Shown: positions 1-64,000 of the stretch, piece by piece
Numbering within the stretch: the stretch's first letter is position 1
Layout: every line of letters starts with the position of its first letter
NCBI GenBank assembly: GCA_964595565.1
Contig: CAZQQX010000006.1
Location: forward strand, 2,817-66,816
DNA length: 64,000 bases
Direction: 5' to 3'
Origin: an uncultured Actinomycetota bacterium
GTDB lineage: Bacteria > Actinomycetota > Humimicrobiia > Humimicrobiales > Humimicrobiaceae
Made by a program: the position numbers and the translations under genes
Notes under the pieces: model-generated
Databases searched by the model: none
Told to the model about the DNA's origin: nothing
Seen by the model: only the letters and a program-made list of their open reading frames with translations

Positions 1-163
1 ACTCCGGAATCAAATACTCCTATTGCTCTGTTATCCAAATTTACTCTTTCAAATCATTTATAATTACTTAAAAATTTAACCTACAAAAACACTATCTAAT
101 TTTAATAATAACAGAAATTATCCAAATTTACGCATAAATGTCCAACTTCCTTCTAATTTAATC

Positions 164-838
164 TCAATCTTTTCTTTCTCCGAATATTTTGGTTCCCACT
201 CTTACTATATTTGCTCCTTCCTCAAGGGCAACTCTATAAGAATTGGTCATCCCCATAGACAGGTATTTCATTCCCACACCGGGTAAGTTCATTTTTTTAA
301 TCCGGTCAAATAGTGCCCTGGTTTTTGTAAAATAGAGCCTGGAGTCTTCCGGATTCCCGAAGCGGGGCCCCATTGTCATTAGCCCCATTACCCTGATGCT
401 GGAAAGAGATGAAATTTCTTTTATTAAACCGACCGCGTCTTCCGGTAAAACTCCGAATTTCTGGGGTTCTGTGCCGCTATTTACTTCAATTAAAACTGGC
501 ATTATTTTATTCAATCCGGCACATTTTGCATTGACCTCTTCTGCAATCTCCATACAATCAATAGTTTCAATCATATCGAATATTTGAAGATTCTTCCTCC
601 TTAAAAGGTCGTGTTTCTCAACCTGCGGAATACCGATAAAATGCCATTTTACTTTTCTCCCTATGGCCTCATAGGCTTTCTTTGCTTCTTTAATATAATT
701 TTCACCGATAATTTTTATTCCAGCATCAATCGCTTCTAAAATTTCCTCCGGTCTTCTTCCTTTTGCGGCTGTGACTAATTGAACCCCGTCCGGCAACTCT
801 TCCAATATTTCTCGAACATTTTCTTTAATAGAAGGCAC
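164..838 (-). CDS. yggS: YggS-family pyridoxal-phosphate homeostasis protein (alanine-racemase-N-like fold)
   Basis: 224-aa ORF; the N-terminal region and the GMTNSYRVALEEGANIVRVGTKIFG C-terminus match the YggS/PLPBP family. Confidence 0.75.
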   Translation of the reverse strand: MPSIKENVREILEELPDGVQLVTAAKGRRPEEILEAIDAGIKIIGENYIKEAKKAYEAIGRKVKWHFIGIPQVEKHDLLRRKNLQIFDMIETIDCMEIAEEVNAKCAGLNKIMPVLIEVNSGTEPQKFGVLPEDAVGLIKEISSLSSIRVMGLMTMGPRFGNPEDSRLYFTKTRALFDRIKKMNLPGVGMKYLSMGMTNSYRVALEEGANIVRVGTKIFGERKD

Positions 839-890
839 TTATTTCCCCTCCCTGTATAAGCACCGGCATAAATCCTGCAGTGCTTCTTTT

Positions 891-1151
891 TTATACTTTT
901 ATTTCTCTTTCATATTCCGGAAAGTAATTTTTAATTATGCTTAAATTAAATTCCGAAAGTATGGATTCCTTGGGCTCCCTCTTAAGTAGGAACTCAAAAG
1001 ATTTTTTTATAAGTTCTTTCGCAGTTATTTTTCCACCGGTTAATTTCCGGTAATAATCATTATCAAGATTAACTGCATGCTCTGACCTGATACCTTTCTC
1101 TTCTACTGTTACCAGGAATCTTCCATCATTTTCTTTTTCTACCTTAATCAT
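891..1151 (-). CDS. hypothetical small protein (86 aa)
   Basis: Clean ORF between yggS and ilvD on the same strand; no family recognised. Confidence 0.35.
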   Translation of the reverse strand: MIKVEKENDGRFLVTVEEKGIRSEHAVNLDNDYYRKLTGGKITAKELIKKSFEFLLKREPKESILSEFNLSIIKNYFPEYEREIKV

Positions 1152-1182
1152 CCAATTCTCCTTTAAAACTTACTTTTCATTA

Positions 1183-2925
1183 TCAAAGGGACATAACAGC
1201 TCCTTTATCAGCACTCTCTACAAATTTTGAATATCTTGCCAGCCACCCGCCTGTAACTTTTGATTTAAAGGGAGCAATCTTCTTTTTTCTTTTCATTAAT
1301 TCTTTTTCTGAAAGTTTAACATTTATTTTATGATTATTGACGTCTATTTCAATTATATCACCATTCTCAATCAGCCCTATTTCGCCACCGCTGGCAGCCT
1401 CCGGAGATATGTGACCGATACAGAGCCCCCTTGTACCTCCCGAAAAACGACCATCGGTAATTAAAGCCGCTTTTATATCTGCTCCTCTTATTGCTGCGGT
1501 AGGTGCAAGCATTTCCTGCATCCCCGGACCTCCCCTGGGCCCCTCGTAACGTATGACCACCACATCGCCGTCTTTAACCTTATTTTTTAAGATAGCTTCT
1601 AAAGCTTCCTCCTGAGAATTATAAACCAGAGCTTTTCCCTCAAAACAGAGCATATCTTTGTCTACCCCGCTTGTCTTTAAAACAGAGCCATCTTTTGCTA
1701 TGTTCCCAAAAAGAACCGACAGCCCTCCTTCTGGAGAAAAAGCATTCTCTTGAGGACGGATTACTTCTCCATCGGGTCCCGGGGTTTTTAATACATAATC
1801 TCCTAACTTTCCATAAACAGTTTTAGCCTCAAGGTCAAGCCTGGAGCTTCCGCTTTCATAAACGGTTCTTAAAATAGCGCCCACGCCCCCTGCTCTGTTA
1901 ATATCTTCCATGTGAATCTCCGGCCTGGAGGGTGAAACCCTGACCACGTTAGCAGTCGTTTTTGACAGCTTATTAAGATACCCCAGGTCATAATCTATAC
2001 CTGCTTCGTGTGCCAGAGCCAGAAGATGCAGGACCGTATTTGTCGAACCCCCCATGGCCATGTCTAAAATAAAGGCATTATCAATAGATTTCTTATTTAA
2101 AATATCCAGGGGCCTGATTTTGTTTTCCATAAGAAAGATAAGTTTTTTTGCTGCTTCCCTGACCAGTTTTATTCTTTCAGGATTCAATTGAAACTGCCTC
2201 TTTTCTCCCTTTACTCTTTCGGTAGCAGGTATGGTACCATTGCCCGGTAAGGCGAACCCCAGTACTTCTCCCAGTGAATTCATTGAATTTGCAGTAAACA
2301 TACCCGCACAGCTCCCGTAACCGGGACATGCAGCCTCGGCCAGCTCTTCCAGTTCTCTTTTTTTCATTTTTCCACTGCTGCAACGGCCGACAGCTTCGGA
2401 AACTGAAATTAAGTCTGTATTGCCCAATCCACTTAACATCGGGCCGCCGCTAACATACAGTGAGGGTATGTTAATCCTTACCATAGCATTGTACATGGCA
2501 GGAACAATCTTGTCACAGTTGCCCAGGCCGATCCAGGCATCCGGCGGATGGGCGCCAATAATAGTTTCTATCTGGTCGGTAATCAGCTCCCTTGAGGGCA
2601 GAGAATATTTCATTCCAAAATGCCCCATAGCTATTCCATCTCCGACTGCTCCACCAATATTTGCATACCAGACATTCACGCCCTTCTTTTCTAACTCCTC
2701 CTTTAAAATAGCCCCCAGTCTATCAAGATGAGCATGGCCGGGAATCTGATTGGTGTAAGAATTTACTATGGTCACAAAGGGCCTGTCTAAATCTTTTAAG
2801 GATTTAATAACCCCTGAGGCCATCATAAGGGATACCCCCGGTAGCATGTGAATTCCTTCTCTAAAAACGCCGCTTCCTTTTTTTCTGACGTTTAAAATAC
2901 CTGCGTTTACTGTTCTTCCTTTCAT
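1183..2925 (-). CDS. ilvD: dihydroxy-acid dehydratase
   Basis: Carries the CPGYGSCAGMFTANSMN Fe-S motif of IlvD/EDD family dehydratases; ATG at 2925 is preceded by AAGGAG. Confidence 0.9.
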   Translation of the reverse strand: MKGRTVNAGILNVRKKGSGVFREGIHMLPGVSLMMASGVIKSLKDLDRPFVTIVNSYTNQIPGHAHLDRLGAILKEELEKKGVNVWYANIGGAVGDGIAMGHFGMKYSLPSRELITDQIETIIGAHPPDAWIGLGNCDKIVPAMYNAMVRINIPSLYVSGGPMLSGLGNTDLISVSEAVGRCSSGKMKKRELEELAEAACPGYGSCAGMFTANSMNSLGEVLGFALPGNGTIPATERVKGEKRQFQLNPERIKLVREAAKKLIFLMENKIRPLDILNKKSIDNAFILDMAMGGSTNTVLHLLALAHEAGIDYDLGYLNKLSKTTANVVRVSPSRPEIHMEDINRAGGVGAILRTVYESGSSRLDLEAKTVYGKLGDYVLKTPGPDGEVIRPQENAFSPEGGLSVLFGNIAKDGSVLKTSGVDKDMLCFEGKALVYNSQEEALEAILKNKVKDGDVVVIRYEGPRGGPGMQEMLAPTAAIRGADIKAALITDGRFSGGTRGLCIGHISPEAASGGEIGLIENGDIIEIDVNNHKINVKLSEKELMKRKKKIAPFKSKVTGGWLARYSKFVESADKGAVMSL

Positions 2926-3239
2926 TATTTTTACTCCTTTTTAAGACCAATTAAAAAAAATTAAAAAAACTTCATGTTAATAACTAAATAATGCCTTTAA
3001 TATTTAAAAAAGATGTCCCCGCACCTTTCAAATCCCCATCCAATTATAATTTGAATCTTTTTTATAATCCATAGTTTTAAGTTAAGATTTAATACTTCTT
3101 TTTTTATTTTTTAACCGTTTCCCGCGTTTATTTACTATCACTCTTTGATAATTAATAAGAGAAGGATTTATAAAATATATGTGCTATCTGTCAGCCCGGA
3201 AATAACAATATCTATCTACAATTTTCTCATCCTGCGCAA

Positions 3240-3980
3240 TCAGTTCAGTTCTCCCGCGACACTTTTAATTTTCTTTTCTGCTCCTTCCGGGTCACCATAG
3301 TAATAATGTCCGGTAACCTTGAGATCAGAATCAAATTCATAAGCAAAAGGTATTCCTGTAGGGATATTAAGCTCTATGACATCCTCGTCAGATATATTAT
3401 CCAGATATTTAACCAGAGCCCTCAGGCTGTTTCCATGAGCCGCTACCAGCACCTTTTTACCCTTTTTTACTTCGGAAATAATATCATCTGCCCAGTAAGG
3501 AATTAATCTTTCCTGAACATCTCTCAGGCTCTCGGTAACAGGAAGTAAACTTTTATCCACATTTCTGTATTTAATATCGTTACCCGGGTACCTTTTATCT
3601 CTAACATCCAGGGCAGGGGGTTTTACATCGTAGCTTCTCCGCCACATCATGACTTTATTTTTTCCATATTTCCTGGCAGTTCCGGGCTTGCTGAGGCCCT
3701 GAAGTGCCCCGTAATGCCGCTCATTCAACCTCCAGCTCTTCCTTACCGGTATCCACATCAGGTCCATCCGGTAAAGGATTGTCCACAGTGTCCTTATTGC
3801 TTTCTTAAGATAGGAGGTGAAAGCAATATCAAAATATAATCCTTCTTTTTTTAAAATAAAAGCCGCCTTTCTGGCCTCTCTTATACCCCCGGGGGTCAGG
3901 TCCACATCAGACCATCCGGTAAAAATTTTCTTTTTGTTCCAGATGCTCTGCCCATGCCTTATAAATACCACCCTGTACAT
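3240..3980 (-). CDS. gpmA: 2,3-bisphosphoglycerate-dependent phosphoglycerate mutase
   Basis: RHGQSIWN histidine-phosphatase motif; full-length similarity to dPGM. Confidence 0.85.
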   Translation of the reverse strand: MYRVVFIRHGQSIWNKKKIFTGWSDVDLTPGGIREARKAAFILKKEGLYFDIAFTSYLKKAIRTLWTILYRMDLMWIPVRKSWRLNERHYGALQGLSKPGTARKYGKNKVMMWRRSYDVKPPALDVRDKRYPGNDIKYRNVDKSLLPVTESLRDVQERLIPYWADDIISEVKKGKKVLVAAHGNSLRALVKYLDNISDEDVIELNIPTGIPFAYEFDSDLKVTGHYYYGDPEGAEKKIKSVAGELN

Positions 3981-4166
3981 AAAAATACTCCTTCATTCGC
4001 TAGCTTTATCAGCCACAGCAACCAGTTATTATATTAAATTAAATACCTGTGTAACAACGATAGCGCCTAACATACTATTAGCTACCGGCATTATTTCCTG
4101 CTACTCCGGGGATATTAAATCTATATTCATACAGCAGTTCCGTGTAATATTAATAAATTAAAGGGG

Positions 4167-5159
4167 TCAATCTGTTCTCTCTATTTTTACTTCTGTTTTT
4201 AGAACTTCTTTTTCTGCCTGCTCGTATGTAAGTAATTTTTCCTTCGCGCCCCTGTACTGCAATACAGATTTTGAATTTACCGCAGCAAGTTTAAGGGCAT
4301 ATCCAACACCTTTATTTTTAATAATGCCGGCCAGAAACGAGGCTGCAAAAGAGTCCCCGGCGCCGGTAGTCTCCACCACCCTAACATTTGGGGGATATAA
4401 TATGAAACGCCTGTTTTTATCATCCATGCAGTGGACAGGTCCGGCTCCGTCAGTTATTATCACTATCCCCGGGCCAAGCTCTTTTAAGGACCTCAGCTTG
4501 TTTGATTTTCTCTTCTTACCTACCAGAATATCCGCTTCCTCTTCATTAAGTACAAGAATAGTGGTGTTTTTAATGATTTCATTTAAAAAGTCCACGCCTT
4601 TTTCACACAGATAATTGCTCGGGTTAAACAATATTTTTATATTATTTTTCACGGCATAACGGGAAAGTTTTTCCATGGTTTTAAAAGATTCTCCCATCAT
4701 GCTGGTCATACAGAGCCACCGGGTTTTTATTTTTTTCAGGTCAATTTCATCATAGAAAAGAAAATCATTTATTCCCTTGTAGACGAGCACGGTTCTCCTT
4801 TTCTCCAGACTATCAAGAATAACAGAATAGCCTGTTCTGTAATTTTTATAATTATCCTCAACCCCCAGAAAATCTATTTTTTCCTTTTTCAGGTTCTCCA
4901 GAATATCCATTGACCTTATATTTTTTGCAAGTTTACCGATGTATCCCGTCTTTAATCCCAGTCTCGAAAGGCAAACTGCGGTATTGGTTCCACCGCCCCC
5001 GATATAAAAATCAAGTTTATCTATCAATAATTTTGACCCTACAGGATAGGATATATAGTGCTCTTCTTCGTTAAGCGTCCTTATATAAAATGATCTGGTC
5101 TTATCGGTATAAACAAATACGTCAGTGGTATTTGACCCTATTGTTATTACGTCATACAT
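4167..5159 (-). CDS. PfkB-family carbohydrate/ribokinase-like kinase
   Basis: GGGGTNTA and TTGAGDSF motifs. The ORF track starts at a TTG at 5201; the ATG at 5159 (MYDVITIG) with an upstream GGAGG is the more likely start. Confidence 0.75.
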   Translation of the reverse strand: MYDVITIGSNTTDVFVYTDKTRSFYIRTLNEEEHYISYPVGSKLLIDKLDFYIGGGGTNTAVCLSRLGLKTGYIGKLAKNIRSMDILENLKKEKIDFLGVEDNYKNYRTGYSVILDSLEKRRTVLVYKGINDFLFYDEIDLKKIKTRWLCMTSMMGESFKTMEKLSRYAVKNNIKILFNPSNYLCEKGVDFLNEIIKNTTILVLNEEEADILVGKKRKSNKLRSLKELGPGIVIITDGAGPVHCMDDKNRRFILYPPNVRVVETTGAGDSFAASFLAGIIKNKGVGYALKLAAVNSKSVLQYRGAKEKLLTYEQAEKEVLKTEVKIERTD

Positions 5160-5426
5160 ATAATATTTTTCCTCCTTAATATTCTCCTTCCCCGGCGACA
5201 ATCTTTATTTAAATGCAGGTATAAAAATCCTGCTCCGCCATTACCAGCCAAAAAAAGAAATGAGGTTACCATTTAAAAGAAGTGGGATTCCGCCTACCGG
5301 AAGTGGAATTTTAATTTTTTGTTTCATTGTATCGCTGAGCTCCCATAACCGGGGAAAATTACTGTATTACTATTCCGTTCATATAAATTTCATATCCTGC
5401 ATTCATCTACTTCAAATTAAGTTAAT

Positions 5427-6110
5427 TTAATCTCCGTAACCGGGGAAATAATCTACTATCATATTCTCTTCTTTTAAATTCATTTCCAGCAGGGTTTTTA
5501 CTATTATCTCTACCATCTTTCGAGGTCCTGAGGTGTAATAAACACTGTTAAAGATATCACTGACACTTCTTTTTATTACATCACTGTCTATTAATCGTGG
5601 CTCAATTATGTAATTTAAATCCAGCCAGTCATTACTGGCTGCCAGCCCGTCCAGAACATCCTTAAAAACAATATCCATGTTTTTGTTCCCGTAAAGCACA
5701 GTTATATCAGGACCCCTGCCCCTATGGGCAAGATCAAGCATAATAGAACGGTAGGGAGTAACACCTATGCCCCCGGCTATGAAAACAAATTTTTTATCCT
5801 CACTTTTAATTGTAAAATCACCCTGGATATCAGATGCTTCAACAATGCTACCCGGCTCCAGATTATAAAGAGCCCTTTTGAAAGAACTCCCTTTTTTAAA
5901 ATCAAACCTGGTGGTAAGCATAATATTTTTCTCATGGGGAGCAGAAGATATGGTAAAATGCCTTTCTATCCCTCTGCTATCAGGATTCCTGTGGGGTATG
6001 CGATAAAAAACAAACTGACCGGCTTTCCAGTATATTTCCTTTTCTGGTTTAAAAATAAAAGAAAATGTATCCCTGGTTTCCTTAATCCTTTTAATTAGCT
6101 CAACTCTCAT
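5427..6110 (-). CDS. FAD/NAD(P)-binding oxidoreductase (ferredoxin-NADP reductase-like)
   Basis: RHFTISS FAD-binding motif and GGIGVTP NAD(P)-binding motif, typical of ferredoxin-NADP reductase (FNR)-type reductases. Confidence 0.7.
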   Translation of the reverse strand: MRVELIKRIKETRDTFSFIFKPEKEIYWKAGQFVFYRIPHRNPDSRGIERHFTISSAPHEKNIMLTTRFDFKKGSSFKRALYNLEPGSIVEASDIQGDFTIKSEDKKFVFIAGGIGVTPYRSIMLDLAHRGRGPDITVLYGNKNMDIVFKDVLDGLAASNDWLDLNYIIEPRLIDSDVIKRSVSDIFNSVYYTSGPRKMVEIIVKTLLEMNLKEENMIVDYFPGYGD

Positions 6111-6513
6111 CAGGCTAGTGCGCCTTTCTGCTTCTAATTATCTATAAGAAGACCGGTAGAAATTAATTAATTAATTAAATAAAAAGTTTTATAAAAATCT
6201 TTATATTTAAAATATCATATAAACCCTCTTTTTTTAAGTTTTACTTTTAACAAAATTTTTACTGTATAATAATTAAACTCTTTGCCTTTGCAGTAGAAAA
6301 TAGCCAGAGACCTGTTATAGAGAGAAAGACCGGGATATTCTTTACTATCTGAAACCATACCGGTAATCTAAAACAGTTTCCGATAGAACTCTGTAACAAA
6401 AATAAGCTGTTCTGCTATTATAAATATAATAACTACCATTAGAGCAGCAGGGCCTGGCAGGATCAATTAAAAACTATAGTAAAATTAAATACGGCGGTCA
6501 TTGGAGGTTAAAT

Positions 6514-7302
6514 ATGCCGGAGTTACCTGATGTAGAACACTTCAGGCGCATTTTCTATCATACTTCTTTAAATAAGGAGATTATAAATGTTAAAAGACTG
6601 GATTCTAAAATAATAAAGAATACCGGCATACAATCTTTTAAAGAATGCCTTACGGGCTCAAAATTCATCACCACGGAAAGGCAGGGAAAATATCTTTTTG
6701 CAAAGACCAGCAAGGAAAAATGGGTTGTCTTTCATTTTGGCATGACTGGAAATTTTATTTATCAGAAGAATAAAAATAATATCCCCGAACATACCAGGGC
6801 CCATTTTGAATTTAGGGATTCAGCAATTTCATATATATCCGTGAGAAAACTGGGAAAAATTTTTCTGGTTGATTCAAAACAATCTTTTATAGAACAAAAA
6901 AAATTAGGGCCAGATGCACTGGACATAAATCTTAAGACATTCAGCAAAAAAATTAAAAACAAAAAAAAGATAAAATCAGCATTCCTTGACCAGTCAGTTA
7001 TTGCAGGAGTGGGAAATATGTATGCTGATGAGATATTGTTCCAGTCCGGTATTCATCCTGAAACCAGAGCCGATAGCCTCAGTGATGAATCCATTAAGAA
7101 ATTACACCGGAATACTCTTAAAATATTAAGGACTGCAATAGATAGAAAAGTTGATATAGACAAATTCCCTGATAACTGGCTCATACTTAAAAGAAAAATA
7201 GAGGCAGACTGTCCGTATGAATGTGGCGGGAAAATTAAAAGGATAAAAATTAACAACAGGTCTACCTATTACTGTCCTGTATGTCAGAAATTGCAAAAAT
7301 AA
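6514..7302 (+). CDS. mutM: formamidopyrimidine-DNA glycosylase / endonuclease VIII family (Fpg/Nei)
   Basis: N-terminal MPELPDVE with catalytic Pro2, an H2TH region, and a C-terminal CPYECGG...CPVCQK zinc finger; SD GGAGG upstream. Confidence 0.85.
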   Translation: MPELPDVEHFRRIFYHTSLNKEIINVKRLDSKIIKNTGIQSFKECLTGSKFITTERQGKYLFAKTSKEKWVVFHFGMTGNFIYQKNKNNIPEHTRAHFEFRDSAISYISVRKLGKIFLVDSKQSFIEQKKLGPDALDINLKTFSKKIKNKKKIKSAFLDQSVIAGVGNMYADEILFQSGIHPETRADSLSDESIKKLHRNTLKILRTAIDRKVDIDKFPDNWLILKRKIEADCPYECGGKIKRIKINNRSTYYCPVCQKLQK

Positions 7303-7465
7303 GTTTTAGGGACTGCTTTCATTAATATTAATATTATCATTATTATTATATTTTCTTTTCTCTTTCCTTATTAATGGTTAATACTATTATTCTTTTATAA
7401 TTTTACGGCCCGCGATTTATTGCCCGGTAATGAAAAATAAGGGTACCTATAATAAATCTGTATTC

Positions 7466-7494
7466 TTGTTAAAATTCCCAATTGCTTCTAAAAT
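7466..7494 (+). promoter_or_regulatory. candidate sigma-A-type promoter (TTGTTA-17 nt-TAAAAT) for the LigD-PE/DUF72 pair
   Basis: Near-consensus -35 and -10 hexamers with 17-nt spacing, about 40 nt upstream of the ATG at 7532. Confidence 0.35.
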
Positions 7495-7531
7495 TAAAAG
7501 ATAAAGAAAATAAATTATATTTCTTAATTCT

Positions 7532-8107
7532 ATGAATGACCTGGACCAGTATAAGAAAAAAAGAGATTTTGGAAAAACCGGCGAGCCTGGAGCTAAAATA
7601 AAGAAAGGCAAAAGCAATAATCTTATTTACGTTATCCAGAAACATAAGGCAAGCAATCTGCATTATGATTTAAGGCTGGAATTAAACGGGGTTCTTAAAT
7701 CCTGGGCAATCCCAAAAGGGCCTTCTGCTGACCCTTCGCAGAAGAAACTCGCAGTACCCACTGAAGACCACCCTATTGATTATGCTTACTTTGAGGGGGT
7801 AATCCCCGCCGGACAGTATGGGGCAGGAACTGTTATTGTCTGGGATAAAGGAACCTATAAAAATCTAAAAGATAACATTTCTCTTAAAGAGGCCTACCGG
7901 AAAGGTAGGTTAGAAATTTTTATTGATGGAGAAAAATTAAAGGGTGGCTATGCCTTAATCAGAACCGGGAAAAATCAGGAAACCGACCGCCGGTGGCTCC
8001 TGATAAAAATGAAAGATAGCTATGCAGATGCCAGAAGAAATCCGGTAAAGACCGAGCCCAATTCGGTTATAAGCAATAAAACCATCGAAGAACTGGAAGA
8101 AAAATAA
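7532..8107 (+). CDS. standalone DNA ligase D 3'-phosphoesterase (PE) domain protein
   Basis: RDFGKTGEP...VIQKHKASNLHYDLRLE...GVLKSWAIPKGPS matches the LigD PE-domain signature; no ligase or polymerase domain is attached. Confidence 0.75.
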   Translation: MNDLDQYKKKRDFGKTGEPGAKIKKGKSNNLIYVIQKHKASNLHYDLRLELNGVLKSWAIPKGPSADPSQKKLAVPTEDHPIDYAYFEGVIPAGQYGAGTVIVWDKGTYKNLKDNISLKEAYRKGRLEIFIDGEKLKGGYALIRTGKNQETDRRWLLIKMKDSYADARRNPVKTEPNSVISNKTIEELEEK

Positions 8108-8114
8108 TTTAATA

Positions 8115-8849
8115 ATGGCTCATAAACATAAAATATTTATAGGAACATCAGGCTGGAACTATAAAAGCTGGAAAAAAAAGTTTTATCCTGAAGAATTGTC
8201 TCAGAAAGAATGGCTTAGCTATTATTCAAAAAAATTTAATTCAGTTGAGATAAACAATACTTTTTACCAGCTCCCCGGTAAAAACACCTTCCGTAACTGG
8301 TCCTCCAGTACACCTGAAAGCTTTACCTTTTCGGTTAAAGCCTCGAGGTATATAACTCACCTTAAAAAATTAAATGATTGTGATGACGCTGTTAGCAGGC
8401 TAATTGACCATTCCACAGGGCTCGGTAAAAAGCTTGGAATTTTTTTATTCCAGCTGCCGGGTAATCAGCACAGAGATAAAAAAAAATTAAAAAAATTTTT
8501 ATCTCTGCTGCCGGATAAATACAGATATGTCTTTGAGTTCAGGCATGACTCCTGGTTTGATAATGATATATTTGAACTCCTGGACAATAATAACTGCGGA
8601 ATAGTAATTAATTCTTCACCTGACTTTCCTTTTTATGACATTGCTACAGGAAAGATATGTTATATAAGAATGCACGGCAGTAAAACCCTGTATTCATCCA
8701 GATATACAGATAAAGAACTAAAAAATTTTGCAGAGATAGTGCTTAAATACCATAAAAAAGGGTATGAATTATTTGTATTTTTTAATAATGACGTTCACGG
8801 CTATGCAGTAGAAAATGCAGATACCCTGCAGAAAATTATTATATCTTAA
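8115..8849 (+). CDS. DUF72 (YecE-like) family protein
   Basis: GTSGWNYKSWKKKFYP...FNSVEINNTFYQLP matches the DUF72 N-terminal signature; starts 8 nt after the PE gene, so likely co-transcribed. Confidence 0.75.
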   Translation: MAHKHKIFIGTSGWNYKSWKKKFYPEELSQKEWLSYYSKKFNSVEINNTFYQLPGKNTFRNWSSSTPESFTFSVKASRYITHLKKLNDCDDAVSRLIDHSTGLGKKLGIFLFQLPGNQHRDKKKLKKFLSLLPDKYRYVFEFRHDSWFDNDIFELLDNNNCGIVINSSPDFPFYDIATGKICYIRMHGSKTLYSSRYTDKELKNFAEIVLKYHKKGYELFVFFNNDVHGYAVENADTLQKIIIS

Positions 8850-8861
8850 ATGCCCTATTTT

Positions 8862-9053
8862 TTAACATTGAAAACAGTATTCCTGAATTTTCAAAAGCCC
8901 TGATGCCTTAATCAAAAAGATACCATGGAGGCTAAAAAAACTTACCAGCCCTCCTGTATTGGGAGTTTTTTCATAGATTAGAGCACGGACACCATTTTTA
9001 TTCATGTAGGCTGCACAGGTTAAATCAGTCAGACCGGCACCTACTACAATCAC
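8862..9053 (-). pseudogene. N-terminal fragment (63 aa) of an FAD-dependent oxidoreductase (phytoene-desaturase/amine-oxidase-like)
   Basis: IVVGAGLTDLTCAAYMNKNGVRALIYEK...GG is a Rossmann FAD-binding N-terminus; the ORF ends after 63 aa, right where the convergent DUF72 gene ends. Confidence 0.5.
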
Positions 9054-9232
9054 ATCATAATAATTTATTAGGGCTGCCCACCCTGCGATAAAAAAACTAC
9101 AGACTTAATATGTATTCTACCCATATTAATTACTGCACCATAATAATTAGTCTGGATAGGTTTAAAAACAAGCCTGTTCCTATCCAGGTTAATTATTCTC
9201 CTGGAGCTTCAAAGCTCCTTAACCTGCCTTTT

Positions 9233-9568
9233 CTAATAAGCGCTCCAACCGCCATCCGCAATAACTACTGCTCCATTTACAAAGCTGGAGTCCTGACTTG
9301 CTAAAAATAAGGCTATGGAAGCAATTTCTTTAGATTTTCCAGCCCCGGGGTTAAGCTTCATACCCGGGGTGGCTCTTTCCATTCCGAATTGGCTCGGTTC
9401 AGTTATTGTATCCCCTATACTGTTCTCTACTGCGCCCGGAACTATAGCATTACACCTAATACCCTTTTTAGCGTACTGGAACCCAACATTTTTAGTTAAA
9501 CCTACTATTGCATGTTTTGAAGCAGTATAAACAGCACCTGCTCTGAGATAACAGACATATTTGAACAT
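9233..9568 (-). pseudogene. C-terminal fragment (111 aa) of a short-chain dehydrogenase/reductase
   Basis: YTASKHAIVGLTK (YxxxK active site) ...PGAV...FVNGAVVIADGG is an SDR C-terminal half; no N-terminal TGxxxGxG region exists upstream in any frame before the tmRNA. Confidence 0.55.
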
Positions 9569-9746
9569 TTCTTTTTTCGCAAAAAAGTTTATAAATCCTG
9601 CACGTTCATTTTGTCAAGGGCCTTTTTACGCCTTTGTTTTCCCCTGCAGGCGAAGTAAATCACAAGCAGAATGAAAGTTGGGATTTTCAGCCCACAAAGG
9701 TTAATTCTAAAACATATGGAACCCATGGGATTGCCGGGTGCTAATA

Positions 9747-10099
9747 TGGTGGAGGCGGCGGGAATCGAACCCGCGTCCGGAGATATCGCCACTTAAATAT
9801 CTACAAGTTTAGTCCATATTTTAAATCTCACTTTTTTACTCGTGTGAACACGATTAAACAAGCCAGCCCGCGTAATGTTTCCCCTGATACTACCGCAGGC
9901 GAACTATATCAGAGTATCCTGCTAAACGGCGCCTATCGAAAAGCACAGGAAACTTTCCGTAGACGTAGCAACTTTATATTAAGCTGCTAAGGCTAATTCA
10001 TTATCATTAGCGTTTATGTTTATTTCAGTTATTTACGAGTTCTGATACTCGACTTGCAATTTAAGCTCAACCTATCACCGTCGAACCCGGATCGCCCCC
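9747..10099 (-). ncRNA. ssrA: tmRNA (transfer-messenger RNA, ssrA)
   Basis: The minus strand reads 5'-GGGGGCGATCCGGGTTCGACGG...GGACGCGGGTTCGATTCCCGCCGCCTCCACCA-3'. The acceptor stem GGGGGCG/CGCCUCC pairs, a T-arm is present, and an internal tag ORF GCT AAT GAT AAT GAA TTA GCC TTA GCA GCT TAA gives ANDNELALAA. Confidence 0.9.
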
Positions 10100-10151
10100 A
10101 TAAACTCAGGGAAGGCATCCTTCTAAACACCGGTTGTATATTATACTAAAA

Positions 10152-10634
10152 TTAATAATTTTTCAAAGCCCTTTTTATTTCAATCTCCTGCTCTTTTTTC
10201 TGTATATCCCTGCGCTTATCTCTTTTTAACTTTCCTTTGACCAGAGCAAGCTCAACTTTGACCCTGTTTTTCTTAAAATATACTTTTAACGGAACCAGTG
10301 TCAGGCTTCTGTCAGTTAACTTTCCTTCTATTCTGTCAATTTCTTTTCTGTGCATGAGAAGTCTTCTCGTACGGGTGGGGTCTATTTCCGATACCCTGCT
10401 TTTATCATAAGGTGATATATGCATATTATAAAGAAATAACTGGTTTTTTTTTATCCGGCTATAACTATCCTTTAGATTTATCCTATGATTACGAATGGAT
10501 TTTACCTCACATCCCTGCAGTTCTATCCCGGCTTCGTAAGTATCTAAAATAAAAAAATCCCTTAAGGCTTTTTTATTTTGAGCAATTATTTTCTTATCTT
10601 CTTCAGAATCTTTTTTCTTTTTTGGTTTACTCAT
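10152..10634 (-). CDS. smpB: SsrA-binding protein
   Basis: Full-length SmpB similarity (GIELQGCEVKSIR...LLMHRKEI) with a basic C-terminal tail; immediately upstream of ssrA. Confidence 0.9.
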   Translation of the reverse strand: MSKPKKKKDSEEDKKIIAQNKKALRDFFILDTYEAGIELQGCEVKSIRNHRINLKDSYSRIKKNQLFLYNMHISPYDKSRVSEIDPTRTRRLLMHRKEIDRIEGKLTDRSLTLVPLKVYFKKNRVKVELALVKGKLKRDKRRDIQKKEQEIEIKRALKNY

Positions 10635-11881
10635 TTATTATCACTTAATATAAGTTCCATCTCTTCTATGGCTCTATTTAACTGGATATCTTCCCCGGCA
10701 TCCAGTTCAAGCTCTATCACTATATCGGGCCTTATTCCCACCCCTTCAACTGAAACTCCGGATGGTAAAAAATATTCAGCGGTGGTAAATTTAACCCCCG
10801 AACCATCCGAAAGCTCATAAAGCGCCTGTACCAGACCTTTACCAAAGCTCCTCTCCCCTACCAGAACAGCCCTGTCGTTATCCTTTAACGCTCCTGCAAC
10901 GAGCTCTGAAGCACTTGCCGAGTAACCATTGATTAATACCACCATGGGTATTTCAGTATATTTTCCTTCACGCGCAAAGAATTCTTCTGACCTTTCTTCA
11001 TTATCCAATCTTCCCTTAACTGTAACAATCTTACCTTCATTTAAAAATAAATCACAAACGCTAACAGCGTCATCCCATGCGCCACCCGGATTATTTCTTA
11101 AATCCAGTATCAGGCCCCTGGCACCACTGTCAATTAATCTCTGTATCTCTTTATCAAGCTGTTCTACCCCGCTTATCTGAAAATCATAATACCAGACATA
11201 GCCTATTTCCTGTTCATAAATATCAGTTATTAAATTCGGAATATCAAACTTTGCTCTGGTAACAGTTACTAAAAAAGTACTGTCATCAGAAGGCCTGTAA
11301 ATAGTAAGATTGACATCGGTACCCTCTTTACCTTTAATCATAGCCACTATTTTTTCAAGGTCCATATCTTTTATATCCACACCTTCAACTCTGGTTATGA
11401 TATCTCCTTCCCTTATATCTGACGCATAAGCCGGGGTACCTTCAATCACTCTTACAACCACCACTCTTTCTTCATCATCAAGGGTGACTACAACGCCTAT
11501 TCCACTCATAGTCCCGCTATATGATTCCATAATTTTTTCATATTCTTCATCTGTAAAATATTCTGCATAATCGTCGCCGAGAGACAAAAGCATACCTTCA
11601 ATAGCCGCCTGGAGCAGGGCTTCCTCGCTTTCTTCTTTCATAGAATTACCCAGAATCAGTCCCATGACTTCCTCAATAGTATCCCTGCGATACTGACTGT
11701 CTGCTTCATCCAGATTGCTGTCTGGAACGTCGCTATCGTAATCCTCTCCGCTAATATTACTCTGCCATTTCTTAAGGTAATCCTTCAAAAAATCAAAACT
11801 AACTCCCGTCCATACCCCGGCAGAAAATACAAATATAATTACGACTATTGAAACTATCACCCTCAAAACATTTTTCTTCAT
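10631..11881 (-). CDS. ctpA: S41-family C-terminal processing peptidase
   Basis: PDZ region followed by LILDLRNNPGG...S-K catalytic region; N-terminal TM anchor. Confidence 0.85.
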   Translation of the reverse strand: MKKNVLRVIVSIVVIIFVFSAGVWTGVSFDFLKDYLKKWQSNISGEDYDSDVPDSNLDEADSQYRRDTIEEVMGLILGNSMKEESEEALLQAAIEGMLLSLGDDYAEYFTDEEYEKIMESYSGTMSGIGVVVTLDDEERVVVVRVIEGTPAYASDIREGDIITRVEGVDIKDMDLEKIVAMIKGKEGTDVNLTIYRPSDDSTFLVTVTRAKFDIPNLITDIYEQEIGYVWYYDFQISGVEQLDKEIQRLIDSGARGLILDLRNNPGGAWDDAVSVCDLFLNEGKIVTVKGRLDNEERSEEFFAREGKYTEIPMVVLINGYSASASELVAGALKDNDRAVLVGERSFGKGLVQALYELSDGSGVKFTTAEYFLPSGVSVEGVGIRPDIVIELELDAGEDIQLNRAIEEMELILSDNK

Positions 11882-11921
11882 TTAAATATCACCCTGTAAA
11901 TTATCTTAAATATTCAGGCTA

Positions 11922-13100
11922 TCATTGTAAATAAGCAAGCGGGTTCTGCGCAGCCCCGTTTATCCTGACCTCAAAATGAAGGTGCGGTCCTGTGCTCCAG
12001 CCGGTGGAGCCAACCAGCCCTATTACCTGCCCTCTTTCAACAAACTGACCTACTGAAACACGGATGCTGGAGAGATGAGCATACCAGGTGGCAAAACCTC
12101 CCCCGTGATAAACCATAATAGAATAACCATACCCACCGAAATAACCGGCCTGGACAACCTGGCCACCATCTGCCGCCTTTATCAGCGTTCCGTAGGGAGC
12201 CGCTATATCAATACCTGAATGAAACCTCCATACTCCGAATATAGGATGGATCCTGTTGCCAAAACCCGATGTTATCCTGCCTGCCACGGGCCACATAAAT
12301 TTACCGGAGGGTGCGGAACCATATTTATAGCTCTCAAGAATTCTTTTAACCTCTGCTTCCTTAATCTCAAGTTCTTTCTCCATCCGTATCAGAGCATTTT
12401 TATTGGCAGTGGTCTTTGAGAGCAGGCTCTTTTTTTCGCCGTACAGGTCCTCAATTTCGCTGGTTTTCTGTTCGGCTTCTGCTACCAGCTTTTCAACTTT
12501 TTCCTGGTATTCTTTCTGCTTCTCCCTCAAATCAATTATGGATTTTTTTATCCCTATAGTTGCATCCCTTTTCTCCTTTATTGAAATAACAGTTCTGGCA
12601 TCCTGCTCGGCAAAAAGGTTCATGATTTTTAATTTTGATATAAAGTCAAGAAAATCTTCTGCATTAAGTATAATCTCAAGTACATTGCCCTTCCCGTTCT
12701 TGTAAATAGCTGCAACCCTTTCATTTAGCACCTTTACTTTCTCTTCAAGTTCATCTTCTATCCGGTTTAATTCTTCCTCTTTTAGAATCATTTCTATAGT
12801 GGTTTTGTCAACTTCACTTTTTGCATGGGATAATTCACTGTTAAGGTCTTCAAGTTCCGAAAGCGCCCCGAGCAGATTCTCTTCCACCTGTTGCACTTCA
12901 TTTCTATACTGTGCCTCTGTCTTTTTTACCTCTTCAATTTTTTCCTGGGTTTGTTTTCTTTCTTCCTGTATTTGCTCCAGTTCTTCCTCAAGGGTCTGGG
13001 CATAAACAGGTTCGGGCATGGAAAAAGATAAAAAAGTGAAACTGGTGAGTGTTATAATTATTACTATGAATATTGCTATAATATTTTTACTTTTAACCAT
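11922..13100 (-). CDS. M23-family peptidoglycan endopeptidase with N-terminal coiled coil (EnvC/PcsB-like)
   Basis: Signal/TM anchor, a long coiled-coil region, and a C-terminal M23 domain (HSGIDIAAP...GSTGWSTGPHLHFE). Confidence 0.8.
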   Translation of the reverse strand: MVKSKNIIAIFIVIIITLTSFTFLSFSMPEPVYAQTLEEELEQIQEERKQTQEKIEEVKKTEAQYRNEVQQVEENLLGALSELEDLNSELSHAKSEVDKTTIEMILKEEELNRIEDELEEKVKVLNERVAAIYKNGKGNVLEIILNAEDFLDFISKLKIMNLFAEQDARTVISIKEKRDATIGIKKSIIDLREKQKEYQEKVEKLVAEAEQKTSEIEDLYGEKKSLLSKTTANKNALIRMEKELEIKEAEVKRILESYKYGSAPSGKFMWPVAGRITSGFGNRIHPIFGVWRFHSGIDIAAPYGTLIKAADGGQVVQAGYFGGYGYSIMVYHGGGFATWYAHLSSIRVSVGQFVERGQVIGLVGSTGWSTGPHLHFEVRINGAAQNPLAYLQ

Positions 13101-13175
13101 CGTTCTATTTCATTTTTTATTGCAATTATTTTAATACTAATTGTTAAAAATTTAAAACTTCTAATTTTTAAGGTA

Positions 13176-14084
13176 CTAAGTTTTAACATATCTTCTTAAG
13201 GCAATGCCGCTGCTTACAATACCGATGAGTCCGCCCAGTATCGCTATCCCGATATAAACATAAAATATAACATTACCGCTGCCAATTATTGACAGTTCTT
13301 TGATGTGCATGGTATCAGCAATTATTCTCTCGGCCTTAATTAACAGGAAATTGCTGATAAAATACATAAGTATAATTGAGATAATACTTCCGGTAAATCC
13401 TTCAAAAAATCCTTCAAACAGGAAAGGTATTCTTACAAACCAGTTAGTGGCGCCCACAAGCTTCATAACTTCTATTTCCTTCCGGCGTGCATAAATAGAG
13501 AGTCTTATGGTATTAAATATTAAAACGATAGCTGCCAGCAGCAGCACCAATATTATAAGCAATGCTATGGTGCCAATAATTGCAGTAATAGAAAAAAGCT
13601 TATTAACATATTCTTTTCCATATATTACGTCATTAATTCCATCTATGAAATTTCCATCTTTATCATAAAAACGGAGTGCCACCCGGTCAATTTTTTCAGG
13701 GCTTTTCAATGCTATCTCAAAAGATGCCGGAAGAGGATTGCCTTCTATTTCTTTAAGGATATCACTTCCCTCGTTCTGCTGTCTGAATCTTTCAAGTGCC
13801 TGGTCCTTGGATACATAATTTACAGAACCAGTCTCTTCCCAGCTTAATATCTCCTGCTGGATAAAATCTTTTAATTCTTCGGAAATATCATCTTCAAGAT
13901 ATACAGCCAGCTCAACATCGCTTTCAACTGACTTTATGATGCCCTGTACGTCATAAACTATCAGTGAAAAAAGCCCCACTATAAATAAAGTAATAGCTAC
14001 GGTAGTAATAGCTGTGAATCCCATAAAAAAGTTGCGTCTGAGGCTGATAAAAGTTTCACTAAAAAAATATTTTGGTTTTACCAT
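13176..14084 (-). CDS. ftsX: cell-division permease FtsX
   Basis: FtsX topology with a large extracellular loop and C-terminal TM bundle; directly downstream of ftsE. Confidence 0.85.
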   Translation of the reverse strand: MVKPKYFFSETFISLRRNFFMGFTAITTVAITLFIVGLFSLIVYDVQGIIKSVESDVELAVYLEDDISEELKDFIQQEILSWEETGSVNYVSKDQALERFRQQNEGSDILKEIEGNPLPASFEIALKSPEKIDRVALRFYDKDGNFIDGINDVIYGKEYVNKLFSITAIIGTIALLIILVLLLAAIVLIFNTIRLSIYARRKEIEVMKLVGATNWFVRIPFLFEGFFEGFTGSIISIILMYFISNFLLIKAERIIADTMHIKELSIIGSGNVIFYVYIGIAILGGLIGIVSSGIALRRYVKT

Positions 14085-14770
14085 CAGTCTCCGTATACCC
14101 CTCTCTTCTGGTCCCTTATTATCTCTCCTTCTTCCAGCTCCACAACTCTTCTCCTCATTGAATTTACAATATTCCTATCATGCGTAGCCATGAGCACGGT
14201 AGTGCCAATAAGATTTATCCGGGAAAGTATCTTCATAATTCCCTCGGATGTCGTGGGGTCAAGATTCCCGGTTGGTTCATCAGCAAGAAGTATGGGCGGT
14301 CTGTTAACAAATGCTCTCGCAATTGAGACCCTCTGCTGCTCGCCGCCTGACAGCTGATGGGGATATGAATTTAATTTGTTATGCAGGCCCACCAGCTTTA
14401 GAACCTGCGGTACCTGAATTTTTATTTCATAACCCGGTTTTCCTATTACTTCAAGAGCGAATGCCACATTTTCAAAAATAGTTCTGTTCGGCAGAAGTTT
14501 AAAATCCTGAAAAACACATCCTACATTTCTTCTCAGCTGAGGAATTCTCCCGGGTTTCAGGTTGCATATATTTCTCCCTGCAATAAATATGCTTCCGCTG
14601 CTTTCGTTAATTTCTTTTATAATCAATTTTATAAAGGTGGATTTACCGGAACCGCTCGGTCCCACCAGAAAGAGGAATTCACCTTTCTTCATAACCAGAT
14701 TAATATTTTTTAGGGCAACTGTATTATCCTCATATATTTTACTAACATTTTTAAATTCAATCATATTCAA
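14084..14770 (-). CDS. ftsE: cell-division ATP-binding protein FtsE
   Basis: ABC ATPase with Walker A GPSGSGKST, LSGGEQQR signature and Walker B LLADEPTGNLD. Confidence 0.9.
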   Translation of the reverse strand: MNMIEFKNVSKIYEDNTVALKNINLVMKKGEFLFLVGPSGSGKSTFIKLIIKEINESSGSIFIAGRNICNLKPGRIPQLRRNVGCVFQDFKLLPNRTIFENVAFALEVIGKPGYEIKIQVPQVLKLVGLHNKLNSYPHQLSGGEQQRVSIARAFVNRPPILLADEPTGNLDPTTSEGIMKILSRINLIGTTVLMATHDRNIVNSMRRRVVELEEGEIIRDQKRGVYGD

Positions 14771-14813
14771 CTGTAGCTACCTCTCCCAGTCATCCTGATT
14801 TTTAATAGAGAGT

Positions 14814-15918
14814 TTACGCTTTGTATAATTTTTTTTCAAGAAAACCCCTGATTAATAAATCTATATCTCCATCCAGCACCGACTGGACGTCGCCAATTTC
14901 AATTCCGGTTCGGTGGTCCTTGATTAACTGATAGGGCTGGAGGGTGTAACTCCTTATCTGGTTACCCCATCCAATATCTTTCTTTTCTCCCCTTAGATTA
15001 TTAATTTCTTCAATTTTTTTCTCTCTCTCAAGCTCGAATAATTTTGACCTTAAAATCTGGACGGCAGTCTGCCTGTTAAGTATCTGCGACCTCTCATTCT
15101 GGCACTGAACAACTATGTTTGTTGACAGGTGAGTAATCCTTACCGCTGAATCTGTTACATTGACATGCTGGCCGCCCGCACTGCTTGATTTAAAGGTTTC
15201 TACTTTTAAATCCTCCTTATTTAATTTTACGTCAATATCCTTATTCACTAACGGCACTACATCCACGGAAGCAAAAGAAGTATGCCTTCGCCGGGATGAA
15301 TCAAAGGGTGAGATTCTAACCAGCCTGTGAATTCCTTTCTCCGACTTTAGCAAACCATAAGCATTCTTACCGGTAACAGTAAAAGTTACATTTTTTATTC
15401 CTGCTTCCTCACCGCTCTGGTAATCATTAATACTGTGCGAGAATCCCTTTTTATCAATCCAGCGCCTGTACATACGAAGTAACATCTCTGCCCAGTCCTG
15501 TGATTCCGTCCCCCCTGCGCCGGGATGAATGGTTACCACCGCAGGGTATGAATCGTATTTATCATTTAAAACCAGGCTCTCTTCCAGGTCAGCCAGCAGT
15601 TTCTCAATATCATCCAGAGTTTCTTCTAATTCTTTCTCCAGGCTGCTATCTTCTTCGCTTACAAGAATTTCCAGTGCCAGTTCTGCATTTCCTATTTTTT
15701 CTTCCAGGTCCTCAATTTTAGCTACTACTTCCTTGATTTCAGAAATTTCCCTGGTTATAGCCTGTGCTTTTGTATTGTCATCCCAGAAATTCTCCGATAG
15801 GGCTGCCTTCTGAAGTTCTTTTAACCTGACATTTTTTTTATCCAGTTCAAAGACAGTTCTTTAAAAAAACCAGCTTTTTAAGTATTTTATCTAATCTAAG
15901 TCTGCTATCCTCTATCAT
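14814..15918 (-). CDS. prfB: peptide chain release factor 2, requiring a +1 programmed ribosomal frameshift
   Basis: Frame 0 runs ATG 15918 (SD GGAGG) ... MIEDSRLRLDKILKKLVFLKNCL then CTT TGA at 15852-15847. The +1 frame continues ELDKKNVRLKELQKAALSENFWDD ... GGQHVNVTDSAVRITH (GGQ motif) to the stop at 14814, for about 367 aa in total. The ORF track shows only the N-truncated 14814..15539 piece. Confidence 0.85.
15847..15852 (-). other. prfB autoregulatory +1 frameshift site (CUU UGA A)
   Basis: In-frame UGA at codon 24 preceded by a CUU slippery Leu codon, exactly as in the canonical RF2 recoding site. Confidence 0.8.
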
Positions 15919-16018
15919 TAAAACCTCCGTTTACCTTTACATAATTTTGTACTTTTTTATATATATTTACATATTAATTTAAACTTATTTGTTTTTTAAA
16001 CTGTATATTTTATTTATA

Positions 16019-18580
16019 TTACGTTACATACCTTCCGCAACAATTTTTATATTTTTTACCGCTCCCGCAGGGGCAGGGGTCATTGCGGCCTATTTTCTTT
16101 TTCCTGGTTACCGTGCCAGCCTGCCTGGTGCTGGCACCGGTTTTTGACGGCCCGCTTGCAGTTAAATTAGCCACCCCGACAGGTTTTTCAACCCCCATTT
16201 TCTCCTGCTCCTCTTTTTTAACCACCCTGACATTATATAATAACCTTACAGTATCAAACTTTATCTCATCTATAAGCTCCCTGAATAAATTAAATGCTTC
16301 CCTCCTGTATTCAACCAGGGGGTCCCTCTGCCCGATGGCCCTGAGCCCGATACCCTCTTTTAAATAGTCCATCTCCAGAAGGTGCCCTCTCCACATACTA
16401 TCAATAACATTCAGGCTGATTATTTTTTCCAGTCTTCTCATAACATCAGGTGTATATTTCATTTCTCTCTCATCGTAAATTTTATAAGCTTTTTCTACCA
16501 GCTTTTCTTTTAGAGTTCCGGGATTCCATTTACAGCCACTTATTTTATCCCGGTTTATGACATCACTTATAATATCTCCTGAAAACAAAGGGCTCATTTG
16601 ACTGGAAAGAGTGTCCAGGTCCCATTTTTCAGGATAATCTGAAGGATTTATAGTGGTATCAACACTTTTTTCTATTACATCTTTAATTGTATCAAGAATA
16701 ATTTCTTTCAGGTCATCCCTCTCAAGAATATTTTTTCTCTTAGTATAAATTATTTCCCTCTGCTTATTCATAACATCATCATACTCAAGCACATGCTTCC
16801 TTATCTCAAAGTTCCTTGATTCTACCTGCCTCTGGGCATTTTCAATAGACCTCGTAATCATAGCGTTCTGGATAGGTAAATCATCAGGAAAATTAAAAGC
16901 TTCCATTACTTTATAGATTCTTTCGGAGCCGAAAAGCCTCAGTAAATCATCCCCGGTGCTTAAATAAAACTGGCTTGAACCATTATCCCCCTGACGGCCG
17001 CTTCTACCCCTGAGCTGATTATCAATCCTTCTGCTCTCGTGCCTTTCAGTTCCAAGCACATGCAGACCCCCGAGCTCAACCACTCCTCCCCCGAGCACTA
17101 TATCAGTTCCTCTCCCGGCCATATTTGTAGCAATGGTCACTGCTTTATTTTGTCCTGCCCTGGCAATAATCTCTGCTTCTTTCTCGTGATATCTGGCATT
17201 TAAAACCTCGTGGGGCACACCCCTTCTTTTTAACATACTGCTTAATCTCTCCGATTTCTCAATTGATATGGTCCCCACCAGAACAGGCTGGCCCTTTTCA
17301 TATCTGGAAACTATATCTTCAACTACTTTATTAAATTTAATTTCTTCGGTCTTATAAATCAAATCGGGAAGGTCCTTTCTTATCATTGGCCTGTTGGTAG
17401 GTATAACCACGGTCTCAAGATTATAGATGTGCCTGAACTCCTCAGCTTCTGTCAGCGCGGTGCCTGTCATTCCTGCCAGCTTCTCGTACATTCTAAAATA
17501 ATTTTGAATTGTAATTGTGGCAAGGGTTTGATTTTCATCTCTTATCTTCACCCTTTCTTTTGCTTCTATCGCCTGGTGCAGTCCCTCGCTGTATCTCCTT
17601 CCGGGCATGAGCCTGCCCGTAAATTCATCAACAATGACAACCTGGTTATCCTTTATCATGTAATCTACATCTCTTTTAAAAAGGTAATAAGCTTTAAGAG
17701 ATTGGTTTAAGGCATGTATATATAAATAATTAGACGGGCTGTATAAATTTTCAATATTAAGTATTCTCTCTACCCTTTCCACTCCATTTTCGGTAACAGC
17801 CGCCGTTTTTGCTTTTTCATCAATTTCAAAATCTTCGTTTATCTTCAGTTGAGGAACTATATACGCAAATTTTTTAAAAATATCCGTGGTCCCCTGGGCA
17901 ACTCCGGAAATTATAAGGGGGGTTCTCGCCTCGTCTATTAAGATACTGTCTACTTCATCAATAATTGCGTACCAGTGGCCGTTCTGCACCATATCCTCTT
18001 TACTCATTACCATATTATCCCTCAGGTAATCAAAACCGAACTCATTGTTAGTCCCATATACCACATCAGATCGGTACTGCTGCTTTTTTTCAAAAGCCTG
18101 CATGCCATGCTGAATAAGCCCCACCTTTAGACCCAGAAATTTATAAATTCCACCCATCCATTCACTATCTCTCCTTGCCAGGTAATCATTTACGGTAACC
18201 AGATGGGTACTTTTACCTGTAAAGGAATTTAAATACACGGGCAGGGTTGCTACCAGAGTCTTTCCTTCGCCCGTTCTCATTTCAGCAATTTTACCTTCAA
18301 AGAGAACTATCCCACCCATTACCTGCACATCAAAATGCCTCATATTGAGAGTCCTTTTTGCCACCTCTCTGACCACCGCAAATGCTTCGGGCATTAATTC
18401 TTCGCATGTTCCGCCATTTTCATATCTCTGCTTAAATTCTGATGTCTTTTCTGCCAGCCTGCTATCCGGCAGAGAACTAATATCTTTTTCAAGATTATTT
18501 ACAGCATTTATTATTTCACTATATTTTTTTACTCTCTTGCCCTCACCAAATTTAAGTATATTAGCCATTTTTTCAAACAT
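16019..18580 (-). CDS. secA: preprotein translocase ATPase SecA
   Basis: 853 aa with DEAD-like motor motifs and a C-terminal zinc-binding [14 protein letters not shown] tail. Confidence 0.95.
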
Positions 18581-18629
18581 ATGCTGTCACCCTTTATTTA
18601 TTTAACCGGGTTAATCAATTATATAAAAA

Positions 18630-19196
18630 TTATATAGAAGGTTCTATTAAACCATAATTCTTATCTTTCCTGCGGTACACAACCGCCGTTCGTTCGGTTT
18701 CAGAATTAATAAAAACAAAAAAATCATGCCCCAGCATCTCCATCTGCAGTACCGCCTCTTCAGGAGGTATCGGTTTCAAAGCAAAAGTTTTTGTCTTTAC
18801 TATTGATTTTCTAATTTTATCCTCGGTGTCTCCGATTTTTCGATCAATTTTTTCTACCTCACCGGCTTCTTTCCTGGCGTTACTTTTCCTGGCTTTATCT
18901 ACCAGCTTGTCTTTATACTTCTTTATTAACCTCTCCAGCTTATTATTAACTTTATCTACCGCCTCAAAAACATCTCCTCCGGAGTCAGTGGCTCTTATAA
19001 CCGAACCTGAAGTAAATACAGTAACTTCTGCCACATTATTTAAATTAATCCTCGGATTTTTCTCAAATATAAATTTTACTTCAAGTTTTATTACCTTATC
19101 CAGAATCTTATCTATTTTATTTTTTATCTTTTTTTCTGTATAGCTTTTTATCTTATCATCCAGCTCTATATTTCTACTTCTAATTATAAAATCCAC
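18630..19196 (-). CDS. hpf: ribosome hibernation-promoting factor (long form)
   Basis: N-terminal RaiA/YfiA domain plus a C-terminal dimerisation domain (LGHDFFVF...AVVYRR). Confidence 0.85.
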   Translation of the reverse strand: MDFIIRSRNIELDDKIKSYTEKKIKNKIDKILDKVIKLEVKFIFEKNPRINLNNVAEVTVFTSGSVIRATDSGGDVFEAVDKVNNKLERLIKKYKDKLVDKARKSNARKEAGEVEKIDRKIGDTEDKIRKSIVKTKTFALKPIPPEEAVLQMEMLGHDFFVFINSETERTAVVYRRKDKNYGLIEPSI

Positions 19197-19276
19197 AATA
19201 TCTACCTCCTCTTTTATAGATTAAACAAACAATTTAAAAAACATATAATAGCATACCTTATCCAGTAATAAATAAA

Positions 19277-19498
19277 TCACTTTACTATAACTACCTTTCT
19301 GGCAATATTACCCCTGTCGTCCCTGTCCAGTTCAAACTTTACTTTCTGGCCTCTTTCTAAAACCTTAAAACCTTTCATTCGTATGGCAGGGTATTCAACA
19401 AAAACATCCCCCGGTTCCTTCAGCTCCGGCTCTATAAATCCAAAACCATTTTCCGGGCTGAACCATTTTACCGTTCCTTTTAACACTGAACGCTTCAC
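19277..19498 (-). CDS. cold-shock domain protein
   Basis: [15 protein letters not shown]...DVFVEY RNP motifs of the CspA family. Confidence 0.85.
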
Positions 19499-20223
19499 TA
19501 TGCACCCCTTGCCAGAGTCAATAAATAAATCTTATCAGCACCGGCTTTTTTTAATATATCGGCAATCTCCATCAACGTACTTCCTGTTGTCCAGACATCA
19601 TCCACCACAAGAATATTTTTCCCGTAATAAAGAAGACAATTTTTAATTTTAAAAGCCTGTTTTATATTATTTTTTCTCTGTATCAAATTTAAGCCCTGCT
19701 GTTTTAAAACTTTTTTTATTCTTATTATATTACCAGCAAATGGGATTTTAATTAACTTTGAAAACGATTCACAGAGAACTTCCATATGCTCCCCGGGAAC
19801 CGACTCTATATAGTCAATTTTCTCATATTTATAATTTCTTTCATAAGCACGCTTGAGTAACATTCCAATAATCCCCTTCAGGGCATATATTTTATTGTAC
19901 TTATATTTTTTTATTATCTTTTTTATTTCCCCTCTGTATATGGTAAAGCTCCTGTGCATGAAAAAATTAAAGCCCTCATTTTTACTTAAATTACATTTCA
20001 AACTACCCGGTGCGTTTCCATTTAATTTATTTCCTGGTAGTGGTCTGCCGCAATAAATGCATATGTTGTCTTTGATTTCTTTAATTCTGGATAAGCATTC
20101 GCAGCACAGGAATTCAGGACTGACCCTTCCGCATACTGCGCACAATGGCGGTGCAATAATATCTTTAAAGATATCCAATAAATTTTTATTAATCTTCTTC
20201 GGAATTTTTCTTATCAATATCAA
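19498..20223 (-). CDS. comFC: ComF-family protein (double zinc-ribbon plus phosphoribosyltransferase domain)
   Basis: N-terminal CxxC...CxxC pairs and a C-terminal PRTase motif [14 protein letters not shown]. Confidence 0.75.
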
Positions 20224-21334
20224 TTATCTCATTGGACATAATTTTTACACTTGGATGAATTTTTATTCCATCCTTTATAACACTTTTTGAACCTATAACA
20301 GCCTTTTCCAGAATTGATGCTTTATCTTTTATCTTCGCATTATATCCTATAATAGCACCAATCAGAGACGCGTCTTTTCCTATGTAACCGCTACCCCATT
20401 TTATACCTCTGTACAGCACTGCCCTTTCATCTACCATCGTATTATTGCCAAGAATTATGGGGCCAAAAAGCTTTGCATCTTTTTTTATGGTGCAGTTATC
20501 TCCAATACACACCGGCGGGATTATTATTACCCCTTCCTGAATCTTACAATTTTTTCCTATCCAGACACCTTCCTTTATTCTTTTCCCGGGAATGCTCACA
20601 TTCACTTTGCCTTCAAGAGCATCAAAATTCCCCTGCTGGTATTCGTCCAGACTTCCTACATCGTTCCAGTATTGCCTGTGCTGATACCCATAATATGTAA
20701 CATCCTTATCCAGAAGATAGGGAAAAACATTTTTACCAAAATCACAGAACTTACCCCCCGGAGGCATATAATTAAATATATCCGGCTCAAAAAAATATAT
20801 TCCACTATTTGCCAGATTTGATTCAGCTTCGCCACTCAACGGTTTTTCCTGAAACCCCTTTATTTGATTATTTTCGTCAATTATCACTACTCCATATTGA
20901 GAGGTGTCACCAACTTCAGTTAGCACCATGGTAGCAATACCTTCATTTTTTTTGTGAAATTTCAGTGCATCTTTTAAATCTATATCAGTCAGAGCATCTC
21001 CGCTTATAACCAGAAACGTATTATTCTCAAAAAAATCCTGCACATTTTTTACTCCCCCTGCAGTACCCAGAAGTTCTTTTTCATAGGAATACACTATGTT
21101 CACGCCCCACCTTGAACCATCACCAAAATAGTTCCGTATCTCATCCGGATACCAGTGAAGATTGCAGACAATATCCGTAAAACCATGCCGCGCCAGAAGT
21201 CTAACAATATGTTCCATAACCGGTCTATTTACTATTGGAGCCATTGGCTTTGATATCAGGTCAGTAAGCGGTCTCAATCTTGTCCCGAGACCGGCAGCAA
21301 GTATCATAGCCTTGTTTTTTTTCACTTTTATCAA
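20189..21334 (-). CDS. sugar-1-phosphate nucleotidyltransferase with C-terminal left-handed beta-helix (NDP-sugar pyrophosphorylase)
   Basis: N-terminal ILAAGLGTRLRPLT nucleotidyltransferase motif and hexapeptide repeats at the C-terminus. Confidence 0.7.
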   Translation of the reverse strand: MIKVKKNKAMILAAGLGTRLRPLTDLISKPMAPIVNRPVMEHIVRLLARHGFTDIVCNLHWYPDEIRNYFGDGSRWGVNIVYSYEKELLGTAGGVKNVQDFFENNTFLVISGDALTDIDLKDALKFHKKNEGIATMVLTEVGDTSQYGVVIIDENNQIKGFQEKPLSGEAESNLANSGIYFFEPDIFNYMPPGGKFCDFGKNVFPYLLDKDVTYYGYQHRQYWNDVGSLDEYQQGNFDALEGKVNVSIPGKRIKEGVWIGKNCKIQEGVIIIPPVCIGDNCTIKKDAKLFGPIILGNNTMVDERAVLYRGIKWGSGYIGKDASLIGAIIGYNAKIKDKASILEKAVIGSKSVIKDGIKIHPSVKIMSNEIIDIDKKNSEED

Positions 21335-22446
21335 ACACCACTTTCTATGTTTAAATTTTTATTTCCAAAAATTTTAATAAACTTATCCTTATAAGGCGGA
21401 TATATCAAGCCTCTCTCTGTAATTATAGCAGTTACGTTATCAGCCGGTGTAACATCAAAAGCCGGATTCTTTACCGGCATAAATTCCGGAATTATAGTTT
21501 TTCCTGAAATTTCTCTTACTTCTCTTTCGTCCCTCTGCTCTATAGGAATATCATCTCCGGTCTTTATTTTTATATCAATCGTTGAAATTGGAGCGGCTAC
21601 ATAAAAGGGTATGTGGTAAAAACGGGCAAGGATGGATAAACTCAGGGTACCTATTTTATTTGCGGTATCTCCATTCAATGCTATTCTATCCGCACCAACT
21701 ATCACAGCATCAACCTCTTTTTTTGACATAAAATATCCTGCCATGCTGTCAGATATGATAAAAAAGGGGATTTCTTCCTGATAAAGTTCCCATGAAGTCA
21801 GTCTTGCTCCCTGGAGAAATGGCCTGGTCTCGTCCACTATTACACTGGCCAGCCTGCCCTCTTTGTTTAAACTTTTTATCACTCCAATGGCAGTGCCATA
21901 TCCCGAAGTAGCAAGCGCTCCCGCATTGCAATGAGTAAGAATCTTAATTTTTTTACCCGTTTCTTTAAAAATTTTTATACCGTTCCTGCTCAGCTTAAAA
22001 TTTATTTCTAAATCCTCCCTTTCAATTTCTCTGGCTTCTTCAATCACTTTTTCTCTGGTCTCATCAATTCCGAGGCCAACATGTCTGGACAGCGCGCCTC
22101 TCATCCTATCCAGTGCCCAGAATAGATTTGCGGCTGTAGGCCTGGTTTCCTCAAGTATTTTTAGACTTTTATTTATATAACTTTTAAATTCTTTCTTACT
22201 CTTACCCCCATACCTTAACGCTGCCAGCGCAACGCCATAAGCAGCGGCAACACCTATTGCCGGAGCTCCCCTTACAACCATATCCTTTATAGCTCTGGCA
22301 ACATTCTCAGCCGAGCGGCAGTTTATGTATGTTTCTCTAAAAGGAAGTTTTCTCTGGTCCACCAGTTTTAAAACATTATTTTCCCATATGAGGGTTTTTA
22401 CCCTGCTCTGTGCTTCACTGTTAGAAATTAAGTCCCGATCTCCCAT
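21331..22446 (-). CDS. mtnA: S-methyl-5-thioribose-1-phosphate isomerase (eIF-2B alpha/beta/delta family)
   Basis: LVDQRKLP...[14 protein letters not shown]... matches the MtnA/eIF2B-like family. Confidence 0.7.
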
Positions 22447-23684
22447 GAGTTAAGATATTCCTCCTGTTCACTGGTTAATCTGTCTATTTTAACTCCCATG
22501 CTTTTAAGTTTTAGCTCAGCTATTTTTTTATCAATTTCCTCAGGAACCGGGTAAACCTTTTTTGAAAGTTTTTCGCTATTTTCAAATATGTACCTTGCGC
22601 TTAAAGACTGATTTGCAAAACTCATATCCATAACACTCGCCGGATGGCCCTCGGCAGCACTGAGATTTACCAGCCTTCCCTCCGCAAGCACATATATCCT
22701 CCTGCCGTCATTCATTAAATATTCTTCAACAAAAGGTCTTACTTTTCTTTTTGACTTACTGTTCGCATTCAAATACTTTAAATCAATCTCGACATCAAAA
22801 TGTCCCGCATTTGCCAGAATCGTATTGTCCCTGCAGTTCTTTATAATTTCCTTTCCTATGGCATTTTTATCCCCGGTTACCGAAAGAAAAATGTCTCCAA
22901 TCTTTGCTGCTTCTGTAGAGCTCATAACATCAAATCCATCCAGCCTGGCTTCCAGAGCCTTCAAAGGGTCCACTTCAAGTACAATCACCGACGCACCCAT
23001 ACCCTTTGCTCTTGCAGCCACACCCCTGCCGCACCAGCCATAGCCAGCCACTACGAACTTTCTACCTGCCAGCAATATATTCGTTGCCCTCAAAATCCCA
23101 TCAATCGTACTCTGCCCGGTCCCGTAACGATTGTCAAAAAAATGTTTTGTCCTTGCGTCATTTACAGCAATTATCGGGTAATAAAGAACCCCCTTTTTCT
23201 CCATGCTCTTAAGTCTTATAACTCCGGTGGTGGTTTCTTCTGTTCCCCCGTATACATCTTCCAGAAGTTCTTTCCTCTTGCTGTGAATGGTAGAGATTAA
23301 GTCTGCCCCGTCATCCATGGTAACCCGTGGTTTTGTATCAAGAACACTGTTTATATGACTGTAATATCTCTTATTATCCTCACCCTTCACTGCAAAAACT
23401 TTTATGCCAAAATCCTTTACCAGTGAAGCAGCAACATCGTCCTGTGTGCTCAGAGGATTGGAAGCGCATAAAGCAACTCTGGCACCCCCTGCTTTCAAAG
23501 TAATCATAAGATTCGCCGTTTCAGAAGTAACATGCAGACACGCTCCCACGATTAAATTCTTAAGAGGCTTTTTTTTTGAAAAATCTTCTCTTATTCCCCT
23601 TAGCACCGGCATCTCTATTGCCGCCCATTCTATCTTACTTTTACCATCTCCGGCCAGATTAATATCCTTTACATCAAATTCCAT
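22428..23684 (-). CDS. ahcY: adenosylhomocysteinase
   Basis: Full-length SAH hydrolase similarity including the NAD-binding GYGWCGRG motif. Confidence 0.9.
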
Positions 23685-23729
23685 TAAACTTTCCTCTCCA
23701 GGCTTTTTGCCCTGTTACTTTTTCTTAAT

Positions 23730-24806
23730 TTATCTTTTATCCAGCTTTTTAAGTTCAGCTTTGAGTGATTCTATTTTTTCTACCGGACCGGGGTTAATCC
23801 CGTTAAGAAGTGCCAGATATACACTGGCTATATCCCCGAGATACATGGCCGACAATGCCTTTGCTAATTTTGACTTTCCTTCTACTGGTATTTCTATTAT
23901 CTTACCTGCATTTTTACTCACCAGGCTTAAAGTTACTTCTATGCGTGTTTTCATTCTTACCCATTCCGGCCTGTCTCTAAAAACCAGGATTACAAATTTT
24001 TTTGTAGTCTCTTTTAACCTCTCCCAGCCCACAGTTTCATTATGGTTTAATTCCGAAAATTCATTGCACCAGGAAGGGGTTTTTGAATTTTCATTTAGCT
24101 CACATTTTAACCTGTATGCAATGGTGCTCAATATGCCTTCTGCTCCGTATACTATAGGAAGATAATCTGAAATCTCCAGGGCTATTTTCTTCGCAGGGTT
24201 TTTACCGGATTCCACTTCCCTGTTATACAGGCCTGCCTTTTCCCTTATCAAATTTAGCGCTTCATCAATATCGCCGGAAGGTATGTTAACCAAATCTAAA
24301 TAAGCCATTGCAAGATAGGTAGGAAAGAATAAATAACCGATCGCACCTCTGGGCTGCATCCCTGATGGTATCTTTATTATAGTTTTATCGTTGACTCTGC
24401 CAATTTTTTCCAGCCTGCCGCCCGAACATATAATAACAATCTCACATCCACGCTCAAGTGCCTGATTGGTTGCAGATATTGTTTCTTCAGTATTTCCGGA
24501 GTAACTTATGGAAACGACCAGCCATCCTTTTTTTATAAATAAAGGCAGGCTATATCCTTTAACAATTTCTACCGGTATGTAAATATCATCCCTTATTAAG
24601 GCTTTGATAATATCCCCGGCGAATCCAGAACCTCCCATTCCCAGGAAAGCGATACCGGCAAATTTTTTATCTTTTACCTTTTTCAAATCTGCACTGTCCG
24701 CAATTTTTTTTGCTTCAACCAGCTGCCGGTAAAAATTTTCTTCAGCCTCAAGCATCCCTTCTGTATCAATTTCTCTGATTTTTTTTAGATTATCAAGAAC
24801 ATTCAT
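23730..24806 (-). CDS. bifunctional phosphoglucose/phosphomannose isomerase (SIS-domain, archaeal-type PGI/PMI)
   Basis: Two SIS-like halves (FLGMGGSGFAGD...; SYSGNTEET) characteristic of the PGI/PMI family. Confidence 0.7.
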   Translation of the reverse strand: MNVLDNLKKIREIDTEGMLEAEENFYRQLVEAKKIADSADLKKVKDKKFAGIAFLGMGGSGFAGDIIKALIRDDIYIPVEIVKGYSLPLFIKKGWLVVSISYSGNTEETISATNQALERGCEIVIICSGGRLEKIGRVNDKTIIKIPSGMQPRGAIGYLFFPTYLAMAYLDLVNIPSGDIDEALNLIREKAGLYNREVESGKNPAKKIALEISDYLPIVYGAEGILSTIAYRLKCELNENSKTPSWCNEFSELNHNETVGWERLKETTKKFVILVFRDRPEWVRMKTRIEVTLSLVSKNAGKIIEIPVEGKSKLAKALSAMYLGDIASVYLALLNGINPGPVEKIESLKAELKKLDKR

Positions 24807-24860
24807 AATACCTGCCTCTCTATAAACTTTCTTAAATTATTTTCCTGAAATTCTTTCTAA

Positions 24861-26306
24861 TTAAATTGCGCTATCAATTATTGCTTTGCCCAGTTTATGG
24901 AGATAATTTGTTTTCTCTTCACTGTCACCCTCTGCATATACTCTTACCACTGCTTCCGTTCCCGAGGGTCTTATCATCAGCCAGCTGCCGTCTTCCATAA
25001 TATATTTATACCCGTCCAGGGTAACAACATTCTTTACTCCGGCTTCCTTTAGTACACCGGGAATACCCTTTAGGGTAATAGCCTGGAGGTTCTTCTTCTG
25101 CTTTAAATCGGTCTCATAATCAATTCTGGTAAATACAAAATAACCAAATTCATTATAAATCTTCTCCAGAACCTGATTTACGGTCATACCCAGTGTGGAT
25201 AATATCTCCAGAAGTTTTAATCCCATCAGCATTCCATCTCTTTCAGGTATACTCCCTCCTGCCCACAGGCCACCGCTTTCTTCACCGCCCATGATAACTC
25301 CGCCTTTCATTATTTCCTCTACTATATACTTGAAGCCCACAGGAGTGGTGACGAGTTCCAGGTTATAACGGGCGCATATCTTATCAATTGTTGATGAAAG
25401 GTTCACAGACTTTACTACCTTACCCTTTATTTTCTTTACATGTGCCAGATACCATAAAATTATAGAATACAGGTGATGGGAACTAATATAATTGCCGTCT
25501 TCCCCGAGAGCCGCTATCCTGTCGCCATCACCATCCAGGCATATTGCTAATTTATAATCTTTATTTTTTAGAACCTCCCTGGCCTCATTCAGATTATCCC
25601 CGATAGGCTCCGGGTTTATGCCTCCAAAACCCGGGTTAAGAATTGAATGCATTTCATAAATATTTGCCCGGCTAATTGACTTGAGGATATCAATGAATAT
25701 GCCCCGGGAAGCGCCATACATCGGCTCCAGCAGCAAACTAAAATTCAAATCTTTTATAATATCTCTGTCTATCTGGCTTAAAATATTTTCCCTGTAGGCG
25801 GACAAAAAATCAAATCCCTTTATATCAACATCATCTTCACCCTCAAAGTTTAAAGATTTCTCATATCTTGCAATGTTCCCCATAACTTCGTCTAATTCCA
25901 CTTCTATTCCCTTTATTATATCCATGGTAGCCGAGCTGCCAAAAGAACCTTTTATTTTATAGCCATTATAATAATAAGGATTGTGGCTGGCAGTAATCAT
26001 AACTCCCAGGTCAGCTTTTTTATTAACTACTGCATAAGATAAAACCGGAGTGGGTATGATTCTCTCTGAAAGATATGTTTCTATGTTATTCATGGTAAAA
26101 ACACCTGCCGCCGTCCGTGCAAATTGATCCGAAAGAAACCTGGTATCATATCCCAGCACCACGCGCGGCTTCCTTCTGCCGCCAGACTTTTTATTAAGAT
26201 AATTGCTTACAGCCCGGGATACAATTTTTACTCCCCGGAAAGTGAACCTTTCAGCTATTATCCCCCGCCAGCCATCTGTTCCAAACTGTATATTTATTTC
26301 ATTCAT
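24861..26306 (-). CDS. phosphomannomutase/phosphoglucomutase
   Basis: TASHNP active-site serine loop, GTDGWRG start and DGDGDR metal-binding loop. Confidence 0.85.
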   Translation of the reverse strand: MNEINIQFGTDGWRGIIAERFTFRGVKIVSRAVSNYLNKKSGGRRKPRVVLGYDTRFLSDQFARTAAGVFTMNNIETYLSERIIPTPVLSYAVVNKKADLGVMITASHNPYYYNGYKIKGSFGSSATMDIIKGIEVELDEVMGNIARYEKSLNFEGEDDVDIKGFDFLSAYRENILSQIDRDIIKDLNFSLLLEPMYGASRGIFIDILKSISRANIYEMHSILNPGFGGINPEPIGDNLNEAREVLKNKDYKLAICLDGDGDRIAALGEDGNYISSHHLYSIILWYLAHVKKIKGKVVKSVNLSSTIDKICARYNLELVTTPVGFKYIVEEIMKGGVIMGGEESGGLWAGGSIPERDGMLMGLKLLEILSTLGMTVNQVLEKIYNEFGYFVFTRIDYETDLKQKKNLQAITLKGIPGVLKEAGVKNVVTLDGYKYIMEDGSWLMIRPSGTEAVVRVYAEGDSEEKTNYLHKLGKAIIDSAI

Positions 26307-26345
26307 AACCCAAAACTTACTTATTAATTATTTATCAATTTATTA

Positions 26346-27311
26346 TTAAATTAGCTTTTTTAAATTATTATAATCATATTCCACCATAATCTTTACCAGC
26401 TGCTCAAACTTCGTTTTTTGTTTCCATCCCAGTTTTTCTCTTGCTTTCGTGGAATCTCCCACCAGAAGTTCTACATCAGCCGGCCGCATAAATCTTTTAT
26501 CAACCTTTACATACTTCTCCCATTCAAGGTCAAGGTACTGAAAAGAAAGCTTTACCCACTCTTTCACCGAATGCGTCTCTCCGGTACTTATAACATAATC
26601 TCCGGGCTCATCCTGCTGGAGCATGAGCCACATTGCTTCAATATAGTCCTCTGCATAACCCCAGTCCCTCTTAGCATCCAGATTCCCGAGCAGCAGTTCA
26701 TCGGCCAGCCCCAGCTTTATTCTGGCCGCTCCACTGGTTACTTTTTTGGTAACAAATTCAAGCCCGCGCCTGGGTGATTCATGATTAAAAAGTATACCAC
26801 TACAGGCGAACATATCATAACTTTCCCTGTAATTAACAGTCATGTAATGACCGTAAACCTTGGCTACCCCGTAAGGACTGCGGGGATAAAAAGGAGTTTT
26901 TTCGTTCTGGGGCACTTCGCGCACCTTTCCAAACATTTCTGAGCTGGAAGCCTGATAAAATTTTATCTTCCTGTTCATGTGCCTCACCGCTTCCAGCATT
27001 CTTGTTACCCCCAGTCCCGTAAATTCTCCGGTCAGCACCGGCTGCTTCCATGATGTCGGCACAAATGACATCGCAGCAAGATTATAAATTTCATCAGGCT
27101 GCGATTCTTTTATAGCATCTATTATGGACAGCTGGTCAAGGAGGTCAGCCTGTACAAATTTTATCCTGTCCTTTATATGATTTATCCTCTCAAAATTTTC
27201 CACCGAGGAACGCCTTATCATGCCATAAATTTCATAACCCCTGTCAAGCAGGAACTCTGCCAGATAAGAGCCATCCTGACCTGTAATTCCTGTTATAAGT
27301 GTTTTTACCAT
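26346..27311 (-). CDS. gmd: GDP-mannose 4,6-dehydratase
   Basis: [36 protein letters not shown] is an almost canonical Gmd N-terminus; ATG at 27311 with an upstream GGAGG (the ORF track begins at an upstream TTG at 27335). Confidence 0.9.
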
Positions 27312-27376
27312 TATTTCTCCCCTGCCTCCACTCAATTTAAAAAAATTTTACGCTAATTAAATAGCCGGATTCTGAT

Positions 27377-28492
27377 TTAGAAAGTAATCTGGCCTTCCAT
27401 AATATCAGAATTTATACCAATCCTGATACCATTCTTTAATATGTTATTTCCCCTTATAATGCTATTATCTCCAATAACCGAATAGTCTTCAATAATTACG
27501 TTATCTCTTACGCTCACATTATTAGAAATTATAGCTTTCTTTATGTGATTCCCCCTGCCTATCTTACAATTATTGAATATCACACTTTCAGATATCTCTG
27601 TCCCTCCTGATATCAAGCAGCTATCCCCAATTACGCCAAGGGGTAATATTCTGGCATTTTTATCTATTTTTGTGTTCTCACCGATAACTATCGGCCCGGA
27701 GATAAAATTACTTTTTGAATACTCCGTATTCTTACCTATATATATATTCTCCATTACTTCTTCACCGGGGAACTTAAAATCTATTTTTTTAAGCAGAACG
27801 TCCAGGTTGGCCGTTAAATATTTCATGGGTGTCCCAACGTCAATCCAGTAAGAATTAAAAATATAGCCGAAGATTTTATAACCCTTTTTCAGAACTTCAG
27901 GGAATAGCTGCCTTTCAAAGGAATATCTTTCGCATTCCGGTACAAGTTTCATTACATGGGGCTCTATAATATATATCCCTGCATTAATTAAATCAGTTAT
28001 AATTTCATCCTGCCCCGGTTTTTCCAGAAATTTCGATACCTTCCCTTCACCATCAACAGGCACAAGGCCGTATGCCGAAGGGTCTTCAACAGGTGTCAGA
28101 GATATGGTTATATCTGCTTCTTTCTCTCTATGAAAGGCTACCATATCAGTCAGATTAACAGACGAAAGTATATCACCGTTAAATACCATAAAACTATCAT
28201 TATCTAAATATTTCTCTACATTTTTAACCCCTCCACAGGTATCAAGTGGCTCTTTTTCCTCAACAAATGTAATTCTTACTCCAAATCTCTCCCCATTTCC
28301 AAAGTAATTTTTAAAAACCTCTGACATGTAACCGGCAGAGAAAATTATATCTTTTATACCATGGGATTTAATCCATAGAACAAAATTTTCCATAAAAGGT
28401 CTGTTGACAAGCGGAAGCATGGGTTTTGGGTTCAGAAAAGTAATCGGGCGCAATCTCGTCCCTTCACCCCCTACCAGTATCACTGCTTTCAA
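27377..28492 (-). CDS. mannose-1-phosphate guanylyltransferase-like NDP-sugar pyrophosphorylase with beta-helix C-terminus
   Basis: MKAVILVGGEGTRLRPITFLNPKPMLPL nucleotidyltransferase motif; a paralogue of 20189..21334. Confidence 0.7.
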   Translation of the reverse strand: MKAVILVGGEGTRLRPITFLNPKPMLPLVNRPFMENFVLWIKSHGIKDIIFSAGYMSEVFKNYFGNGERFGVRITFVEEKEPLDTCGGVKNVEKYLDNDSFMVFNGDILSSVNLTDMVAFHREKEADITISLTPVEDPSAYGLVPVDGEGKVSKFLEKPGQDEIITDLINAGIYIIEPHVMKLVPECERYSFERQLFPEVLKKGYKIFGYIFNSYWIDVGTPMKYLTANLDVLLKKIDFKFPGEEVMENIYIGKNTEYSKSNFISGPIVIGENTKIDKNARILPLGVIGDSCLISGGTEISESVIFNNCKIGRGNHIKKAIISNNVSVRDNVIIEDYSVIGDNSIIRGNNILKNGIRIGINSDIMEGQITF

Positions 28493-28520
28493 TTTAGCCC
28501 CTTTCCAGTTTTATTTTAAT

Positions 28521-29480
28521 TTACAGATTAAGTTTTTGTCTCCAATAGTAAAGCGTATCCTCAAGTGATTCTTTAATAGAATAATCCCGGGTCCATCCCG
28601 TATGGGTTTTTAATTTATTATTATTACCATATATTATTTTAACATCAATCGCCCTGAATTTTATTCTGTCAATTTCAACTCTTATTTCCTTTATTTTACT
28701 CATAGATATAAGTATATCCAGTATATCAGATATTTTTCTCTTTTCTCCCGAACAGACATTGTAAACCTGCCCGCAGGTACCTTTATTTACAATGTAATAA
28801 TACGCTTTAACAGCATCCCTCACATCCAGGAAGTCCCTGTAAACATCAATGTTGCCCACTTTTATTACCGGAGGTCTATCTCCTTTTTCAATCAAGGCTA
28901 TCTGCCTTGCAAAATCCGAAGCAACAAATTTCTCAGATTGCCCGGGCCCGATATGGTTAAATGACCTGCTTATAAATACCGGAAGCCCGTATGCTTTAAA
29001 ATACACAGAGGAAAAAAAATCCAGCGCCGATTTACTTATGGCATAGGGATTCTGGGGATAAATCATGTAATTCTCGTCAATTGCTCTGTCCTCTCCTTCA
29101 GTTTCACCATATTCTTCAGCGGTACACACCACAAGAATTCTGCAGTTGTGACAAAAATTCCTCATACCCTCTAAAATATTTATACTCCCAAAAACATTAA
29201 TCCGGAAAGTTTCCACCGGGTTTTCCCAGGAATGGCTCACGGAACTCTGGGCCGCCAGGTGATACACCTGGTCCGGCTTAAATTTTTTAATGACATTGAA
29301 AACTTTCTGTCTGTCTGTCAGGCCCACCTTTTCAAGCTCTACTTTTTGACCATAATTATCTGGATTGAAATCCTTAAAATCATGATCGACACCTATAATC
29401 TTATTATTATCATCACCGGCCAGATATGAGCAGAGATGCCTCCCAACAAATCCTGCAACACCGGTTATTAGAATTTTCAA
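28521..29480 (-). CDS. NAD-dependent epimerase/dehydratase (SDR); a GDP-4-keto-6-deoxy-D-mannose reductase-like enzyme is plausible from context
   Basis: ILITGVAGFVGRHL Rossmann motif and a YxxxK catalytic region; adjacent to gmd and the GDP-mannose pyrophosphorylase. Confidence 0.65.
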   Translation of the reverse strand: MKILITGVAGFVGRHLCSYLAGDDNNKIIGVDHDFKDFNPDNYGQKVELEKVGLTDRQKVFNVIKKFKPDQVYHLAAQSSVSHSWENPVETFRINVFGSINILEGMRNFCHNCRILVVCTAEEYGETEGEDRAIDENYMIYPQNPYAISKSALDFFSSVYFKAYGLPVFISRSFNHIGPGQSEKFVASDFARQIALIEKGDRPPVIKVGNIDVYRDFLDVRDAVKAYYYIVNKGTCGQVYNVCSGEKRKISDILDILISMSKIKEIRVEIDRIKFRAIDVKIIYGNNNKLKTHTGWTRDYSIKESLEDTLYYWRQKLNL

Positions 29481-29589
29481 AAGTTTTTCTCCTGTATTAA
29501 TTTAGGTTTAGTGATTATTTTAATATAAAATCCCAAATTTAAAAAACCCGAACCTGTCAAATTCCATAAAAACAAATGAAGCCCCACCT

Positions 29590-30492
29590 TTAAAAGCGTA
29601 TTTTTTTTATCTTTGAAAAGAAACTTTTCAAAATGGAAAGAAATAACCTGAACCCGAGAATCAATATAAGCAGGGGCATTAAAATAACCCGCCAGTTTCT
29701 TCTATAATTTTTCCAGAAAAAATGAAATACGCTTCTCTGCATCCTGAAACTTGATTTTATTTTCCCGCTGCCACTGCTCCCTGCAATATGATGCATTATT
29801 TTAGCATCGGGGCAGTAGTAGACCTCCCAGTTCTTCTGCCACATCCTGTAACAGATATCCAGGTCCTCCACATACATAAAATATCTTTCATCAAGGAGAC
29901 CGGTTTCATTTAAAGCTTCTCTTCTTATAATCATGCATGACCCTGAAACCCAGTCTACTTTAAAGGGCCTGTCTCTGGATACTCCGGCAAGCTTGTAACT
30001 TTTTGAAAAGGGATTCTGCGGAAAAACATCTCCCAGTATAGTGTGAAGAGCCGCATTAAATATAGAGGGAAACTTCCTGCATGATAATTGAATGGTTCCG
30101 TCACTATTTATTATTTTCGGTCCGGCAATTCCAACTGTGGGATTTTTTTCCATAAATCCTACCAGGTTGTCCAGTGATTTTTCATAAACCCTGCAGTCGC
30201 TGTTCATAAGAAGGATATGTTTTGAGTTTGTTTTTTTTACGGCTATATTATTTGCGGCAGCAAACCCGGTATTTCTGGTGTTTGATATAAGTTTTATCCC
30301 GGAATAATTCTTTTTTATATATTCAGAAGTTCCATCTATGGAAGCATTGTCCACCACTATAACCTCATAATCTACTGAAGGAGGGTTTTTAAGAATCGAT
30401 TCGAGACACTCTTTCAGGAAATCAAAGCTATTATAGCTTACAATGCTTATAGTTAAATCTTTAGTTTTTTTGTCTTTATTAAATTGCAGCAT
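29590..30492 (-). CDS. family-2 glycosyltransferase
   Basis: LTISIVSYNSFDFLKECLESI...VVDNASIDGTSEY GT-A fold DxD region. Confidence 0.8.
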   Translation of the reverse strand: MLQFNKDKKTKDLTISIVSYNSFDFLKECLESILKNPPSVDYEVIVVDNASIDGTSEYIKKNYSGIKLISNTRNTGFAAANNIAVKKTNSKHILLMNSDCRVYEKSLDNLVGFMEKNPTVGIAGPKIINSDGTIQLSCRKFPSIFNAALHTILGDVFPQNPFSKSYKLAGVSRDRPFKVDWVSGSCMIIRREALNETGLLDERYFMYVEDLDICYRMWQKNWEVYYCPDAKIMHHIAGSSGSGKIKSSFRMQRSVFHFFWKNYRRNWRVILMPLLILILGFRLFLSILKSFFSKIKKIRF

Positions 30493-30802
30493 TTTTTCTC
30501 TTGTTTATTAATAAAATCTCTGGTTTAAGCAGTAACTGATAACATAAATCTACTACAAATTATATTATTTTAATATCATATCCAAAAAGAATAAACAGAA
30601 ATTCTCTGCTTCATAGTAATTTATTCATCTTATAGTTAATATTGAAACCAATATAGTATACCGGTTCCATGGAGCCAGATAATAAAAAACTTTTATCTCA
30701 TGTATATTTTATAGTTCTGGAACACATAACTCCATTTTTTATATATATTTGGAATTGTTAATTCCATTTTACAACATATTTTTTTTGAGATAGTGGAACG
30801 CC

Positions 30803-31618
30803 CTATAATAATTTTAGTGTTTTGTTTACATCTAAAGCAAAACTTTCCACTGCATTTATGCCTTCTTTAAACCTATCTGCCTCCAGGATAAGGGATAAGA
30901 TTTTGCTTCCTATAATAATCCCGTCACAGTAATCTTTTACCCGGTTAATTTGCTGACTGTTTGAGAGCCCAAAACCCAGTGCAAGTGGAAGTTCTGTTAT
31001 CTTTCTTAAATCCTTTAAAAATTTTATAACTTCCGGATTTACATTACTTCTAACACCGGTTACTCCCTTAACTGATACACAGTAAATAAAACCTCTTGCT
31101 TTTTCCGTAACCACTTTAAGCCTTTCTTTGCCCGAGGTCAGGGAAGCAAACATAATATTATCAATATCTGCTTTTCCAAAATAACTCTTGTAATTATTAA
31201 ATTCCTCCAGGGAAAGATCGGGCACTATAATACCATTTACCCCCGAATCTCCTGCCTTTTTTAAAAACTTTTCTACCCCATACCGGTATATGGTATTAAA
31301 GTAGGTCATAATTGCTATCGGGGTATTGCTTTTCTTTCTTATTCTGGTTACAGATTTAAAAACAGTATCTGTATTTATCCCATTATCCAGTGCAATCTTT
31401 GAAGTAGCCTGGATAACCGGACCATCTGCCAGAGGGTCGGAGAAGGGAATACCTATCTCTATTATATCTGCCCCACTTCTGTCAAGGGCCTCAAATAATT
31501 CAAAAAAGTTTTTGCGGTCCGGAAACCCGCAGGTTATAAATGGGATGAAAGCCTTTTGATTATTTTTCCATAAATCTTCAAAGACTGCTTCTATAATGCT
31601 GGTGCCATTTTTATGCAT
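30803..31618 (-). CDS. trpA: tryptophan synthase alpha chain
   Basis: FIPFITCGFPD...ADIIEIGIPFSDPLADGPVIQ is conserved in TrpA. Confidence 0.9.
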   Translation of the reverse strand: MHKNGTSIIEAVFEDLWKNNQKAFIPFITCGFPDRKNFFELFEALDRSGADIIEIGIPFSDPLADGPVIQATSKIALDNGINTDTVFKSVTRIRKKSNTPIAIMTYFNTIYRYGVEKFLKKAGDSGVNGIIVPDLSLEEFNNYKSYFGKADIDNIMFASLTSGKERLKVVTEKARGFIYCVSVKGVTGVRSNVNPEVIKFLKDLRKITELPLALGFGLSNSQQINRVKDYCDGIIIGSKILSLILEADRFKEGINAVESFALDVNKTLKLL

Positions 31619-31698
31619 AACACACTCCAGACATAAGCCGGAATATCCAGAGAATATCCCGGATTAATAGTTTTCTTTTTTTTGGTATTTTTAAAAAA

Positions 31699-32883
31699 TT
31701 ATTTATTATCAATATCCTTATCCCCGCGGCCGGATAGATTTACCACTATTATTTTATCCCTGCCCAGTCTCGGTGCCAGTTTCGCCACATAAGCCAGCGC
31801 ATGCGCACTTTCGTAGGCGGGAATAATCCCTTCGTAAAGCGAAAGCGTCCTGAACGCTTCCAGGGCCTCGCTATCAAGAGCATACTCATATTTAACTATT
31901 CCGTTCTCCTTAAAATAAGCATGTTCGGGTCCCACACCGGGATAATCAAGGCCAGCCGATACCGAATAAGCTTCTTCTATCTGCCCGTAATTATCCTGAA
32001 GCACATAACTAAAAGCACCGTGGAATATTCCTTTATTCCCGTTTGCCAGTGTTGCTCCATGTTTCCCGCTCCTGATGCCTTTACCCCCCGCTTCCACTCC
32101 TATAAGCTTGACCCTATCACAATTTTTTAAAAACGGATAAAATATCCCTATAGAATTACTGCCACCGCCCACGCAGGCTACAATGCAATCAGGAAGTCTT
32201 CTCTCTTCTTTAAGTATCTGCATTCTGGTTTCTCTGCCAATAACTATCTGGAAATCTCTCACCATCGTAGGATACGGATGGGGACCCACTACCGAACCAA
32301 GGACATAGAAAGTATCTTCCACTCTTGATGCCCAGTAACGAAGAGTCTCATTAACTGCATCTTTTAATGTCCTGCTCCCTGATGAAACTTCTACTACTTC
32401 TGCTCCCATAAGTTTCATCCTGTATACATTTGAAGACTGCCTCTTTATATCCTTACTGCCCATAAAAATTTTACACTTCATATTAAATAATGCAGCTGCC
32501 GCTGCAGTCGCCACCCCGTGCTGACCGGCACCGGTTTCTGCAATGATAAATTTCTTCCCCATTTTTTTAGCCAGAAGCACCTGACCGATAGTATTATTAA
32601 TCTTATGAGCTCCAAGATGGCACAGGTCCTCGCGCTTTAAATATATCTTTGCTCCACCAAGTTTCCTGGAAAGCCTTTCTGCATAATAGAGAGGAGTCGG
32701 CCTTCCGGCATAATTTTTTAAATAATATCCCAGCTCTTTCTTAAAATTTTTATCCTTTTTGTACCTGAAATAATTTTTTTCAAGCTCCTTTAAGGCATTG
32801 ACCAGTATCTCGGGTACATACATACCTCCAAACATCCCGAAATAGCCATTTTTAAAACTGTACCGTTTTTTTTCTTCTCCCAT
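31699..32883 (-). CDS. trpB: tryptophan synthase beta chain
   Basis: PLP-lysine region HLGAHKINN and the GGGSNSIG glycine loop. Confidence 0.95.
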
Positions 32884-32972
32884 GTTAATTAAAACCCCAT
32901 TATATTTTACAGCAACCTGTATTTTATTCTGTATAATAATTAACCATTTATAACTTCCTCCGATAAAGCAGG

Positions 32973-33653
32973 CTACTGCATTTTTTTCACAATATTAACA
33001 AACCTTCTCACTTTCTCTGCATCTTTTTTCCCGGGATATTCTTCCAGCAGGGAAGACGCATCCACCCCGAATGGTTTTGCTATACTTACTGCCTCCCCGA
33101 CATTTCCAGGCTCAAGGCCCCCTGATAATATAACCGGCAGAATACCTCTGAAATTCTTTACAACTCCCCAGTTAAAAATTTGCCCCGTACCCCCGTAAAC
33201 ATTTTTCTTATAACTATCCAGCAGAATAAAATCTGCATATTTTCGCAATCTCTCCGTTTGTTTAATTATGACTGGTTCATCCAGCCCGTTACCAGAATAA
33301 ATTTTATTTATATCCCGGATTCTTAAAGCTTTTATAATTTTTAGCCTGCGTGCCTCTTTTCTTAGTGTTCTCAGGAAATCTATATCTTCGTCTCCTGAAA
33401 GCTGAATATAATTTAGCTCCAATTTCTCACAGTACTCACGAATCAATTCCACTCTTTCATTTACGAACACACCGACTTTTGAAATCCTGTTTTCCTCATC
33501 ACGCAGCCCATTATTTATTTTTTCTGCTTCGCTCAATCCTATTCTCCTCGGACTGTCCGTGGAGAATATAAAGCCCAATGCATCAGCTTTTAATCGCGAT
33601 ACCAGCATTGCATCTTCTAAATTTGTGACTCCACATATCTTAATCCATACCAT
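32973..33653 (-). CDS. trpF: phosphoribosylanthranilate isomerase
   Basis: [16 protein letters not shown]-terminus and a TIM-barrel PRAI pattern. Confidence 0.85.
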
Positions 33654-33699
33654 ATCTTAATTCACCCTTGAATTTAATCCTGAAGTTATATTTTTAAAC

Positions 33700-34533
33700 T
33701 TAAATTAGACTGGCCCTCTTAAAATCCATCTCCATATCATTTAAAGTTTCTTCCAGATTACCGGCACTCATAAAAAACTCTCCAATTAAAAAAGTGTTTA
33801 TGCCCTCTGAGAACAGGTCTTTTATATAATTGACATTTTTTACCCCGCTTTCACAGACAATAATTCTATCAGTAATGCTGATTTTTTTACTATGTTCTAT
33901 AAAATCATAAATCAGCCTTTCATTAACCTTCATATCTTTAAGGTTACGGTTATTTATGCCTATAAATTTTGCTCCTGTATCCAGAACTTTACTCAGCTCC
34001 TTTAAAGTATGCAACTCAACCAGCACATCCAGGCCCAGGCTGACTGCAAGGTTATATAATTTTTCCAGCTTTTTAAATCCCAGAAGCGAGCCTATGAGCA
34101 GGATGCAATCTGCTCCCAGCTCCGCGCTCCGGTAAACCTGAACTTCATTAAAAATAAAATCCTTTCTCAGGACAGGAAGTGTTATCCTTTCTTTAACTAT
34201 TTTTATATTGCCTGGATCACCTTTAAAATATAAAGGTTCTGTAAGAATAGAGACACCACAGATAAAACTTTTAAATTTTTCATAGAGTAAGGCTACTCTT
34301 TCAATATCAATTTCATCATTTATAATTCCTCTGGAGGGTGAAGCCTTCTTAATCTCGGCAATAATATTAACCTTCCCCTTTTTAATATTTTTAATAAAAT
34401 GCCCTCCACATTCTTTAACATCTTTTCCTGCCTCTGTTGTACCTGCCGCTGGTAGACGATAACCCTGCTTTATTTTTTTAATTTCTTTAATCTCTTTCTT
34501 TTTCACGAGCAAAATTTCTTTTAGATATTTCAA
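33700..34533 (-). CDS. trpC: indole-3-glycerol-phosphate synthase
   Basis: IIAEIKKASPSRG and a LIGE C-terminal phosphate-binding region. Confidence 0.85.
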   Translation of the reverse strand: MKYLKEILLVKKKEIKEIKKIKQGYRLPAAGTTEAGKDVKECGGHFIKNIKKGKVNIIAEIKKASPSRGIINDEIDIERVALLYEKFKSFICGVSILTEPLYFKGDPGNIKIVKERITLPVLRKDFIFNEVQVYRSAELGADCILLIGSLLGFKKLEKLYNLAVSLGLDVLVELHTLKELSKVLDTGAKFIGINNRNLKDMKVNERLIYDFIEHSKKISITDRIIVCESGVKNVNYIKDLFSEGINTFLIGEFFMSAGNLEETLNDMEMDFKRASLI

Positions 34534-34577
34534 ATTGACCTCTCCCTGACCAATCTTATCCGGCTATTGTTTTTACT

Positions 34578-35603
34578 TCAGTCCTGGCCGGCTTTTTTAT
34601 TTGTAAACCTTATTAAACTTATTAACTTATCATATGCCCTGCCGCTCTCAATTGAATAGCTGGCCAGCTTTAGAGCTTCTTTAAGGTCGCCGGCCCTTTT
34701 TCCCGAGACAATTGCCGCTGCAGCATTGACCAGGGCGGAATCTCTTTTGGGTCCCTTTTCTTTTCCGGTAAGAATATCGGTAAGTATTTTTGCATTTTCT
34801 CTGGCATCTCCACCGGCAAGGTCCGAAATAGTTGATTTTTTAAAACCAAACTCCCCGGGATCAAAAACATACTTCATAATTTTCCCGTCTTTTAGCTCCG
34901 CTACCATGCTTTTACCCGAAACAGAGAACTCATCAAGCCCTTCGTCACTGTTAACTACATAGGCCCTTTCAACGCCCAGATTTTTTAATGTATTTATCAT
35001 AATGTCAATTAACCCTTCATCAAATACTCCGAGAACCCTCCCCCTTGCCAGAGCCGGATTTGTTATGGGGCCAAGAATATTAAAAACAGTTCTTATTCCC
35101 ATATCTTTTCTTGCCCTGGCCACATATTTCATAGCCTTATGCGCCCTGGGAGCAAAAATAAAACCAATACCAATACTATCAAGACACTCTGCAACGTCTT
35201 CACATTCAAGGTTTATATTTACTCCTAACTCCTCAAGAACATCGGCACTTCCGCTCCTGCTTGAAACACTCCTGTTGCCATGCTTTGCAATTTTAACCCC
35301 CGCACCTGCAGCTATAAATGCTGCGGTGGTTGAAATGTTAAAAGTATACAGCCCATCTCCGCCTGTTCCGCAGGTGTCCACAAGGTCGGGATATCTGCTT
35401 TTTACCTTTACCGCCTTATCCAGCATTGCTCTCGAAAACCCGCTTATTTCAGTAGCTGTTTCTCCCTTCATCTTCAATGCGGTAAGAAAAGAAGCAATCT
35501 GACAGTCATTTGCCCCGCCTTCCATTATAAGCTCCATTGCTCTGTATGACTGCTCTTCGCCAAGGTCTTTTCCATTTAAAATTATATCCAGGAAATCTTT
35601 CAT
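34578..35603 (-). CDS. trpD: anthranilate phosphoribosyltransferase
   Basis: DTCGTGGDG and KHGNRSVSS motifs. Confidence 0.9.
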   Translation of the reverse strand: MKDFLDIILNGKDLGEEQSYRAMELIMEGGANDCQIASFLTALKMKGETATEISGFSRAMLDKAVKVKSRYPDLVDTCGTGGDGLYTFNISTTAAFIAAGAGVKIAKHGNRSVSSRSGSADVLEELGVNINLECEDVAECLDSIGIGFIFAPRAHKAMKYVARARKDMGIRTVFNILGPITNPALARGRVLGVFDEGLIDIMINTLKNLGVERAYVVNSDEGLDEFSVSGKSMVAELKDGKIMKYVFDPGEFGFKKSTISDLAGGDARENAKILTDILTGKEKGPKRDSALVNAAAAIVSGKRAGDLKEALKLASYSIESGRAYDKLISLIRFTNKKAGQD

Positions 35604-35660
35604 TCTTAATCTCCCCGCTATTTTTTATATTGTTATTTATATATATTGTTATTTTTTAGT

Positions 35661-37151
35661 TTATTTAAATAAACTGATAGCCCTGAAAATAGCAGCTGCC
35701 TTATTTAAGGTCTCATCATATTCATTCTCAGGTCTTGAATCATAAACAATACCCGCACCAGCCTGGATATAGGCCACCCCGTCTTTAATCACTGCTGTTC
35801 TTATGGTTATACAGCTGTCAAGACTTCCATCATATCCAAAATATCCCACTGCTCCTCCATATGGCCCGCGCCTGTCAGGTTCCAGTTCACTTATAATCTG
35901 CATCGCCCTTATTTTTGGGGCTCCCGACAGTGTCCCTGCAGGAAAAACACTTTTCAGCGCGTCGTATATTGAACGTTTTTTTTCCAGAACCCCTTCCACC
36001 CTGGATACCAGGTGTATTACATGGGAATATTTTTCCACACCCATATATTTCTTTACTTTTACACTGTTATATTTACATACCCTCCCCAGGTCATTTCTGG
36101 CAAGGTCAACCAGCATATTATGCTCCGCTTTTTCCTTTTCATCATTTAATAAACTTTTTACCAGAATCCTGTCTTCCCCGGGGTCCCTGCCTCTTTTTCT
36201 TGTACCTGCAATGGGGCAGGTTAATATTTTTCTGCCTTTAATTTTAATAAGAGGCTCCGGTGAAGCGCCTGCAATTTTAAACCCGCCAAAATCAAAATAA
36301 TACATGTATGGAGAGGGATTTACCGCTCTGAGGCCTCGGTAGACACTAAAAGAATCTGAAAATATTCTGGTGTGAAACCTCTGTGACAGGACTATCTGGA
36401 AAGCATACCCTCCAGCGATATATCTTTTTGCTTTCTCCACTCCTTTGAGGAATTCATTCTTACCAAAATTTGAATTTAATTTTAAATCCATTCCGGTATG
36501 GTCAATACCCGCAGGGTTAAAGCTTTCTTTAAAATCATTTTTAACATTTTTATTAATTTTATCTTCAACACTCTCAATATTACCGGCTGAAATATCATAA
36601 GCCTTCCCGGCACTAATTTTACCTCCGCTCTTAACTGTTGAGATTATTTTTACCCTGTTAAGCAGGTGGTCAAAAACAACTACGAGGTCTGTAAGATAGA
36701 GCATGATTTCAGGAATAGACAGATTATTCTCGGGCAGGGGAATATTTTCAAAATTCTTTACCAGATCATAACCCAGATAACCTGCGGCTCCGCCCACAAA
36801 ATGGTTGAGCCGGGGATTTTTATAAAGATGGTAACTTCCCAACACTTTTCCCAGCTCCCCGAGGGGGTTTTCTGTTTTTATCTGATATAGCTCTTCCCCA
36901 TTGTTTATTAAAGAAAAAACTCCGTCATTAAACTTAATTAAATTACTGCATCCAATTCCTATAAAGGAATATCTTGCCAGATTCTTTATACCCTCAATGC
37001 TTTCCAGTAAAAATCCTTTCTTCCCCGGTCCCACAGTTTTTATAAATAAGGAAGCCGGAGTTTCGGTGTCAACAATATACTCTTTATATACCGGAATTAA
37101 ATTATAATTTTCTGCTTCTAAAATATATTCACTTTTATTCGGATAAAACAT
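35661..37151 (-). CDS. trpE: anthranilate synthase component I
   Basis: Chorismate-binding-enzyme C-terminal core (LSGAPKIRAM, GGAVGYFGYDG). Confidence 0.9.
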   Translation of the reverse strand: MFYPNKSEYILEAENYNLIPVYKEYIVDTETPASLFIKTVGPGKKGFLLESIEGIKNLARYSFIGIGCSNLIKFNDGVFSLINNGEELYQIKTENPLGELGKVLGSYHLYKNPRLNHFVGGAAGYLGYDLVKNFENIPLPENNLSIPEIMLYLTDLVVVFDHLLNRVKIISTVKSGGKISAGKAYDISAGNIESVEDKINKNVKNDFKESFNPAGIDHTGMDLKLNSNFGKNEFLKGVEKAKRYIAGGYAFQIVLSQRFHTRIFSDSFSVYRGLRAVNPSPYMYYFDFGGFKIAGASPEPLIKIKGRKILTCPIAGTRKRGRDPGEDRILVKSLLNDEKEKAEHNMLVDLARNDLGRVCKYNSVKVKKYMGVEKYSHVIHLVSRVEGVLEKKRSIYDALKSVFPAGTLSGAPKIRAMQIISELEPDRRGPYGGAVGYFGYDGSLDSCITIRTAVIKDGVAYIQAGAGIVYDSRPENEYDETLNKAAAIFRAISLFK

Positions 37152-37604
37152 TCTTTTTATGCCTTCTCTGTATTTTCATTTATTTCTTTAAGTATTTACC
37201 TTTTAAGTATTCACATAATTTAATTAAATCTAATATTCATTATTTATTCCTTAAAAGAAGATAGTATTCCCCCCGGGGGTGTTTTTACCTGGTTAACACA
37301 GGAATTTTTTAGAATTTTTATTTATATGTAAATAAATTTGTAGATGCAGTTTAATGGAAATATATATATAAAATAAAAATTCCAGCCGGCCAGGCTTAGA
37401 GACTTCGCCAGCAGGAATTATCTTTTAGCCATAAAAACGTACTTATTAGCTTTTTTGTTCGACTAAATTTTATTTTACAAATTCCCATGACCTGTTAGTG
37501 AAACACGCTTATTAATGCTACTTTTAAAAAGTTTAGATATAATAGCATAACTACTGTGCAAGTCAACTCAAAAAAATATTAAAACTAAAACTTTTATCTA
37601 AAAA

Positions 37605-37646
37605 AATAATGGCACATATTTTATGAACAAAATATGTGCCATTATT
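37605..37646. terminator. bidirectional intrinsic terminator (perfect 18-bp stem, 6-nt loop)
   Basis: AATAATGGCACATATTTT-atgaac-AAAATATGTGCCATTATT, flanked by an A-run on the 5' side and a T-run on the 3' side, so both transcription directions see a U-tract after the hairpin. Confidence 0.6.
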
Positions 37647-37695
37647 TTCATTATTTTTACCGGTAATCCAGGCTGCCTGCAATATTTTATATTTT

Positions 37696-37920
37696 TTATT
37701 TCTTCTGATTCTTTTCTTTTTCTGCAGCTTCCAGCATTTTTTTTGCTATTCTGAGCTCAGTTTTTCTCCTGGTTTCTTCGGTATAAACTCTGAGCTCGGC
37801 TACCAGCCGATTGTATCTGGTAATATATATAGTATCCCCTAAATTTTCTGTTAAATACTTCGTAAGATTGACCCTTAATTCATTGGTATCAATCTTTTTT
37901 ACTTCTTCTTCGTAAGTCAT
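37696..37920 (-). CDS. Phd/YefM-family antitoxin-like protein (orphan)
   Basis: IDTNELRVNLTKYLTENLGDTIYITRYNRLVAELRV matches the Phd/YefM N-terminal fold signature; SD AAGGGGTG 5 nt upstream of the ATG; no toxin partner in either flank. Confidence 0.55.
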   Translation of the reverse strand: MTYEEEVKKIDTNELRVNLTKYLTENLGDTIYITRYNRLVAELRVYTEETRRKTELRIAKKMLEAAEKEKNQKK

Positions 37921-38140
37921 TTTTCACCCCTTAAAATCTTTAACATATACAGAAATTACCCTTTACAATATTTTAAAAATATAAATTTTTATCATTATCT
38001 CATATTTAAATAATAATATCTATAATAAATTTATTAAATTTTATATTTTAGATTATATTATAAAACAAATTCAAAATTATTTAAATACTTTTTTGAAAAT
38101 TATATTTTTAATTTATAATAATTATAAATTAAAAATATTT

Positions 38141-39238
38141 TTAACCGGGATGTCTGAGCAGTACATATATATACCCCAGCATTTTTGAGATATCAATATG
38201 GATAAGTAAAAGAGGAACAAAAAGAACCGATAACAACTTTTCTTTCAGGTTAAAACTACAGCCATCTTTATTTTTAAATAATTTAAAGAGCCTCCAGTAC
38301 GATTTATATATATAAAGAGCAAAAAGAGGAATATATACAAACAGAATCCAGCCGCTTATATAAATCGCCATCAATATAATTAATACAAATACCAGAAGTG
38401 CAGCAAATCTTATAATGTGCCGGTATGCATACATCCTGCCCGCCGCATCTCCTCCTGCATACCTGAAAAACTGTTTAAATATCTGTACAGGATTCTTCCT
38501 CATTATCCAGTAGACTACGGCATCAGAATTAAACTTTATCCGGTAGCCTGCTTTTTTTATTTTAAAATTAAATTTCATATCCTCGCCATAATCCATATCC
38601 TCGGGGTAACCACCTGCATCAGCCCATACTTTCTTTTTAAAACTTGCATTTCTGGATGAAGGCATATAATTACCACTTTTTATTTCTTCTTTAAAAGGCA
38701 TAATACACGCGGCCAGGCACTTCTGCACAAAATTACTGCAGTATGGTATACTCAATCCTCCTATTACATCGCATGAAGGATCATCATAAAACTTCGTAAT
38801 TTCCACTAGCCAGTTCCTGTCAAGGATACATCCGGCATCGCTCACGCAGATAATCTTGCCTGATGCATTTTTTATTGCTTCATTTCTTCCCCTGGAAATA
38901 TTTGCCCCGTCTTTCTTTATTATCTTCACCTTTACCGGCCCGGAATCATTCTTAATGTTTTTAAGCTCTTTCTTTTTTTCTTCTTTCATTTTTCGGTCCG
39001 GCAGTGCTACCGAAAATACTTTATTTTTATCCCTTGCTGCCCTGTCTTTAAAAAAGGTTAATATACTCTCACGGGTACCATCTTCCGAGCCCCCGTCAAC
39101 TATAACTATTTCTCCCGGGATATGGCTCTGTTCAACCAGGCTTTCCATAAATTTAACAATGCTTTCCTTTTCATTGTAAACTGTAGTTACAAAGCTGACA
39201 TTGCCAAGAATTTCTCTTTTATTTTCTTTCCCGTTCAT
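38141..39238 (-). CDS. family-2 glycosyltransferase with C-terminal membrane anchor
   Basis: GT-A motifs (VSFVTTVYNEKESI...IVIVDGGSEDGT) plus about three C-terminal TM helices. Confidence 0.8.
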   Translation of the reverse strand: MNGKENKREILGNVSFVTTVYNEKESIVKFMESLVEQSHIPGEIVIVDGGSEDGTRESILTFFKDRAARDKNKVFSVALPDRKMKEEKKKELKNIKNDSGPVKVKIIKKDGANISRGRNEAIKNASGKIICVSDAGCILDRNWLVEITKFYDDPSCDVIGGLSIPYCSNFVQKCLAACIMPFKEEIKSGNYMPSSRNASFKKKVWADAGGYPEDMDYGEDMKFNFKIKKAGYRIKFNSDAVVYWIMRKNPVQIFKQFFRYAGGDAAGRMYAYRHIIRFAALLVFVLIILMAIYISGWILFVYIPLFALYIYKSYWRLFKLFKNKDGCSFNLKEKLLSVLFVPLLLIHIDISKMLGYIYVLLRHPG

Positions 39239-40185
39239 ATTAATTTTCTGTAATATAATTTAAACCCTTTAAAATAAGAAAAAAGCCTGGGCCTGTTTTC
39301 CCCGCCCGGCCTGAATACGGTTAATATTGAAAAAAGCAGTATCCGGTTTAAAATTCCTGCCTGATAAATCAGGCTTAACAACACAGCATGCATCCTGGAG
39401 TAATTCTTTTTAAAATATAACCTCCTGCTTTTCCATATCCCGGCTTCCCTTGCAGCCTGGTTTCTGGAAGCAATACCACTATCGGAATGTTTTATCACCA
39501 CACCGGGAAAAAAATAATTTTTAAAATTTTTCCGGTGTAATTTCAGACAGAGGTCGGTATCCTCACTGAACATAAAATAATCTTCATCAAACATGCCAGC
39601 CTGAAAAAAATAATCTTTTTTTATAAACATAAACGAACCTGTCAGCCAGTCTACTTCTCTTATCCTGCCATGGTCCCACCGGCTTAAAAAATATGCACCA
39701 AAAATGCGGCTTTTTTTAAATATTCTGTAAAGGAAATAGCTTTCATAAAACTGGCGGGCCAGTGTAGGAAAAGACCTCGGGCTATATTGCAGGGTTCCGT
39801 TCGGGTTTAATGTTTTTGCTCCAACCACACCCACCTTTTCACTTTTTTCCTTTTCATTATAAAAATTAATCAAATCATTAAGATTCCCGCTTATAAGCTC
39901 CGTATCAGGATTTAAGAATAAAAGGTATTTCCCTTTCGCTTTCAATACGCCTGTGTTTGAAGCTTTTGAAAAACCGGGATTACTTTTATTTTCTATTAAA
40001 TGTAGTCTGTCCTTTCCTTTGCTCAGTCTTTTTAGATATTCAACACTTCCATCATCTGAGTTATTATCAACAACCAGTATTTCACAGTCAGGTCCCTTTT
40101 CTTTTGCATCACAATCAATACTTTTAAGACATCTCTTTATAAAATCAAGACTGTTATAATTTACAATTACAATACTAATATCCAA
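39235..40185 (-). CDS. family-2 glycosyltransferase
   Basis: ISIVIVNYNSLDFIKRCLKSI...VVDNNSDDGSVEY. Confidence 0.8.
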   Translation of the reverse strand: MDISIVIVNYNSLDFIKRCLKSIDCDAKEKGPDCEILVVDNNSDDGSVEYLKRLSKGKDRLHLIENKSNPGFSKASNTGVLKAKGKYLLFLNPDTELISGNLNDLINFYNEKEKSEKVGVVGAKTLNPNGTLQYSPRSFPTLARQFYESYFLYRIFKKSRIFGAYFLSRWDHGRIREVDWLTGSFMFIKKDYFFQAGMFDEDYFMFSEDTDLCLKLHRKNFKNYFFPGVVIKHSDSGIASRNQAAREAGIWKSRRLYFKKNYSRMHAVLLSLIYQAGILNRILLFSILTVFRPGGENRPRLFSYFKGFKLYYRKLI

Positions 40186-40222
40186 TTATTATCCCCGTAT
40201 TAACTCATTTTTATTATTTAAA

Positions 40223-41863
40223 TTAATTTCCTGCCTGATGCTCTTCCATGATTTTATTGATTATTGAAATCAAATTCTCCTCAAATTTAATATCTGAAAA
40301 CCTCCTGCAGCTTAAAATTGCATTATTTATTATTCTCTTTACATCTACCTTCCCTTTTATTATATCCAGAGTTATATCCTTAAGCTCCTTCCGGCTACTG
40401 AATAAAAATCCATTATATCCGTGTTCAATAATTTCTTTCTGCCCGCCTTTATTTATGACCACAGGGATACAGCCTGCGGCCATTGCTTCTACGGTAGTAA
40501 TCCCAAAATGCTCAAATTTCTCGGGATGGGCTTCTTCGTCCTCCCCCATTCCCGAAGCATGCCAGAAAATAAATGACCCGGCAAAAACTTTAACCAGTTC
40601 TTTCCATTCAATATTGGTAATCACTTTTACAGGATAGCCTCTGGCTGCAGCAATTACCTTTTCTACATATTTCAGGTGGTCCGGCCTTTTGCTCGCTCCC
40701 CCCGCCAGGTACAGGGTATATCCCTTCATTTGCCCGGGATATTGTTCCAGCAGCTGCTTGAAAATCTCTACCATCTCAAGCTGCTTCTTATTATGATGCT
40801 CGGGGAAAAACCTGCCGACGCTTAAAATAATCTTTTCTTTCTTTTCTACCCTGAAACTGTCCGTATCTACAGGGGGATAAAGAATCACACTATCCCTTTT
40901 CCATAATTTCTTTATCCATTTTTTTGAGTACTCGGATATAGTAATAATTTTATGATAAGTTTCAAGAAACCTTAAATTGTCGGGAAAAGTTATCAGGAAT
41001 AAAGGGATATATCCCAGAACTTTTAAAATAAATTTTTTTAAAAGGTTTATTTTCCTCTCATCATATATAACCACTCCCAGACTCCTGGAATCTTCTGAAT
41101 CACTGTATTCTTCAGAGGGTTTAAAGGTGCTGGATGAAACCTGTATAATTGTAAATTCATTTCTGGTATCCAGTGGAACCCTGACAATTTCCATGGAACC
41201 CTTTACTAAACTGATATCCTTATCATAAATAGGTCTGTTCTCTTTTGCCTTCCCTTCAAAAACCTTAATGTTTACTTTCATCAGGTCCAGCGCGCTCGCT
41301 TCCGGATTCTTTAAACCCAGCTCCATATACTGTTCGGATTTCATTACCTTTAATTTAATCTTTCCGCTGCTCCAGCTGCCCCTCCTGAGTAAAAATCTTT
41401 TGGGCTCATATATACCCTCTTCCACCTCTATCTTATCAAAACCCTCTATCAACCTGCCTGCAACCTTAAACAGCCATATTGCCGGTTTTCTGAAAAAAAA
41501 TAGTAAAAACCGGTGAATAAATTTGAAATCTACATCAAAAGGAGTCGGGAAATAACACAAATATAAATTCCCGGAGCTATACGCAGGAAGCGAGCTTAAA
41601 TAAGTGGCATTTATAAAGAGGTCATATTTTTTAGTTATTTTTGCAGCATAATCTTCCGATATAAAGGGAAATATTTTTAAATTAACTTTATTTAAATCAA
41701 GATTCAGCCTTCTTGACACCTCTTTAAGGTCGGCAAATATATCGGTTATTATATCTACACTGTATTCTTTTTTTTTAGATAAGACTTCTGCAATTTTGCA
41801 ACTGTATCGTTCCCCGCCTCCGGCCGTTGAAAGGTACCTATCGTAAATAGCAATCCTTTTCAT
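40223..41863 (-). CDS. family-4 (GT-B) glycosyltransferase with extended N-terminal region
   Basis: C-terminal EHFGITTVEAMAAGCIPVV...GFLF retaining GT4 signature. Confidence 0.75.
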   Translation of the reverse strand: MKRIAIYDRYLSTAGGGERYSCKIAEVLSKKKEYSVDIITDIFADLKEVSRRLNLDLNKVNLKIFPFISEDYAAKITKKYDLFINATYLSSLPAYSSGNLYLCYFPTPFDVDFKFIHRFLLFFFRKPAIWLFKVAGRLIEGFDKIEVEEGIYEPKRFLLRRGSWSSGKIKLKVMKSEQYMELGLKNPEASALDLMKVNIKVFEGKAKENRPIYDKDISLVKGSMEIVRVPLDTRNEFTIIQVSSSTFKPSEEYSDSEDSRSLGVVIYDERKINLLKKFILKVLGYIPLFLITFPDNLRFLETYHKIITISEYSKKWIKKLWKRDSVILYPPVDTDSFRVEKKEKIILSVGRFFPEHHNKKQLEMVEIFKQLLEQYPGQMKGYTLYLAGGASKRPDHLKYVEKVIAAARGYPVKVITNIEWKELVKVFAGSFIFWHASGMGEDEEAHPEKFEHFGITTVEAMAAGCIPVVINKGGQKEIIEHGYNGFLFSSRKELKDITLDIIKGKVDVKRIINNAILSCRRFSDIKFEENLISIINKIMEEHQAGN

Positions 41864-41874
41864 AAAAATACCCG

Positions 41875-43287
41875 CTAAAAATTTCTAATCCAGCTTTTTA
41901 TAATTTTATCCTGAATCCTGTGGTCAGTTCTTATTTTAATCCTTCCTGTCAGATTTTTGGGCAATAAATAGAAAAGTTCAAAAAATACTCTAATTCTTGC
42001 AGGTATGTCAACCCTTTTTTGCCTCATACCCTTTAACAGACCTGATAGATAATATAAAATATGAATCAAACCTGAAACAACAAACGTCAGATAACACCTG
42101 ATAAACAGGAGCGGCCAGCCACACTTGAAAATCATTAGAAGCCTATTTCTTATTACATAATAGGTAAAATCATAAGACCATTCCCTGCCCGTGCCACAAT
42201 GAAAATGCCTGGCAACAGAACCGGGAGCAAAGAAATTTTTCCAGCCTGCCAGTCTTGCCCTCCAGAACAAATCAATATCCTCATAATAGGTAAAAAAACT
42301 TTCGTCGAAATAACCTGTTTCCTCCAGCATTTCCCTGTCAAGCATAATACTGCTTCCGGAAAGGCCAAAAACTTCCTCAACGCGATTATACTGGCCTTCA
42401 TCAATACTTTCCATACCCCTGTCTCTGCTGTAAAAAGATTTATTTATCTTAACGCCACAACTATTGATTATATCCTTACAGTTAATAAAATACTTTTTAG
42501 GGATTTTTATTTTTATTGTCTTTAATCTTTTTGAGAGTTTTACATCCTTTACTATTTCTTCACCTACTACTACCTGTAAGTTATTCGGTGAGATATAAGT
42601 TGCCGCTTTGAACTGCAACTCCATATCTCTTTCAGTGTTTGCCACCGGTATGGCAAGTATCGCATTGTCCTGTGTCCAGTGATAACTTCTCCCGTTACTG
42701 TCAGACTCAGCAGGATAGAACCCGTCCAGGTACTTAATATTATTTTCTAAAGGGTTATTATAATCTACGGCACCATTACCATCATTTATTATGGTTAAGT
42801 CACATATTTTAACCCCCAGTCTTCTTGATTTTTTGCTGTTTTTATTTTCACTCTGGCCGGTACAGCGGGTAATAATCTGAAAAGGAAGATAACTGTAATA
42901 AAAAACCACTTTGGAGCCCACAGCTCCTATTTTTGAATCACCGGTTGATTGTTTGAAAATAGACAGCATTTCAGACAACCAATCTTTTTCTACGATACAG
43001 TCATTATTTATTAAAGCTATATATCTGCCTTTTGAATGTCTGAATCCTTCATTATTCCCGCCGGCATAGCCCCTGTTCTCCCCGAGTGCGATTACTTCCA
43101 CCCACGGAAATTCTTTTTTTACAAATTCTACTGAACCATCGGTAGAGCCGTTATCGACCATTATTATCTGAATTTTATCAGCAGAGTAATTAAGACTAAT
43201 AATAGAATTAAAAAGATTTTTTAAAAATAATTTGCCATTAAAATTTACTGTTATGATTGATATTAAAGGGTCATCATCCTCGCTCAA
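41875..43287 (-). CDS. family-2 glycosyltransferase (large, about 470 aa)
   Basis: LISIITVNFNGKLFLKNLFNSI...MVDNGSTDGSVEFV. Confidence 0.75.
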   Translation of the reverse strand: MSEDDDPLISIITVNFNGKLFLKNLFNSIISLNYSADKIQIIMVDNGSTDGSVEFVKKEFPWVEVIALGENRGYAGGNNEGFRHSKGRYIALINNDCIVEKDWLSEMLSIFKQSTGDSKIGAVGSKVVFYYSYLPFQIITRCTGQSENKNSKKSRRLGVKICDLTIINDGNGAVDYNNPLENNIKYLDGFYPAESDSNGRSYHWTQDNAILAIPVANTERDMELQFKAATYISPNNLQVVVGEEIVKDVKLSKRLKTIKIKIPKKYFINCKDIINSCGVKINKSFYSRDRGMESIDEGQYNRVEEVFGLSGSSIMLDREMLEETGYFDESFFTYYEDIDLFWRARLAGWKNFFAPGSVARHFHCGTGREWSYDFTYYVIRNRLLMIFKCGWPLLFIRCYLTFVVSGLIHILYYLSGLLKGMRQKRVDIPARIRVFFELFYLLPKNLTGRIKIRTDHRIQDKIIKSWIRNF

Positions 43288-43318
43288 TTAAAACCTCACC
43301 TTACCTTTAATCAGGATA

Positions 43319-43717
43319 CTAGCTTCTGGAAATTACAATTACCCCGATCGTTATTACAATTGCTCCTATCCAGCGCACAGGATTAACATCCTCTTTCAAT
43401 ATAAATTTTGAAAGAACAAGCACCATTACATATGTAAAACCAATAAATGGATAAGCAAAGCTCAAATCCACTACAGATATTACTATAAGCCATATAGCAG
43501 CAGAAATTACATATAAAAACAGGCCGGTTAAAATCAGGGGGCTTTTTATCACCCCCAGAAATAATTGCTTTAAAAAATCAAACCCTTCAATATTGACTAT
43601 TCCGATACGATTTATCCCTATTTTTAATAGTAATTGTCCCCCGACGGCTATGGAAATACTCAGCAGTATTAGAAGTATAGAACCTGTTAAACTCAAATGC
43701 CCGCTCCTTTTAATCAT
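43319..43717 (-). CDS. small 4-TM EamA/SMR-like membrane protein (putative lipid-linked sugar flippase subunit)
   Basis: 132 aa, four predicted TM helices, DMT-superfamily half-size architecture, embedded in a GT cluster. Confidence 0.5.
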   Translation of the reverse strand: MIKRSGHLSLTGSILLILLSISIAVGGQLLLKIGINRIGIVNIEGFDFLKQLFLGVIKSPLILTGLFLYVISAAIWLIVISVVDLSFAYPFIGFTYVMVLVLSKFILKEDVNPVRWIGAIVITIGVIVISRS

Positions 43718-43772
43718 AATTTTAAGTATTTATTCTTATTAAACCCGCTTTTAGAAAAATCACCAGTTAAAA

Positions 43773-46094
43773 TTATATTTTCTTTACAAGATAATATCTA
43801 TTGGAAACTGAAAGCCCGATTATCCTGTCAATATTCTCAAAATCCCGCAACAGGACTTCCAGTTTCTGGTCAATGTCTATAACCGTTCCCGATTTATTTC
43901 TGGGTTTAAATCCCCCCAGAATTTCTCTCAGGCTGCTGATATTATAACCCAGATTTTTAACTTCTTCATAAAGAGTCCTGAAAATATTAAAGTATATAAG
44001 TAAGAGCCTCTCACGGTTTTTACGATTTAGTTCATTAATTTCCCTGTTTATCTGTAGCTGGATATTATTATTAATGGCTTTAATTGATTCATTGTAGCTC
44101 TTTCTTAAATTCTCAAAATACATACTGGTAAGAAGATACATATATCTTCTTAGCTTTCCTTTTATGGTTTTATCTTCCGTAAGCTCCTCTGAACCCAGAA
44201 TATCCAGCCGGCTCAAAAGTTTCAATTCATCAAAGTTTTCCTTATTTAATTTTATTTCAAAAAGTTCAAATAATTCATTTTCTCCATATACCTCGTCCGT
44301 CTTATTACCACCGACAAATACCGGATTCTTTTCAAACTTATCCCATATTCCTTTTTCCATGATTTCAAATCCTGCATTTTTAAATATAAATTCAATGGTA
44401 AAATCATCAATCCTTGAACCTGTTCTATCTTCCCTGCTTCCCTCACCCAGAAGTTTATAAATTCCTCTCTTTTCTGGCATGGAAAAAAATAACAGGCCTT
44501 CTTTTTTTAATTTTGAAGCCAGCACATTTGTCAGGTCATAGAAAAATTTTGGAGTAATTTTTAGAAAAGCGTTATTTAAAATAATTCCATCAAACTTTGT
44601 TCTCTGGGTTATTTTAGATTTCAAAATCCCGACTTTATCCAGGCCCGAATATTCATCTTCATCATCAGATAAAACAAAGTCACCGTCCACTTCAAGATTA
44701 AAAATTTTACCCACATCTTTTTTATTTATAATATCTTCGTCCCTGTATTTATTAGAAGTTATTTTTAAAACATTCGCGCAACCCTCAAAATTCTTCTTTA
44801 TAATTCGCGAAATCTTACTATTCTGTAAATCTATCATCTCAACTATTTTTTTCTTATCCAGTGAATAATAAGAATTAACACAATATTTAACCAGTGGTTC
44901 AGTTACATTTTCCCAGTAAAACCGGGGAGCAATCCTATTTAAATTTTTACTATAAATTTCTTTTAAGCTTTTATTGGTAACCACACTTTCTATTACTCTG
45001 GCAAGCTGGTGCGTATCCTCATAACTTACCACCTCACCAATATTCTCGCTCTTTACAATTCGTGCAATAGAATCACCCTCGGTGGTTATTACAGGAAGCC
45101 TCGCCCATATGTAATCAATGACCCTGGTCCTGTAGGAAAATTCCGTTTCAATCCTGTCACTATGAATGGATAATCCCGCATCCGAATCCAGCAGAACAGC
45201 CTGCCTCAGGTCATACGGGGTCCATTCATTAAAAAATATATTTTTATCATATAAATCCAGCTCTTTTGCCAGATTTATAGCTTCCACACACTTTTTCATC
45301 CGGGGAAGCTTGGGGTCAGGGTGATTTACCCCCATAAACACCAGCTTTATATCTTTCCTGTTTCTTGTAATTTCCCATATTGCTTTTATCGCTGTGGTAG
45401 GGTCAAGCCAGTTCCATATTCCACCTCCCCATAAAACTAACTTATCTTCTTCACTAACGTCAGGTACAATATCCCTTATGGAAAAATTATTGCGCCGGGG
45501 CGGTTCGGAAGGTATGCCGGAAGGTACTATATCTATCAAATTTCTTAAAGTATTGTCGGAGTCATAATTGTATGGATTGATCCTGCCCATAGCATTCAAC
45601 ATTCCTACCCAGTAATCCCTCTGTTTTTCACTTGCACAGATAAAAAAATCTCCAATGGTAAGCTGGAGCTTTAATATATTTAAATTATTCTTATCAATCC
45701 TGAGTCTTTCTACCATATCACTTTCCCTGAACATCTCCAGGCTCTCAAGATTAAAGGGATTATAAAGGTCTACAATAATCTTTCCCTTAAAGTTTTTCAG
45801 GAAAGGAAAATAATAAAGGATATGCCCCTGTATTAATATAATTTCAGAATTCTCAATGCTTCTCTGCAGGCTCTTATAGCTATTTAATTTATACTGCCTG
45901 GTTCTAAATCCTTCGATATCAATATCTACTCTGTTGGGAGTAAGTAAAGTAACATCAAGATAATTGGATAGAATCTTTGCAAATTCATAGAAACGTATGC
46001 CGGGCCCGGCCATTTTTTTACCAATTACATCATAGCTTATGATACATATTCTTGATCGATTTTTCTTGCCAGGTTCAACAACTTCTTTCTCCAT
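43773..46094 (-). CDS. multidomain protein: GT4-like glycosyltransferase fused to a methyltransferase-like domain and a C-terminal coiled coil
   Basis: The N-terminal approximately 400 aa carries a GT-B retaining motif (ETEFSYRTRVIDYIWARLPVITTEGD). The middle region FDGIILNNAFLKI...GLLFFS resembles class-I SAM-MTase motifs. The tail is heptad-rich. Confidence 0.6.
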   Translation of the reverse strand: MEKEVVEPGKKNRSRICIISYDVIGKKMAGPGIRFYEFAKILSNYLDVTLLTPNRVDIDIEGFRTRQYKLNSYKSLQRSIENSEIILIQGHILYYFPFLKNFKGKIIVDLYNPFNLESLEMFRESDMVERLRIDKNNLNILKLQLTIGDFFICASEKQRDYWVGMLNAMGRINPYNYDSDNTLRNLIDIVPSGIPSEPPRRNNFSIRDIVPDVSEEDKLVLWGGGIWNWLDPTTAIKAIWEITRNRKDIKLVFMGVNHPDPKLPRMKKCVEAINLAKELDLYDKNIFFNEWTPYDLRQAVLLDSDAGLSIHSDRIETEFSYRTRVIDYIWARLPVITTEGDSIARIVKSENIGEVVSYEDTHQLARVIESVVTNKSLKEIYSKNLNRIAPRFYWENVTEPLVKYCVNSYYSLDKKKIVEMIDLQNSKISRIIKKNFEGCANVLKITSNKYRDEDIINKKDVGKIFNLEVDGDFVLSDDEDEYSGLDKVGILKSKITQRTKFDGIILNNAFLKITPKFFYDLTNVLASKLKKEGLLFFSMPEKRGIYKLLGEGSREDRTGSRIDDFTIEFIFKNAGFEIMEKGIWDKFEKNPVFVGGNKTDEVYGENELFELFEIKLNKENFDELKLLSRLDILGSEELTEDKTIKGKLRRYMYLLTSMYFENLRKSYNESIKAINNNIQLQINREINELNRKNRERLLLIYFNIFRTLYEEVKNLGYNISSLREILGGFKPRNKSGTVIDIDQKLEVLLRDFENIDRIIGLSVSNRYYLVKKI

Positions 46095-46179
46095 TATTTC
46101 TCCTCTGCCGCTTTAAAAATTATCCAAAAGCCTTTTTACGTTAAAAACTCCAGGTTATTTCTTTATTTCAAGATTGCAA

Positions 46180-47226
46180 TCATTTTAACTCTAATTTATT
46201 TAAGATTAAATGATTTTTTAATTTAATTATCAAATTACAGGGTAGAAACAGAAAATTTATAAAATAAGCATAAAATAAAGGCAGAAACTGGTCAACTGTT
46301 GACTCTTTCTTTAACCATCTCAGCTCGGCTCTAAAAAAAACTTTTAAAAATGTCAAAAAATCCATATTGATTATTGCACATCTGATTCTGTTTTTATGGT
46401 AAAACCTGTAGAAATTTCTGCTGAATTTTTTTACTGAAGCTCCTTCAAAATGCCGGGCAACAGAATCGGGGTTTACTACAACTCGCCTTTTAATTTTTTT
46501 AAGTTTAAGACAATAATCAAGTTCCTCAAAATAAGCAGGGCGATACCCGGCATCAAACCCGCCCAGATTACTGAATAACCTGAAATCCGTAACAAAAAAA
46601 GCTCCGGTAACATAATCTACATCTTTTATTCTATCTTCACGGTACAGCTCGCCTTTCCCATTTTCAGTCTTCCCTGTTTCATTCTTAATAACAGAATAAT
46701 CTTTTCCGGAATTTATATGATAGGTAATGAAATTATCTCGTATTCTCCCTCCATAATGCTGGATGGTGACACTGTTATAATCAAGAATGAGTCCTCCTGC
46801 AGCTCCTATCCTGACTGACCGGGATTGTCCCCTGTTTATTTTTTCATTTACCGCTTTATAAAAAGAAACCATTTTCTTTAAAGAGCCCCTGTTAATATAG
46901 ATATCCGGATTTAATAAAATTAAAAACTCCGGCCCTCTGCCGGTATTTTCCTTTTTTGCTTTTATGAAATTAAAAAACGCATGATTAACCGCACCTGCAA
47001 ATCCGATATTTTTCCTGAGTGCAATTAGTTTGAAATTACCGGCATCTAACCCGGGATACATATTCCTGAATTCTCTTATTTTTGTAACTGTTTCATCTTT
47101 AGAAGCATTGTCGGCTACAATCAGAAACCACTCTGTATAATCCTGGGCAATTATTGAATGAAGGCATTTTTCAATAAAATTCTCACTGTTATAAGTAACA
47201 ATTATTATCAGGCTTTTATAATTCAT
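46180..47226 (-). CDS. family-2 glycosyltransferase
   Basis: IIIVTYNSENFIEKCLHSIIAQDY...VADNASKDETV. Confidence 0.8.
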   Translation of the reverse strand: MNYKSLIIIVTYNSENFIEKCLHSIIAQDYTEWFLIVADNASKDETVTKIREFRNMYPGLDAGNFKLIALRKNIGFAGAVNHAFFNFIKAKKENTGRGPEFLILLNPDIYINRGSLKKMVSFYKAVNEKINRGQSRSVRIGAAGGLILDYNSVTIQHYGGRIRDNFITYHINSGKDYSVIKNETGKTENGKGELYREDRIKDVDYVTGAFFVTDFRLFSNLGGFDAGYRPAYFEELDYCLKLKKIKRRVVVNPDSVARHFEGASVKKFSRNFYRFYHKNRIRCAIINMDFLTFLKVFFRAELRWLKKESTVDQFLPLFYAYFINFLFLPCNLIIKLKNHLILNKLELK

Positions 47227-47302
47227 AACGAAAAAATTAATAACAGAAATATTTTGAATACTTGCATCTTTTTAAATATAGCATCCGTGCTTGCTTAAAT
47301 AT

Positions 47303-48877
47303 TCAGTGAAATATTCTCCTTTTAGCAACTTTAAAATAACCATATATTTTATAAATCAGATTCTTGCTGACGATTCCTTCAAGCTCGGATATTCTCCTGT
47401 CCCTTTCTTCTATCATTTGCTTCTGCCGGAGAACTATCTCATCAATATTCCTCAGGGCTTCTTCTCTGTTTAGAAATAATTTCCTTTCCTTCCCTTTATC
47501 CGGGGAAAATACAGGGTTTCTAACCCATTCTCTCAATCTTAAGGTAGTCCTAGTGAAATTAAAATTTTTCAATGCATAAATTTTTCCCGCAGCTGCAGTT
47601 TTTTCCACCTCACTGCGATGTGCTGCCATGTAAATTAATTTATCGCTTAATTCATTATAATCATAAGGTTTAAATGTATAACCAATTTCTTCTTTTTCTA
47701 TAATATCTGTCAATTCACACACATTTGAAGACAGCACGCACAGACCGGCTCTGAACCAATCCATAATACGGTTTTTACTGCCCAGCCTGACTTCATAAAT
47801 ATCTTTATCAATGTTTATACCGGCATCAGCTTCAAGGTAGTAATTCGGGACATCTTCTCCGGGTACCCATCCTTTCATTATAAATCTATCTTTATAAGAG
47901 CTTTCATTTATCATGGAAAGAAAATGAGGATAAGTTTTCAGGTCCTGTTCGGGAATCTCGCCTCCAGTTGATACAAATTTAATATCAGGATTTCTTTTCA
48001 TGGCAATTATCAGTCCTTTAAACAGGGTATCAACATCTGTCCAGGTGTTATATCCACCGGTCCAGAGAACCACGAAATCCCCTTCTTTTATGCCATATTT
48101 TCCCCTGATTACTTTTCTGGTATGTTTATACCCCGTTTCAGGGATACCACATGGAATCACATCTGTAAAATCATAACCGGCGGTATAGCGGTTAAGCCTG
48201 CCCGCGGCTCCCAGCTCTCCTATTAAAGCATACTTCTGTCTTGAAGATACACAGGAAAAACCATCCGCCGCGGATATAATATTATACTCACTGTTCCAGT
48301 AATGGAAAAGACACTCATCACTGCCGTCCATACAGGCGCGCGCCTGTGCTTCGGCCATTACATGGCCAAACAAATCAGCCCGAAACGGTATATCTTTATT
48401 AGAATAACTGATTAGTTTGGACAGAATATATGAAGGATAAAAAGTACATCCAATAGCACAGTCAGGTTCGAATTCATTAAATATCCGGGACATAATTTCA
48501 ACATTCTCAAAATCCTCTTTTCTCAATATGTTGTACTCAAAGCTATATTCAGGACTGCCCTTTATCCCACTATCAACACTGACAGAATTACCGGCATACG
48601 CTTTCCTGTCCCCCATGCCTCCGGAGTTGCTGCTTTTAAAATAACCGGAATTCTTTTTATTTACCGGGCCACCTTCACTATAAACAAAATTTTTCTTATG
48701 CTCTGACTTGTAACCATCAGGATATGCTGAAGGAACAGCATAATTACATACACAAATTTTATGGCCCTCCTCTAACAGTGGCAGCAAAAACTGCCATGTT
48801 CTTATACCGGTTCCATATACCTTCCTGTCATTTTCAAATGGAAGGGGGCTCATGCCTGCTATAAATATTCTGCTCAT
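47303..48877 (-). CDS. GT-B (GT4-like) glycosyltransferase with C-terminal coiled-coil tail
   Basis: Two Rossmann-like halves and a heptad-rich C-terminus; weaker signature than the other GT4 genes. Confidence 0.55.
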   Translation of the reverse strand: MSRIFIAGMSPLPFENDRKVYGTGIRTWQFLLPLLEEGHKICVCNYAVPSAYPDGYKSEHKKNFVYSEGGPVNKKNSGYFKSSNSGGMGDRKAYAGNSVSVDSGIKGSPEYSFEYNILRKEDFENVEIMSRIFNEFEPDCAIGCTFYPSYILSKLISYSNKDIPFRADLFGHVMAEAQARACMDGSDECLFHYWNSEYNIISAADGFSCVSSRQKYALIGELGAAGRLNRYTAGYDFTDVIPCGIPETGYKHTRKVIRGKYGIKEGDFVVLWTGGYNTWTDVDTLFKGLIIAMKRNPDIKFVSTGGEIPEQDLKTYPHFLSMINESSYKDRFIMKGWVPGEDVPNYYLEADAGINIDKDIYEVRLGSKNRIMDWFRAGLCVLSSNVCELTDIIEKEEIGYTFKPYDYNELSDKLIYMAAHRSEVEKTAAAGKIYALKNFNFTRTTLRLREWVRNPVFSPDKGKERKLFLNREEALRNIDEIVLRQKQMIEERDRRISELEGIVSKNLIYKIYGYFKVAKRRIFH

Positions 48878-49060
48878 ATTAAAAAATTAAGAATATATTA
48901 CTTTTTGGTTTATTTTTGCTTTAATTATAATAATTTATCCCGGACTTATCACTTTACTGTTTTTATTTTTTAAAGATTTCTTAATTATAATTGTACTAAT
49001 TAAAAATTTATACTACCATAACAAAAACAATAAAATTATTGTAAACAGCCTGAATCCTAT

Positions 49061-51070
49061 ATGAGATTTATAATAATAATACTTCTAATTATTTTTTTAT
49101 CAATAAGCACCCTTTTAAGCATCGCCGTAATCAGTACAACAAAAGACGCCGAAAGCCGGGAAACCACTGCAGAAGGGCCGCTATCAGCAAAACCAAAAGA
49201 TAAAAATAAATTACCTGTCTCAAGGGTAGAAACAATAAATGATATACAAAAATTTTTTATTACTAATCGCGAATACATAAGTAAAGATATCAGTGACACC
49301 CCGGCCGGGGATACTGCTGATGGCCCTGAAACTCCGGATGATAAGGATGACAGTTCTTTAGATTCTGCAAACCAGGATGCAGAAGTAGCTGATAATAAAC
49401 AAAACGAAGATAGAGAAAATACGGATGAAGAAGAAACTACGGAAGAAGAGGAAGAAAACAGAGAAGAGATAAAAGCCGGTACCATAAAATTTTTTCTGGA
49501 TGGAGATATGGAAAACGGCATATACCTCGGGGAAACAACTTCAAACCTTGAATCTGCGGAAGCATTACAGCTGTACGGTGAGGATTTTATAAATACAGGT
49601 TTTAAATTTAACATTAAAAATGACAGTAATCTTAATCTTGAAGCCGGCTCTAACCACTATATTTATATTTACTTTTACACCCGGCAGTCAGAATGGGGCT
49701 ACACAAGACAACAGGTAAGTTTATCCGGAGAAGAAAAATGTGAGAAAAAAATTACCATATTTGTAGAAAAACCGGAAGATAAGATTATAACCTCCAGCCT
49801 AAAGATAATTAAAGGATGGGCTGTTGACCTTAGAAACAAAGAAAACCCCGGAATATCAAACATTGAAATCTACCTTGATGGACCGGAGAGTTATGGAAAA
49901 TTTATCGGGAACGCTGAATATGGAACCCCTAGAGAGGACGTTGCCGGCTATCTTGAAAATTCAAACTACTTAAATAGCGGTTATACATTTGAAAATCTGA
50001 TTGACCTTGAGCCCGGTTCCACCCACACTATATTCATTTATGCCTTTAGCTCCGTGGACAATTCGTTTAATTATGAAACAAGAGATATTTACTTATCCGG
50101 GATAAGAGAAGAAAAAGCAATAATTAATGCCAGGATTGACACACAAAAGTTCAATGATGAGAACATTATTGAAATAACCGGACTGGCAATTGATAAAAAT
50201 GTCCTTGAACAGTACCTTGAAGAAAAACGAAAGGCCGTGGAAGAGTCTTCAACAGATACCGGCCGGTACAATACCAAAAAAATAATATTTAATTCCAATA
50301 GAGATGGTAATGAAAATATATACAGTATAAATATTGACGGTACAGGACTCACCCGCCTGACCGGCAGCACTGGCAGCGACCTGTATCCGGAAGTATCGCC
50401 TGATGGAGAAAAAATTGCCTATACTGCTGATATAGGCGGGGTCTGGCAGATTATGGTTATGGACTGGAATGGTGATAATAAAAAGCAAATTACCACGGGC
50501 AACCATAGATGTGCCTATCCTTCCTGGTCTTATGACGGAAAATATATATATTTTGAGATATATAGTGATGGAGACTGGGAAATATATAGAATTAAAAGCG
50601 ACGGAACAGAGCAAAAAAGGCTTACCTTTAACCGCGACTCCCATGACTGGCACCCAACCGGGCATCCTTCTGAATATATGGTTATCTACGAATCAGGAAC
50701 TACCGGACATGAAAATATTTATGTAATGAATCACGACGGCTCCGGAAAAAGAAAAATATGTACTGATGGGCCAAGAAGAAGGGTCCCGGATGTATCACCG
50801 GACGGAAGTAAAATAACTTATATGAGATATTCTGATAGATACGCTGATATCTGGATTATGGATTATACCGGCCAGAATGAAACCAGGTTAAACAGCAACC
50901 CTGAAGAGGACGGCCACCCATCTTTTTCACCTGATGGGAAATATATAATTTATGAAGAAAGAAAAGGCTCCCGCGAAGATTTAATTTTAATAGATCTTGT
51001 CACTGGAGAAAAAACCAATCTGACTAATTCTTCATATATTGATAAAGATGGCAGTTTCCTTTACCGATAA
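49061..51070 (+). CDS. signal-anchored protein: acidic linker, two copies of an approximately 100-aa unassigned domain, and a C-terminal PD40/TolB-like beta-propeller
   Basis: N-terminal hydrophobic anchor, a D/E-rich segment, two internal repeats (IKFFLDGDMENGIYLGE... / IEIYLDGPESYGKFIGNAEYG...) and TolB-type PD40 repeats (NSNRDGNENIYSINIDG...SPDGEKIAYT... WSYDGKYIYFE). Confidence 0.7.
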   Translation: MRFIIIILLIIFLSISTLLSIAVISTTKDAESRETTAEGPLSAKPKDKNKLPVSRVETINDIQKFFITNREYISKDISDTPAGDTADGPETPDDKDDSSLDSANQDAEVADNKQNEDRENTDEEETTEEEEENREEIKAGTIKFFLDGDMENGIYLGETTSNLESAEALQLYGEDFINTGFKFNIKNDSNLNLEAGSNHYIYIYFYTRQSEWGYTRQQVSLSGEEKCEKKITIFVEKPEDKIITSSLKIIKGWAVDLRNKENPGISNIEIYLDGPESYGKFIGNAEYGTPREDVAGYLENSNYLNSGYTFENLIDLEPGSTHTIFIYAFSSVDNSFNYETRDIYLSGIREEKAIINARIDTQKFNDENIIEITGLAIDKNVLEQYLEEKRKAVEESSTDTGRYNTKKIIFNSNRDGNENIYSINIDGTGLTRLTGSTGSDLYPEVSPDGEKIAYTADIGGVWQIMVMDWNGDNKKQITTGNHRCAYPSWSYDGKYIYFEIYSDGDWEIYRIKSDGTEQKRLTFNRDSHDWHPTGHPSEYMVIYESGTTGHENIYVMNHDGSGKRKICTDGPRRRVPDVSPDGSKITYMRYSDRYADIWIMDYTGQNETRLNSNPEEDGHPSFSPDGKYIIYEERKGSREDLILIDLVTGEKTNLTNSSYIDKDGSFLYR

Positions 51071-51119
51071 TAACTACCTTTTGCAGTTTAATATATTTTC
51101 CGGGTCCACTGTACTGCAT

Positions 51120-51581
51120 TTAATCGGTAACCTGATGCCTGAACCTTTTGCTTGAAGCTCTGAGTTTTAATCTAACCGATGTACCCATGGAAATACCGAG
51201 CCACAGGCCCCAGACAGTTTCCCTGGAAAAGAAATAAAAAGCAAGCTCTGAAATAGTAAGACTGGAGTTAAACAGTTCAGTTACTACTGTATTTACCAGA
51301 CCGGTTTTATATAGCAATAGCGCAATAGCAGGTATACAGCCTGAAATCAAAAATGTTTTTATGTCAAAATAGTTCCTATTTACTATCGGCTTCATACTGA
51401 GAATTATCAGTAATCCAATCATAAACCCAAGAATAAGAACAATAATGAGCCTCAAAAAACTTAAAAAACCGGCCGGCAGGCTGTAAGCTGCCAGTGCGGC
51501 GGTAATATTATCAAAATATGCAAAAGCGGTATAATAGAGAATTATATTTATAAAACTGAATATGATAAGAAAAATTCTCAT
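51120..51581 (-). CDS. 4-TM membrane protein, unassigned family (paralogue of 53533..54063)
   Basis: 153 aa, four hydrophobic helices, convergent with the PD40 gene; about 45% identical to 53533..54063. Confidence 0.5.
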   Translation of the reverse strand: MRIFLIIFSFINIILYYTAFAYFDNITAALAAYSLPAGFLSFLRLIIVLILGFMIGLLIILSMKPIVNRNYFDIKTFLISGCIPAIALLLYKTGLVNTVVTELFNSSLTISELAFYFFSRETVWGLWLGISMGTSVRLKLRASSKRFRHQVTD

Positions 51582-51812
51582 TTTTTTATCCGCTGTCTTC
51601 TTTCTATTTATATCATTTTTTTTAAAATGACTGATAAGCAGATGTTAACTTAAAAAAATACTAATTTCAATTAATATTGTATTCTGTTATACTTTAAAAC
51701 TTGAAAAAATATTAAATGCATTTATAGTTTATAATTATTATCAGTTTATTTAACTTAATCTTAATGTCCAAATCCTATAATCTGTAATATAGATAAAAAG
51801 GTATAAAAAAAA

Positions 51813-53579
51813 ATGAGAACAGTAACTACAATTATTATAGTTTTGCTCCTGGTAGCTGTTATATTCCTCGGGTTTATAGTCTTAAAATATTCCGGAACAG
51901 GAACTCCTGCCGAAGAAGAAACTGCCGGGCCTGAAACAGGCGAACCCATAGTTGAAGAAGAGGAGCCAGAGCCTGTAGTTGAAGAAGAACCGGTTCAGGA
52001 AGTGAAAGAGGATGAAATCGCAGTAATCGAAATATATCTTGATGGTGACAGGAATAATGGCATACTGCTGGGAGAAGCAGAATATGGTATGGCCTCCCCG
52101 GAAGCTTATAATATCTATGGCGGGGAATTCTCAGAAAGCGGTTTTCTCCTGGCCGAAAAAAACAGAGCATACACCTTTGAGCCCGGCTCTACCCACTACC
52201 TTTATATCTATGTTCTTATACCGGAATATGGATGGAATTATACCCGCCAGAAGGTTAGCATCCCGGGCAGCGAAGAGACAGACGAAAATATCAGGTTATC
52301 TATAGATGACCCTTCCCACAATGAAACAATAAAAGAAGCTGATAAATCAAATATTAAAATTTCAGGCTGGTCAGTTGATGTCAGCCAGCAAAGTGACCCC
52401 GGTATTGACCGTATTGAAATATATCTAAACGGGCCTAAAGAATTCGGGAAGCCTGCCGGTGAAGTGGACTATGGAATTGAAAGACAGGATGTAGCCGGCG
52501 CTCTTGGAAACGCCGGTTATACCAGTTCCGGATATTTATTAAATTTTGACGGTAGTAATCTTGAAGCCGACAGCGAAAACACCCTGTATATCTACTCTTT
52601 CTCTACTTCAGGAACATATAACCTGGGCTTAAGAAATATTGTAATAGAAGGTGAAAAGAAGGAATCAATAGCCCTAATTTCAGCACAGGCTAACCTGAGC
52701 AATGAATCCATAGAGATAAGCGGCTGGGCAATAAATAAAGACCACATTACCGGAGGCAGACCGAGAGACCCCGATACAGAATACTCAACCAGAAAGATAG
52801 TATTTGCTTCCAGCAAAAATGGAAACGAGGATATATTCAGCATGAACATAGATGGTACCGAACTTACGCAGCTGACAGATTATTCCGGAAAAGACAATTA
52901 CCCTGCTGTTTCACCCGATGGTAAAAAAATTGCCTACACTTCAGATATCAATGGTGTCTGGCAGATAGTAGTTATGAACTGGGATGGAACCGAAAAGGAG
53001 CAGATTACCTACAATCCGTGGAGAAGCGGGTATCCTGCCTGGTCCTTTGATGGAAGATATATTTTCTTTGAAGCATACATAGAGGGCGACTATGAAATAT
53101 ACAGGATGAACAGTGATGGAAGCAATATGAAGAGAATTACATTCAATCCAAATATCCCGGACTGGCATCCTTACGGTCATCCTTTCCAGTACAGAGTCAT
53201 TTATGAATCAGGGACGTCAAGGAACGAAAAAATATATATGATGGATTATGACGGTACTAATATTAAACAGCTATCAGACGCAGACATGCGGCAGAGGGTC
53301 CCTGCAATTTCTATTGATGGAGAAACTATCGTTTTTAGTGACAATGAATCCGTTTATACTATAAATATCAATGGAGAAAATTTACAAAAAATCAGCGGGA
53401 ACCTCTCAAACAGCAGACACCCTGACATATCTCCGGATAATAAATATATAACCTTCGAGGGCAATGTTGACGGCCAGCTTGAAATATTTATAGTCAATGC
53501 CGATGGTTCAAACCTAAAGAGACTTACCAGTATTACTGGAAGTGATTATGACCCTGTTTTTCTGTATCAGGCTCCCTAG
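51813..53579 (+). CDS. paralogue of 49061..51070: signal-anchored repeat-domain / PD40 beta-propeller protein
   Basis: Same architecture: TM anchor, an E/P-rich linker, two IEIYL(D/N)G repeats and PD40 repeats; about 60% identical to gene 49061 in the propeller region. Confidence 0.7.
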   Translation: MRTVTTIIIVLLLVAVIFLGFIVLKYSGTGTPAEEETAGPETGEPIVEEEEPEPVVEEEPVQEVKEDEIAVIEIYLDGDRNNGILLGEAEYGMASPEAYNIYGGEFSESGFLLAEKNRAYTFEPGSTHYLYIYVLIPEYGWNYTRQKVSIPGSEETDENIRLSIDDPSHNETIKEADKSNIKISGWSVDVSQQSDPGIDRIEIYLNGPKEFGKPAGEVDYGIERQDVAGALGNAGYTSSGYLLNFDGSNLEADSENTLYIYSFSTSGTYNLGLRNIVIEGEKKESIALISAQANLSNESIEISGWAINKDHITGGRPRDPDTEYSTRKIVFASSKNGNEDIFSMNIDGTELTQLTDYSGKDNYPAVSPDGKKIAYTSDINGVWQIVVMNWDGTEKEQITYNPWRSGYPAWSFDGRYIFFEAYIEGDYEIYRMNSDGSNMKRITFNPNIPDWHPYGHPFQYRVIYESGTSRNEKIYMMDYDGTNIKQLSDADMRQRVPAISIDGETIVFSDNESVYTININGENLQKISGNLSNSRHPDISPDNKYITFEGNVDGQLEIFIVNADGSNLKRLTSITGSDYDPVFLYQAP

Positions 53580-54063
53580 CAAGTGATGGAAGCTCTACTT
53601 TTTCTTTTCCTTCAATTGAAACATGTTTGTATTTTCTTCCGGGAAAACTGAATCGGATTGATGAACCTATAGAAAAGCCCAGCCATATGGACCATATAGT
53701 CTGCCTTGAGAAAAGATAAAATACAAGCTCACTCAATCGTTCACTGGAGTTAAAAAATTTATTAATAATAAAGCTGGTAATTGTACCTTCAGATAGCACC
53801 ATACAGATAAAAGGGAAAAAACCGACTATCACCAGGTTCTTAAAACTAAAAAGGCTTCTTTTTATTTTTAATTTTAATACAAGCATCACTATTACACCTA
53901 TACAGAACCCGACAATTAACAGGACCGCCAGCTTAATATAATTTGCTGCTATTGCTGATATATCTAATCCTTCAAGAATCTCCAGAATCTTATCAAAATA
54001 AGAATAAATAAAAACATAAAAAACAGCATTAATAAAAGAAAAAACTATTAAAAAAACTCTCAA
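53533..54063 (-). CDS. 4-TM membrane protein, paralogue of 51120..51581
   Basis: MRVFLIVFSFINAVFY... / ...FNSSERLSELVFYLFSRQTIWSIWLGFSIGSSIRF align with the other copy; the 3' end overlaps the convergent PD40 gene by about 47 nt. Confidence 0.5.
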   Translation of the reverse strand: MRVFLIVFSFINAVFYVFIYSYFDKILEILEGLDISAIAANYIKLAVLLIVGFCIGVIVMLVLKLKIKRSLFSFKNLVIVGFFPFICMVLSEGTITSFIINKFFNSSERLSELVFYLFSRQTIWSIWLGFSIGSSIRFSFPGRKYKHVSIEGKEKVELPSLAREPDTEKQGHNHFQ

Positions 54064-54173
54064 AATCTATCACCTTCCTACCTGGTCTTGTTCTTCCAAT
54101 ATATTAATTATACTCCGATTATTTTAATAAGGTCGCATATCTTCTACAGCCAGACTATCTCCTGTCCTATAAA

Positions 54174-56012
54174 TCAAAGTCTCTGTCCGATGCTGCCGAG
54201 ATACTGGGAAACATAACTATAGACTGTATGCGCCACAACCGAAGCACCTGCTGAACTGTAGTGCATGCCATCATTTAGATAGCCACCGGGATTCTGAGAA
54301 AGCGGAGTTGTAACATCTATAACCACTGCACCGTGCTTTGCAGCAATCTGCCTTATTGTGTCATTATATTTAGCATAATTTTCTTTTTCCGGCCAGTTCA
54401 GTGGCCCGATAAGGTTAACAAATACCCTTGCGCCAAGACTTTTTGCTTTTACAATCAGGCCCTCCATGCTAACCGAGAATCCGGAATAACGGGGACCCAC
54501 ATCATTGGTTCCATAGGCAATTATAACTATATCCGGATTATGCACAGCAACGGTGCTTTCAAATCTCGCATTCCCCTCACGGGTTAACTCGCCACTCTTC
54601 GCACTGGCAATGGTATTATACTCTGCATAGGGATAATTAGCCTCCAGAAGCTGGTCAAATGTCTGCACCCAGTTTGATTTAGCTATCAGTGAATCGCCCA
54701 TGGCTACAATAGTCACACTGGCATTCCCCCTTACATTCAGGCTTTTAGGCGGCAGCCCAACAACCGCATTGCTGCTTTCAATTTTAAAATGAGTGGTTAT
54801 TGTACCGCCTGAATTAGCCAGATTTTCATTCACCATTATCCTAAAAGTAATCTCTTTTTCCTCTTCTACGCCCAGGTTCTCAAGGTCCCAGATAAGCCCC
54901 CTTATATCATCGCTCCACCTTATACCCTCCGCGGTACCGGACCGGCTGACGTAAGTAGCCCCTTCCGGCGTGGGGCAGATAACACTATAATTTTCTTCTT
55001 TCTTCATACCGGTGTTTCTGACAATAATTTTTACACTTATAGTCTCTCCCGGGTATAGATTGCCTCCATTTGTATCGTATATATAGTTTTCCGATGTAGT
55101 TAAATCAGAAAACAGGCTCAGTTTTTCTTCCACTTTTTTTTCTATTACAATTGACCCGTATTTTAAAATACTTTCACCGGTTATAACTTCTTCGCCCATT
55201 AAGTCTTCTTTCACCCTGACCTTAAAGGAAAGAACCCTTTTTGTATTCACTTTAAGGTTGTCAATTTCCCATAATACGCTGTTATTGTTGTATTCCCCCT
55301 GGCCGGTAATAGAATCTTTGATTATGTCCGTGTATTCTGATATAGCACTTTTTATTTCAACACTGGATGCACTCATATCGCCATCATTTTTCACTGTTAA
55401 ATCATACCTCAGAACATCACCCAGCATGATGACCCCGCCATTCTCATCTACAGCTTTTACACTGAAGCTACTCAAATCAGGGCTACTTTCAACTTCGGCG
55501 GTCAGAACGGGGCTTATGGTATTATTAAACGTCTCTATCCCTATAAGGTAATTAAAATTCACCTTATCCAACATGATTACAGTACCATCATCCAGCGGGC
55601 TAATTACTTCCACCACAAAACACAGAGTACCTCTCTCGTTCTTCTTAACCTCTCCAATGTTAAAACCCAGTTTTTTGCCGTCCCCGGCAATGTTTAAAAC
55701 GTCACTGCGGTCCGATGACACAAAGGAAGTATGTTCCGGTAAACCAACTTCTATAACCAGTTTGCTTACATTCCTGTTACCCGTATTTTTGTAATTTACT
55801 GCATAAGTAATCCTGTCCCCCGGTTTTATATTATCCCCTGTATCACTGTATACATAATTAAAATTTTCATCATCAAAATTGGGTTCTGTCAGATAGAATT
55901 TAAAATAATAAATTAAAAAAGCAGCTGCAGCTATGCCCAGAGAACCGGCCACAATAAAAATCCACTTTTTATTACTTTTTATATAATCCAGTATTTTTTT
56001 AATTATCTTCAT
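54174..56012 (-). CDS. signal-anchored surface protein with DUF11-type repeat domains and a C-terminal SGNH/GDSL hydrolase domain
   Basis: GDRITYAVNYKNTGNRNVSKLVIEVGLPEHTSFVSS DUF11-like repeats. The C-terminus has VTIVAMGDSL (GDS block I) ... IVIIAYGTNDV (block III). The ATG at 56012 is preferred over the upstream TTG at 56084. Confidence 0.65.
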   Translation of the reverse strand: MKIIKKILDYIKSNKKWIFIVAGSLGIAAAAFLIYYFKFYLTEPNFDDENFNYVYSDTGDNIKPGDRITYAVNYKNTGNRNVSKLVIEVGLPEHTSFVSSDRSDVLNIAGDGKKLGFNIGEVKKNERGTLCFVVEVISPLDDGTVIMLDKVNFNYLIGIETFNNTISPVLTAEVESSPDLSSFSVKAVDENGGVIMLGDVLRYDLTVKNDGDMSASSVEIKSAISEYTDIIKDSITGQGEYNNNSVLWEIDNLKVNTKRVLSFKVRVKEDLMGEEVITGESILKYGSIVIEKKVEEKLSLFSDLTTSENYIYDTNGGNLYPGETISVKIIVRNTGMKKEENYSVICPTPEGATYVSRSGTAEGIRWSDDIRGLIWDLENLGVEEEKEITFRIMVNENLANSGGTITTHFKIESSNAVVGLPPKSLNVRGNASVTIVAMGDSLIAKSNWVQTFDQLLEANYPYAEYNTIASAKSGELTREGNARFESTVAVHNPDIVIIAYGTNDVGPRYSGFSVSMEGLIVKAKSLGARVFVNLIGPLNWPEKENYAKYNDTIRQIAAKHGAVVIDVTTPLSQNPGGYLNDGMHYSSAGASVVAHTVYSYVSQYLGSIGQRL

Positions 56013-56115
56013 TATTAATACACAATTATTTTTACCACCATTAAATTCGTTAAAAACAATTCCAATATTATAGCAAAAAGACAACCTCTAGATAAAGTAT
56101 TATTTGAGCGGGCTT

Positions 56116-57717
56116 TTACCTTATCTCTATTTCAATATCATCACAATTAATATAATTATTTTTGTAAGTCGCCCTGAATTTTACAACAGACCGTCCGGAA
56201 TCGGTGCCCCTGACTTTAACCATTAAATTAATCTGACCATTACTATCTATAATATATGAATCGCTTACCCACATATATACACCCTCACTTAAACCCGGAT
56301 ATTGTTTTACGTATCCTTCAGGGCTGACTCCGGTCAGCTCAACGTTATCCGGAAGCTCAAGTTCCAGTGAAGTGATCCCGGCCCCATCTTCACCGGTATT
56401 GCCTATAATAAATTCTATGATAAATTCTTCTCCCTCTTTTTTTATCTTATCACCAGCTTCATAGCTAATTTCAATACTTCTATCCAGATTTAAATAATTA
56501 ACATACTGTTCGGGAGAAATCAGGCTGTTAAACTCCACTCTCTTCATATTAAAGAGGTCAATTGTCTCTGTATCCTCTGCCCCGCCGGCATGCCTTAACG
56601 CACCTCTGTAGCCGGCTTCCACAAATAAAGGCGTTTTATCAGGATTATAATTTCCCTTTGGTAGCGCAACAAATAAAACTTCATTTCCCAGATGGGATTC
56701 AATATCCTCTTTTGATCGGGTAAGTTCATATAAAATTGTCTCATCGTAAGCAATTCCCAGCCTGACATGATTTACTGTATGGGATTGAAACTCGCAACCA
56801 TATTCATACATTTCTTTAATCTCGGGCCATATAAGTATCGGGCGTATGGGCCTGTCCGCACTGGCTTCTTTCTCAAAATATGCATTTGTTTTTCTATCAG
56901 CTTCAGTATCCCCTATTGCGCCGGTTACCAGAAATACAGTCATCCTGTACCCGTACTTTTTAAGAATGGGGAACCCATTGGTATAAACATCCTGAAACCC
57001 GTCATCGGATGTTATAATTACCGGTTTTTCAGGCAGCGACCTGCCGAAATCTATGTAATCTAAAAGCTCCTTCAACGTAATAGTCTCGTAACCATACTCT
57101 TTTAATACGCCGCACAGTTTGTCAAAGTGGCCGGTATAAAGCTCTATCGGCTCTTCAATATGATCCTCTATGGCATGCATGCCTATTATGGGAATAAAAA
57201 CTCCATCAAATTGTCTTTCACCGTAAACCAGCATTTTACAATCAGGACCTATAAAAGAGTCTACTTCATCTGAAGATATCTCCAGCCCGACCTCAGCCCG
57301 GGTGTCCTCATTTATATCATCTATTAAAGTCAGACCGGTTACAAAATTACTTTCTTCCCCCGCTCCAAGAACATCTATATTCCATGATGTCCGCCCGATG
57401 CCTGGTTCAAACAGGTCGTGAGTTATAAGATTAACTTCCACATTTTTTGCTTCCGCACCGCCGCTATTTACCACACTTATATTTACCTTTATATCTTCAC
57501 CTCCATATGTATTTCCGCCATTTGCATCAATTAGTTCTATATAAGAACCGGAAAATGATGGCAATGGCCCCTCTCCGGACGAACTGGCGTCACTATCACC
57601 GCTGCTTATAACCTGTTCAAACCCAGAACAGCCGGTAAAAATTACCGGAAAAATTATTATAAAAGCAAATAAAACTTTTATATTATTCTTTTTAATGAGT
57701 TTTCTCACTGCAAACAT
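56116..57717 (-). CDS. lipoprotein with a NodB-type polysaccharide deacetylase domain and a C-terminal DUF11-like beta-sandwich domain
   Basis: Lipobox VIFTGCSG. PIITSDDGFQDVYTNGFPILKKYGYRMTVFLV is the NodB motif 1/2 region. The C-terminal approximately 105 aa are shared with the gene at 57823. Confidence 0.75.
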   Translation of the reverse strand: MFAVRKLIKKNNIKVLFAFIIIFPVIFTGCSGFEQVISSGDSDASSSGEGPLPSFSGSYIELIDANGGNTYGGEDIKVNISVVNSGGAEAKNVEVNLITHDLFEPGIGRTSWNIDVLGAGEESNFVTGLTLIDDINEDTRAEVGLEISSDEVDSFIGPDCKMLVYGERQFDGVFIPIIGMHAIEDHIEEPIELYTGHFDKLCGVLKEYGYETITLKELLDYIDFGRSLPEKPVIITSDDGFQDVYTNGFPILKKYGYRMTVFLVTGAIGDTEADRKTNAYFEKEASADRPIRPILIWPEIKEMYEYGCEFQSHTVNHVRLGIAYDETILYELTRSKEDIESHLGNEVLFVALPKGNYNPDKTPLFVEAGYRGALRHAGGAEDTETIDLFNMKRVEFNSLISPEQYVNYLNLDRSIEISYEAGDKIKKEGEEFIIEFIIGNTGEDGAGITSLELELPDNVELTGVSPEGYVKQYPGLSEGVYMWVSDSYIIDSNGQINLMVKVRGTDSGRSVVKFRATYKNNYINCDDIEIEIR

Positions 57718-57822
57718 TACATGCTTCCATCTTTTTACTTTATCTATTTACCCGCCTTATTTTTTATCAATATAGCAGAATAAATCTAATAAACTAATAA
57801 ATCCAGGTTAATTCTTTTTAAT

Positions 57823-59715
57823 TTAATCTTTTATCTCTATTCCTAAACTGTCACAGTCAACGTAAAACCCGCCGGTTGTCAGTCTAAATTTTATAAATGA
57901 CTCACCGGGCGCCATTCCTTTTAGTTTTACAATCAAGTTTATCTCTTCCCCGCCCTCTATGACATATGAATCACTTACCCACATATATATACCCTGGCTC
58001 AGGCCGGGGTCCTGGCTGATATACCCTCCGGGGGAAGTTTCTATGAATTCAATATTTTCAGGAAGCTCAAGCTCAAATGATGTAATCTTAATTCTTTCTT
58101 TATTCTTATTCCTGACAATATATTCAATGGTGAATTCCTCCCCGAACCTTCTGGTATAACTATCGCTAAAGTAGCTAATTTCAGGAATAGACGCTGCAGG
58201 TTCAGTAACCCTGAACAGTCTTAACCATTCGTCATACCTGCTCCATAAATAACTTTTCCCCACCTGTTCGGCATTAAATAATTTTTTTATTACCTCTTCA
58301 TTGCCCACATAATATACTGTAATACCATCTTCAAGAGCTTCCATCATATTGCTTGCCGTATATTCCGGCACCTTATGAGATATATATTTTATGTTTTTGT
58401 CTCCATACTCATATTTGTCCACAAACATCCCGATATTTGTTGATTTAGCCAGGGCATACACCCTGGAATTACTTTCCATATTCTTAAACGCTTCATCCCA
58501 GAATTTATAAACGTAAGAAACCTCCGAATGGTCAAGCGAAGGATAATTTTCTATTATCAGGCCGGCCGGTATAAAAAGAAAAAACAATAATATGATAGTG
58601 ACCAGAAAATATTTTAAGAATTTATCAATCCCCAGAACCTTTCTTCCCATTAATGACTTAATAAACAGCAGAATCACCCCATCCAGTATAAACAGCAACC
58701 CGAAAGCAATATAAAAAGAAAATACAATCATTGAATACAGTAAATAATTTCTGAGTGCATGCCCTGCATATAATGGAGGAAAAACAAAGTTTACAATCAC
58801 CAGCAAAAATGTGCACAGGGCAAACTTTACATTTTTTTTGACCAGAATGATAAATCCTATAAGCGCTATGATAAGAAGCAGGATACCATAACTTTCATAA
58901 AACATACCAAGGTAATCTTTAATTACCTTTAATATTAATGAAATGCTCTTGTCCCCAAAACTTCCTCCATGGACTTCCCCTGTTACACCCCTTCCGGTTA
59001 TATAATAGAAAAATTTTAAAGGGCCGGTTACTTCCCCGTAACCCTGGAGCGACCTTATGGGAAGATACAGATATGATAAAAGAGGCAGAATAAAATATAA
59101 TATGCTGATTATAATTGCCTTTGCGCTTTTAAAAATCCCCGGATTCACAATAATAACATATAAAATAATGACCGGGACCAGGAAAAAAACAAGAGGGTGG
59201 TTGGTTAAACTTAACCCCAGGCAGAAAGCAAAAAAATAAAGATACTTTCTGGTTTTATTTTCATTATAGGTAATAGCCGAAAAAAACAATAAAGTCATAA
59301 AAAAAGTCTGTAATGTATCAAATTCCAGCCTGTTTGCCACTTCCCAGAAAGGCACGGCAAAAGCAAATATCATTGAACTTATAAAGCTTACGAACACATT
59401 TTTTACCAGTTTATTAATTGATAGGAATAAAAATAAAATGGTAAGTGCGCCGAAGATTGCTGAAAAAAGATTGAGCCTGTAAGCTATATCTCCAACCGGC
59501 AGTAAGGTAAAAAGCTTTTCCAGCATGGAAAAAACCGGATATCCGGTAGGAACCATAAGACTCATTTCGGTAACCTGAAGAGCGTACCATGCAGTATCCC
59601 CGCCTATTAGTTTACGTTCCAGAGTCATAAGATAAATAACCAGGGGAACAGCAAAAGAAAGAATTGATAATATAACTGCCTGTTTTCCTGTTATGAATGC
59701 TTTAACCTTCTCCAA
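57823..59715 (-). CDS. polytopic GT-C-fold membrane glycosyltransferase-like protein (DUF2723/TMEM260- and ArnT/PMT-like) with a C-terminal DUF11-like extracytoplasmic domain
   Basis: More than 10 predicted TM helices. An early loop GGDTAWYALQV...VPTGYPVF resembles the DUF2723 HPPGYPL region. The soluble C-terminal domain is about 55% identical to the C-terminus of the deacetylase. Confidence 0.55.
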   Translation of the reverse strand: MEKVKAFITGKQAVILSILSFAVPLVIYLMTLERKLIGGDTAWYALQVTEMSLMVPTGYPVFSMLEKLFTLLPVGDIAYRLNLFSAIFGALTILFLFLSINKLVKNVFVSFISSMIFAFAVPFWEVANRLEFDTLQTFFMTLLFFSAITYNENKTRKYLYFFAFCLGLSLTNHPLVFFLVPVIILYVIIVNPGIFKSAKAIIISILYFILPLLSYLYLPIRSLQGYGEVTGPLKFFYYITGRGVTGEVHGGSFGDKSISLILKVIKDYLGMFYESYGILLLIIALIGFIILVKKNVKFALCTFLLVIVNFVFPPLYAGHALRNYLLYSMIVFSFYIAFGLLFILDGVILLFIKSLMGRKVLGIDKFLKYFLVTIILLFFLFIPAGLIIENYPSLDHSEVSYVYKFWDEAFKNMESNSRVYALAKSTNIGMFVDKYEYGDKNIKYISHKVPEYTASNMMEALEDGITVYYVGNEEVIKKLFNAEQVGKSYLWSRYDEWLRLFRVTEPAASIPEISYFSDSYTRRFGEEFTIEYIVRNKNKERIKITSFELELPENIEFIETSPGGYISQDPGLSQGIYMWVSDSYVIEGGEEINLIVKLKGMAPGESFIKFRLTTGGFYVDCDSLGIEIKD

Positions 59716-59762
59716 TATATGCTTCCTTTTATTTTTTTATTTAAAAATTTAAAAACCGACAT

Positions 59763-60101
59763 TTACAGATTAAATATTATAACTCCGGCAATAACCAGGA
59801 TATTGCCCGCAATTCTTAACCTGTCAATATCTTCTCTGAGAATACACCATGAAAATAACATTATAAAAAAGTAGCTCAGCGCCGTAAAGGAATAAAAATT
59901 TGAAAAATCAATCACTCTCATAGTGATTATGGAAAGAACCGGAACAAGCAAAAATAAAAATATACTTATTAAAAGATATTTATTCTTAAAATTGCAGGTA
60001 AAGGGCTTCCTGAAATCTACCTTTTTTGCTCCTATCTTGAGTATAACCTGGGCCAGGGCAACCAGAAATTGAGTTACAACCGCCAAAAAAATATAAAGCA
60101 T
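59763..60101 (-). CDS. small 4-TM EamA/SMR-type protein (ArnE/ArnF-like flippase subunit)
   Basis: 112 aa half-size DMT protein immediately downstream of a second one: the paired arrangement typical of ArnE/ArnF. Confidence 0.6.
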   Translation of the reverse strand: MLYIFLAVVTQFLVALAQVILKIGAKKVDFRKPFTCNFKNKYLLISIFLFLLVPVLSIITMRVIDFSNFYSFTALSYFFIMLFSWCILREDIDRLRIAGNILVIAGVIIFNL

Positions 60102-60104
60102 AAT

Positions 60105-60527
60105 TTATACCCCTTCCAGCTTCTTACTGGACATAGTTATAATAAAAACTCCTGCTACTATAACAGCCGAACCGATAATTTTTTTTAAAGTAACGGGCTC
60201 GCCAAATAAAATTTTGCCCAGGAACAAAGAAAAAAAGTAATTTAAGCTCAGGAGCGGATATATAAAAGAGAGCTTAAACTTCCTGTGCAGGATAAACCAT
60301 AACACAAATTTAAGGCCGTAAGTCAGAGACATCACAGACAGCCAGAAGGCAAAAACCCTTGAGAGTTCAAGATTCATGCCTATATATTTTCCCGCAATTA
60401 TACTCAGTAGATTAATGCTGATGGCAAGAATAACTATAAGAATATAAAAAATTTTTTTATCGGTATCCCTAAATTTCATTTTTGATTTTTCCCCTGCGAA
60501 AAGGGCCAAACTAATATTTTGAAACAC
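60105..60527 (-). CDS. small 4-TM EamA/SMR-type protein (ArnE/ArnF-like flippase subunit)
   Basis: 140 aa, four TM helices; 3 nt from the partner gene. Confidence 0.6.
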   Translation of the reverse strand: MFQNISLALFAGEKSKMKFRDTDKKIFYILIVILAISINLLSIIAGKYIGMNLELSRVFAFWLSVMSLTYGLKFVLWFILHRKFKLSFIYPLLSLNYFFSLFLGKILFGEPVTLKKIIGSAVIVAGVFIITMSSKKLEGV

Positions 60528-60693
60528 ATTTTATACTAAAACTAATGAAATTATAAGTTTTTATAATTTTTTTCAAATTAAAGGAAAAATATAAAAACAT
60601 CTTAAAGCCTACTATTTTTTATGTTATAGTAATAAAATTATTTTAGTTAAGTTAAAGTCTGTCAAAATATCAGGTAATTTTAAAAAAGGAAAT

Positions 60694-61650
60694 ATGGCTA
60701 AAAAACTGCTGGTTGCGATTCCCGCATATAACGAGGAAGAAAAAATAGGCGAAGTAATACTGAACATTCCCAAAAAAATTAAGGGGATATCAAAAATCCA
60801 TGTCCTTGTTATTGATGACGGTTCCACAGATAAAACGGCAAAAATTGCTGCCGGCTCGGGTGCCGAAGTAATAAAGAACCACTATAATATGGGGTACGGA
60901 GTGGCATTCGGCAGAGCTCTTCAGTACGCTGTTGAAAATAACTTTGATTTAATGGTCAGTATTGACGGAGATTCACAATTCAATCCAGAAGACATACCCC
61001 TGCTCATTTACCCTATCATTAAAAACGAAGCTGATATGGTGACCGCCTCCCGTTTTATTGACAAAAAATACTATCCCGTTATGCCCCTGTCTAAATTCTG
61101 GGGAAATAAAATGATGTCTATTTTAATCAGCAAACTAATCGGGAAAAAATTTTATGATGTATCATGCGGCTTCAGGGCATATTCACAAAAAACCCTTCTT
61201 TCACTGAACCTGCATGGGAAATTTACTTTTTCCCAGGAAACATTTATTGACTTATCTTTTAAAGGAATCAAAATTATGGAGGTCCCCGTGAAGGTAAAAT
61301 ATTTTCCTTCACGTGTCTCAAAAATATCTTCCAACCTTTTCACATACGGTATAAATTCACTCAAAATAATTCTTGAAACTTACAGGGACCACAGGCCATT
61401 TACCTTTTTTTCATATATTGCCCTGTTCTTTTTTATAGTAAGCATCTTCTTCGGTTCTATTTTGCTGTACACTTATATTTCAATTGGCTCATTTCACCCG
61501 AATGTCTGGTCGGGATTTGTAGGAGGAACTTTCCTGTTCATTTCGGTAACTTTTTTTATTATAGGCATATCGGCAGATATAATTAAAAGAATCAGAGTTA
61601 ATCAGGAAGAAATTCTATACCTTTTAAAGAAAAATTCTCAAAGAAAATAA
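60694..61650 (+). CDS. polyprenyl-phosphate glycosyltransferase (GT2; ArnC/GtrB/DPM1-like) with C-terminal TM helices
   Basis: LLVAIPAYNEEEKIGEVI...IHVLVIDDGSTDKTAKIA...SIDGDSQ GT-A motifs followed by two C-terminal TM helices, the GtrB/ArnC architecture; transcribed divergently from the flippase pair. Confidence 0.8.
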   Translation: MAKKLLVAIPAYNEEEKIGEVILNIPKKIKGISKIHVLVIDDGSTDKTAKIAAGSGAEVIKNHYNMGYGVAFGRALQYAVENNFDLMVSIDGDSQFNPEDIPLLIYPIIKNEADMVTASRFIDKKYYPVMPLSKFWGNKMMSILISKLIGKKFYDVSCGFRAYSQKTLLSLNLHGKFTFSQETFIDLSFKGIKIMEVPVKVKYFPSRVSKISSNLFTYGINSLKIILETYRDHRPFTFFSYIALFFFIVSIFFGSILLYTYISIGSFHPNVWSGFVGGTFLFISVTFFIIGISADIIKRIRVNQEEILYLLKKNSQRK

Positions 61651-61915
61651 ACTGATAACCGGCTCCGGGCCATTTTTTTTGATAATTTAAGAAAGATAAT
61701 TATAGTGCTAAAAGTAGTATAATATTAAAGAATACTAATAAAACAGAGCTAACCTGTAAAATGAAAAGCGTTTTAATAATAAAAATTTTATTCTATTTAT
61801 TCTTTGCACTGGTTTTTATCTTTTCACTGATTATTTTTTTTGAGATAACAAACGTCAGCTTTTATAATTACCACTTAAAAGATTTTTTCCATAAAATTTT
61901 AAATATCCTAAATTT

Positions 61916-62932
61916 TTAAGCATCCCTGTCGTCTTCTTCCTTAAATTTTCTTTCAAAATAAGGCCTTACTATATACACAATCCCACCCACCAGTCCGATC
62001 AGAATTAGCATAAATAATATTAATAGAGAGCAAAGGGCAGCTTTCTCATTTACCACACCCATGGCAACCATAATAAAAACCAGTGAATTTTCCCTCAGGC
62101 CTATACCGCCGACAGAGATGGGAATCATAGCTATAGTTGACACCACCGGAACAATGAAAATAAATGCAGCAAGGCTGAGCTCAATTCCAAGAGCCCGGGC
62201 AGCCAGATACCAGTTCAATATAACAGCAAACTGGAGAAGGAAGCTATAGACTAAAACTTTTAAAAGCACTATTTTATGGTTTTTAAAACTCATAAGCGTG
62301 TTATAAGCGCTGGATAACTTTTCCTTTATTTTATTTATAAATCCGAACCTTTTTAAGAATTTGCCTATGCCAAAAATTGACGGTTTAATAATTATTAAAG
62401 CTATAATTACAACAATTACAAAAAAGATAACTATAGGAATTATCACAGGCTGATTCCCAATAGCGGTAAAACCTAAAAATAAGGCTGCTACAGCATAGAC
62501 AGACGCGCTTACCACACCGGAAAATCTTTCTACCAGAATTACAGAAGCCGATGAGCTTAAGGGAATTTTTGCCTTCTTTGAAGCATCAATAGTTCTGAAC
62601 ACATCGCCCCCTATACTGGTGGGCAAAAAATTATTAAAAAATAAACCTATAAGCACCGTAACACTTAAACTGGCTGTGCTTAGTTTCACATTCTGGGTAT
62701 CTAAAAGTGCTTTCCACCTTAATGCTGTTATCCAGGTGCCAAAAATATGAGTGGATAACGAAAGAAGAAGCAGAATTTTACTGGATGATTTTAAAATCTC
62801 AACTATACTGGAAAAATTTTTAAACTGTGTCTTAACCAGATAAAAAATCAGTAAAATACTGATTACAATTCTTAATGTCAGAAGTATTGATTTTCTATTC
62901 TTCTTATAGAAAGAAATAAACTTGTTCTTCAT
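61916..62932 (-). CDS. UPF0104 / lysylphosphatidylglycerol-synthase-TM-region-like flippase-like membrane protein
   Basis: Eight predicted TM helices; TALRWKALLDTQNV...FFNNFLPTSIGGDVFR matches the UPF0104 (MprF TM-domain-like) signature. Confidence 0.6.
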   Translation of the reverse strand: MKNKFISFYKKNRKSILLTLRIVISILLIFYLVKTQFKNFSSIVEILKSSSKILLLLSLSTHIFGTWITALRWKALLDTQNVKLSTASLSVTVLIGLFFNNFLPTSIGGDVFRTIDASKKAKIPLSSSASVILVERFSGVVSASVYAVAALFLGFTAIGNQPVIIPIVIFFVIVVIIALIIIKPSIFGIGKFLKRFGFINKIKEKLSSAYNTLMSFKNHKIVLLKVLVYSFLLQFAVILNWYLAARALGIELSLAAFIFIVPVVSTIAMIPISVGGIGLRENSLVFIMVAMGVVNEKAALCSLLILFMLILIGLVGGIVYIVRPYFERKFKEEDDRDA

Positions 62933-62955
62933 TTTATTATGCAGGTAAAATTTAA

Positions 62956-63699
62956 TTATTTTCTGGACTTTGTAACCTTCGCTGGCACCCCCGAGGCAAT
63001 ACAGTAAGGCGGGATATCTTTTGAGACTACAGCTCCTGCTCCGATTATAGTATCATTACCTATAGAAACCCCATCAAAAACTATAGCCCCTGCTCCTATC
63101 CAGCAATTCTCATCTACTTTTATACCATAGAATGTTTTTTTCTGCTCCGATACCGGGATATCCACCCTGGAATAGTCATGCCCTCCTCCAGTGATATAAA
63201 CATAGGCTGCAATTAAGGTATTTTCCCCTATAGCCACCCTGCTTCCCGAAAATATTTCACTATTAAACCCTATAACCACATTATCTCCGATGCTTATATC
63301 TCCATTTTTACAGCTCAGTATACTATTTCTACCGATAAATATATTTTTGCCCAGATTAATACCATTATTATCCAGCCCCTTGGCATCCAGAACGCAGTAG
63401 TCGTCTATCACAACATTATCATCAATAGTTATTTTATGGGGGTGCCTTACAGTTATTGATTTTCCAAAACTTACTCCCTTTCCCACCTTTTTAAATAACG
63501 CCGGATAAAATAAGTTCCTAAAAAAGATGCCGATGGCTCCGGGCATATCCTGGAAAAGAATGGTTATTATTTCGTATTTTAATAAGTTAAAAAAGCCTTT
63601 CTTTCCCACAAACAGGTCCACATACTTGGCAATTTTTGACTTTTTTCTGGAAAAAAGTTCTTTTTGTATCCTGTCTTCATATCTTTCTATTACAATCAA
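62956..63699 (-). CDS. hexapeptide-repeat (LbH) acetyltransferase, WcaF/NodL/LacA-like sugar O-acetyltransferase
   Basis: C-terminal IGDNVVIGFNSEIFSGSRVAIGENTLIAAYVYI...IGAGAIV hexapeptide repeats. Confidence 0.7.
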   Translation of the reverse strand: MIVIERYEDRIQKELFSRKKSKIAKYVDLFVGKKGFFNLLKYEIITILFQDMPGAIGIFFRNLFYPALFKKVGKGVSFGKSITVRHPHKITIDDNVVIDDYCVLDAKGLDNNGINLGKNIFIGRNSILSCKNGDISIGDNVVIGFNSEIFSGSRVAIGENTLIAAYVYITGGGHDYSRVDIPVSEQKKTFYGIKVDENCWIGAGAIVFDGVSIGNDTIIGAGAVVSKDIPPYCIASGVPAKVTKSRK

Positions 63700-64000
63700 C
63701 CCCCTTTATGCCTGAATTTGACTTTAAGTCAAACACCATGAAAATATCGGGCATAATATCCCGATTTTTTAAAAATAAAAATACCTTTTTCTAATATAAA
63801 CTTTTTTCAGCGTATATTTCTAAAATCCTTAAATGCTTCAATTCAAGATACCTGAAGCTTTAATTTATTTATTATAGCAAAAATATTTTATTTGCCCTGC
63901 AATTAATTATTTTTATTTAATTTAACATTAATATTTCTTACCTAACCGCCCAGATGCTCCCTTATAAATGCCCCCAGATACTCAAGAGGTACCCCGAGAA

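Follow-up and report, generated by a model that had tools for sequence, protein, structure and literature searches.

Five genes at positions 56116-61650 of the window (the whole 64,000-nucleotide stretch of DNA that was analyzed) very probably load one sugar on a lipid carrier, flip it, and attach it to a target at the cell surface. The fuller reading that we favor, with modest confidence, is that of a three-component system for extracytoplasmic, lipid-linked glycosylation, coupled to a deacetylase that unmasks an amine on the same glycoconjugate. All five open reading frames were confirmed at the coordinates given in a first-pass annotation of this DNA, and the Pfam match of each of the five proteins is at or above its gathering score. 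Because full-length homologs of all five are found in dozens of metagenome-assembled genomes (MAGs), these are genuine genes and not chance open reading frames. Promoter and terminator scans of the module stayed at chance level and do not support an operon structure.

The GT2 gene (60694-61650, plus strand, 318 aa) is transcribed divergently from the remaining genes of the module. Its product matches the Pfam family Glycos_transf_2 with 81 bits against a gathering score of 23.3 (E 1.2e-22). The top NCBIfam matches are all polyprenyl-phosphate sugar synthases, every one below its cut-off: AglJ (124.9 bits), Dol-P-hexose transferase (88.1), PpgS (73.3), and ArnC (56.6). The closest solved structures are those of ArnC (9bhc, 9hwj, and 8vxh; E ~1e-13, residues 3-291 aligned), followed by Dol-P-Man synthase (5mlz) and GtrB (5ekp), and two TM helices are located at the C-terminus (residues 242-260 and 279-297). 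Judged by its sequence, the protein is a polyprenyl-phosphate glycosyltransferase of the ArnC/GtrB/Dol-P-Man-synthase type, and the features that the first-pass annotation had expected of such an enzyme are present on alignment. It would transfer one sugar from a sugar nucleotide to polyprenyl phosphate at the cytoplasmic face. No sequence feature of this GT2 identifies the donor sugar, the AglJ, PpgS, and ArnC scores being far below the family cut-offs, nor is the enzyme of the PpgS type (73.3 against a cut-off of 370, with no DUF2304 partner).

Two small DMT proteins are encoded next to it on the minus strand, subunit a at 60105-60527 (140 aa) and subunit b at 59763-60101 (112 aa), with b beginning 3 nt downstream of a. 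The likely start of subunit a is M17 at 60479, giving a protein of 124 aa: homologs align from residues 13-17 on, the counterpart in the related locus L001 was called as 124 aa, and a Shine-Dalgarno-like GGGG lies upstream of this ATG. For EamA, with a cut-off of 28.2, subunit b scored 31.6 and subunit a a borderline 28.2. The best NCBIfam matches are the flippase subunits ArnE and ArnF, as had been proposed for this half-size pair, though below the cut-offs: subunit a matches ArnE (1.3e-10, 41.4 against 92) and ArnF (3.5e-9, 37.2 against 99), and subunit b matches ArnF (1.1e-4, 22.6 bits against 99). A crude hydropathy scan found 3-5 hydrophobic segments in each protein. On these sequence matches the pair is a plausible flippase, closest to ArnE/ArnF among named relatives, and as a pair of 4-TM proteins would flip the polyprenyl-phosphate sugar to the outer face.

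The putative transferase (57823-59715, minus strand, 630 aa) falls in the TMEM260-like/DUF2723 family (PF11028, 90.3 bits against a gathering score of 24.2) and also matches PMT_2 (30.5 against 26.1), with zero matches in NCBIfam. PF11028 is found in all 120 listed homologs except one partial protein (P0110). A profile of the protein matched the solved TMEM260 with an E-value of 1e-20, the homology being detectable over ~210 N-terminal residues only. The membrane (catalytic) module covers residues 1-395 (58531-59715) and carries Asp40 of a GGD motif in its first external loop; this motif is invariant in 34 sequences and aligns with GGD52 (TMEM260 D52) of 9rql. The protein is a GT-C fold member of the TMEM260/DUF2723 family with the catalytic Asp kept, and the fold assignment of the first-pass annotation held. 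It is followed by an extracytoplasmic alpha/beta region at residues 396-507 (58195-58530), delimited from the secondary structure of an AF2 model, and by a C-terminal beta-sandwich domain at residues 508-630 (57823-58194 with the stop codon). The alpha/beta region has no Pfam family but is conserved in fragments P0127-P0136, which also carry the C-terminal domain. Metazoan TMEM260 shares the Pfam family and the GGD catalytic Asp, but has a TPR domain where the window protein has these two regions. No characterized bacterial member of the family was found in the literature consulted.

The GT-C enzyme would move the sugar to an extracytoplasmic acceptor. The most probable one is a cell-wall glycopolymer produced by the large glycosyltransferase cluster of the same region, in which seven glycosyltransferases flank the module. 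The sugar could instead be transferred to Ser/Thr of secreted or surface proteins, as actinobacterial Pmt and S. mutans Pgf do from a lipid carrier, with the neighboring DUF11/CLIPPER, CARDB, or PD40 proteins and their acidic or Ser-rich linkers as candidate acceptors. TMEM260, the sole characterized member of the family, is an O-mannosyltransferase specific for proteins, with Ig-like IPT domains as its target (PMC10214176), its catalytic Asp is conserved here, and the conserved neighborhood encodes many anchored proteins that bear Ig-like beta-sandwiches and low-complexity linkers. PgfS was among the top three NCBIfam families of the GT2s encoded beside remote DUF2723 genes (top in one of the three tested). 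Fold comparison of the GT-C puts Pmt4, Pmt1, and Pmt2 near the top, but ArnT, PglB, and ALG12 match equally well. Furthermore, the missing TPR domain is the presumed protein-recognition part of TMEM260, no conserved sequon was found in any candidate acceptor, and the PplD/PgaB-type partner and the glycosyltransferase cluster fit a glycopolymer better. We therefore consider protein O-glycosylation improbable and retain the glycopolymer as the likelier acceptor.

The partner in question is the deacetylase (56116-57717, minus strand, 533 aa), whose open reading frame lies exactly at the coordinates it had been given. Its signal peptide and lipobox (residues 1-30, 57628-57717) include part of a hydrophobic segment at residues 15-33 and end in FTGC; as the first-pass annotation had noted, this is a lipobox, and its C30 is invariant in 33 homologs (consensus GCS). 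A low-complexity linker and a CARDB-like beta-sandwich follow (residues 31-175, 57193-57627; CARDB E-values 6.4e-5 over the full protein and 4.8e-4 with this region by itself), with beta strands at residues 59-165 in the structure model. The CE4/NodB catalytic domain spans residues 176-410 (56488-57192), and a second copy of the beta-sandwich of the GT-C C-terminus, to which it is paralogous, occupies residues 411-533 (56116-56487 with the stop codon). Polysacc_deac_1 (PF01522) matched with 83.5 bits against a gathering score of 23.1 (E 1.5e-23). By sequence the protein matches PplD (6dq3) at 1.7e-14, and PplD is also the first hit in Foldseek (E 1e-16, target TM-score 0.85), followed by IcaB (0.78), the N-terminal domain of PgaB (0.75), and BpsB. 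The metal triad (Asp, His, His) and the catalytic His and Asp of a NodB domain are all present: H181, D238, D239, H313, H317, and R393 are invariant among homologs and align with H105, D167/D168, H223/H227, and R302 of PplD (PMC8807736), the His, Asp-Asp, His-x3-His, and Arg set being common to these CE4 relatives. The protein is an intact CE4 enzyme of the PplD/PgaB/IcaB type and a lipoprotein. The best NCBIfam matches are PgaB (67.7 against a cut-off of 321.9) and IcaB (45 against 248), so far below the equivalog cut-offs that orthology to either was rejected. The window protein also differs from streptococcal PplD and the PNAG deacetylases PgaB, IcaB, and BpsB by its CARDB-like and private C-terminal domains, its lipoprotein anchor, and its coupling to a GT-C instead of a PNAG synthase, no PgaC/IcaA-type synthase being adjacent to it.

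ArnD acts at the cytoplasmic face. The likeness to ArnD suggested by the first-pass annotation was not borne out: no ArnD match was obtained at E<=0.01, and the signal peptide, the invariant lipobox Cys, and the PplD/PgaB/IcaB relatives rule out a deacetylase of that type.

The C-terminal domain common to the deacetylase and the GT-C, seen previously, was confirmed (GT-C residues 478-629 against deacetylase residues 387-533, 45% identity, E 3e-35). It is a beta-sandwich of ~120 aa for which no Pfam family exists, and the window holds only these two copies. Among 1.84 billion proteins it forms 57 clusters, essentially all GT-C-type or deacetylase-type, and 17 columns are invariant across both types, including QxPGxSxGxYMWVSDxY. 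The domain most likely brings the two enzymes together or to a common target; its fold resembles generic cohesin/CLIPPER/Ig-like modules, and it could also be a mere spacer or wall anchor.

Conservation of the module was analyzed in the 32 related loci whose flanks extend 2 kb or more on each side, 21 of type A and 11 of type B. A GT2 gene is found no more than 3 kb from the GT-C in 30/32 loci and the deacetylase within 5 kb in 24/32, in three different orientations, so the genes are kept together, as the first-pass annotation had supposed. The DMT pair is kept in 21/32. Remote DUF2723 genes of other phyla have an adjacent polyprenyl-phosphate-type GT2 in 10/10 cases. L021 has its deacetylase, GT2, and DUF2304 genes in a row on one strand, divergent from the GT-C, while L037, L042, and L052 have the deacetylase and the GT-C in convergent orientation. 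The deacetylase is missing from the GT-C flanks in 1/21 type-A and 7/11 type-B loci; present in 4/11 of the latter, it is a non-obligatory partner. Most loci come from a single clade of uncultured Actinomycetota, and the colinear synteny therefore partly reflects shared ancestry. The deacetylase is tied more strongly to the transferase than was visible to the first-pass annotation, as their adjacency survives rearrangement and the domain they share is all but confined to these two enzyme types.

These data bear on another reading, which we regard as unlikely, where the glycosylation system adds a neutral hexose to a surface polymer and the deacetylase is functionally independent. The CE4 lipoprotein and the neighboring SGNH enzyme would then act on peptidoglycan, a PNAG-like exopolysaccharide, or O-acetyl groups, with the shared domain as an envelope anchor or spacer. 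The 8/32 loci with no deacetylase beside the GT-C are consistent with this, as are the resemblance of the shared domain to generic cohesin/CLIPPER/pilin-type beta-sandwiches and the CARDB domain and DUF11-GDSL neighbor, such modules being common on envelope enzymes here. Likewise, the hexose transferases AglJ and Dol-P-hexose transferase among the best matches of the GT2 would suit a neutral sugar. However, the confinement of the shared domain to two enzyme types, with its invariant loop motif in both, and an adjacency that outlasts rearrangement, including the three-gene row of L021, argue for a coupled deacetylase, and the GT2s of sister loci point to HexNAc.

In the four DMT-less sister loci examined (L021, L029, L037, and L052), the GT2 is paired with a Pfam-confirmed DUF2304 protein, and PpgS is the best NCBIfam family of these GT2s (91-209 bits, below the equivalog cut-off). 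GacI and PpgS are the two characterized DUF2304-partnered synthases, making Und-P-GlcNAc and polyprenyl-P-GalNAc, respectively (10.1101/180810). A HexNAc donor is plausible because these loci use PpgS/GacI-like GT2s with DUF2304, a combination not known outside HexNAc-phosphate-lipid synthases. The characterized close relatives of the deacetylase all remove N-acetyl groups from GlcNAc within polymers (PMC8807736). Some MAGs hold both type-A and type-B GT-C loci, so that the two types may use different sugars, which weakens the type-B argument for the window.

In the coupled reading, the CE4 lipoprotein would de-N-acetylate the same glycoconjugate and so expose a free amine, which makes a HexNAc the most likely sugar. 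A model of this kind, in which a HexNAc is installed and its amine then unmasked, had been put forward in the first-pass annotation and is plausible; we infer its donor, acceptor, post-transfer order, and effect on charge, and its one independent line of support is the PpgS/GacI-like GT2 and DUF2304 pair of the sister loci. Deacetylation could come before transfer, with the flipped lipid-linked donor as substrate, or follow it. That the lipoprotein acts first on polyprenyl-P-HexNAc, the GT-C then transferring HexN and the shared domains forming a channelling complex, is in our view doubtful. In M. tuberculosis and C. glutamicum, lipid-linked GalNAc reportedly undergoes flipping and deacetylation, by factors not yet identified, ahead of GT-C transfer (PMC9671496), the window deacetylase is lipid-anchored, and cohesin-like folds are protein-protein interaction modules. 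Against this order, a disordered linker of ~25 residues and the CARDB domain separate the lipid anchor from the catalytic domain, and the characterized relatives PplD, PgaB, and IcaB are extracytoplasmic enzymes that de-N-acetylate polymer-bound GlcNAc, creating positive charge (PMC8807736).

Among known systems, the Gtr-type ones (GtrA/GtrB/Gtr*, CsbB/GtcA/YfhO, GacI/GacJ/GacK/GacL, and pentofuranose systems; PMC11127046) follow the same logic, with a GT2, a small flippase candidate, and a GT-C clustered. All four features compared are found for this module: a GT2 synthase, an adjacent candidate flippase, a GT-C with a catalytic acidic residue in its first external loop, and components kept together across genomes; the sister loci use a GacI/GacJ-type pair of GT2 and DUF2304. 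Extra extracytoplasmic glycan-binding domains are known on GT-C enzymes such as ORF12 (a CBM), Emb, and AftD (PMC11127046), and the window GT-C similarly bears an extra extracytoplasmic domain. The module differs in having a TMEM260/DUF2723 GT-C, an ArnE/F-like DMT pair as the flippase candidate and not GtrA, Wzx, or MATE, and a genetically coupled CE4 deacetylase sharing a private domain with the transferase.

In the Arn pathway of lipid A aminoarabinose, ArnC is the solved protein closest to the full-length GT2, ArnE and ArnF are the best families of the two small proteins, ArnT is one of the top GT-C fold matches, and N-acyl removal after lipid loading follows a similar logic. However, every component misses the equivalog cut-off (for the GT2 and ArnC, 56.6 against 529), the deacetylase is an extracytoplasmic lipoprotein, and the host is actinobacterial with no evident lipid A context. 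The reported lack of ArnA/ArnB holds where ORFs were scanned, no such aminotransferase or formyltransferase/decarboxylase genes being found at 0-12 kb and 35.6-64 kb of the window or, over 10 kb to each side, in two syntenic loci, L001 and L002.

In mycobacterial and corynebacterial arabinogalactan (PpgS/Rv3632/Rv3779; Cgp_0394/0393/0658), polyprenyl-P-HexNAc is made and flipped, loses its N-acetyl group, and serves a GT-C that adds the sugar to a wall polysaccharide, leaving a free amine (PMC9671496, PMC3485146). The phylum is the same, and a GT2 makes polyprenyl-P-HexNAc there, with a DUF2304 partner as in the sister loci, whose GT2s have PpgS as best family below the cut-off. That pathway still lacks an identified flippase and deacetylase, for both of which the window encodes explicit candidates, and the window GT2 is of the ArnC type with TM helices and not a PpgS with DUF2304. 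Amine-unmasking versions are also described for Francisella and Bordetella lipid A. To call the module an undescribed system was overstated, as three-component lipid-linked glycosylation is a well-known class (PMC11127046) and amine unmasking has been described for arabinogalactan GalN (PMC9671496).

Other neighbors were identified on the minus strand. A membrane-anchored protein with three DUF11/CLIPPER stretches and an SGNH/GDSL hydrolase domain (54174-56084; DUF11 4e-26, Lipase_GDSL_2 7e-19) is encoded 31 nt downstream of the deacetylase. Its gene is colinear in type-A loci and also found near the GT-C in L021, L039, L051, and L052; the protein is possibly a further glycan-modifying enzyme. 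Module membership is uncertain for a flippase-like LPG_synthase_TM membrane protein (61916-62932; PF03706 1.4e-39, TIGR00374 76.6 bits, above cut-off) and a WcaF/WbbJ-like hexapeptide-repeat acetyltransferase (62956-63699; Hexapep 2.2e-14, WcaF-family 98.4 bits, below cut-off), whose genes form a separate travelling block located elsewhere in L002. CE4 enzymes include O-deacetylases, and the nearby SGNH hydrolase and hexapeptide acetyltransferase permit an O-acetyl alternative.

The module at 56116-61650 comprises five genes, whose open reading frames lie exactly where the first-pass annotation had placed them and whose products all match Pfam families at or above gathering scores, with one EamA match exactly on the threshold. 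Four are on the minus strand: the 533-aa deacetylase (56116-57717; Polysacc_deac_1 and CARDB), the 630-aa polytopic protein (57823-59715; TMEM260-like and PMT_2) and two small membrane proteins of 112 aa (59763-60101) and 140 aa (60105-60527), both EamA-type half-transporters (DMT pair), lying 3 nt apart. The fifth gene, divergent from the other four on the plus strand, encodes a 318-aa GT2 (60694-61650; Glycos_transf_2). The true start of the 140-aa protein is probably M17 (60479), because a GGGG ribosome-binding motif is found there and homologues also begin at this position. Co-transcription of the module genes is suggested by the short intergenic gaps (3-110 nt) only; a search for promoters and terminators between 53 and 62.2 kb found 34 candidates of the first kind (32.3 expected) and 5 of the second (7.4 expected), which is no evidence on operon structure.

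The best-supported reading of these genes is a three-component extracytoplasmic glycosylation system with a coupled lipoprotein of the NodB-type deacetylase family CE4. The GT2 would charge polyprenyl phosphate with one sugar residue, the DMT pair would flip the lipid-linked sugar, and the polytopic protein would transfer it outside the membrane. The CE4 lipoprotein would de-N-acetylate the same glycoconjugate, presumably after transfer and possibly with an effect on surface charge. Gene identities, folds, catalytic residues, the export signal and genetic coupling were observed directly; the sugar, its flipping, the acceptor, the timing of deacetylation and any change in charge are deduced from them.

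The polyprenyl-phosphate glycosyltransferase architecture claimed for the GT2 was borne out. All of its top NCBIfam families are synthases of polyprenyl- or dolichyl-phosphate sugars (AglJ, 124.9 bits; Dol-P-hexose transferase, 88.1; PpgS, 73.3; ArnC, 56.6; all far below equivalog cut-offs). The nearest solved structures by sequence are three ArnC entries, matched over residues 3-291 with the membrane part included, followed by the Pyrococcus Dol-P-Man synthase and GtrB, and hydrophobic helices are present at residues 242-260 and 279-297. For the small membrane proteins, the best NCBIfam relatives are ArnE (1.3e-10) and ArnF (3.5e-9 and 1.1e-4). The proposed ArnE/ArnF arrangement stands as a resemblance, but not as orthology, since these scores are below the cut-offs.

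The AlphaFold2 model of the polytopic protein, built from 34 homologues, has a mean pLDDT of 85.7 and a pTM of 0.78. Foldseek comparison with the PDB placed the GT-C enzymes PglB, ArnT (target TM-score 0.60), STT3, ALG12, Emb, DPY19 and Pmt on top, which agrees with the initial assignment as a GT-C; a transporter, the other identity considered, is ruled out by these fold matches. The family profile matches the solved human TMEM260 over residues 27-237 (E 1.1e-20). Moreover, the first external loop carries a 'GGD' motif whose Asp40 is invariant and aligns exactly with TMEM260 Asp52, a residue that has been tested as the D52A mutant and that superposes structurally on the catalytic Asp77 of Pmt1 (PMC10214176). 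Beyond the last TM helix, the GT-C continues as an alpha/beta region (approximately residues 396-507) and then a beta-sandwich (508-630); a TPR domain is absent from the C-terminus of the model. No characterised bacterial member of DUF2723/TMEM260 was found in our literature searches.

The deacetylase is built from a signal sequence, a disordered Ser/Gly/Asp linker, a CARDB-like beta-sandwich, the CE4 domain and a C-terminal beta-sandwich. Its signal sequence is hydrophobic and ends in FTGC, with Cys30 invariant in 33 homologues. By sequence, the nearest solved protein is 6DQ3 (PplD), followed by PgaB, BpsB and IcaB; the fold search likewise gave PplD as the top match (E 1e-16, target TM-score 0.85), with IcaB and PgaB behind it. 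PplD is the extracytoplasmic de-N-acetylase of the linkage-unit GlcNAc of the streptococcal group A carbohydrate, and its catalytic and zinc-binding residues are His105, Asp167/Asp168, His223/His227 and Arg302 (PMC8807736). These align with the invariant His181, Asp238-Asp239, His313, His317 and Arg393 of the deacetylase which, on the strength of these residues and the lipobox cysteine, looks active and extracytoplasmic. The characterised members of its subgroup de-N-acetylate GlcNAc in polymers. The analogy to ArnD drawn earlier was not sustained: nothing ArnD-like was found past CE4 membership, and orthology is ruled out by the PplD/PgaB/IcaB-type matches.

The GT-C and the deacetylase do share a C-terminal domain, as had been claimed: residues 478-629 of the former and 387-533 of the latter are 45% identical (E 3e-35). 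No further copy was found in the window. This private domain has no Pfam family, and a permissive scan returned only noise. A profile was built from 15 copies, drawn from both protein types, and has 17 invariant columns including QxPGxSxGxYMWVSDxY. A word-indexed protein search with the 120-aa domain alone scored 7 candidates and gave 1 match, and an exhaustive search of the profile against 1.84 billion representative proteins was used instead. It yielded only 57 clusters at E<=0.001. The strong matches are of two kinds, deacetylase-type proteins of about 530 aa and GT-C-type proteins of 617-711 aa, besides fragments of either; giant surface proteins gave weak multi-repeat matches only. The structure of the domain is similar to that of cohesin modules and of the CLIPPER (DUF11) domain. 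Because it is so restricted and its invariant loop is kept in both enzymes, it argues that the GT-C and the deacetylase meet a common partner, be it a ligand or each other.

The closest relatives are metagenome-assembled genomes (MAGs) labelled uncultured Actinomycetota, Candidatus Humimicrobiaceae or Ca. Hydromicrobium. Scanning GTDB species genomes gave 61 loci, tabulated by tblastn with the window proteins, and neighbourhoods were counted in the 32 loci having a GT-C of >=40% identity and >=2 kb on both flanks. The genes stay together, as the first-pass annotation required: a GT2 lies <=3 kb from the GT-C in 30/32 loci and the deacetylase <=5 kb from it in 24/32, and the DMT pair is present in 21/32. 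In these 21 type-A loci, the order GT2 / DMT-DMT-GT-C-deacetylase-DUF11·GDSL is essentially colinear, with the deacetylase in 20/21; this partly reflects shared ancestry, since the genomes are related. The rearranged type-B loci are more informative on coupling. For example, the deacetylase, a 228-aa GT2 and a DUF2304 gene are consecutive on one strand, divergent from the GT-C, in L021; the deacetylase is convergent with the GT-C in L037, L042 and L052, and lies 0.8-2.3 kb from it in L030 and L039. It is missing from the flanks of 7/11 type-B loci and of one type-A locus (L002), and is thus a frequent, not an obligatory, partner.

The gene directly downstream of the deacetylase in the window (54174-56084, minus strand) encodes a membrane-anchored protein in which three DUF11/CLIPPER repeats are combined with a C-terminal SGNH/GDSL hydrolase. 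This gene is conserved with the deacetylase, and in the rearranged loci L021, L039, L051 and L052 it is also found close to the GT-C; its product may be a third extracytoplasmic modifying enzyme, acting for example in O-acetyl handling.

More remote DUF2723 genes from other phyla (L055-L064; Zixibacteria and Ignavibacteria; 24-33% identity) encode proteins without the private C-terminal domain and are followed by a GT2 in 10/10 loci, so the pairing of a GT-C with a lipid-sugar synthase is general across the family. The three of these GT2s that we tested (L055, L059 and L061) are ArnC/PgfS-like.

The family is also paralogous within genomes, since two GT-C loci were found in single MAGs (L041 and L053 in CAZTUA01; L025 and L046 in JALHTA01), with copies in one genome showing, for example, 71% and 44% identity to the window protein. 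At L043:3063-7758, one short GT2 is followed by tandem paralogous TMEM260-like GT-Cs (645 and 635 aa), both ending in the private domain; by analogy to Gtr serotype-converting systems, this suggests that acceptor or linkage specificity has diversified.

The donor sugar is most likely a HexNAc, judging indirectly from the type-B loci and from the PplD-type de-N-acetylase partner. In the type-B loci without a DMT pair that were examined, a GT-C of the window family with the private domain is accompanied by a short soluble GT2 and a DUF2304 protein. The best NCBIfam family for these GT2s is PpgS, the polyprenyl-P-GalNAc synthase, with scores (209, 185, 96 and 91 bits) that are all below the curated cut-off of 370, a caveat on the HexNAc assignment. 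Two DUF2304-partnered synthases have been characterised: GacI/GacJ, which makes Und-P-GlcNAc (10.1101/180810), and PpgS/Rv3632, which makes polyprenyl-P-GalNAc (PMC3485146). Some MAGs carry both locus types, so the sugars of types A and B need not match. The HexNAc-to-amine pathway is a plausible proposal.

Sugar-nucleotide genes near the GT2 orthologue in L002 and L030 were considered as a donor clue and rejected, being generic polysaccharide genes that are not conserved in the window. They comprise a truncated nucleotide-sugar dehydrogenase, RmlD, an AsnB-type amidotransferase and SDR epimerases. In a clade of 56-57% identity, the dehydrogenase (L002:8286-9050, also in L030; 254 aa; TIGR03026 137.5 bits, cut-off 189.8) is an insertion that separates the GT2 orthologue from the DMT pair. 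L002 has a bona fide RmlD past the GT2 on that side, with the amidotransferase flanking the GT-C on the opposite one.

As for the acceptor, a wall glycopolymer is favoured on three grounds: the flanking glycosyltransferase cluster, the activity of the deacetylase's relatives on polymers, and the glycan-binding modules already described on GT-C enzymes (PMC11127046). The cluster consists of seven minus-strand glycosyltransferase genes in a row (38141-48877; GT2, GT2, GT4/GT1, GT2, a 773-aa GT1-containing protein, GT2 and GT1); it is likely a glycopolymer backbone cluster and could supply the acceptor. A protein acceptor, as for TMEM260, is the less likely alternative, and lipid A was set aside because Arn orthology is lacking and the host is an actinobacterium.

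Between this cluster and the module, which lies downstream, is a two-gene unit duplicated in tandem, each copy made up of a membrane-anchored PD40 beta-propeller surface protein bearing an acidic low-complexity linker (49061-51070 and 51813-53579, plus strand) and a convergent small multi-TM protein without a Pfam family (51120-51581 and 53533-54063, minus strand). In most type-A loci, the second copy keeps its synteny with the glycosylation module.

The system class is well known, and the window version differs in its parts. The module works like the Gtr-type three-component systems (PMC11127046). Its layout is like that of Arn, but its components all miss the Arn equivalog thresholds; of the Arn-like interpretation first offered, the anatomy and the logic stand and the ArnD analogy does not. 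The same amine-unmasking logic underlies the modification of lipid A with GalN or GlcN in Francisella (FlmF/NaxD/FlmK) and Bordetella (LgmABC), whose deacetylases belong to another family. Functionally, the closest analogue is the mycobacterial/corynebacterial arabinogalactan-GalN pathway. Distinctive here are the TMEM260/DUF2723-family GT-C, the ArnE/F-like pair combined with it, and the private domain common to transferase and deacetylase.

If the model is true, it gives the first functional context for a bacterial TMEM260/DUF2723 GT-C, a family whose sole characterised member is a human disease gene. It would also offer testable candidate classes for the arabinogalactan-GalN flippase and deacetylase steps, listed as unidentified in the literature, namely an ArnE/F-like DMT pair for the former and, for the latter, an extracytoplasmic PplD-type CE4 lipoprotein. 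A private targeting domain common to a transferase and its finishing enzyme would be a neat means of linking extracytoplasmic steps that follow one another. Since the organisms are uncultured and the class is familiar, the impact would be moderate and limited to specialists. In a bolder version, which we regard as a long shot, the TMEM260-family GT-C and a co-evolved CE4 enzyme with the same private cohesin/CLIPPER-like domain would form a physically coupled 'install and unmask' machine placing HexN on Ig-like-domain surface proteins of deep-branching Actinomycetota, a prokaryotic counterpart, and possibly ancestor, of metazoan TMEM260 IPT-domain glycosylation. If true, bacterial DUF2723 would thereby gain its first assigned function.

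Elsewhere in the window, a tmRNA (tag peptide ANDNELALAA) adjoining smpB was located at 9747-10634 on the minus strand; the presence of tmRNA and SmpB shows the DNA to be bacterial. The first 12 kb carry housekeeping genes (IlvD, Fpg, a LigD phosphoesterase domain and an S41 peptidase). Over positions 1-64000, GC skew is strongly negative across minus-strand genes; at 6-8 and 50-54 kb, where the coding strand is plus, it rises to about zero or just above, and thus tracks the coding strand. Finally, an LPG_synthase_TM 'flippase-like' protein and a hexapeptide acetyltransferase are encoded beside the module (61916-63699, minus strand). They belong to a separate conserved block (also at L001:1419-6300 and L002:15066-19861), in which they travel with an SDR epimerase, another GT2 and a radical-SAM/SPASM protein, and which lies away from the module in L002.

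Follow-up and report, generated by a model that had tools for sequence, protein, structure and literature searches.

Organization of the gene cluster and its two tailed enzymes

The window, that is, the whole 64-kb stretch of DNA analysed, contains a cluster of envelope-related genes in which two neighbours on the same strand, encoding a polysaccharide deacetylase and a GT-C fold glycosyltransferase (GT-C below), end in homologous C-terminal tails. The features are as follows:

54174..56084, minus strand: membrane-anchored protein with three DUF11 repeats and an SGNH/GDSL esterase domain (Pfam DUF11 in three stretches, Lipase_GDSL_2; present in 27 loci)
56116..57717, minus strand: predicted lipoprotein CE4/NodB polysaccharide deacetylase (PF01522, 83.5 bits, cut-off 23.1)
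56119..56463, minus strand: predicted beta-sandwich tail module of the deacetylase (residues 419-533; homologous region from ~416)
57823..59715, minus strand: TMEM260-like/DUF2723 GT-C fold glycosyltransferase (PF11028, 90.3 bits, cut-off 24.2; PMT_2, 30.5 bits)
57826..58173, minus strand: predicted beta-sandwich tail module of the GT-C (residues 515-630; homologous region from ~512)
59763..60101, minus strand: ArnF-like small EamA-type half-transporter of 112 aa, candidate flippase subunit (Pfam EamA; NCBIfam ArnF E=1e-4, below cut-off)
60105..60527, minus strand: ArnE-like small EamA-type half-transporter of 140 aa, candidate flippase subunit (Pfam EamA; NCBIfam ArnE E=1.3e-10, below cut-off)
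60694..61650, plus strand: divergent GT2 polyprenyl-phosphate sugar synthase, AglJ/DPM1/PpgS/ArnC-like (Glycos_transf_2, PF00535, 81 bits)
61916..62932, minus strand: LPG_synthase_TM/flippase-like membrane protein, a conserved neighbour (PF03706, TIGR00374; 19 loci)
62956..63699, minus strand: hexapeptide-repeat acyltransferase, WcaF/WbbJ-like, a conserved neighbour (Pfam Hexapep, NCBIfam WcaF family; 17 loci)

Both tailed open reading frames exist as called in the first-pass annotation, and the tail sequences quoted there are exact. The DUF11-SGNH gene lies directly downstream of the deacetylase, and on the other side the order GT2 (divergent), ArnE, ArnF, GT-C is kept in 21-25 loci among those long enough, with the ArnF-like gene adjoining the GT-C in 21, the ArnE-like gene in its place in 21 and the GT2 in 25. 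The GT2 has two C-terminal TM helices, and its NCBIfam matches to AglJ (E=3.9e-36), PpgS (1.9e-20) and ArnC (2e-15) all fall below the equivalog cut-offs. With an anchored GT2, small multi-TM flippase candidates and a GT-C bearing an acidic loop residue clustered together, the locus looks, from its gene content, like a three-component extracytoplasmic glycosylation system accompanied by modifying enzymes. The GT-C and deacetylase genes are probably co-transcribed, the operon structure being read from spacing and synteny only; a promoter and terminator scan returned counts no higher than those in shuffled sequence. A GDP-mannose pathway is also encoded in the window.

The deacetylase consists of a signal peptide with lipobox Cys30, a Ser-rich linker, a CARDB-like domain (residues 67-128; Pfam CARDB, 23.5 bits), the NodB domain (227-372) and the tail. 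Sandwiches of the DUF11/CARDB type thus occur on other envelope enzymes of the cluster as well, namely at this N-terminus and on the SGNH enzyme. PF01522 scores above its gathering threshold and the metal-binding and catalytic motifs (DD; HxxxH) are intact; the lipobox Cys and the TSDDG and SHTxNH motifs are kept in all 26 of 26 orthologues. Rather than lacking an export signal, as a cytoplasmic deacetylase would, the protein carries an N-terminal signal peptide and lipobox, and is predicted to be an extracytoplasmic lipoprotein. Its nearest NCBIfam models, below cut-off, are PgaB/IcaB and not ArnD.

In the GT-C, PF11028 and PF13231 both score above gathering. A full-length AF2 model (pLDDT 89.3, pTM 0.80), computed from an orthologue alignment built from database matches, displays a TM core of about 10-11 helices extending to residue ~394, an alpha/beta domain at ~400-506 and a beta-sandwich at 512-629. 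The PF11028 match, the ~11-TM core and an alpha/beta domain that follows the last TM helix outside the membrane place the enzyme in the TMEM260-like group; the C-terminal TPR domain of human TMEM260 was not found, the C-terminus being all-beta and without a TPR Pfam match. Across 47 sequences, G38-G39-D40 is invariant in the first outer loop. The best Foldseek matches to the model are ArnT, PglB/STT3, ALG9/12, Emb, DPY19 and PMT, with E ~1e-7 for ArnT, PglB and STT3 and ArnT as the best structural match. Because a K/R-rich loop precedes the last TM helix, the C-terminus is placed outside the membrane. The tails of both enzymes are accordingly predicted to lie outside, each module forming the membrane-distal end of its enzyme's extracytoplasmic region. 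To our knowledge, bacterial TMEM260-like (DUF2723) GT-C enzymes have no assigned function.

Homology, fold and age of the C-terminal module

The relationship between the two tails is unambiguous. BLASTP of the full proteins with composition-based statistics yields a single significant alignment (E=3e-35, 45% identity over 154 aa), and the Smith-Waterman score of the tails is 305, compared with 29.8 +/- 5.4 in 2000 shuffles (z=51), which rules out a low-complexity artefact. The pairwise alignment that the first-pass annotation had suggested as a check thus came out significant. The likeness it reported stands, while its figure of about 55% identity is slightly high, since 55 of 105 positions (52%) are identical. 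An upstream extension of the homology by ~40 aa in the BLAST alignment is weak and finds no support in profile-profile comparison of the two orthologue families, which aligns confidently only over the last ~118 residues (deacetylase ~416-533, GT-C ~512-630), giving a module of ~115-118 residues in both enzymes. Outside this region the proteins are unrelated, as had been stated, and belong to distinct Pfam families (Polysacc_deac_1, 83.5 bits, versus TMEM260-like/PMT_2, 90.3 bits). By tblastn, the 64-kb window holds two copies of the module only.

When 1.84 billion representatives were searched exhaustively with HMMER, and 33 genome loci alongside, the module turned up solely at the very C-terminus of deacetylase and GT-C orthologues, no more than 2 residues from the protein end; the survey of its co-occurrence with NodB and GT-C enzymes elsewhere, proposed earlier, thus bears out an exclusive association. 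The hosts are almost all uncultured Actinomycetota, two MAGs being named Ca. Humimicrobiaceae/Hydromicrobium. An apparent extreme rarity of the tail (one match to a 115-aa query in a word-indexed search) was recognized as a sensitivity artefact from the HMMER search and from a full-length GT-C search, which returned 365 matches. Three MAGs (L015, L023 and L032) show one carrier only, which could be explained by incomplete genomes. A supposedly natural tail-less GT-C in another MAG (L011) was discarded as a ~0.7 kb deletion or frameshift in a low-coverage assembly where the deacetylase N-terminus is lost too.

According to the predicted structure, the module is an Ig-like beta-sandwich, in agreement with the fold expected beforehand; its most conserved motif is modelled with low confidence in the isolated domain. 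Sequence comparison suggests a distant, tentative kinship with the DUF11/CARDB-like domains with which it had first been compared. The tail region of both full proteins has no Pfam match at E<=0.1, and 24 tails searched against Pfam gave best E values of 0.023 (DUF11) and 0.071 (CARDB), both far under gathering. A tail profile does match three DUF11-repeat proteins (P0039, P0040 and P0049) at E 4e-8 to 5e-4 in the 1.84e9-protein library, and hhalign places it in register with three DUF11 repeats, weakly (E 0.002-0.016, probability 3-16%). DUF11 (PF01345) and CARDB (PF07705) typically form tandem repeats, whereas the tail is single-copy and C-terminal and carries its own invariant GxYMWVSDSY motif. 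PDB sequence searches with a single tail and with a 24-sequence profile retrieved nothing significant. No CAZy CBM family was matched by sequence or among the top structural matches, which distinguishes the tail from CBMs as shared accessory modules. The structural neighbours at the top of the list include cohesins, the protein-protein assembly modules of glycoside hydrolases, and the tails give faint Pfam Cohesin matches; assignment to the cohesins would call for a Pfam match and a dockerin-bearing partner, and was not reached. Compared with the non-cellulosomal cohesins of Clostridium perfringens glycoside hydrolases (PDB 2vo8, 2w1n), the tail shares <=14% sequence identity, there is no dockerin-like partner here, and the carriers include a polytopic membrane GT-C. 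The module constitutes a new lineage-restricted domain family, sharply marked by the signature ELELP...PG.S.G.YMWVSD.Y.

Both tail types share an identical 37-column consensus without type-specific conserved columns, MWV being invariant within the GxYMWVSDSY motif of both and one run having every residue conserved, which indicates one shared constraint. The tail is also more conserved than other accessory domains. An invariant Cys forming an intermolecular disulfide was considered and dropped, since the Cys of the NCDD turn is kept in only 62% of tails. At the DNA level, the two tails are 62% identical, with 43% identity at third codon positions; 67% of 4-fold sites differ (73% expected at random), and NG86 dS is not computable, the synonymous sites being saturated. 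In the core clade, comprising >20 species-level genomes with catalytic domains down to ~58% identical to those of the window, tails cluster by enzyme type and not by genome, and the identity between deacetylase and GT-C tails is 0.57 within the same genome and 0.535 across genomes. Because of this clustering by enzyme type, the duplication of the tail is regarded as old, predating the radiation of the core clade on the sequence evidence. Of the two origins offered in the first-pass annotation, recent domain shuffling therefore fails, given the low DNA and third-position identity, the near-random 4-fold sites and the grouping by enzyme type, whereas strong co-selection fits the common consensus and the restriction of the module to these two enzymes.

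Possible roles of the shared module

With a probability of roughly 45%, the favoured reading is that the tail acts as a targeting or co-localization module through which both enzymes bind the same envelope acceptor, a glycan or glycoprotein. The module, probably a very divergent relative of DUF11/CARDB-type domains, was joined to the GT-C and to the lipoprotein CE4 deacetylase before the core clade of uncultured Actinomycetota diversified, and has since then been held under one constraint in both. The steps that follow, with their sugar, their acceptor, their order and the binding by the tails, are inferred. In the cytoplasm, the GT2 would attach a sugar to polyprenyl phosphate; the ArnE/ArnF-like pair would flip the lipid-linked sugar across the membrane, and the GT-C would pass it on to an acceptor of the envelope on the outer side, after which the deacetylase and the DUF11-SGNH esterase would modify the product; binding of a common acceptor by the tails would direct transfer and de-N-acetylation to the same substrate. 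The earlier descriptions of the tail as carbohydrate-binding-like, and as physically tying both enzymes to one target, are plausible. What counts against acceptor binding with de-N-acetylation is that TMEM260-family enzymes are mannosyltransferases and a GDP-mannose pathway is present, so that a transferred mannose would offer no acetyl group to remove. The lack of a CBM match, the low modelling confidence of the most conserved motif and the MAGs with a single carrier also weigh against it.

The identical conservation of the two tails fits homotypic pairing equally well as binding to a common target. Under such pairing, which is a possible if somewhat unlikely alternative, the tails would bind each other through a self-complementary surface to form a physical complex, in which the lipoprotein deacetylase stays attached to the GT-C and removes the acetyl group there and then, either from the transferred sugar or from the lipid-linked donor after flipping. 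A consensus without type-specific positions is what a symmetric interface requires; the presence of exactly two carriers per genome, the adjacency and probable co-transcription of their genes in >20 genomes, and the cohesin signals described above point the same way. A broader proposal, more speculative still, regards the tail as the coupling device of an undescribed extracytoplasmic transfer-and-deacetylate machine in which tail-tail pairing or joint acceptor docking might keep the CE4 deacetylase on the GT-C, HexNAc brought in on polyprenyl phosphate thereby becoming a free aminosugar on an actinobacterial envelope polymer.

It is improbable that the tail is merely a passive structural cap or spacer drawn from a common DUF11-like pool, lacking a specific ligand and conserved only by folding constraints. 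The generic nature of the Ig-like fold, the DUF11/CARDB-type sandwiches on the deacetylase N-terminus and SGNH enzyme and the weak in-register profile matches to DUF11 repeats would suit such a role; however, the module is terminal and far from the membrane, a position that does not suit a stalk, occurs on two enzymes alone and not across the many surface proteins, exceeds other accessory domains in conservation, and retains the same 37 columns in both paralogues despite saturated synonymous divergence. Its position at the extreme C-terminus, its size of ~100 aa and its beta-sandwich fold on otherwise unrelated carriers recall a C-terminal sorting or secretion signal (a T9SS CTD-like or cell-wall anchoring domain), an idea that is very hard to sustain and was rejected because the GT-C, with its TM core, cannot be secreted cargo; the limit of two carriers per genome, the actinobacterial lineage and the absence of matches between the tails and known sorting-domain families also speak against it. 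Least credible of all is recent shuffling or gene conversion between the adjacent, same-strand genes, a concerted evolution that might account for tails 52% identical on otherwise unrelated proteins, and that is refuted by the tree, by the saturation of synonymous sites and by a same-genome identity barely above the cross-genome value.

These observations place a bacterial TMEM260-like GT-C in a complete, conserved three-component cluster and link it to a deacetylase by a dedicated module, and they lead to a testable pathway hypothesis in which lipid-linked HexNAc is transferred and then, or in one coupled process, de-N-acetylated outside the membrane. The tail signature could enter domain databases. 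Since the organisms are uncultured, the immediate benefit lies only in annotation and in new hypotheses. If the tail is a docking device, it would illustrate a way of keeping enzymes that modify the envelope in sequence on a single substrate with no need of a scaffold protein, and would hint at where to seek the deacetylase of related actinobacterial aminosugar pathways. Should the coupling-machine proposal be true, the cluster would provide a worked example of the 'missing' deacetylation step in actinobacterial aminosugar decoration, and would for the first time assign a function to a bacterial DUF2723/TMEM260-like enzyme.

Comparison with known glycosylation systems

Human TMEM260 is a protein O-mannosyltransferase of the PF11028 family (10.64898/2026.03.17.711096; PMC10214176). 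Compared by description, it shares with the window GT-C an 11-TM GT-C core, a conserved Asp in the first luminal loop and an alpha/beta domain outside the membrane, and differs in ending in a TPR domain where the window enzyme has its beta-sandwich tail; the 50 best Foldseek matches of the GT-C model in the PDB copy searched did not include the TMEM260 structure.

Three-component extracytoplasmic glycosylation systems include GtrA/GtrB/Gtr*, CsbB/GtcA/YfhO and GacI/GacJ/GacL (PMC11127046). As in these Gtr-type systems, a membrane-anchored GT2 synthase, small flippase-type protein(s) and a GT-C are encoded together. The present cluster departs from them in that the flippase candidates are an ArnE/ArnF-like pair instead of GtrA, the GT-C belongs to the TMEM260-like/DUF2723 family, and two extracytoplasmic modifying enzymes, the CE4 deacetylase and the DUF11-SGNH esterase, form a constant part of the cluster. 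A dedicated C-terminal module on both the GT-C and the deacetylase sets it apart from Gtr- and Arn-type systems as described. We know of no dedicated shared C-terminal module in either type.

The Arn pathway (ArnC/ArnD/ArnE/ArnF/ArnT) has the same kinds of components, namely a GT2 synthase, a NodB-superfamily deacetylase, ArnE/F-type flippase subunits and a GT-C; the NCBIfam Arn matches of the cluster proteins are all under the curated cut-offs. Francisella FlmF/NaxD/FlmK and Bordetella LgmABC likewise handle aminosugars on a lipid carrier and include a deacetylase or deformylase. The Arn and Nax pathways deacylate the lipid-linked sugar at the cytoplasmic face before flipping, whereas the deacetylase described here is a predicted lipoprotein whose nearest models, PgaB/IcaB, are extracytoplasmic polymer deacetylases. 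Lipid A is classically considered absent from the host phylum, and the acceptor must therefore be a different one.

Modification of mycobacterial and corynebacterial arabinogalactan with GalN (PpgS, Rv3632, Rv3779) is likewise actinobacterial, with a GT2 that makes polyprenyl-P-GalNAc and a GT-C that transfers GalN outside the membrane; the likeness of the window GT2 to PpgS (E=1.9e-20) is at the level of a model match below the cut-off. In that pathway, the flippase and deacetylase have been described as 'as yet unidentified' (PMC9671496), whereas candidates for both are encoded in the cluster described here.

Homologous C-termini of a transferase and a deacetylase

Two adjacent minus-strand ORFs encode a TMEM260-like GT-C transferase and a lipoprotein CE4/NodB deacetylase, for which the first-pass annotation had proposed a common C-terminal domain, here called the tail.

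Carrier genes and tail modules (module bounds from profile-profile alignment)
57823-59715, minus strand: GT-C ORF, 630 aa; Pfam PF11028 TMEM260-like/PMT_2, 90.3 bits
57826-58173, minus strand: tail module of the GT-C
56116-57717, minus strand: deacetylase ORF, 533 aa; Pfam PF01522 CE4/NodB, 83.5 bits; N-terminal CARDB-like domain
56119-56463, minus strand: tail module of the deacetylase

A Pfam scan of both proteins returned no match at their C-termini. The pairwise alignment suggested as a check was significant, with BLASTP giving a single significant alignment (E=3e-35) and the Smith-Waterman score lying 51 standard deviations above shuffles; the tail homology is real and statistically secure. 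The shared tail thus stands, its identity, first put at about 55%, being measured as 52% (55/105) across the residues quoted in that annotation. The module bounds follow from a profile-profile comparison of the GT-C and deacetylase orthologue families, which is confident for the last ~118 residues only and excludes as genuine homology a weak upstream stretch of the BLAST alignment. No third tail copy was found by tblastn in the 64-kb window.

The deacetylase carries a lipoprotein signal peptide whose Cys is conserved in 26/26 sequences, its TSDDG and SHTxNH motifs are intact, and its nearest models, PgaB/IcaB, are exported. In the GT-C, G38-G39-D40 of the first outer loop is invariant, and the loop preceding the last TM helix is K/R-rich, so that the acidic 242-aa C-terminal region is predicted to lie outside. 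In the GT-C model, which matches the structures of ArnT, PglB/STT3, ALG9/12, Emb, DPY19 and PMT, the TM core is followed by an alpha/beta domain (400-506) and then by the beta-sandwich tail.

Distribution, age and constraint of the module

A scan of species-representative genomes yielded 33 module-bearing loci, almost all from uncultured Actinomycetota MAGs, including two named ones (Ca. Hydromicrobium and Ca. Humimicrobiaceae, class Ca. Humimicrobiia) and a relative of the window at 91-96% identity (L002). At every locus the only carriers are GT-C orthologues (~630-650 aa) or deacetylase orthologues (~525-560 aa), and the same two architectures recurred in every Pfam-scanned strong match with a recognisable N-terminal domain in an exhaustive search. 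Among the matches listed, 119/120 GT-C homologues have the tail, ending at most 2 residues from the C-terminus, the exception being a partial sequence. An apparent rarity of the tail, a single match in a word-indexed protein search with a 115-aa query, is an artefact of combining a word index with a short query: such searches badly under-sample short divergent domains, and the 630-aa query recovered >100 full-length carriers from the same database.

Two loci are irregular. L033 (CAYNXW010000173.1), labelled an uncultured Pirellulales (Planctomycetota) MAG, holds the full ArnE/ArnF/GT-C/deacetylase/SGNH core with the most divergent tails (34% identity within the pair), while all other loci whose record names a phylum are Actinomycetota; its label reflects lateral transfer or else a mistake in binning or labelling. 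In L011:7389-10354, from a low-coverage MAG, the GT-C ORF matches only up to residue ~520 and continues, with a change of frame, into a deacetylase ORF matching from residue ~111, the GT-C tail and deacetylase N-terminus (~0.7 kb) being absent; the pair is either pseudogenised or misassembled.

The window tails are 62% identical in DNA and 43% at third codon positions, and 67% of their four-fold sites differ against 73% expected at random, with NG86 dS not computable. A neighbour-joining tree built from 60 tails, poorly resolved for the deepest genomes (L025, L029, L031, L033), separates GT-C from deacetylase tails within the core clade (>20 species-level genomes, with catalytic domains as little as ~58% identical to those of the window), and the nearest cross-type relative of a tail is not its own-genome partner. 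These two patterns rule out gene conversion and indicate a single ancient duplication or domain transfer, with vertical inheritance since then. The recent domain shuffling initially suggested is incorrect, given near-random four-fold sites and grouping by enzyme type.

The alternative offered there, strong co-selection, proved right: ~37 columns reach 90% conservation or more over both tail types and none is type-specific. Invariant residues (S32, L35, P56, M64-W65-V66) lie inside the signatures ELELP and PG.S.G.YMWVSD.Y. Judged from conservation, both tails are under one common functional constraint, because their consensus is essentially identical, cross-type identity (0.535) equals that of deacetylase-tail orthologues (0.54), and orthologue conservation of the tail, below that of the catalytic cores (NodB 0.72, TM core 0.67), exceeds that of other accessory domains (CARDB 0.45, alpha/beta 0.55).

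The gene cluster and the rest of the window

Neighbours of the pair
Upstream of the pair, minus strand: two small EamA-type half-transporters; best NCBIfam models ArnE and ArnF, below equivalog cut-offs
Divergent: GT2 with two C-terminal TM helices; best models AglJ, Dol-P-hexose transferase, PpgS and ArnC, below equivalog cut-offs
Beyond the GT2: LPG_synthase_TM 'flippase-like' protein and hexapeptide acyltransferase
54174-56084, minus strand, directly downstream of the deacetylase: membrane-anchored SGNH protein, three DUF11 repeats and an SGNH esterase domain

This order is kept in >20 loci, and the GT2/ArnE/ArnF/GT-C/deacetylase/SGNH core is retained even in the most divergent (L029, L033). 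The close gene spacing, a good promoter-like site ahead of arnE and the lack of terminator-like sites between genes are compatible with an operon, but this evidence is weak, because promoter and terminator site counts are no higher than in shuffles. The CARDB-like domain of the deacetylase (residues ~60-160) resembles the DUF11 repeats of the SGNH protein (blastp E ~1e-6 in the L007 and L032 orthologues); beta-sandwich modules therefore join the three exported enzymes pairwise, GT-C to deacetylase via the tail and deacetylase to SGNH protein via CARDB/DUF11.

Other features of the window
9747-10099, minus strand: tmRNA gene, Rfam 216.5 bits, tag peptide ANDNELALAA
20189-29480, minus strand: phosphomannomutase, bifunctional PGI/PMI, GDP-mannose 4,6-dehydratase, two NTP-transferase/hexapeptide proteins, second epimerase/reductase
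38141-48877, minus strand: seven GT1/GT2 glycosyltransferase genes in one block, on the upstream side of the PD40 units
Within 49061-54063, plus strand: membrane-anchored PD40 beta-propeller proteins, 669 and 588 aa, ~42% identical
Within 49061-54063, opposite strand: small ~3-TM proteins, 153 and 176 aa, ~37% identical, no Pfam match

The tmRNA gene marks the window as bacterial. The 20189-29480 genes look like a GDP-mannose/6-deoxyhexose pathway, which could feed the window's glycosyltransferases and bear on the GT2/GT-C sugar. The glycosyltransferase block, whose GT1_524 and GT2_348 show conserved synteny in 10-12 loci, is probably an envelope-polysaccharide synthesis locus, and its product might be the acceptor. 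The region 49061-54063 consists of two tandem paralogous units, each a PD40 gene followed by a small ~3-TM gene, with ORF 53533-54063 overlapping a PD40 gene 3' end convergently by 47 nt; both units adjoin the glycosylation cluster in ~17 loci and could be its substrates or partners. Nearly every gene of 1-64000 lies on the minus strand, and GC skew takes strongly negative values (about -0.2 to -0.3) almost throughout, approaching zero only at plus-strand genes (6-10, 48-54 and 58-62 kb).

Proposed role and comparison with known systems

The analysis shows that the tails are homologous, of a known fold class, exclusive to these two enzymes, old and under a common constraint; it also shows the conserved gene order, a predicted placement outside the membrane and catalytic motifs that are intact. 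Beyond this, we infer that the cluster is a Gtr/Arn-type three-component glycosylation system (PMC11127046). The GT2 would attach a sugar to polyprenyl phosphate, the ArnE/F-like pair would flip the loaded lipid, the GT-C would move the sugar to an envelope acceptor, and the lipoprotein CE4 enzyme and SGNH esterase would then edit the product. A transferred HexNAc would explain the deacetylase, with the caveat that family precedent is mannose and that GDP-mannose genes lie in the window.

The tail may serve as a co-localisation module bringing transferase and deacetylase onto the same substrate, and it is plausible that it carries both to one target, most likely by binding the same acceptor (probability about 0.45). 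Pairing of the tails into a complex, a less probable route, fits their identical conservation just as acceptor binding does; ligand binding is slightly favoured by the terminal position far from the membrane and by the invariant strand of aromatic and polar residues. That the tail is purely structural is unlikely, since this fits poorly with its exclusivity and paralogue-wide conservation.

The cluster has the same parts list as Arn (ArnC/D/E/F/T) and as the NaxD/FlmK and LgmABC aminosugar pathways. In all three, deacylation precedes flipping, at the cytoplasmic face; the window deacetylase is predicted to be exported, so the cluster lacks this defining feature. Among actinobacterial pathways, the one for arabinogalactan GalN (PpgS, Rv3632, Rv3779) comes closest; its flippase and deacetylase are still unidentified (PMC9671496), whereas the cluster encodes candidates for both. 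Human TMEM260 joins its 11-TM core to a luminal Rossmann-like domain and, distally, a TPR domain (10.64898/2026.03.17.711096; PMC10214176), the position of the last being occupied by the beta-sandwich tail in the GT-C model. The tail is a new, lineage-restricted domain family. A non-catalytic sandwich common to enzymes of one substrate is a familiar principle, as in CBMs and cohesins; what is new is this module, its restriction to the GT-C/CE4 pair and its place in a three-component system.
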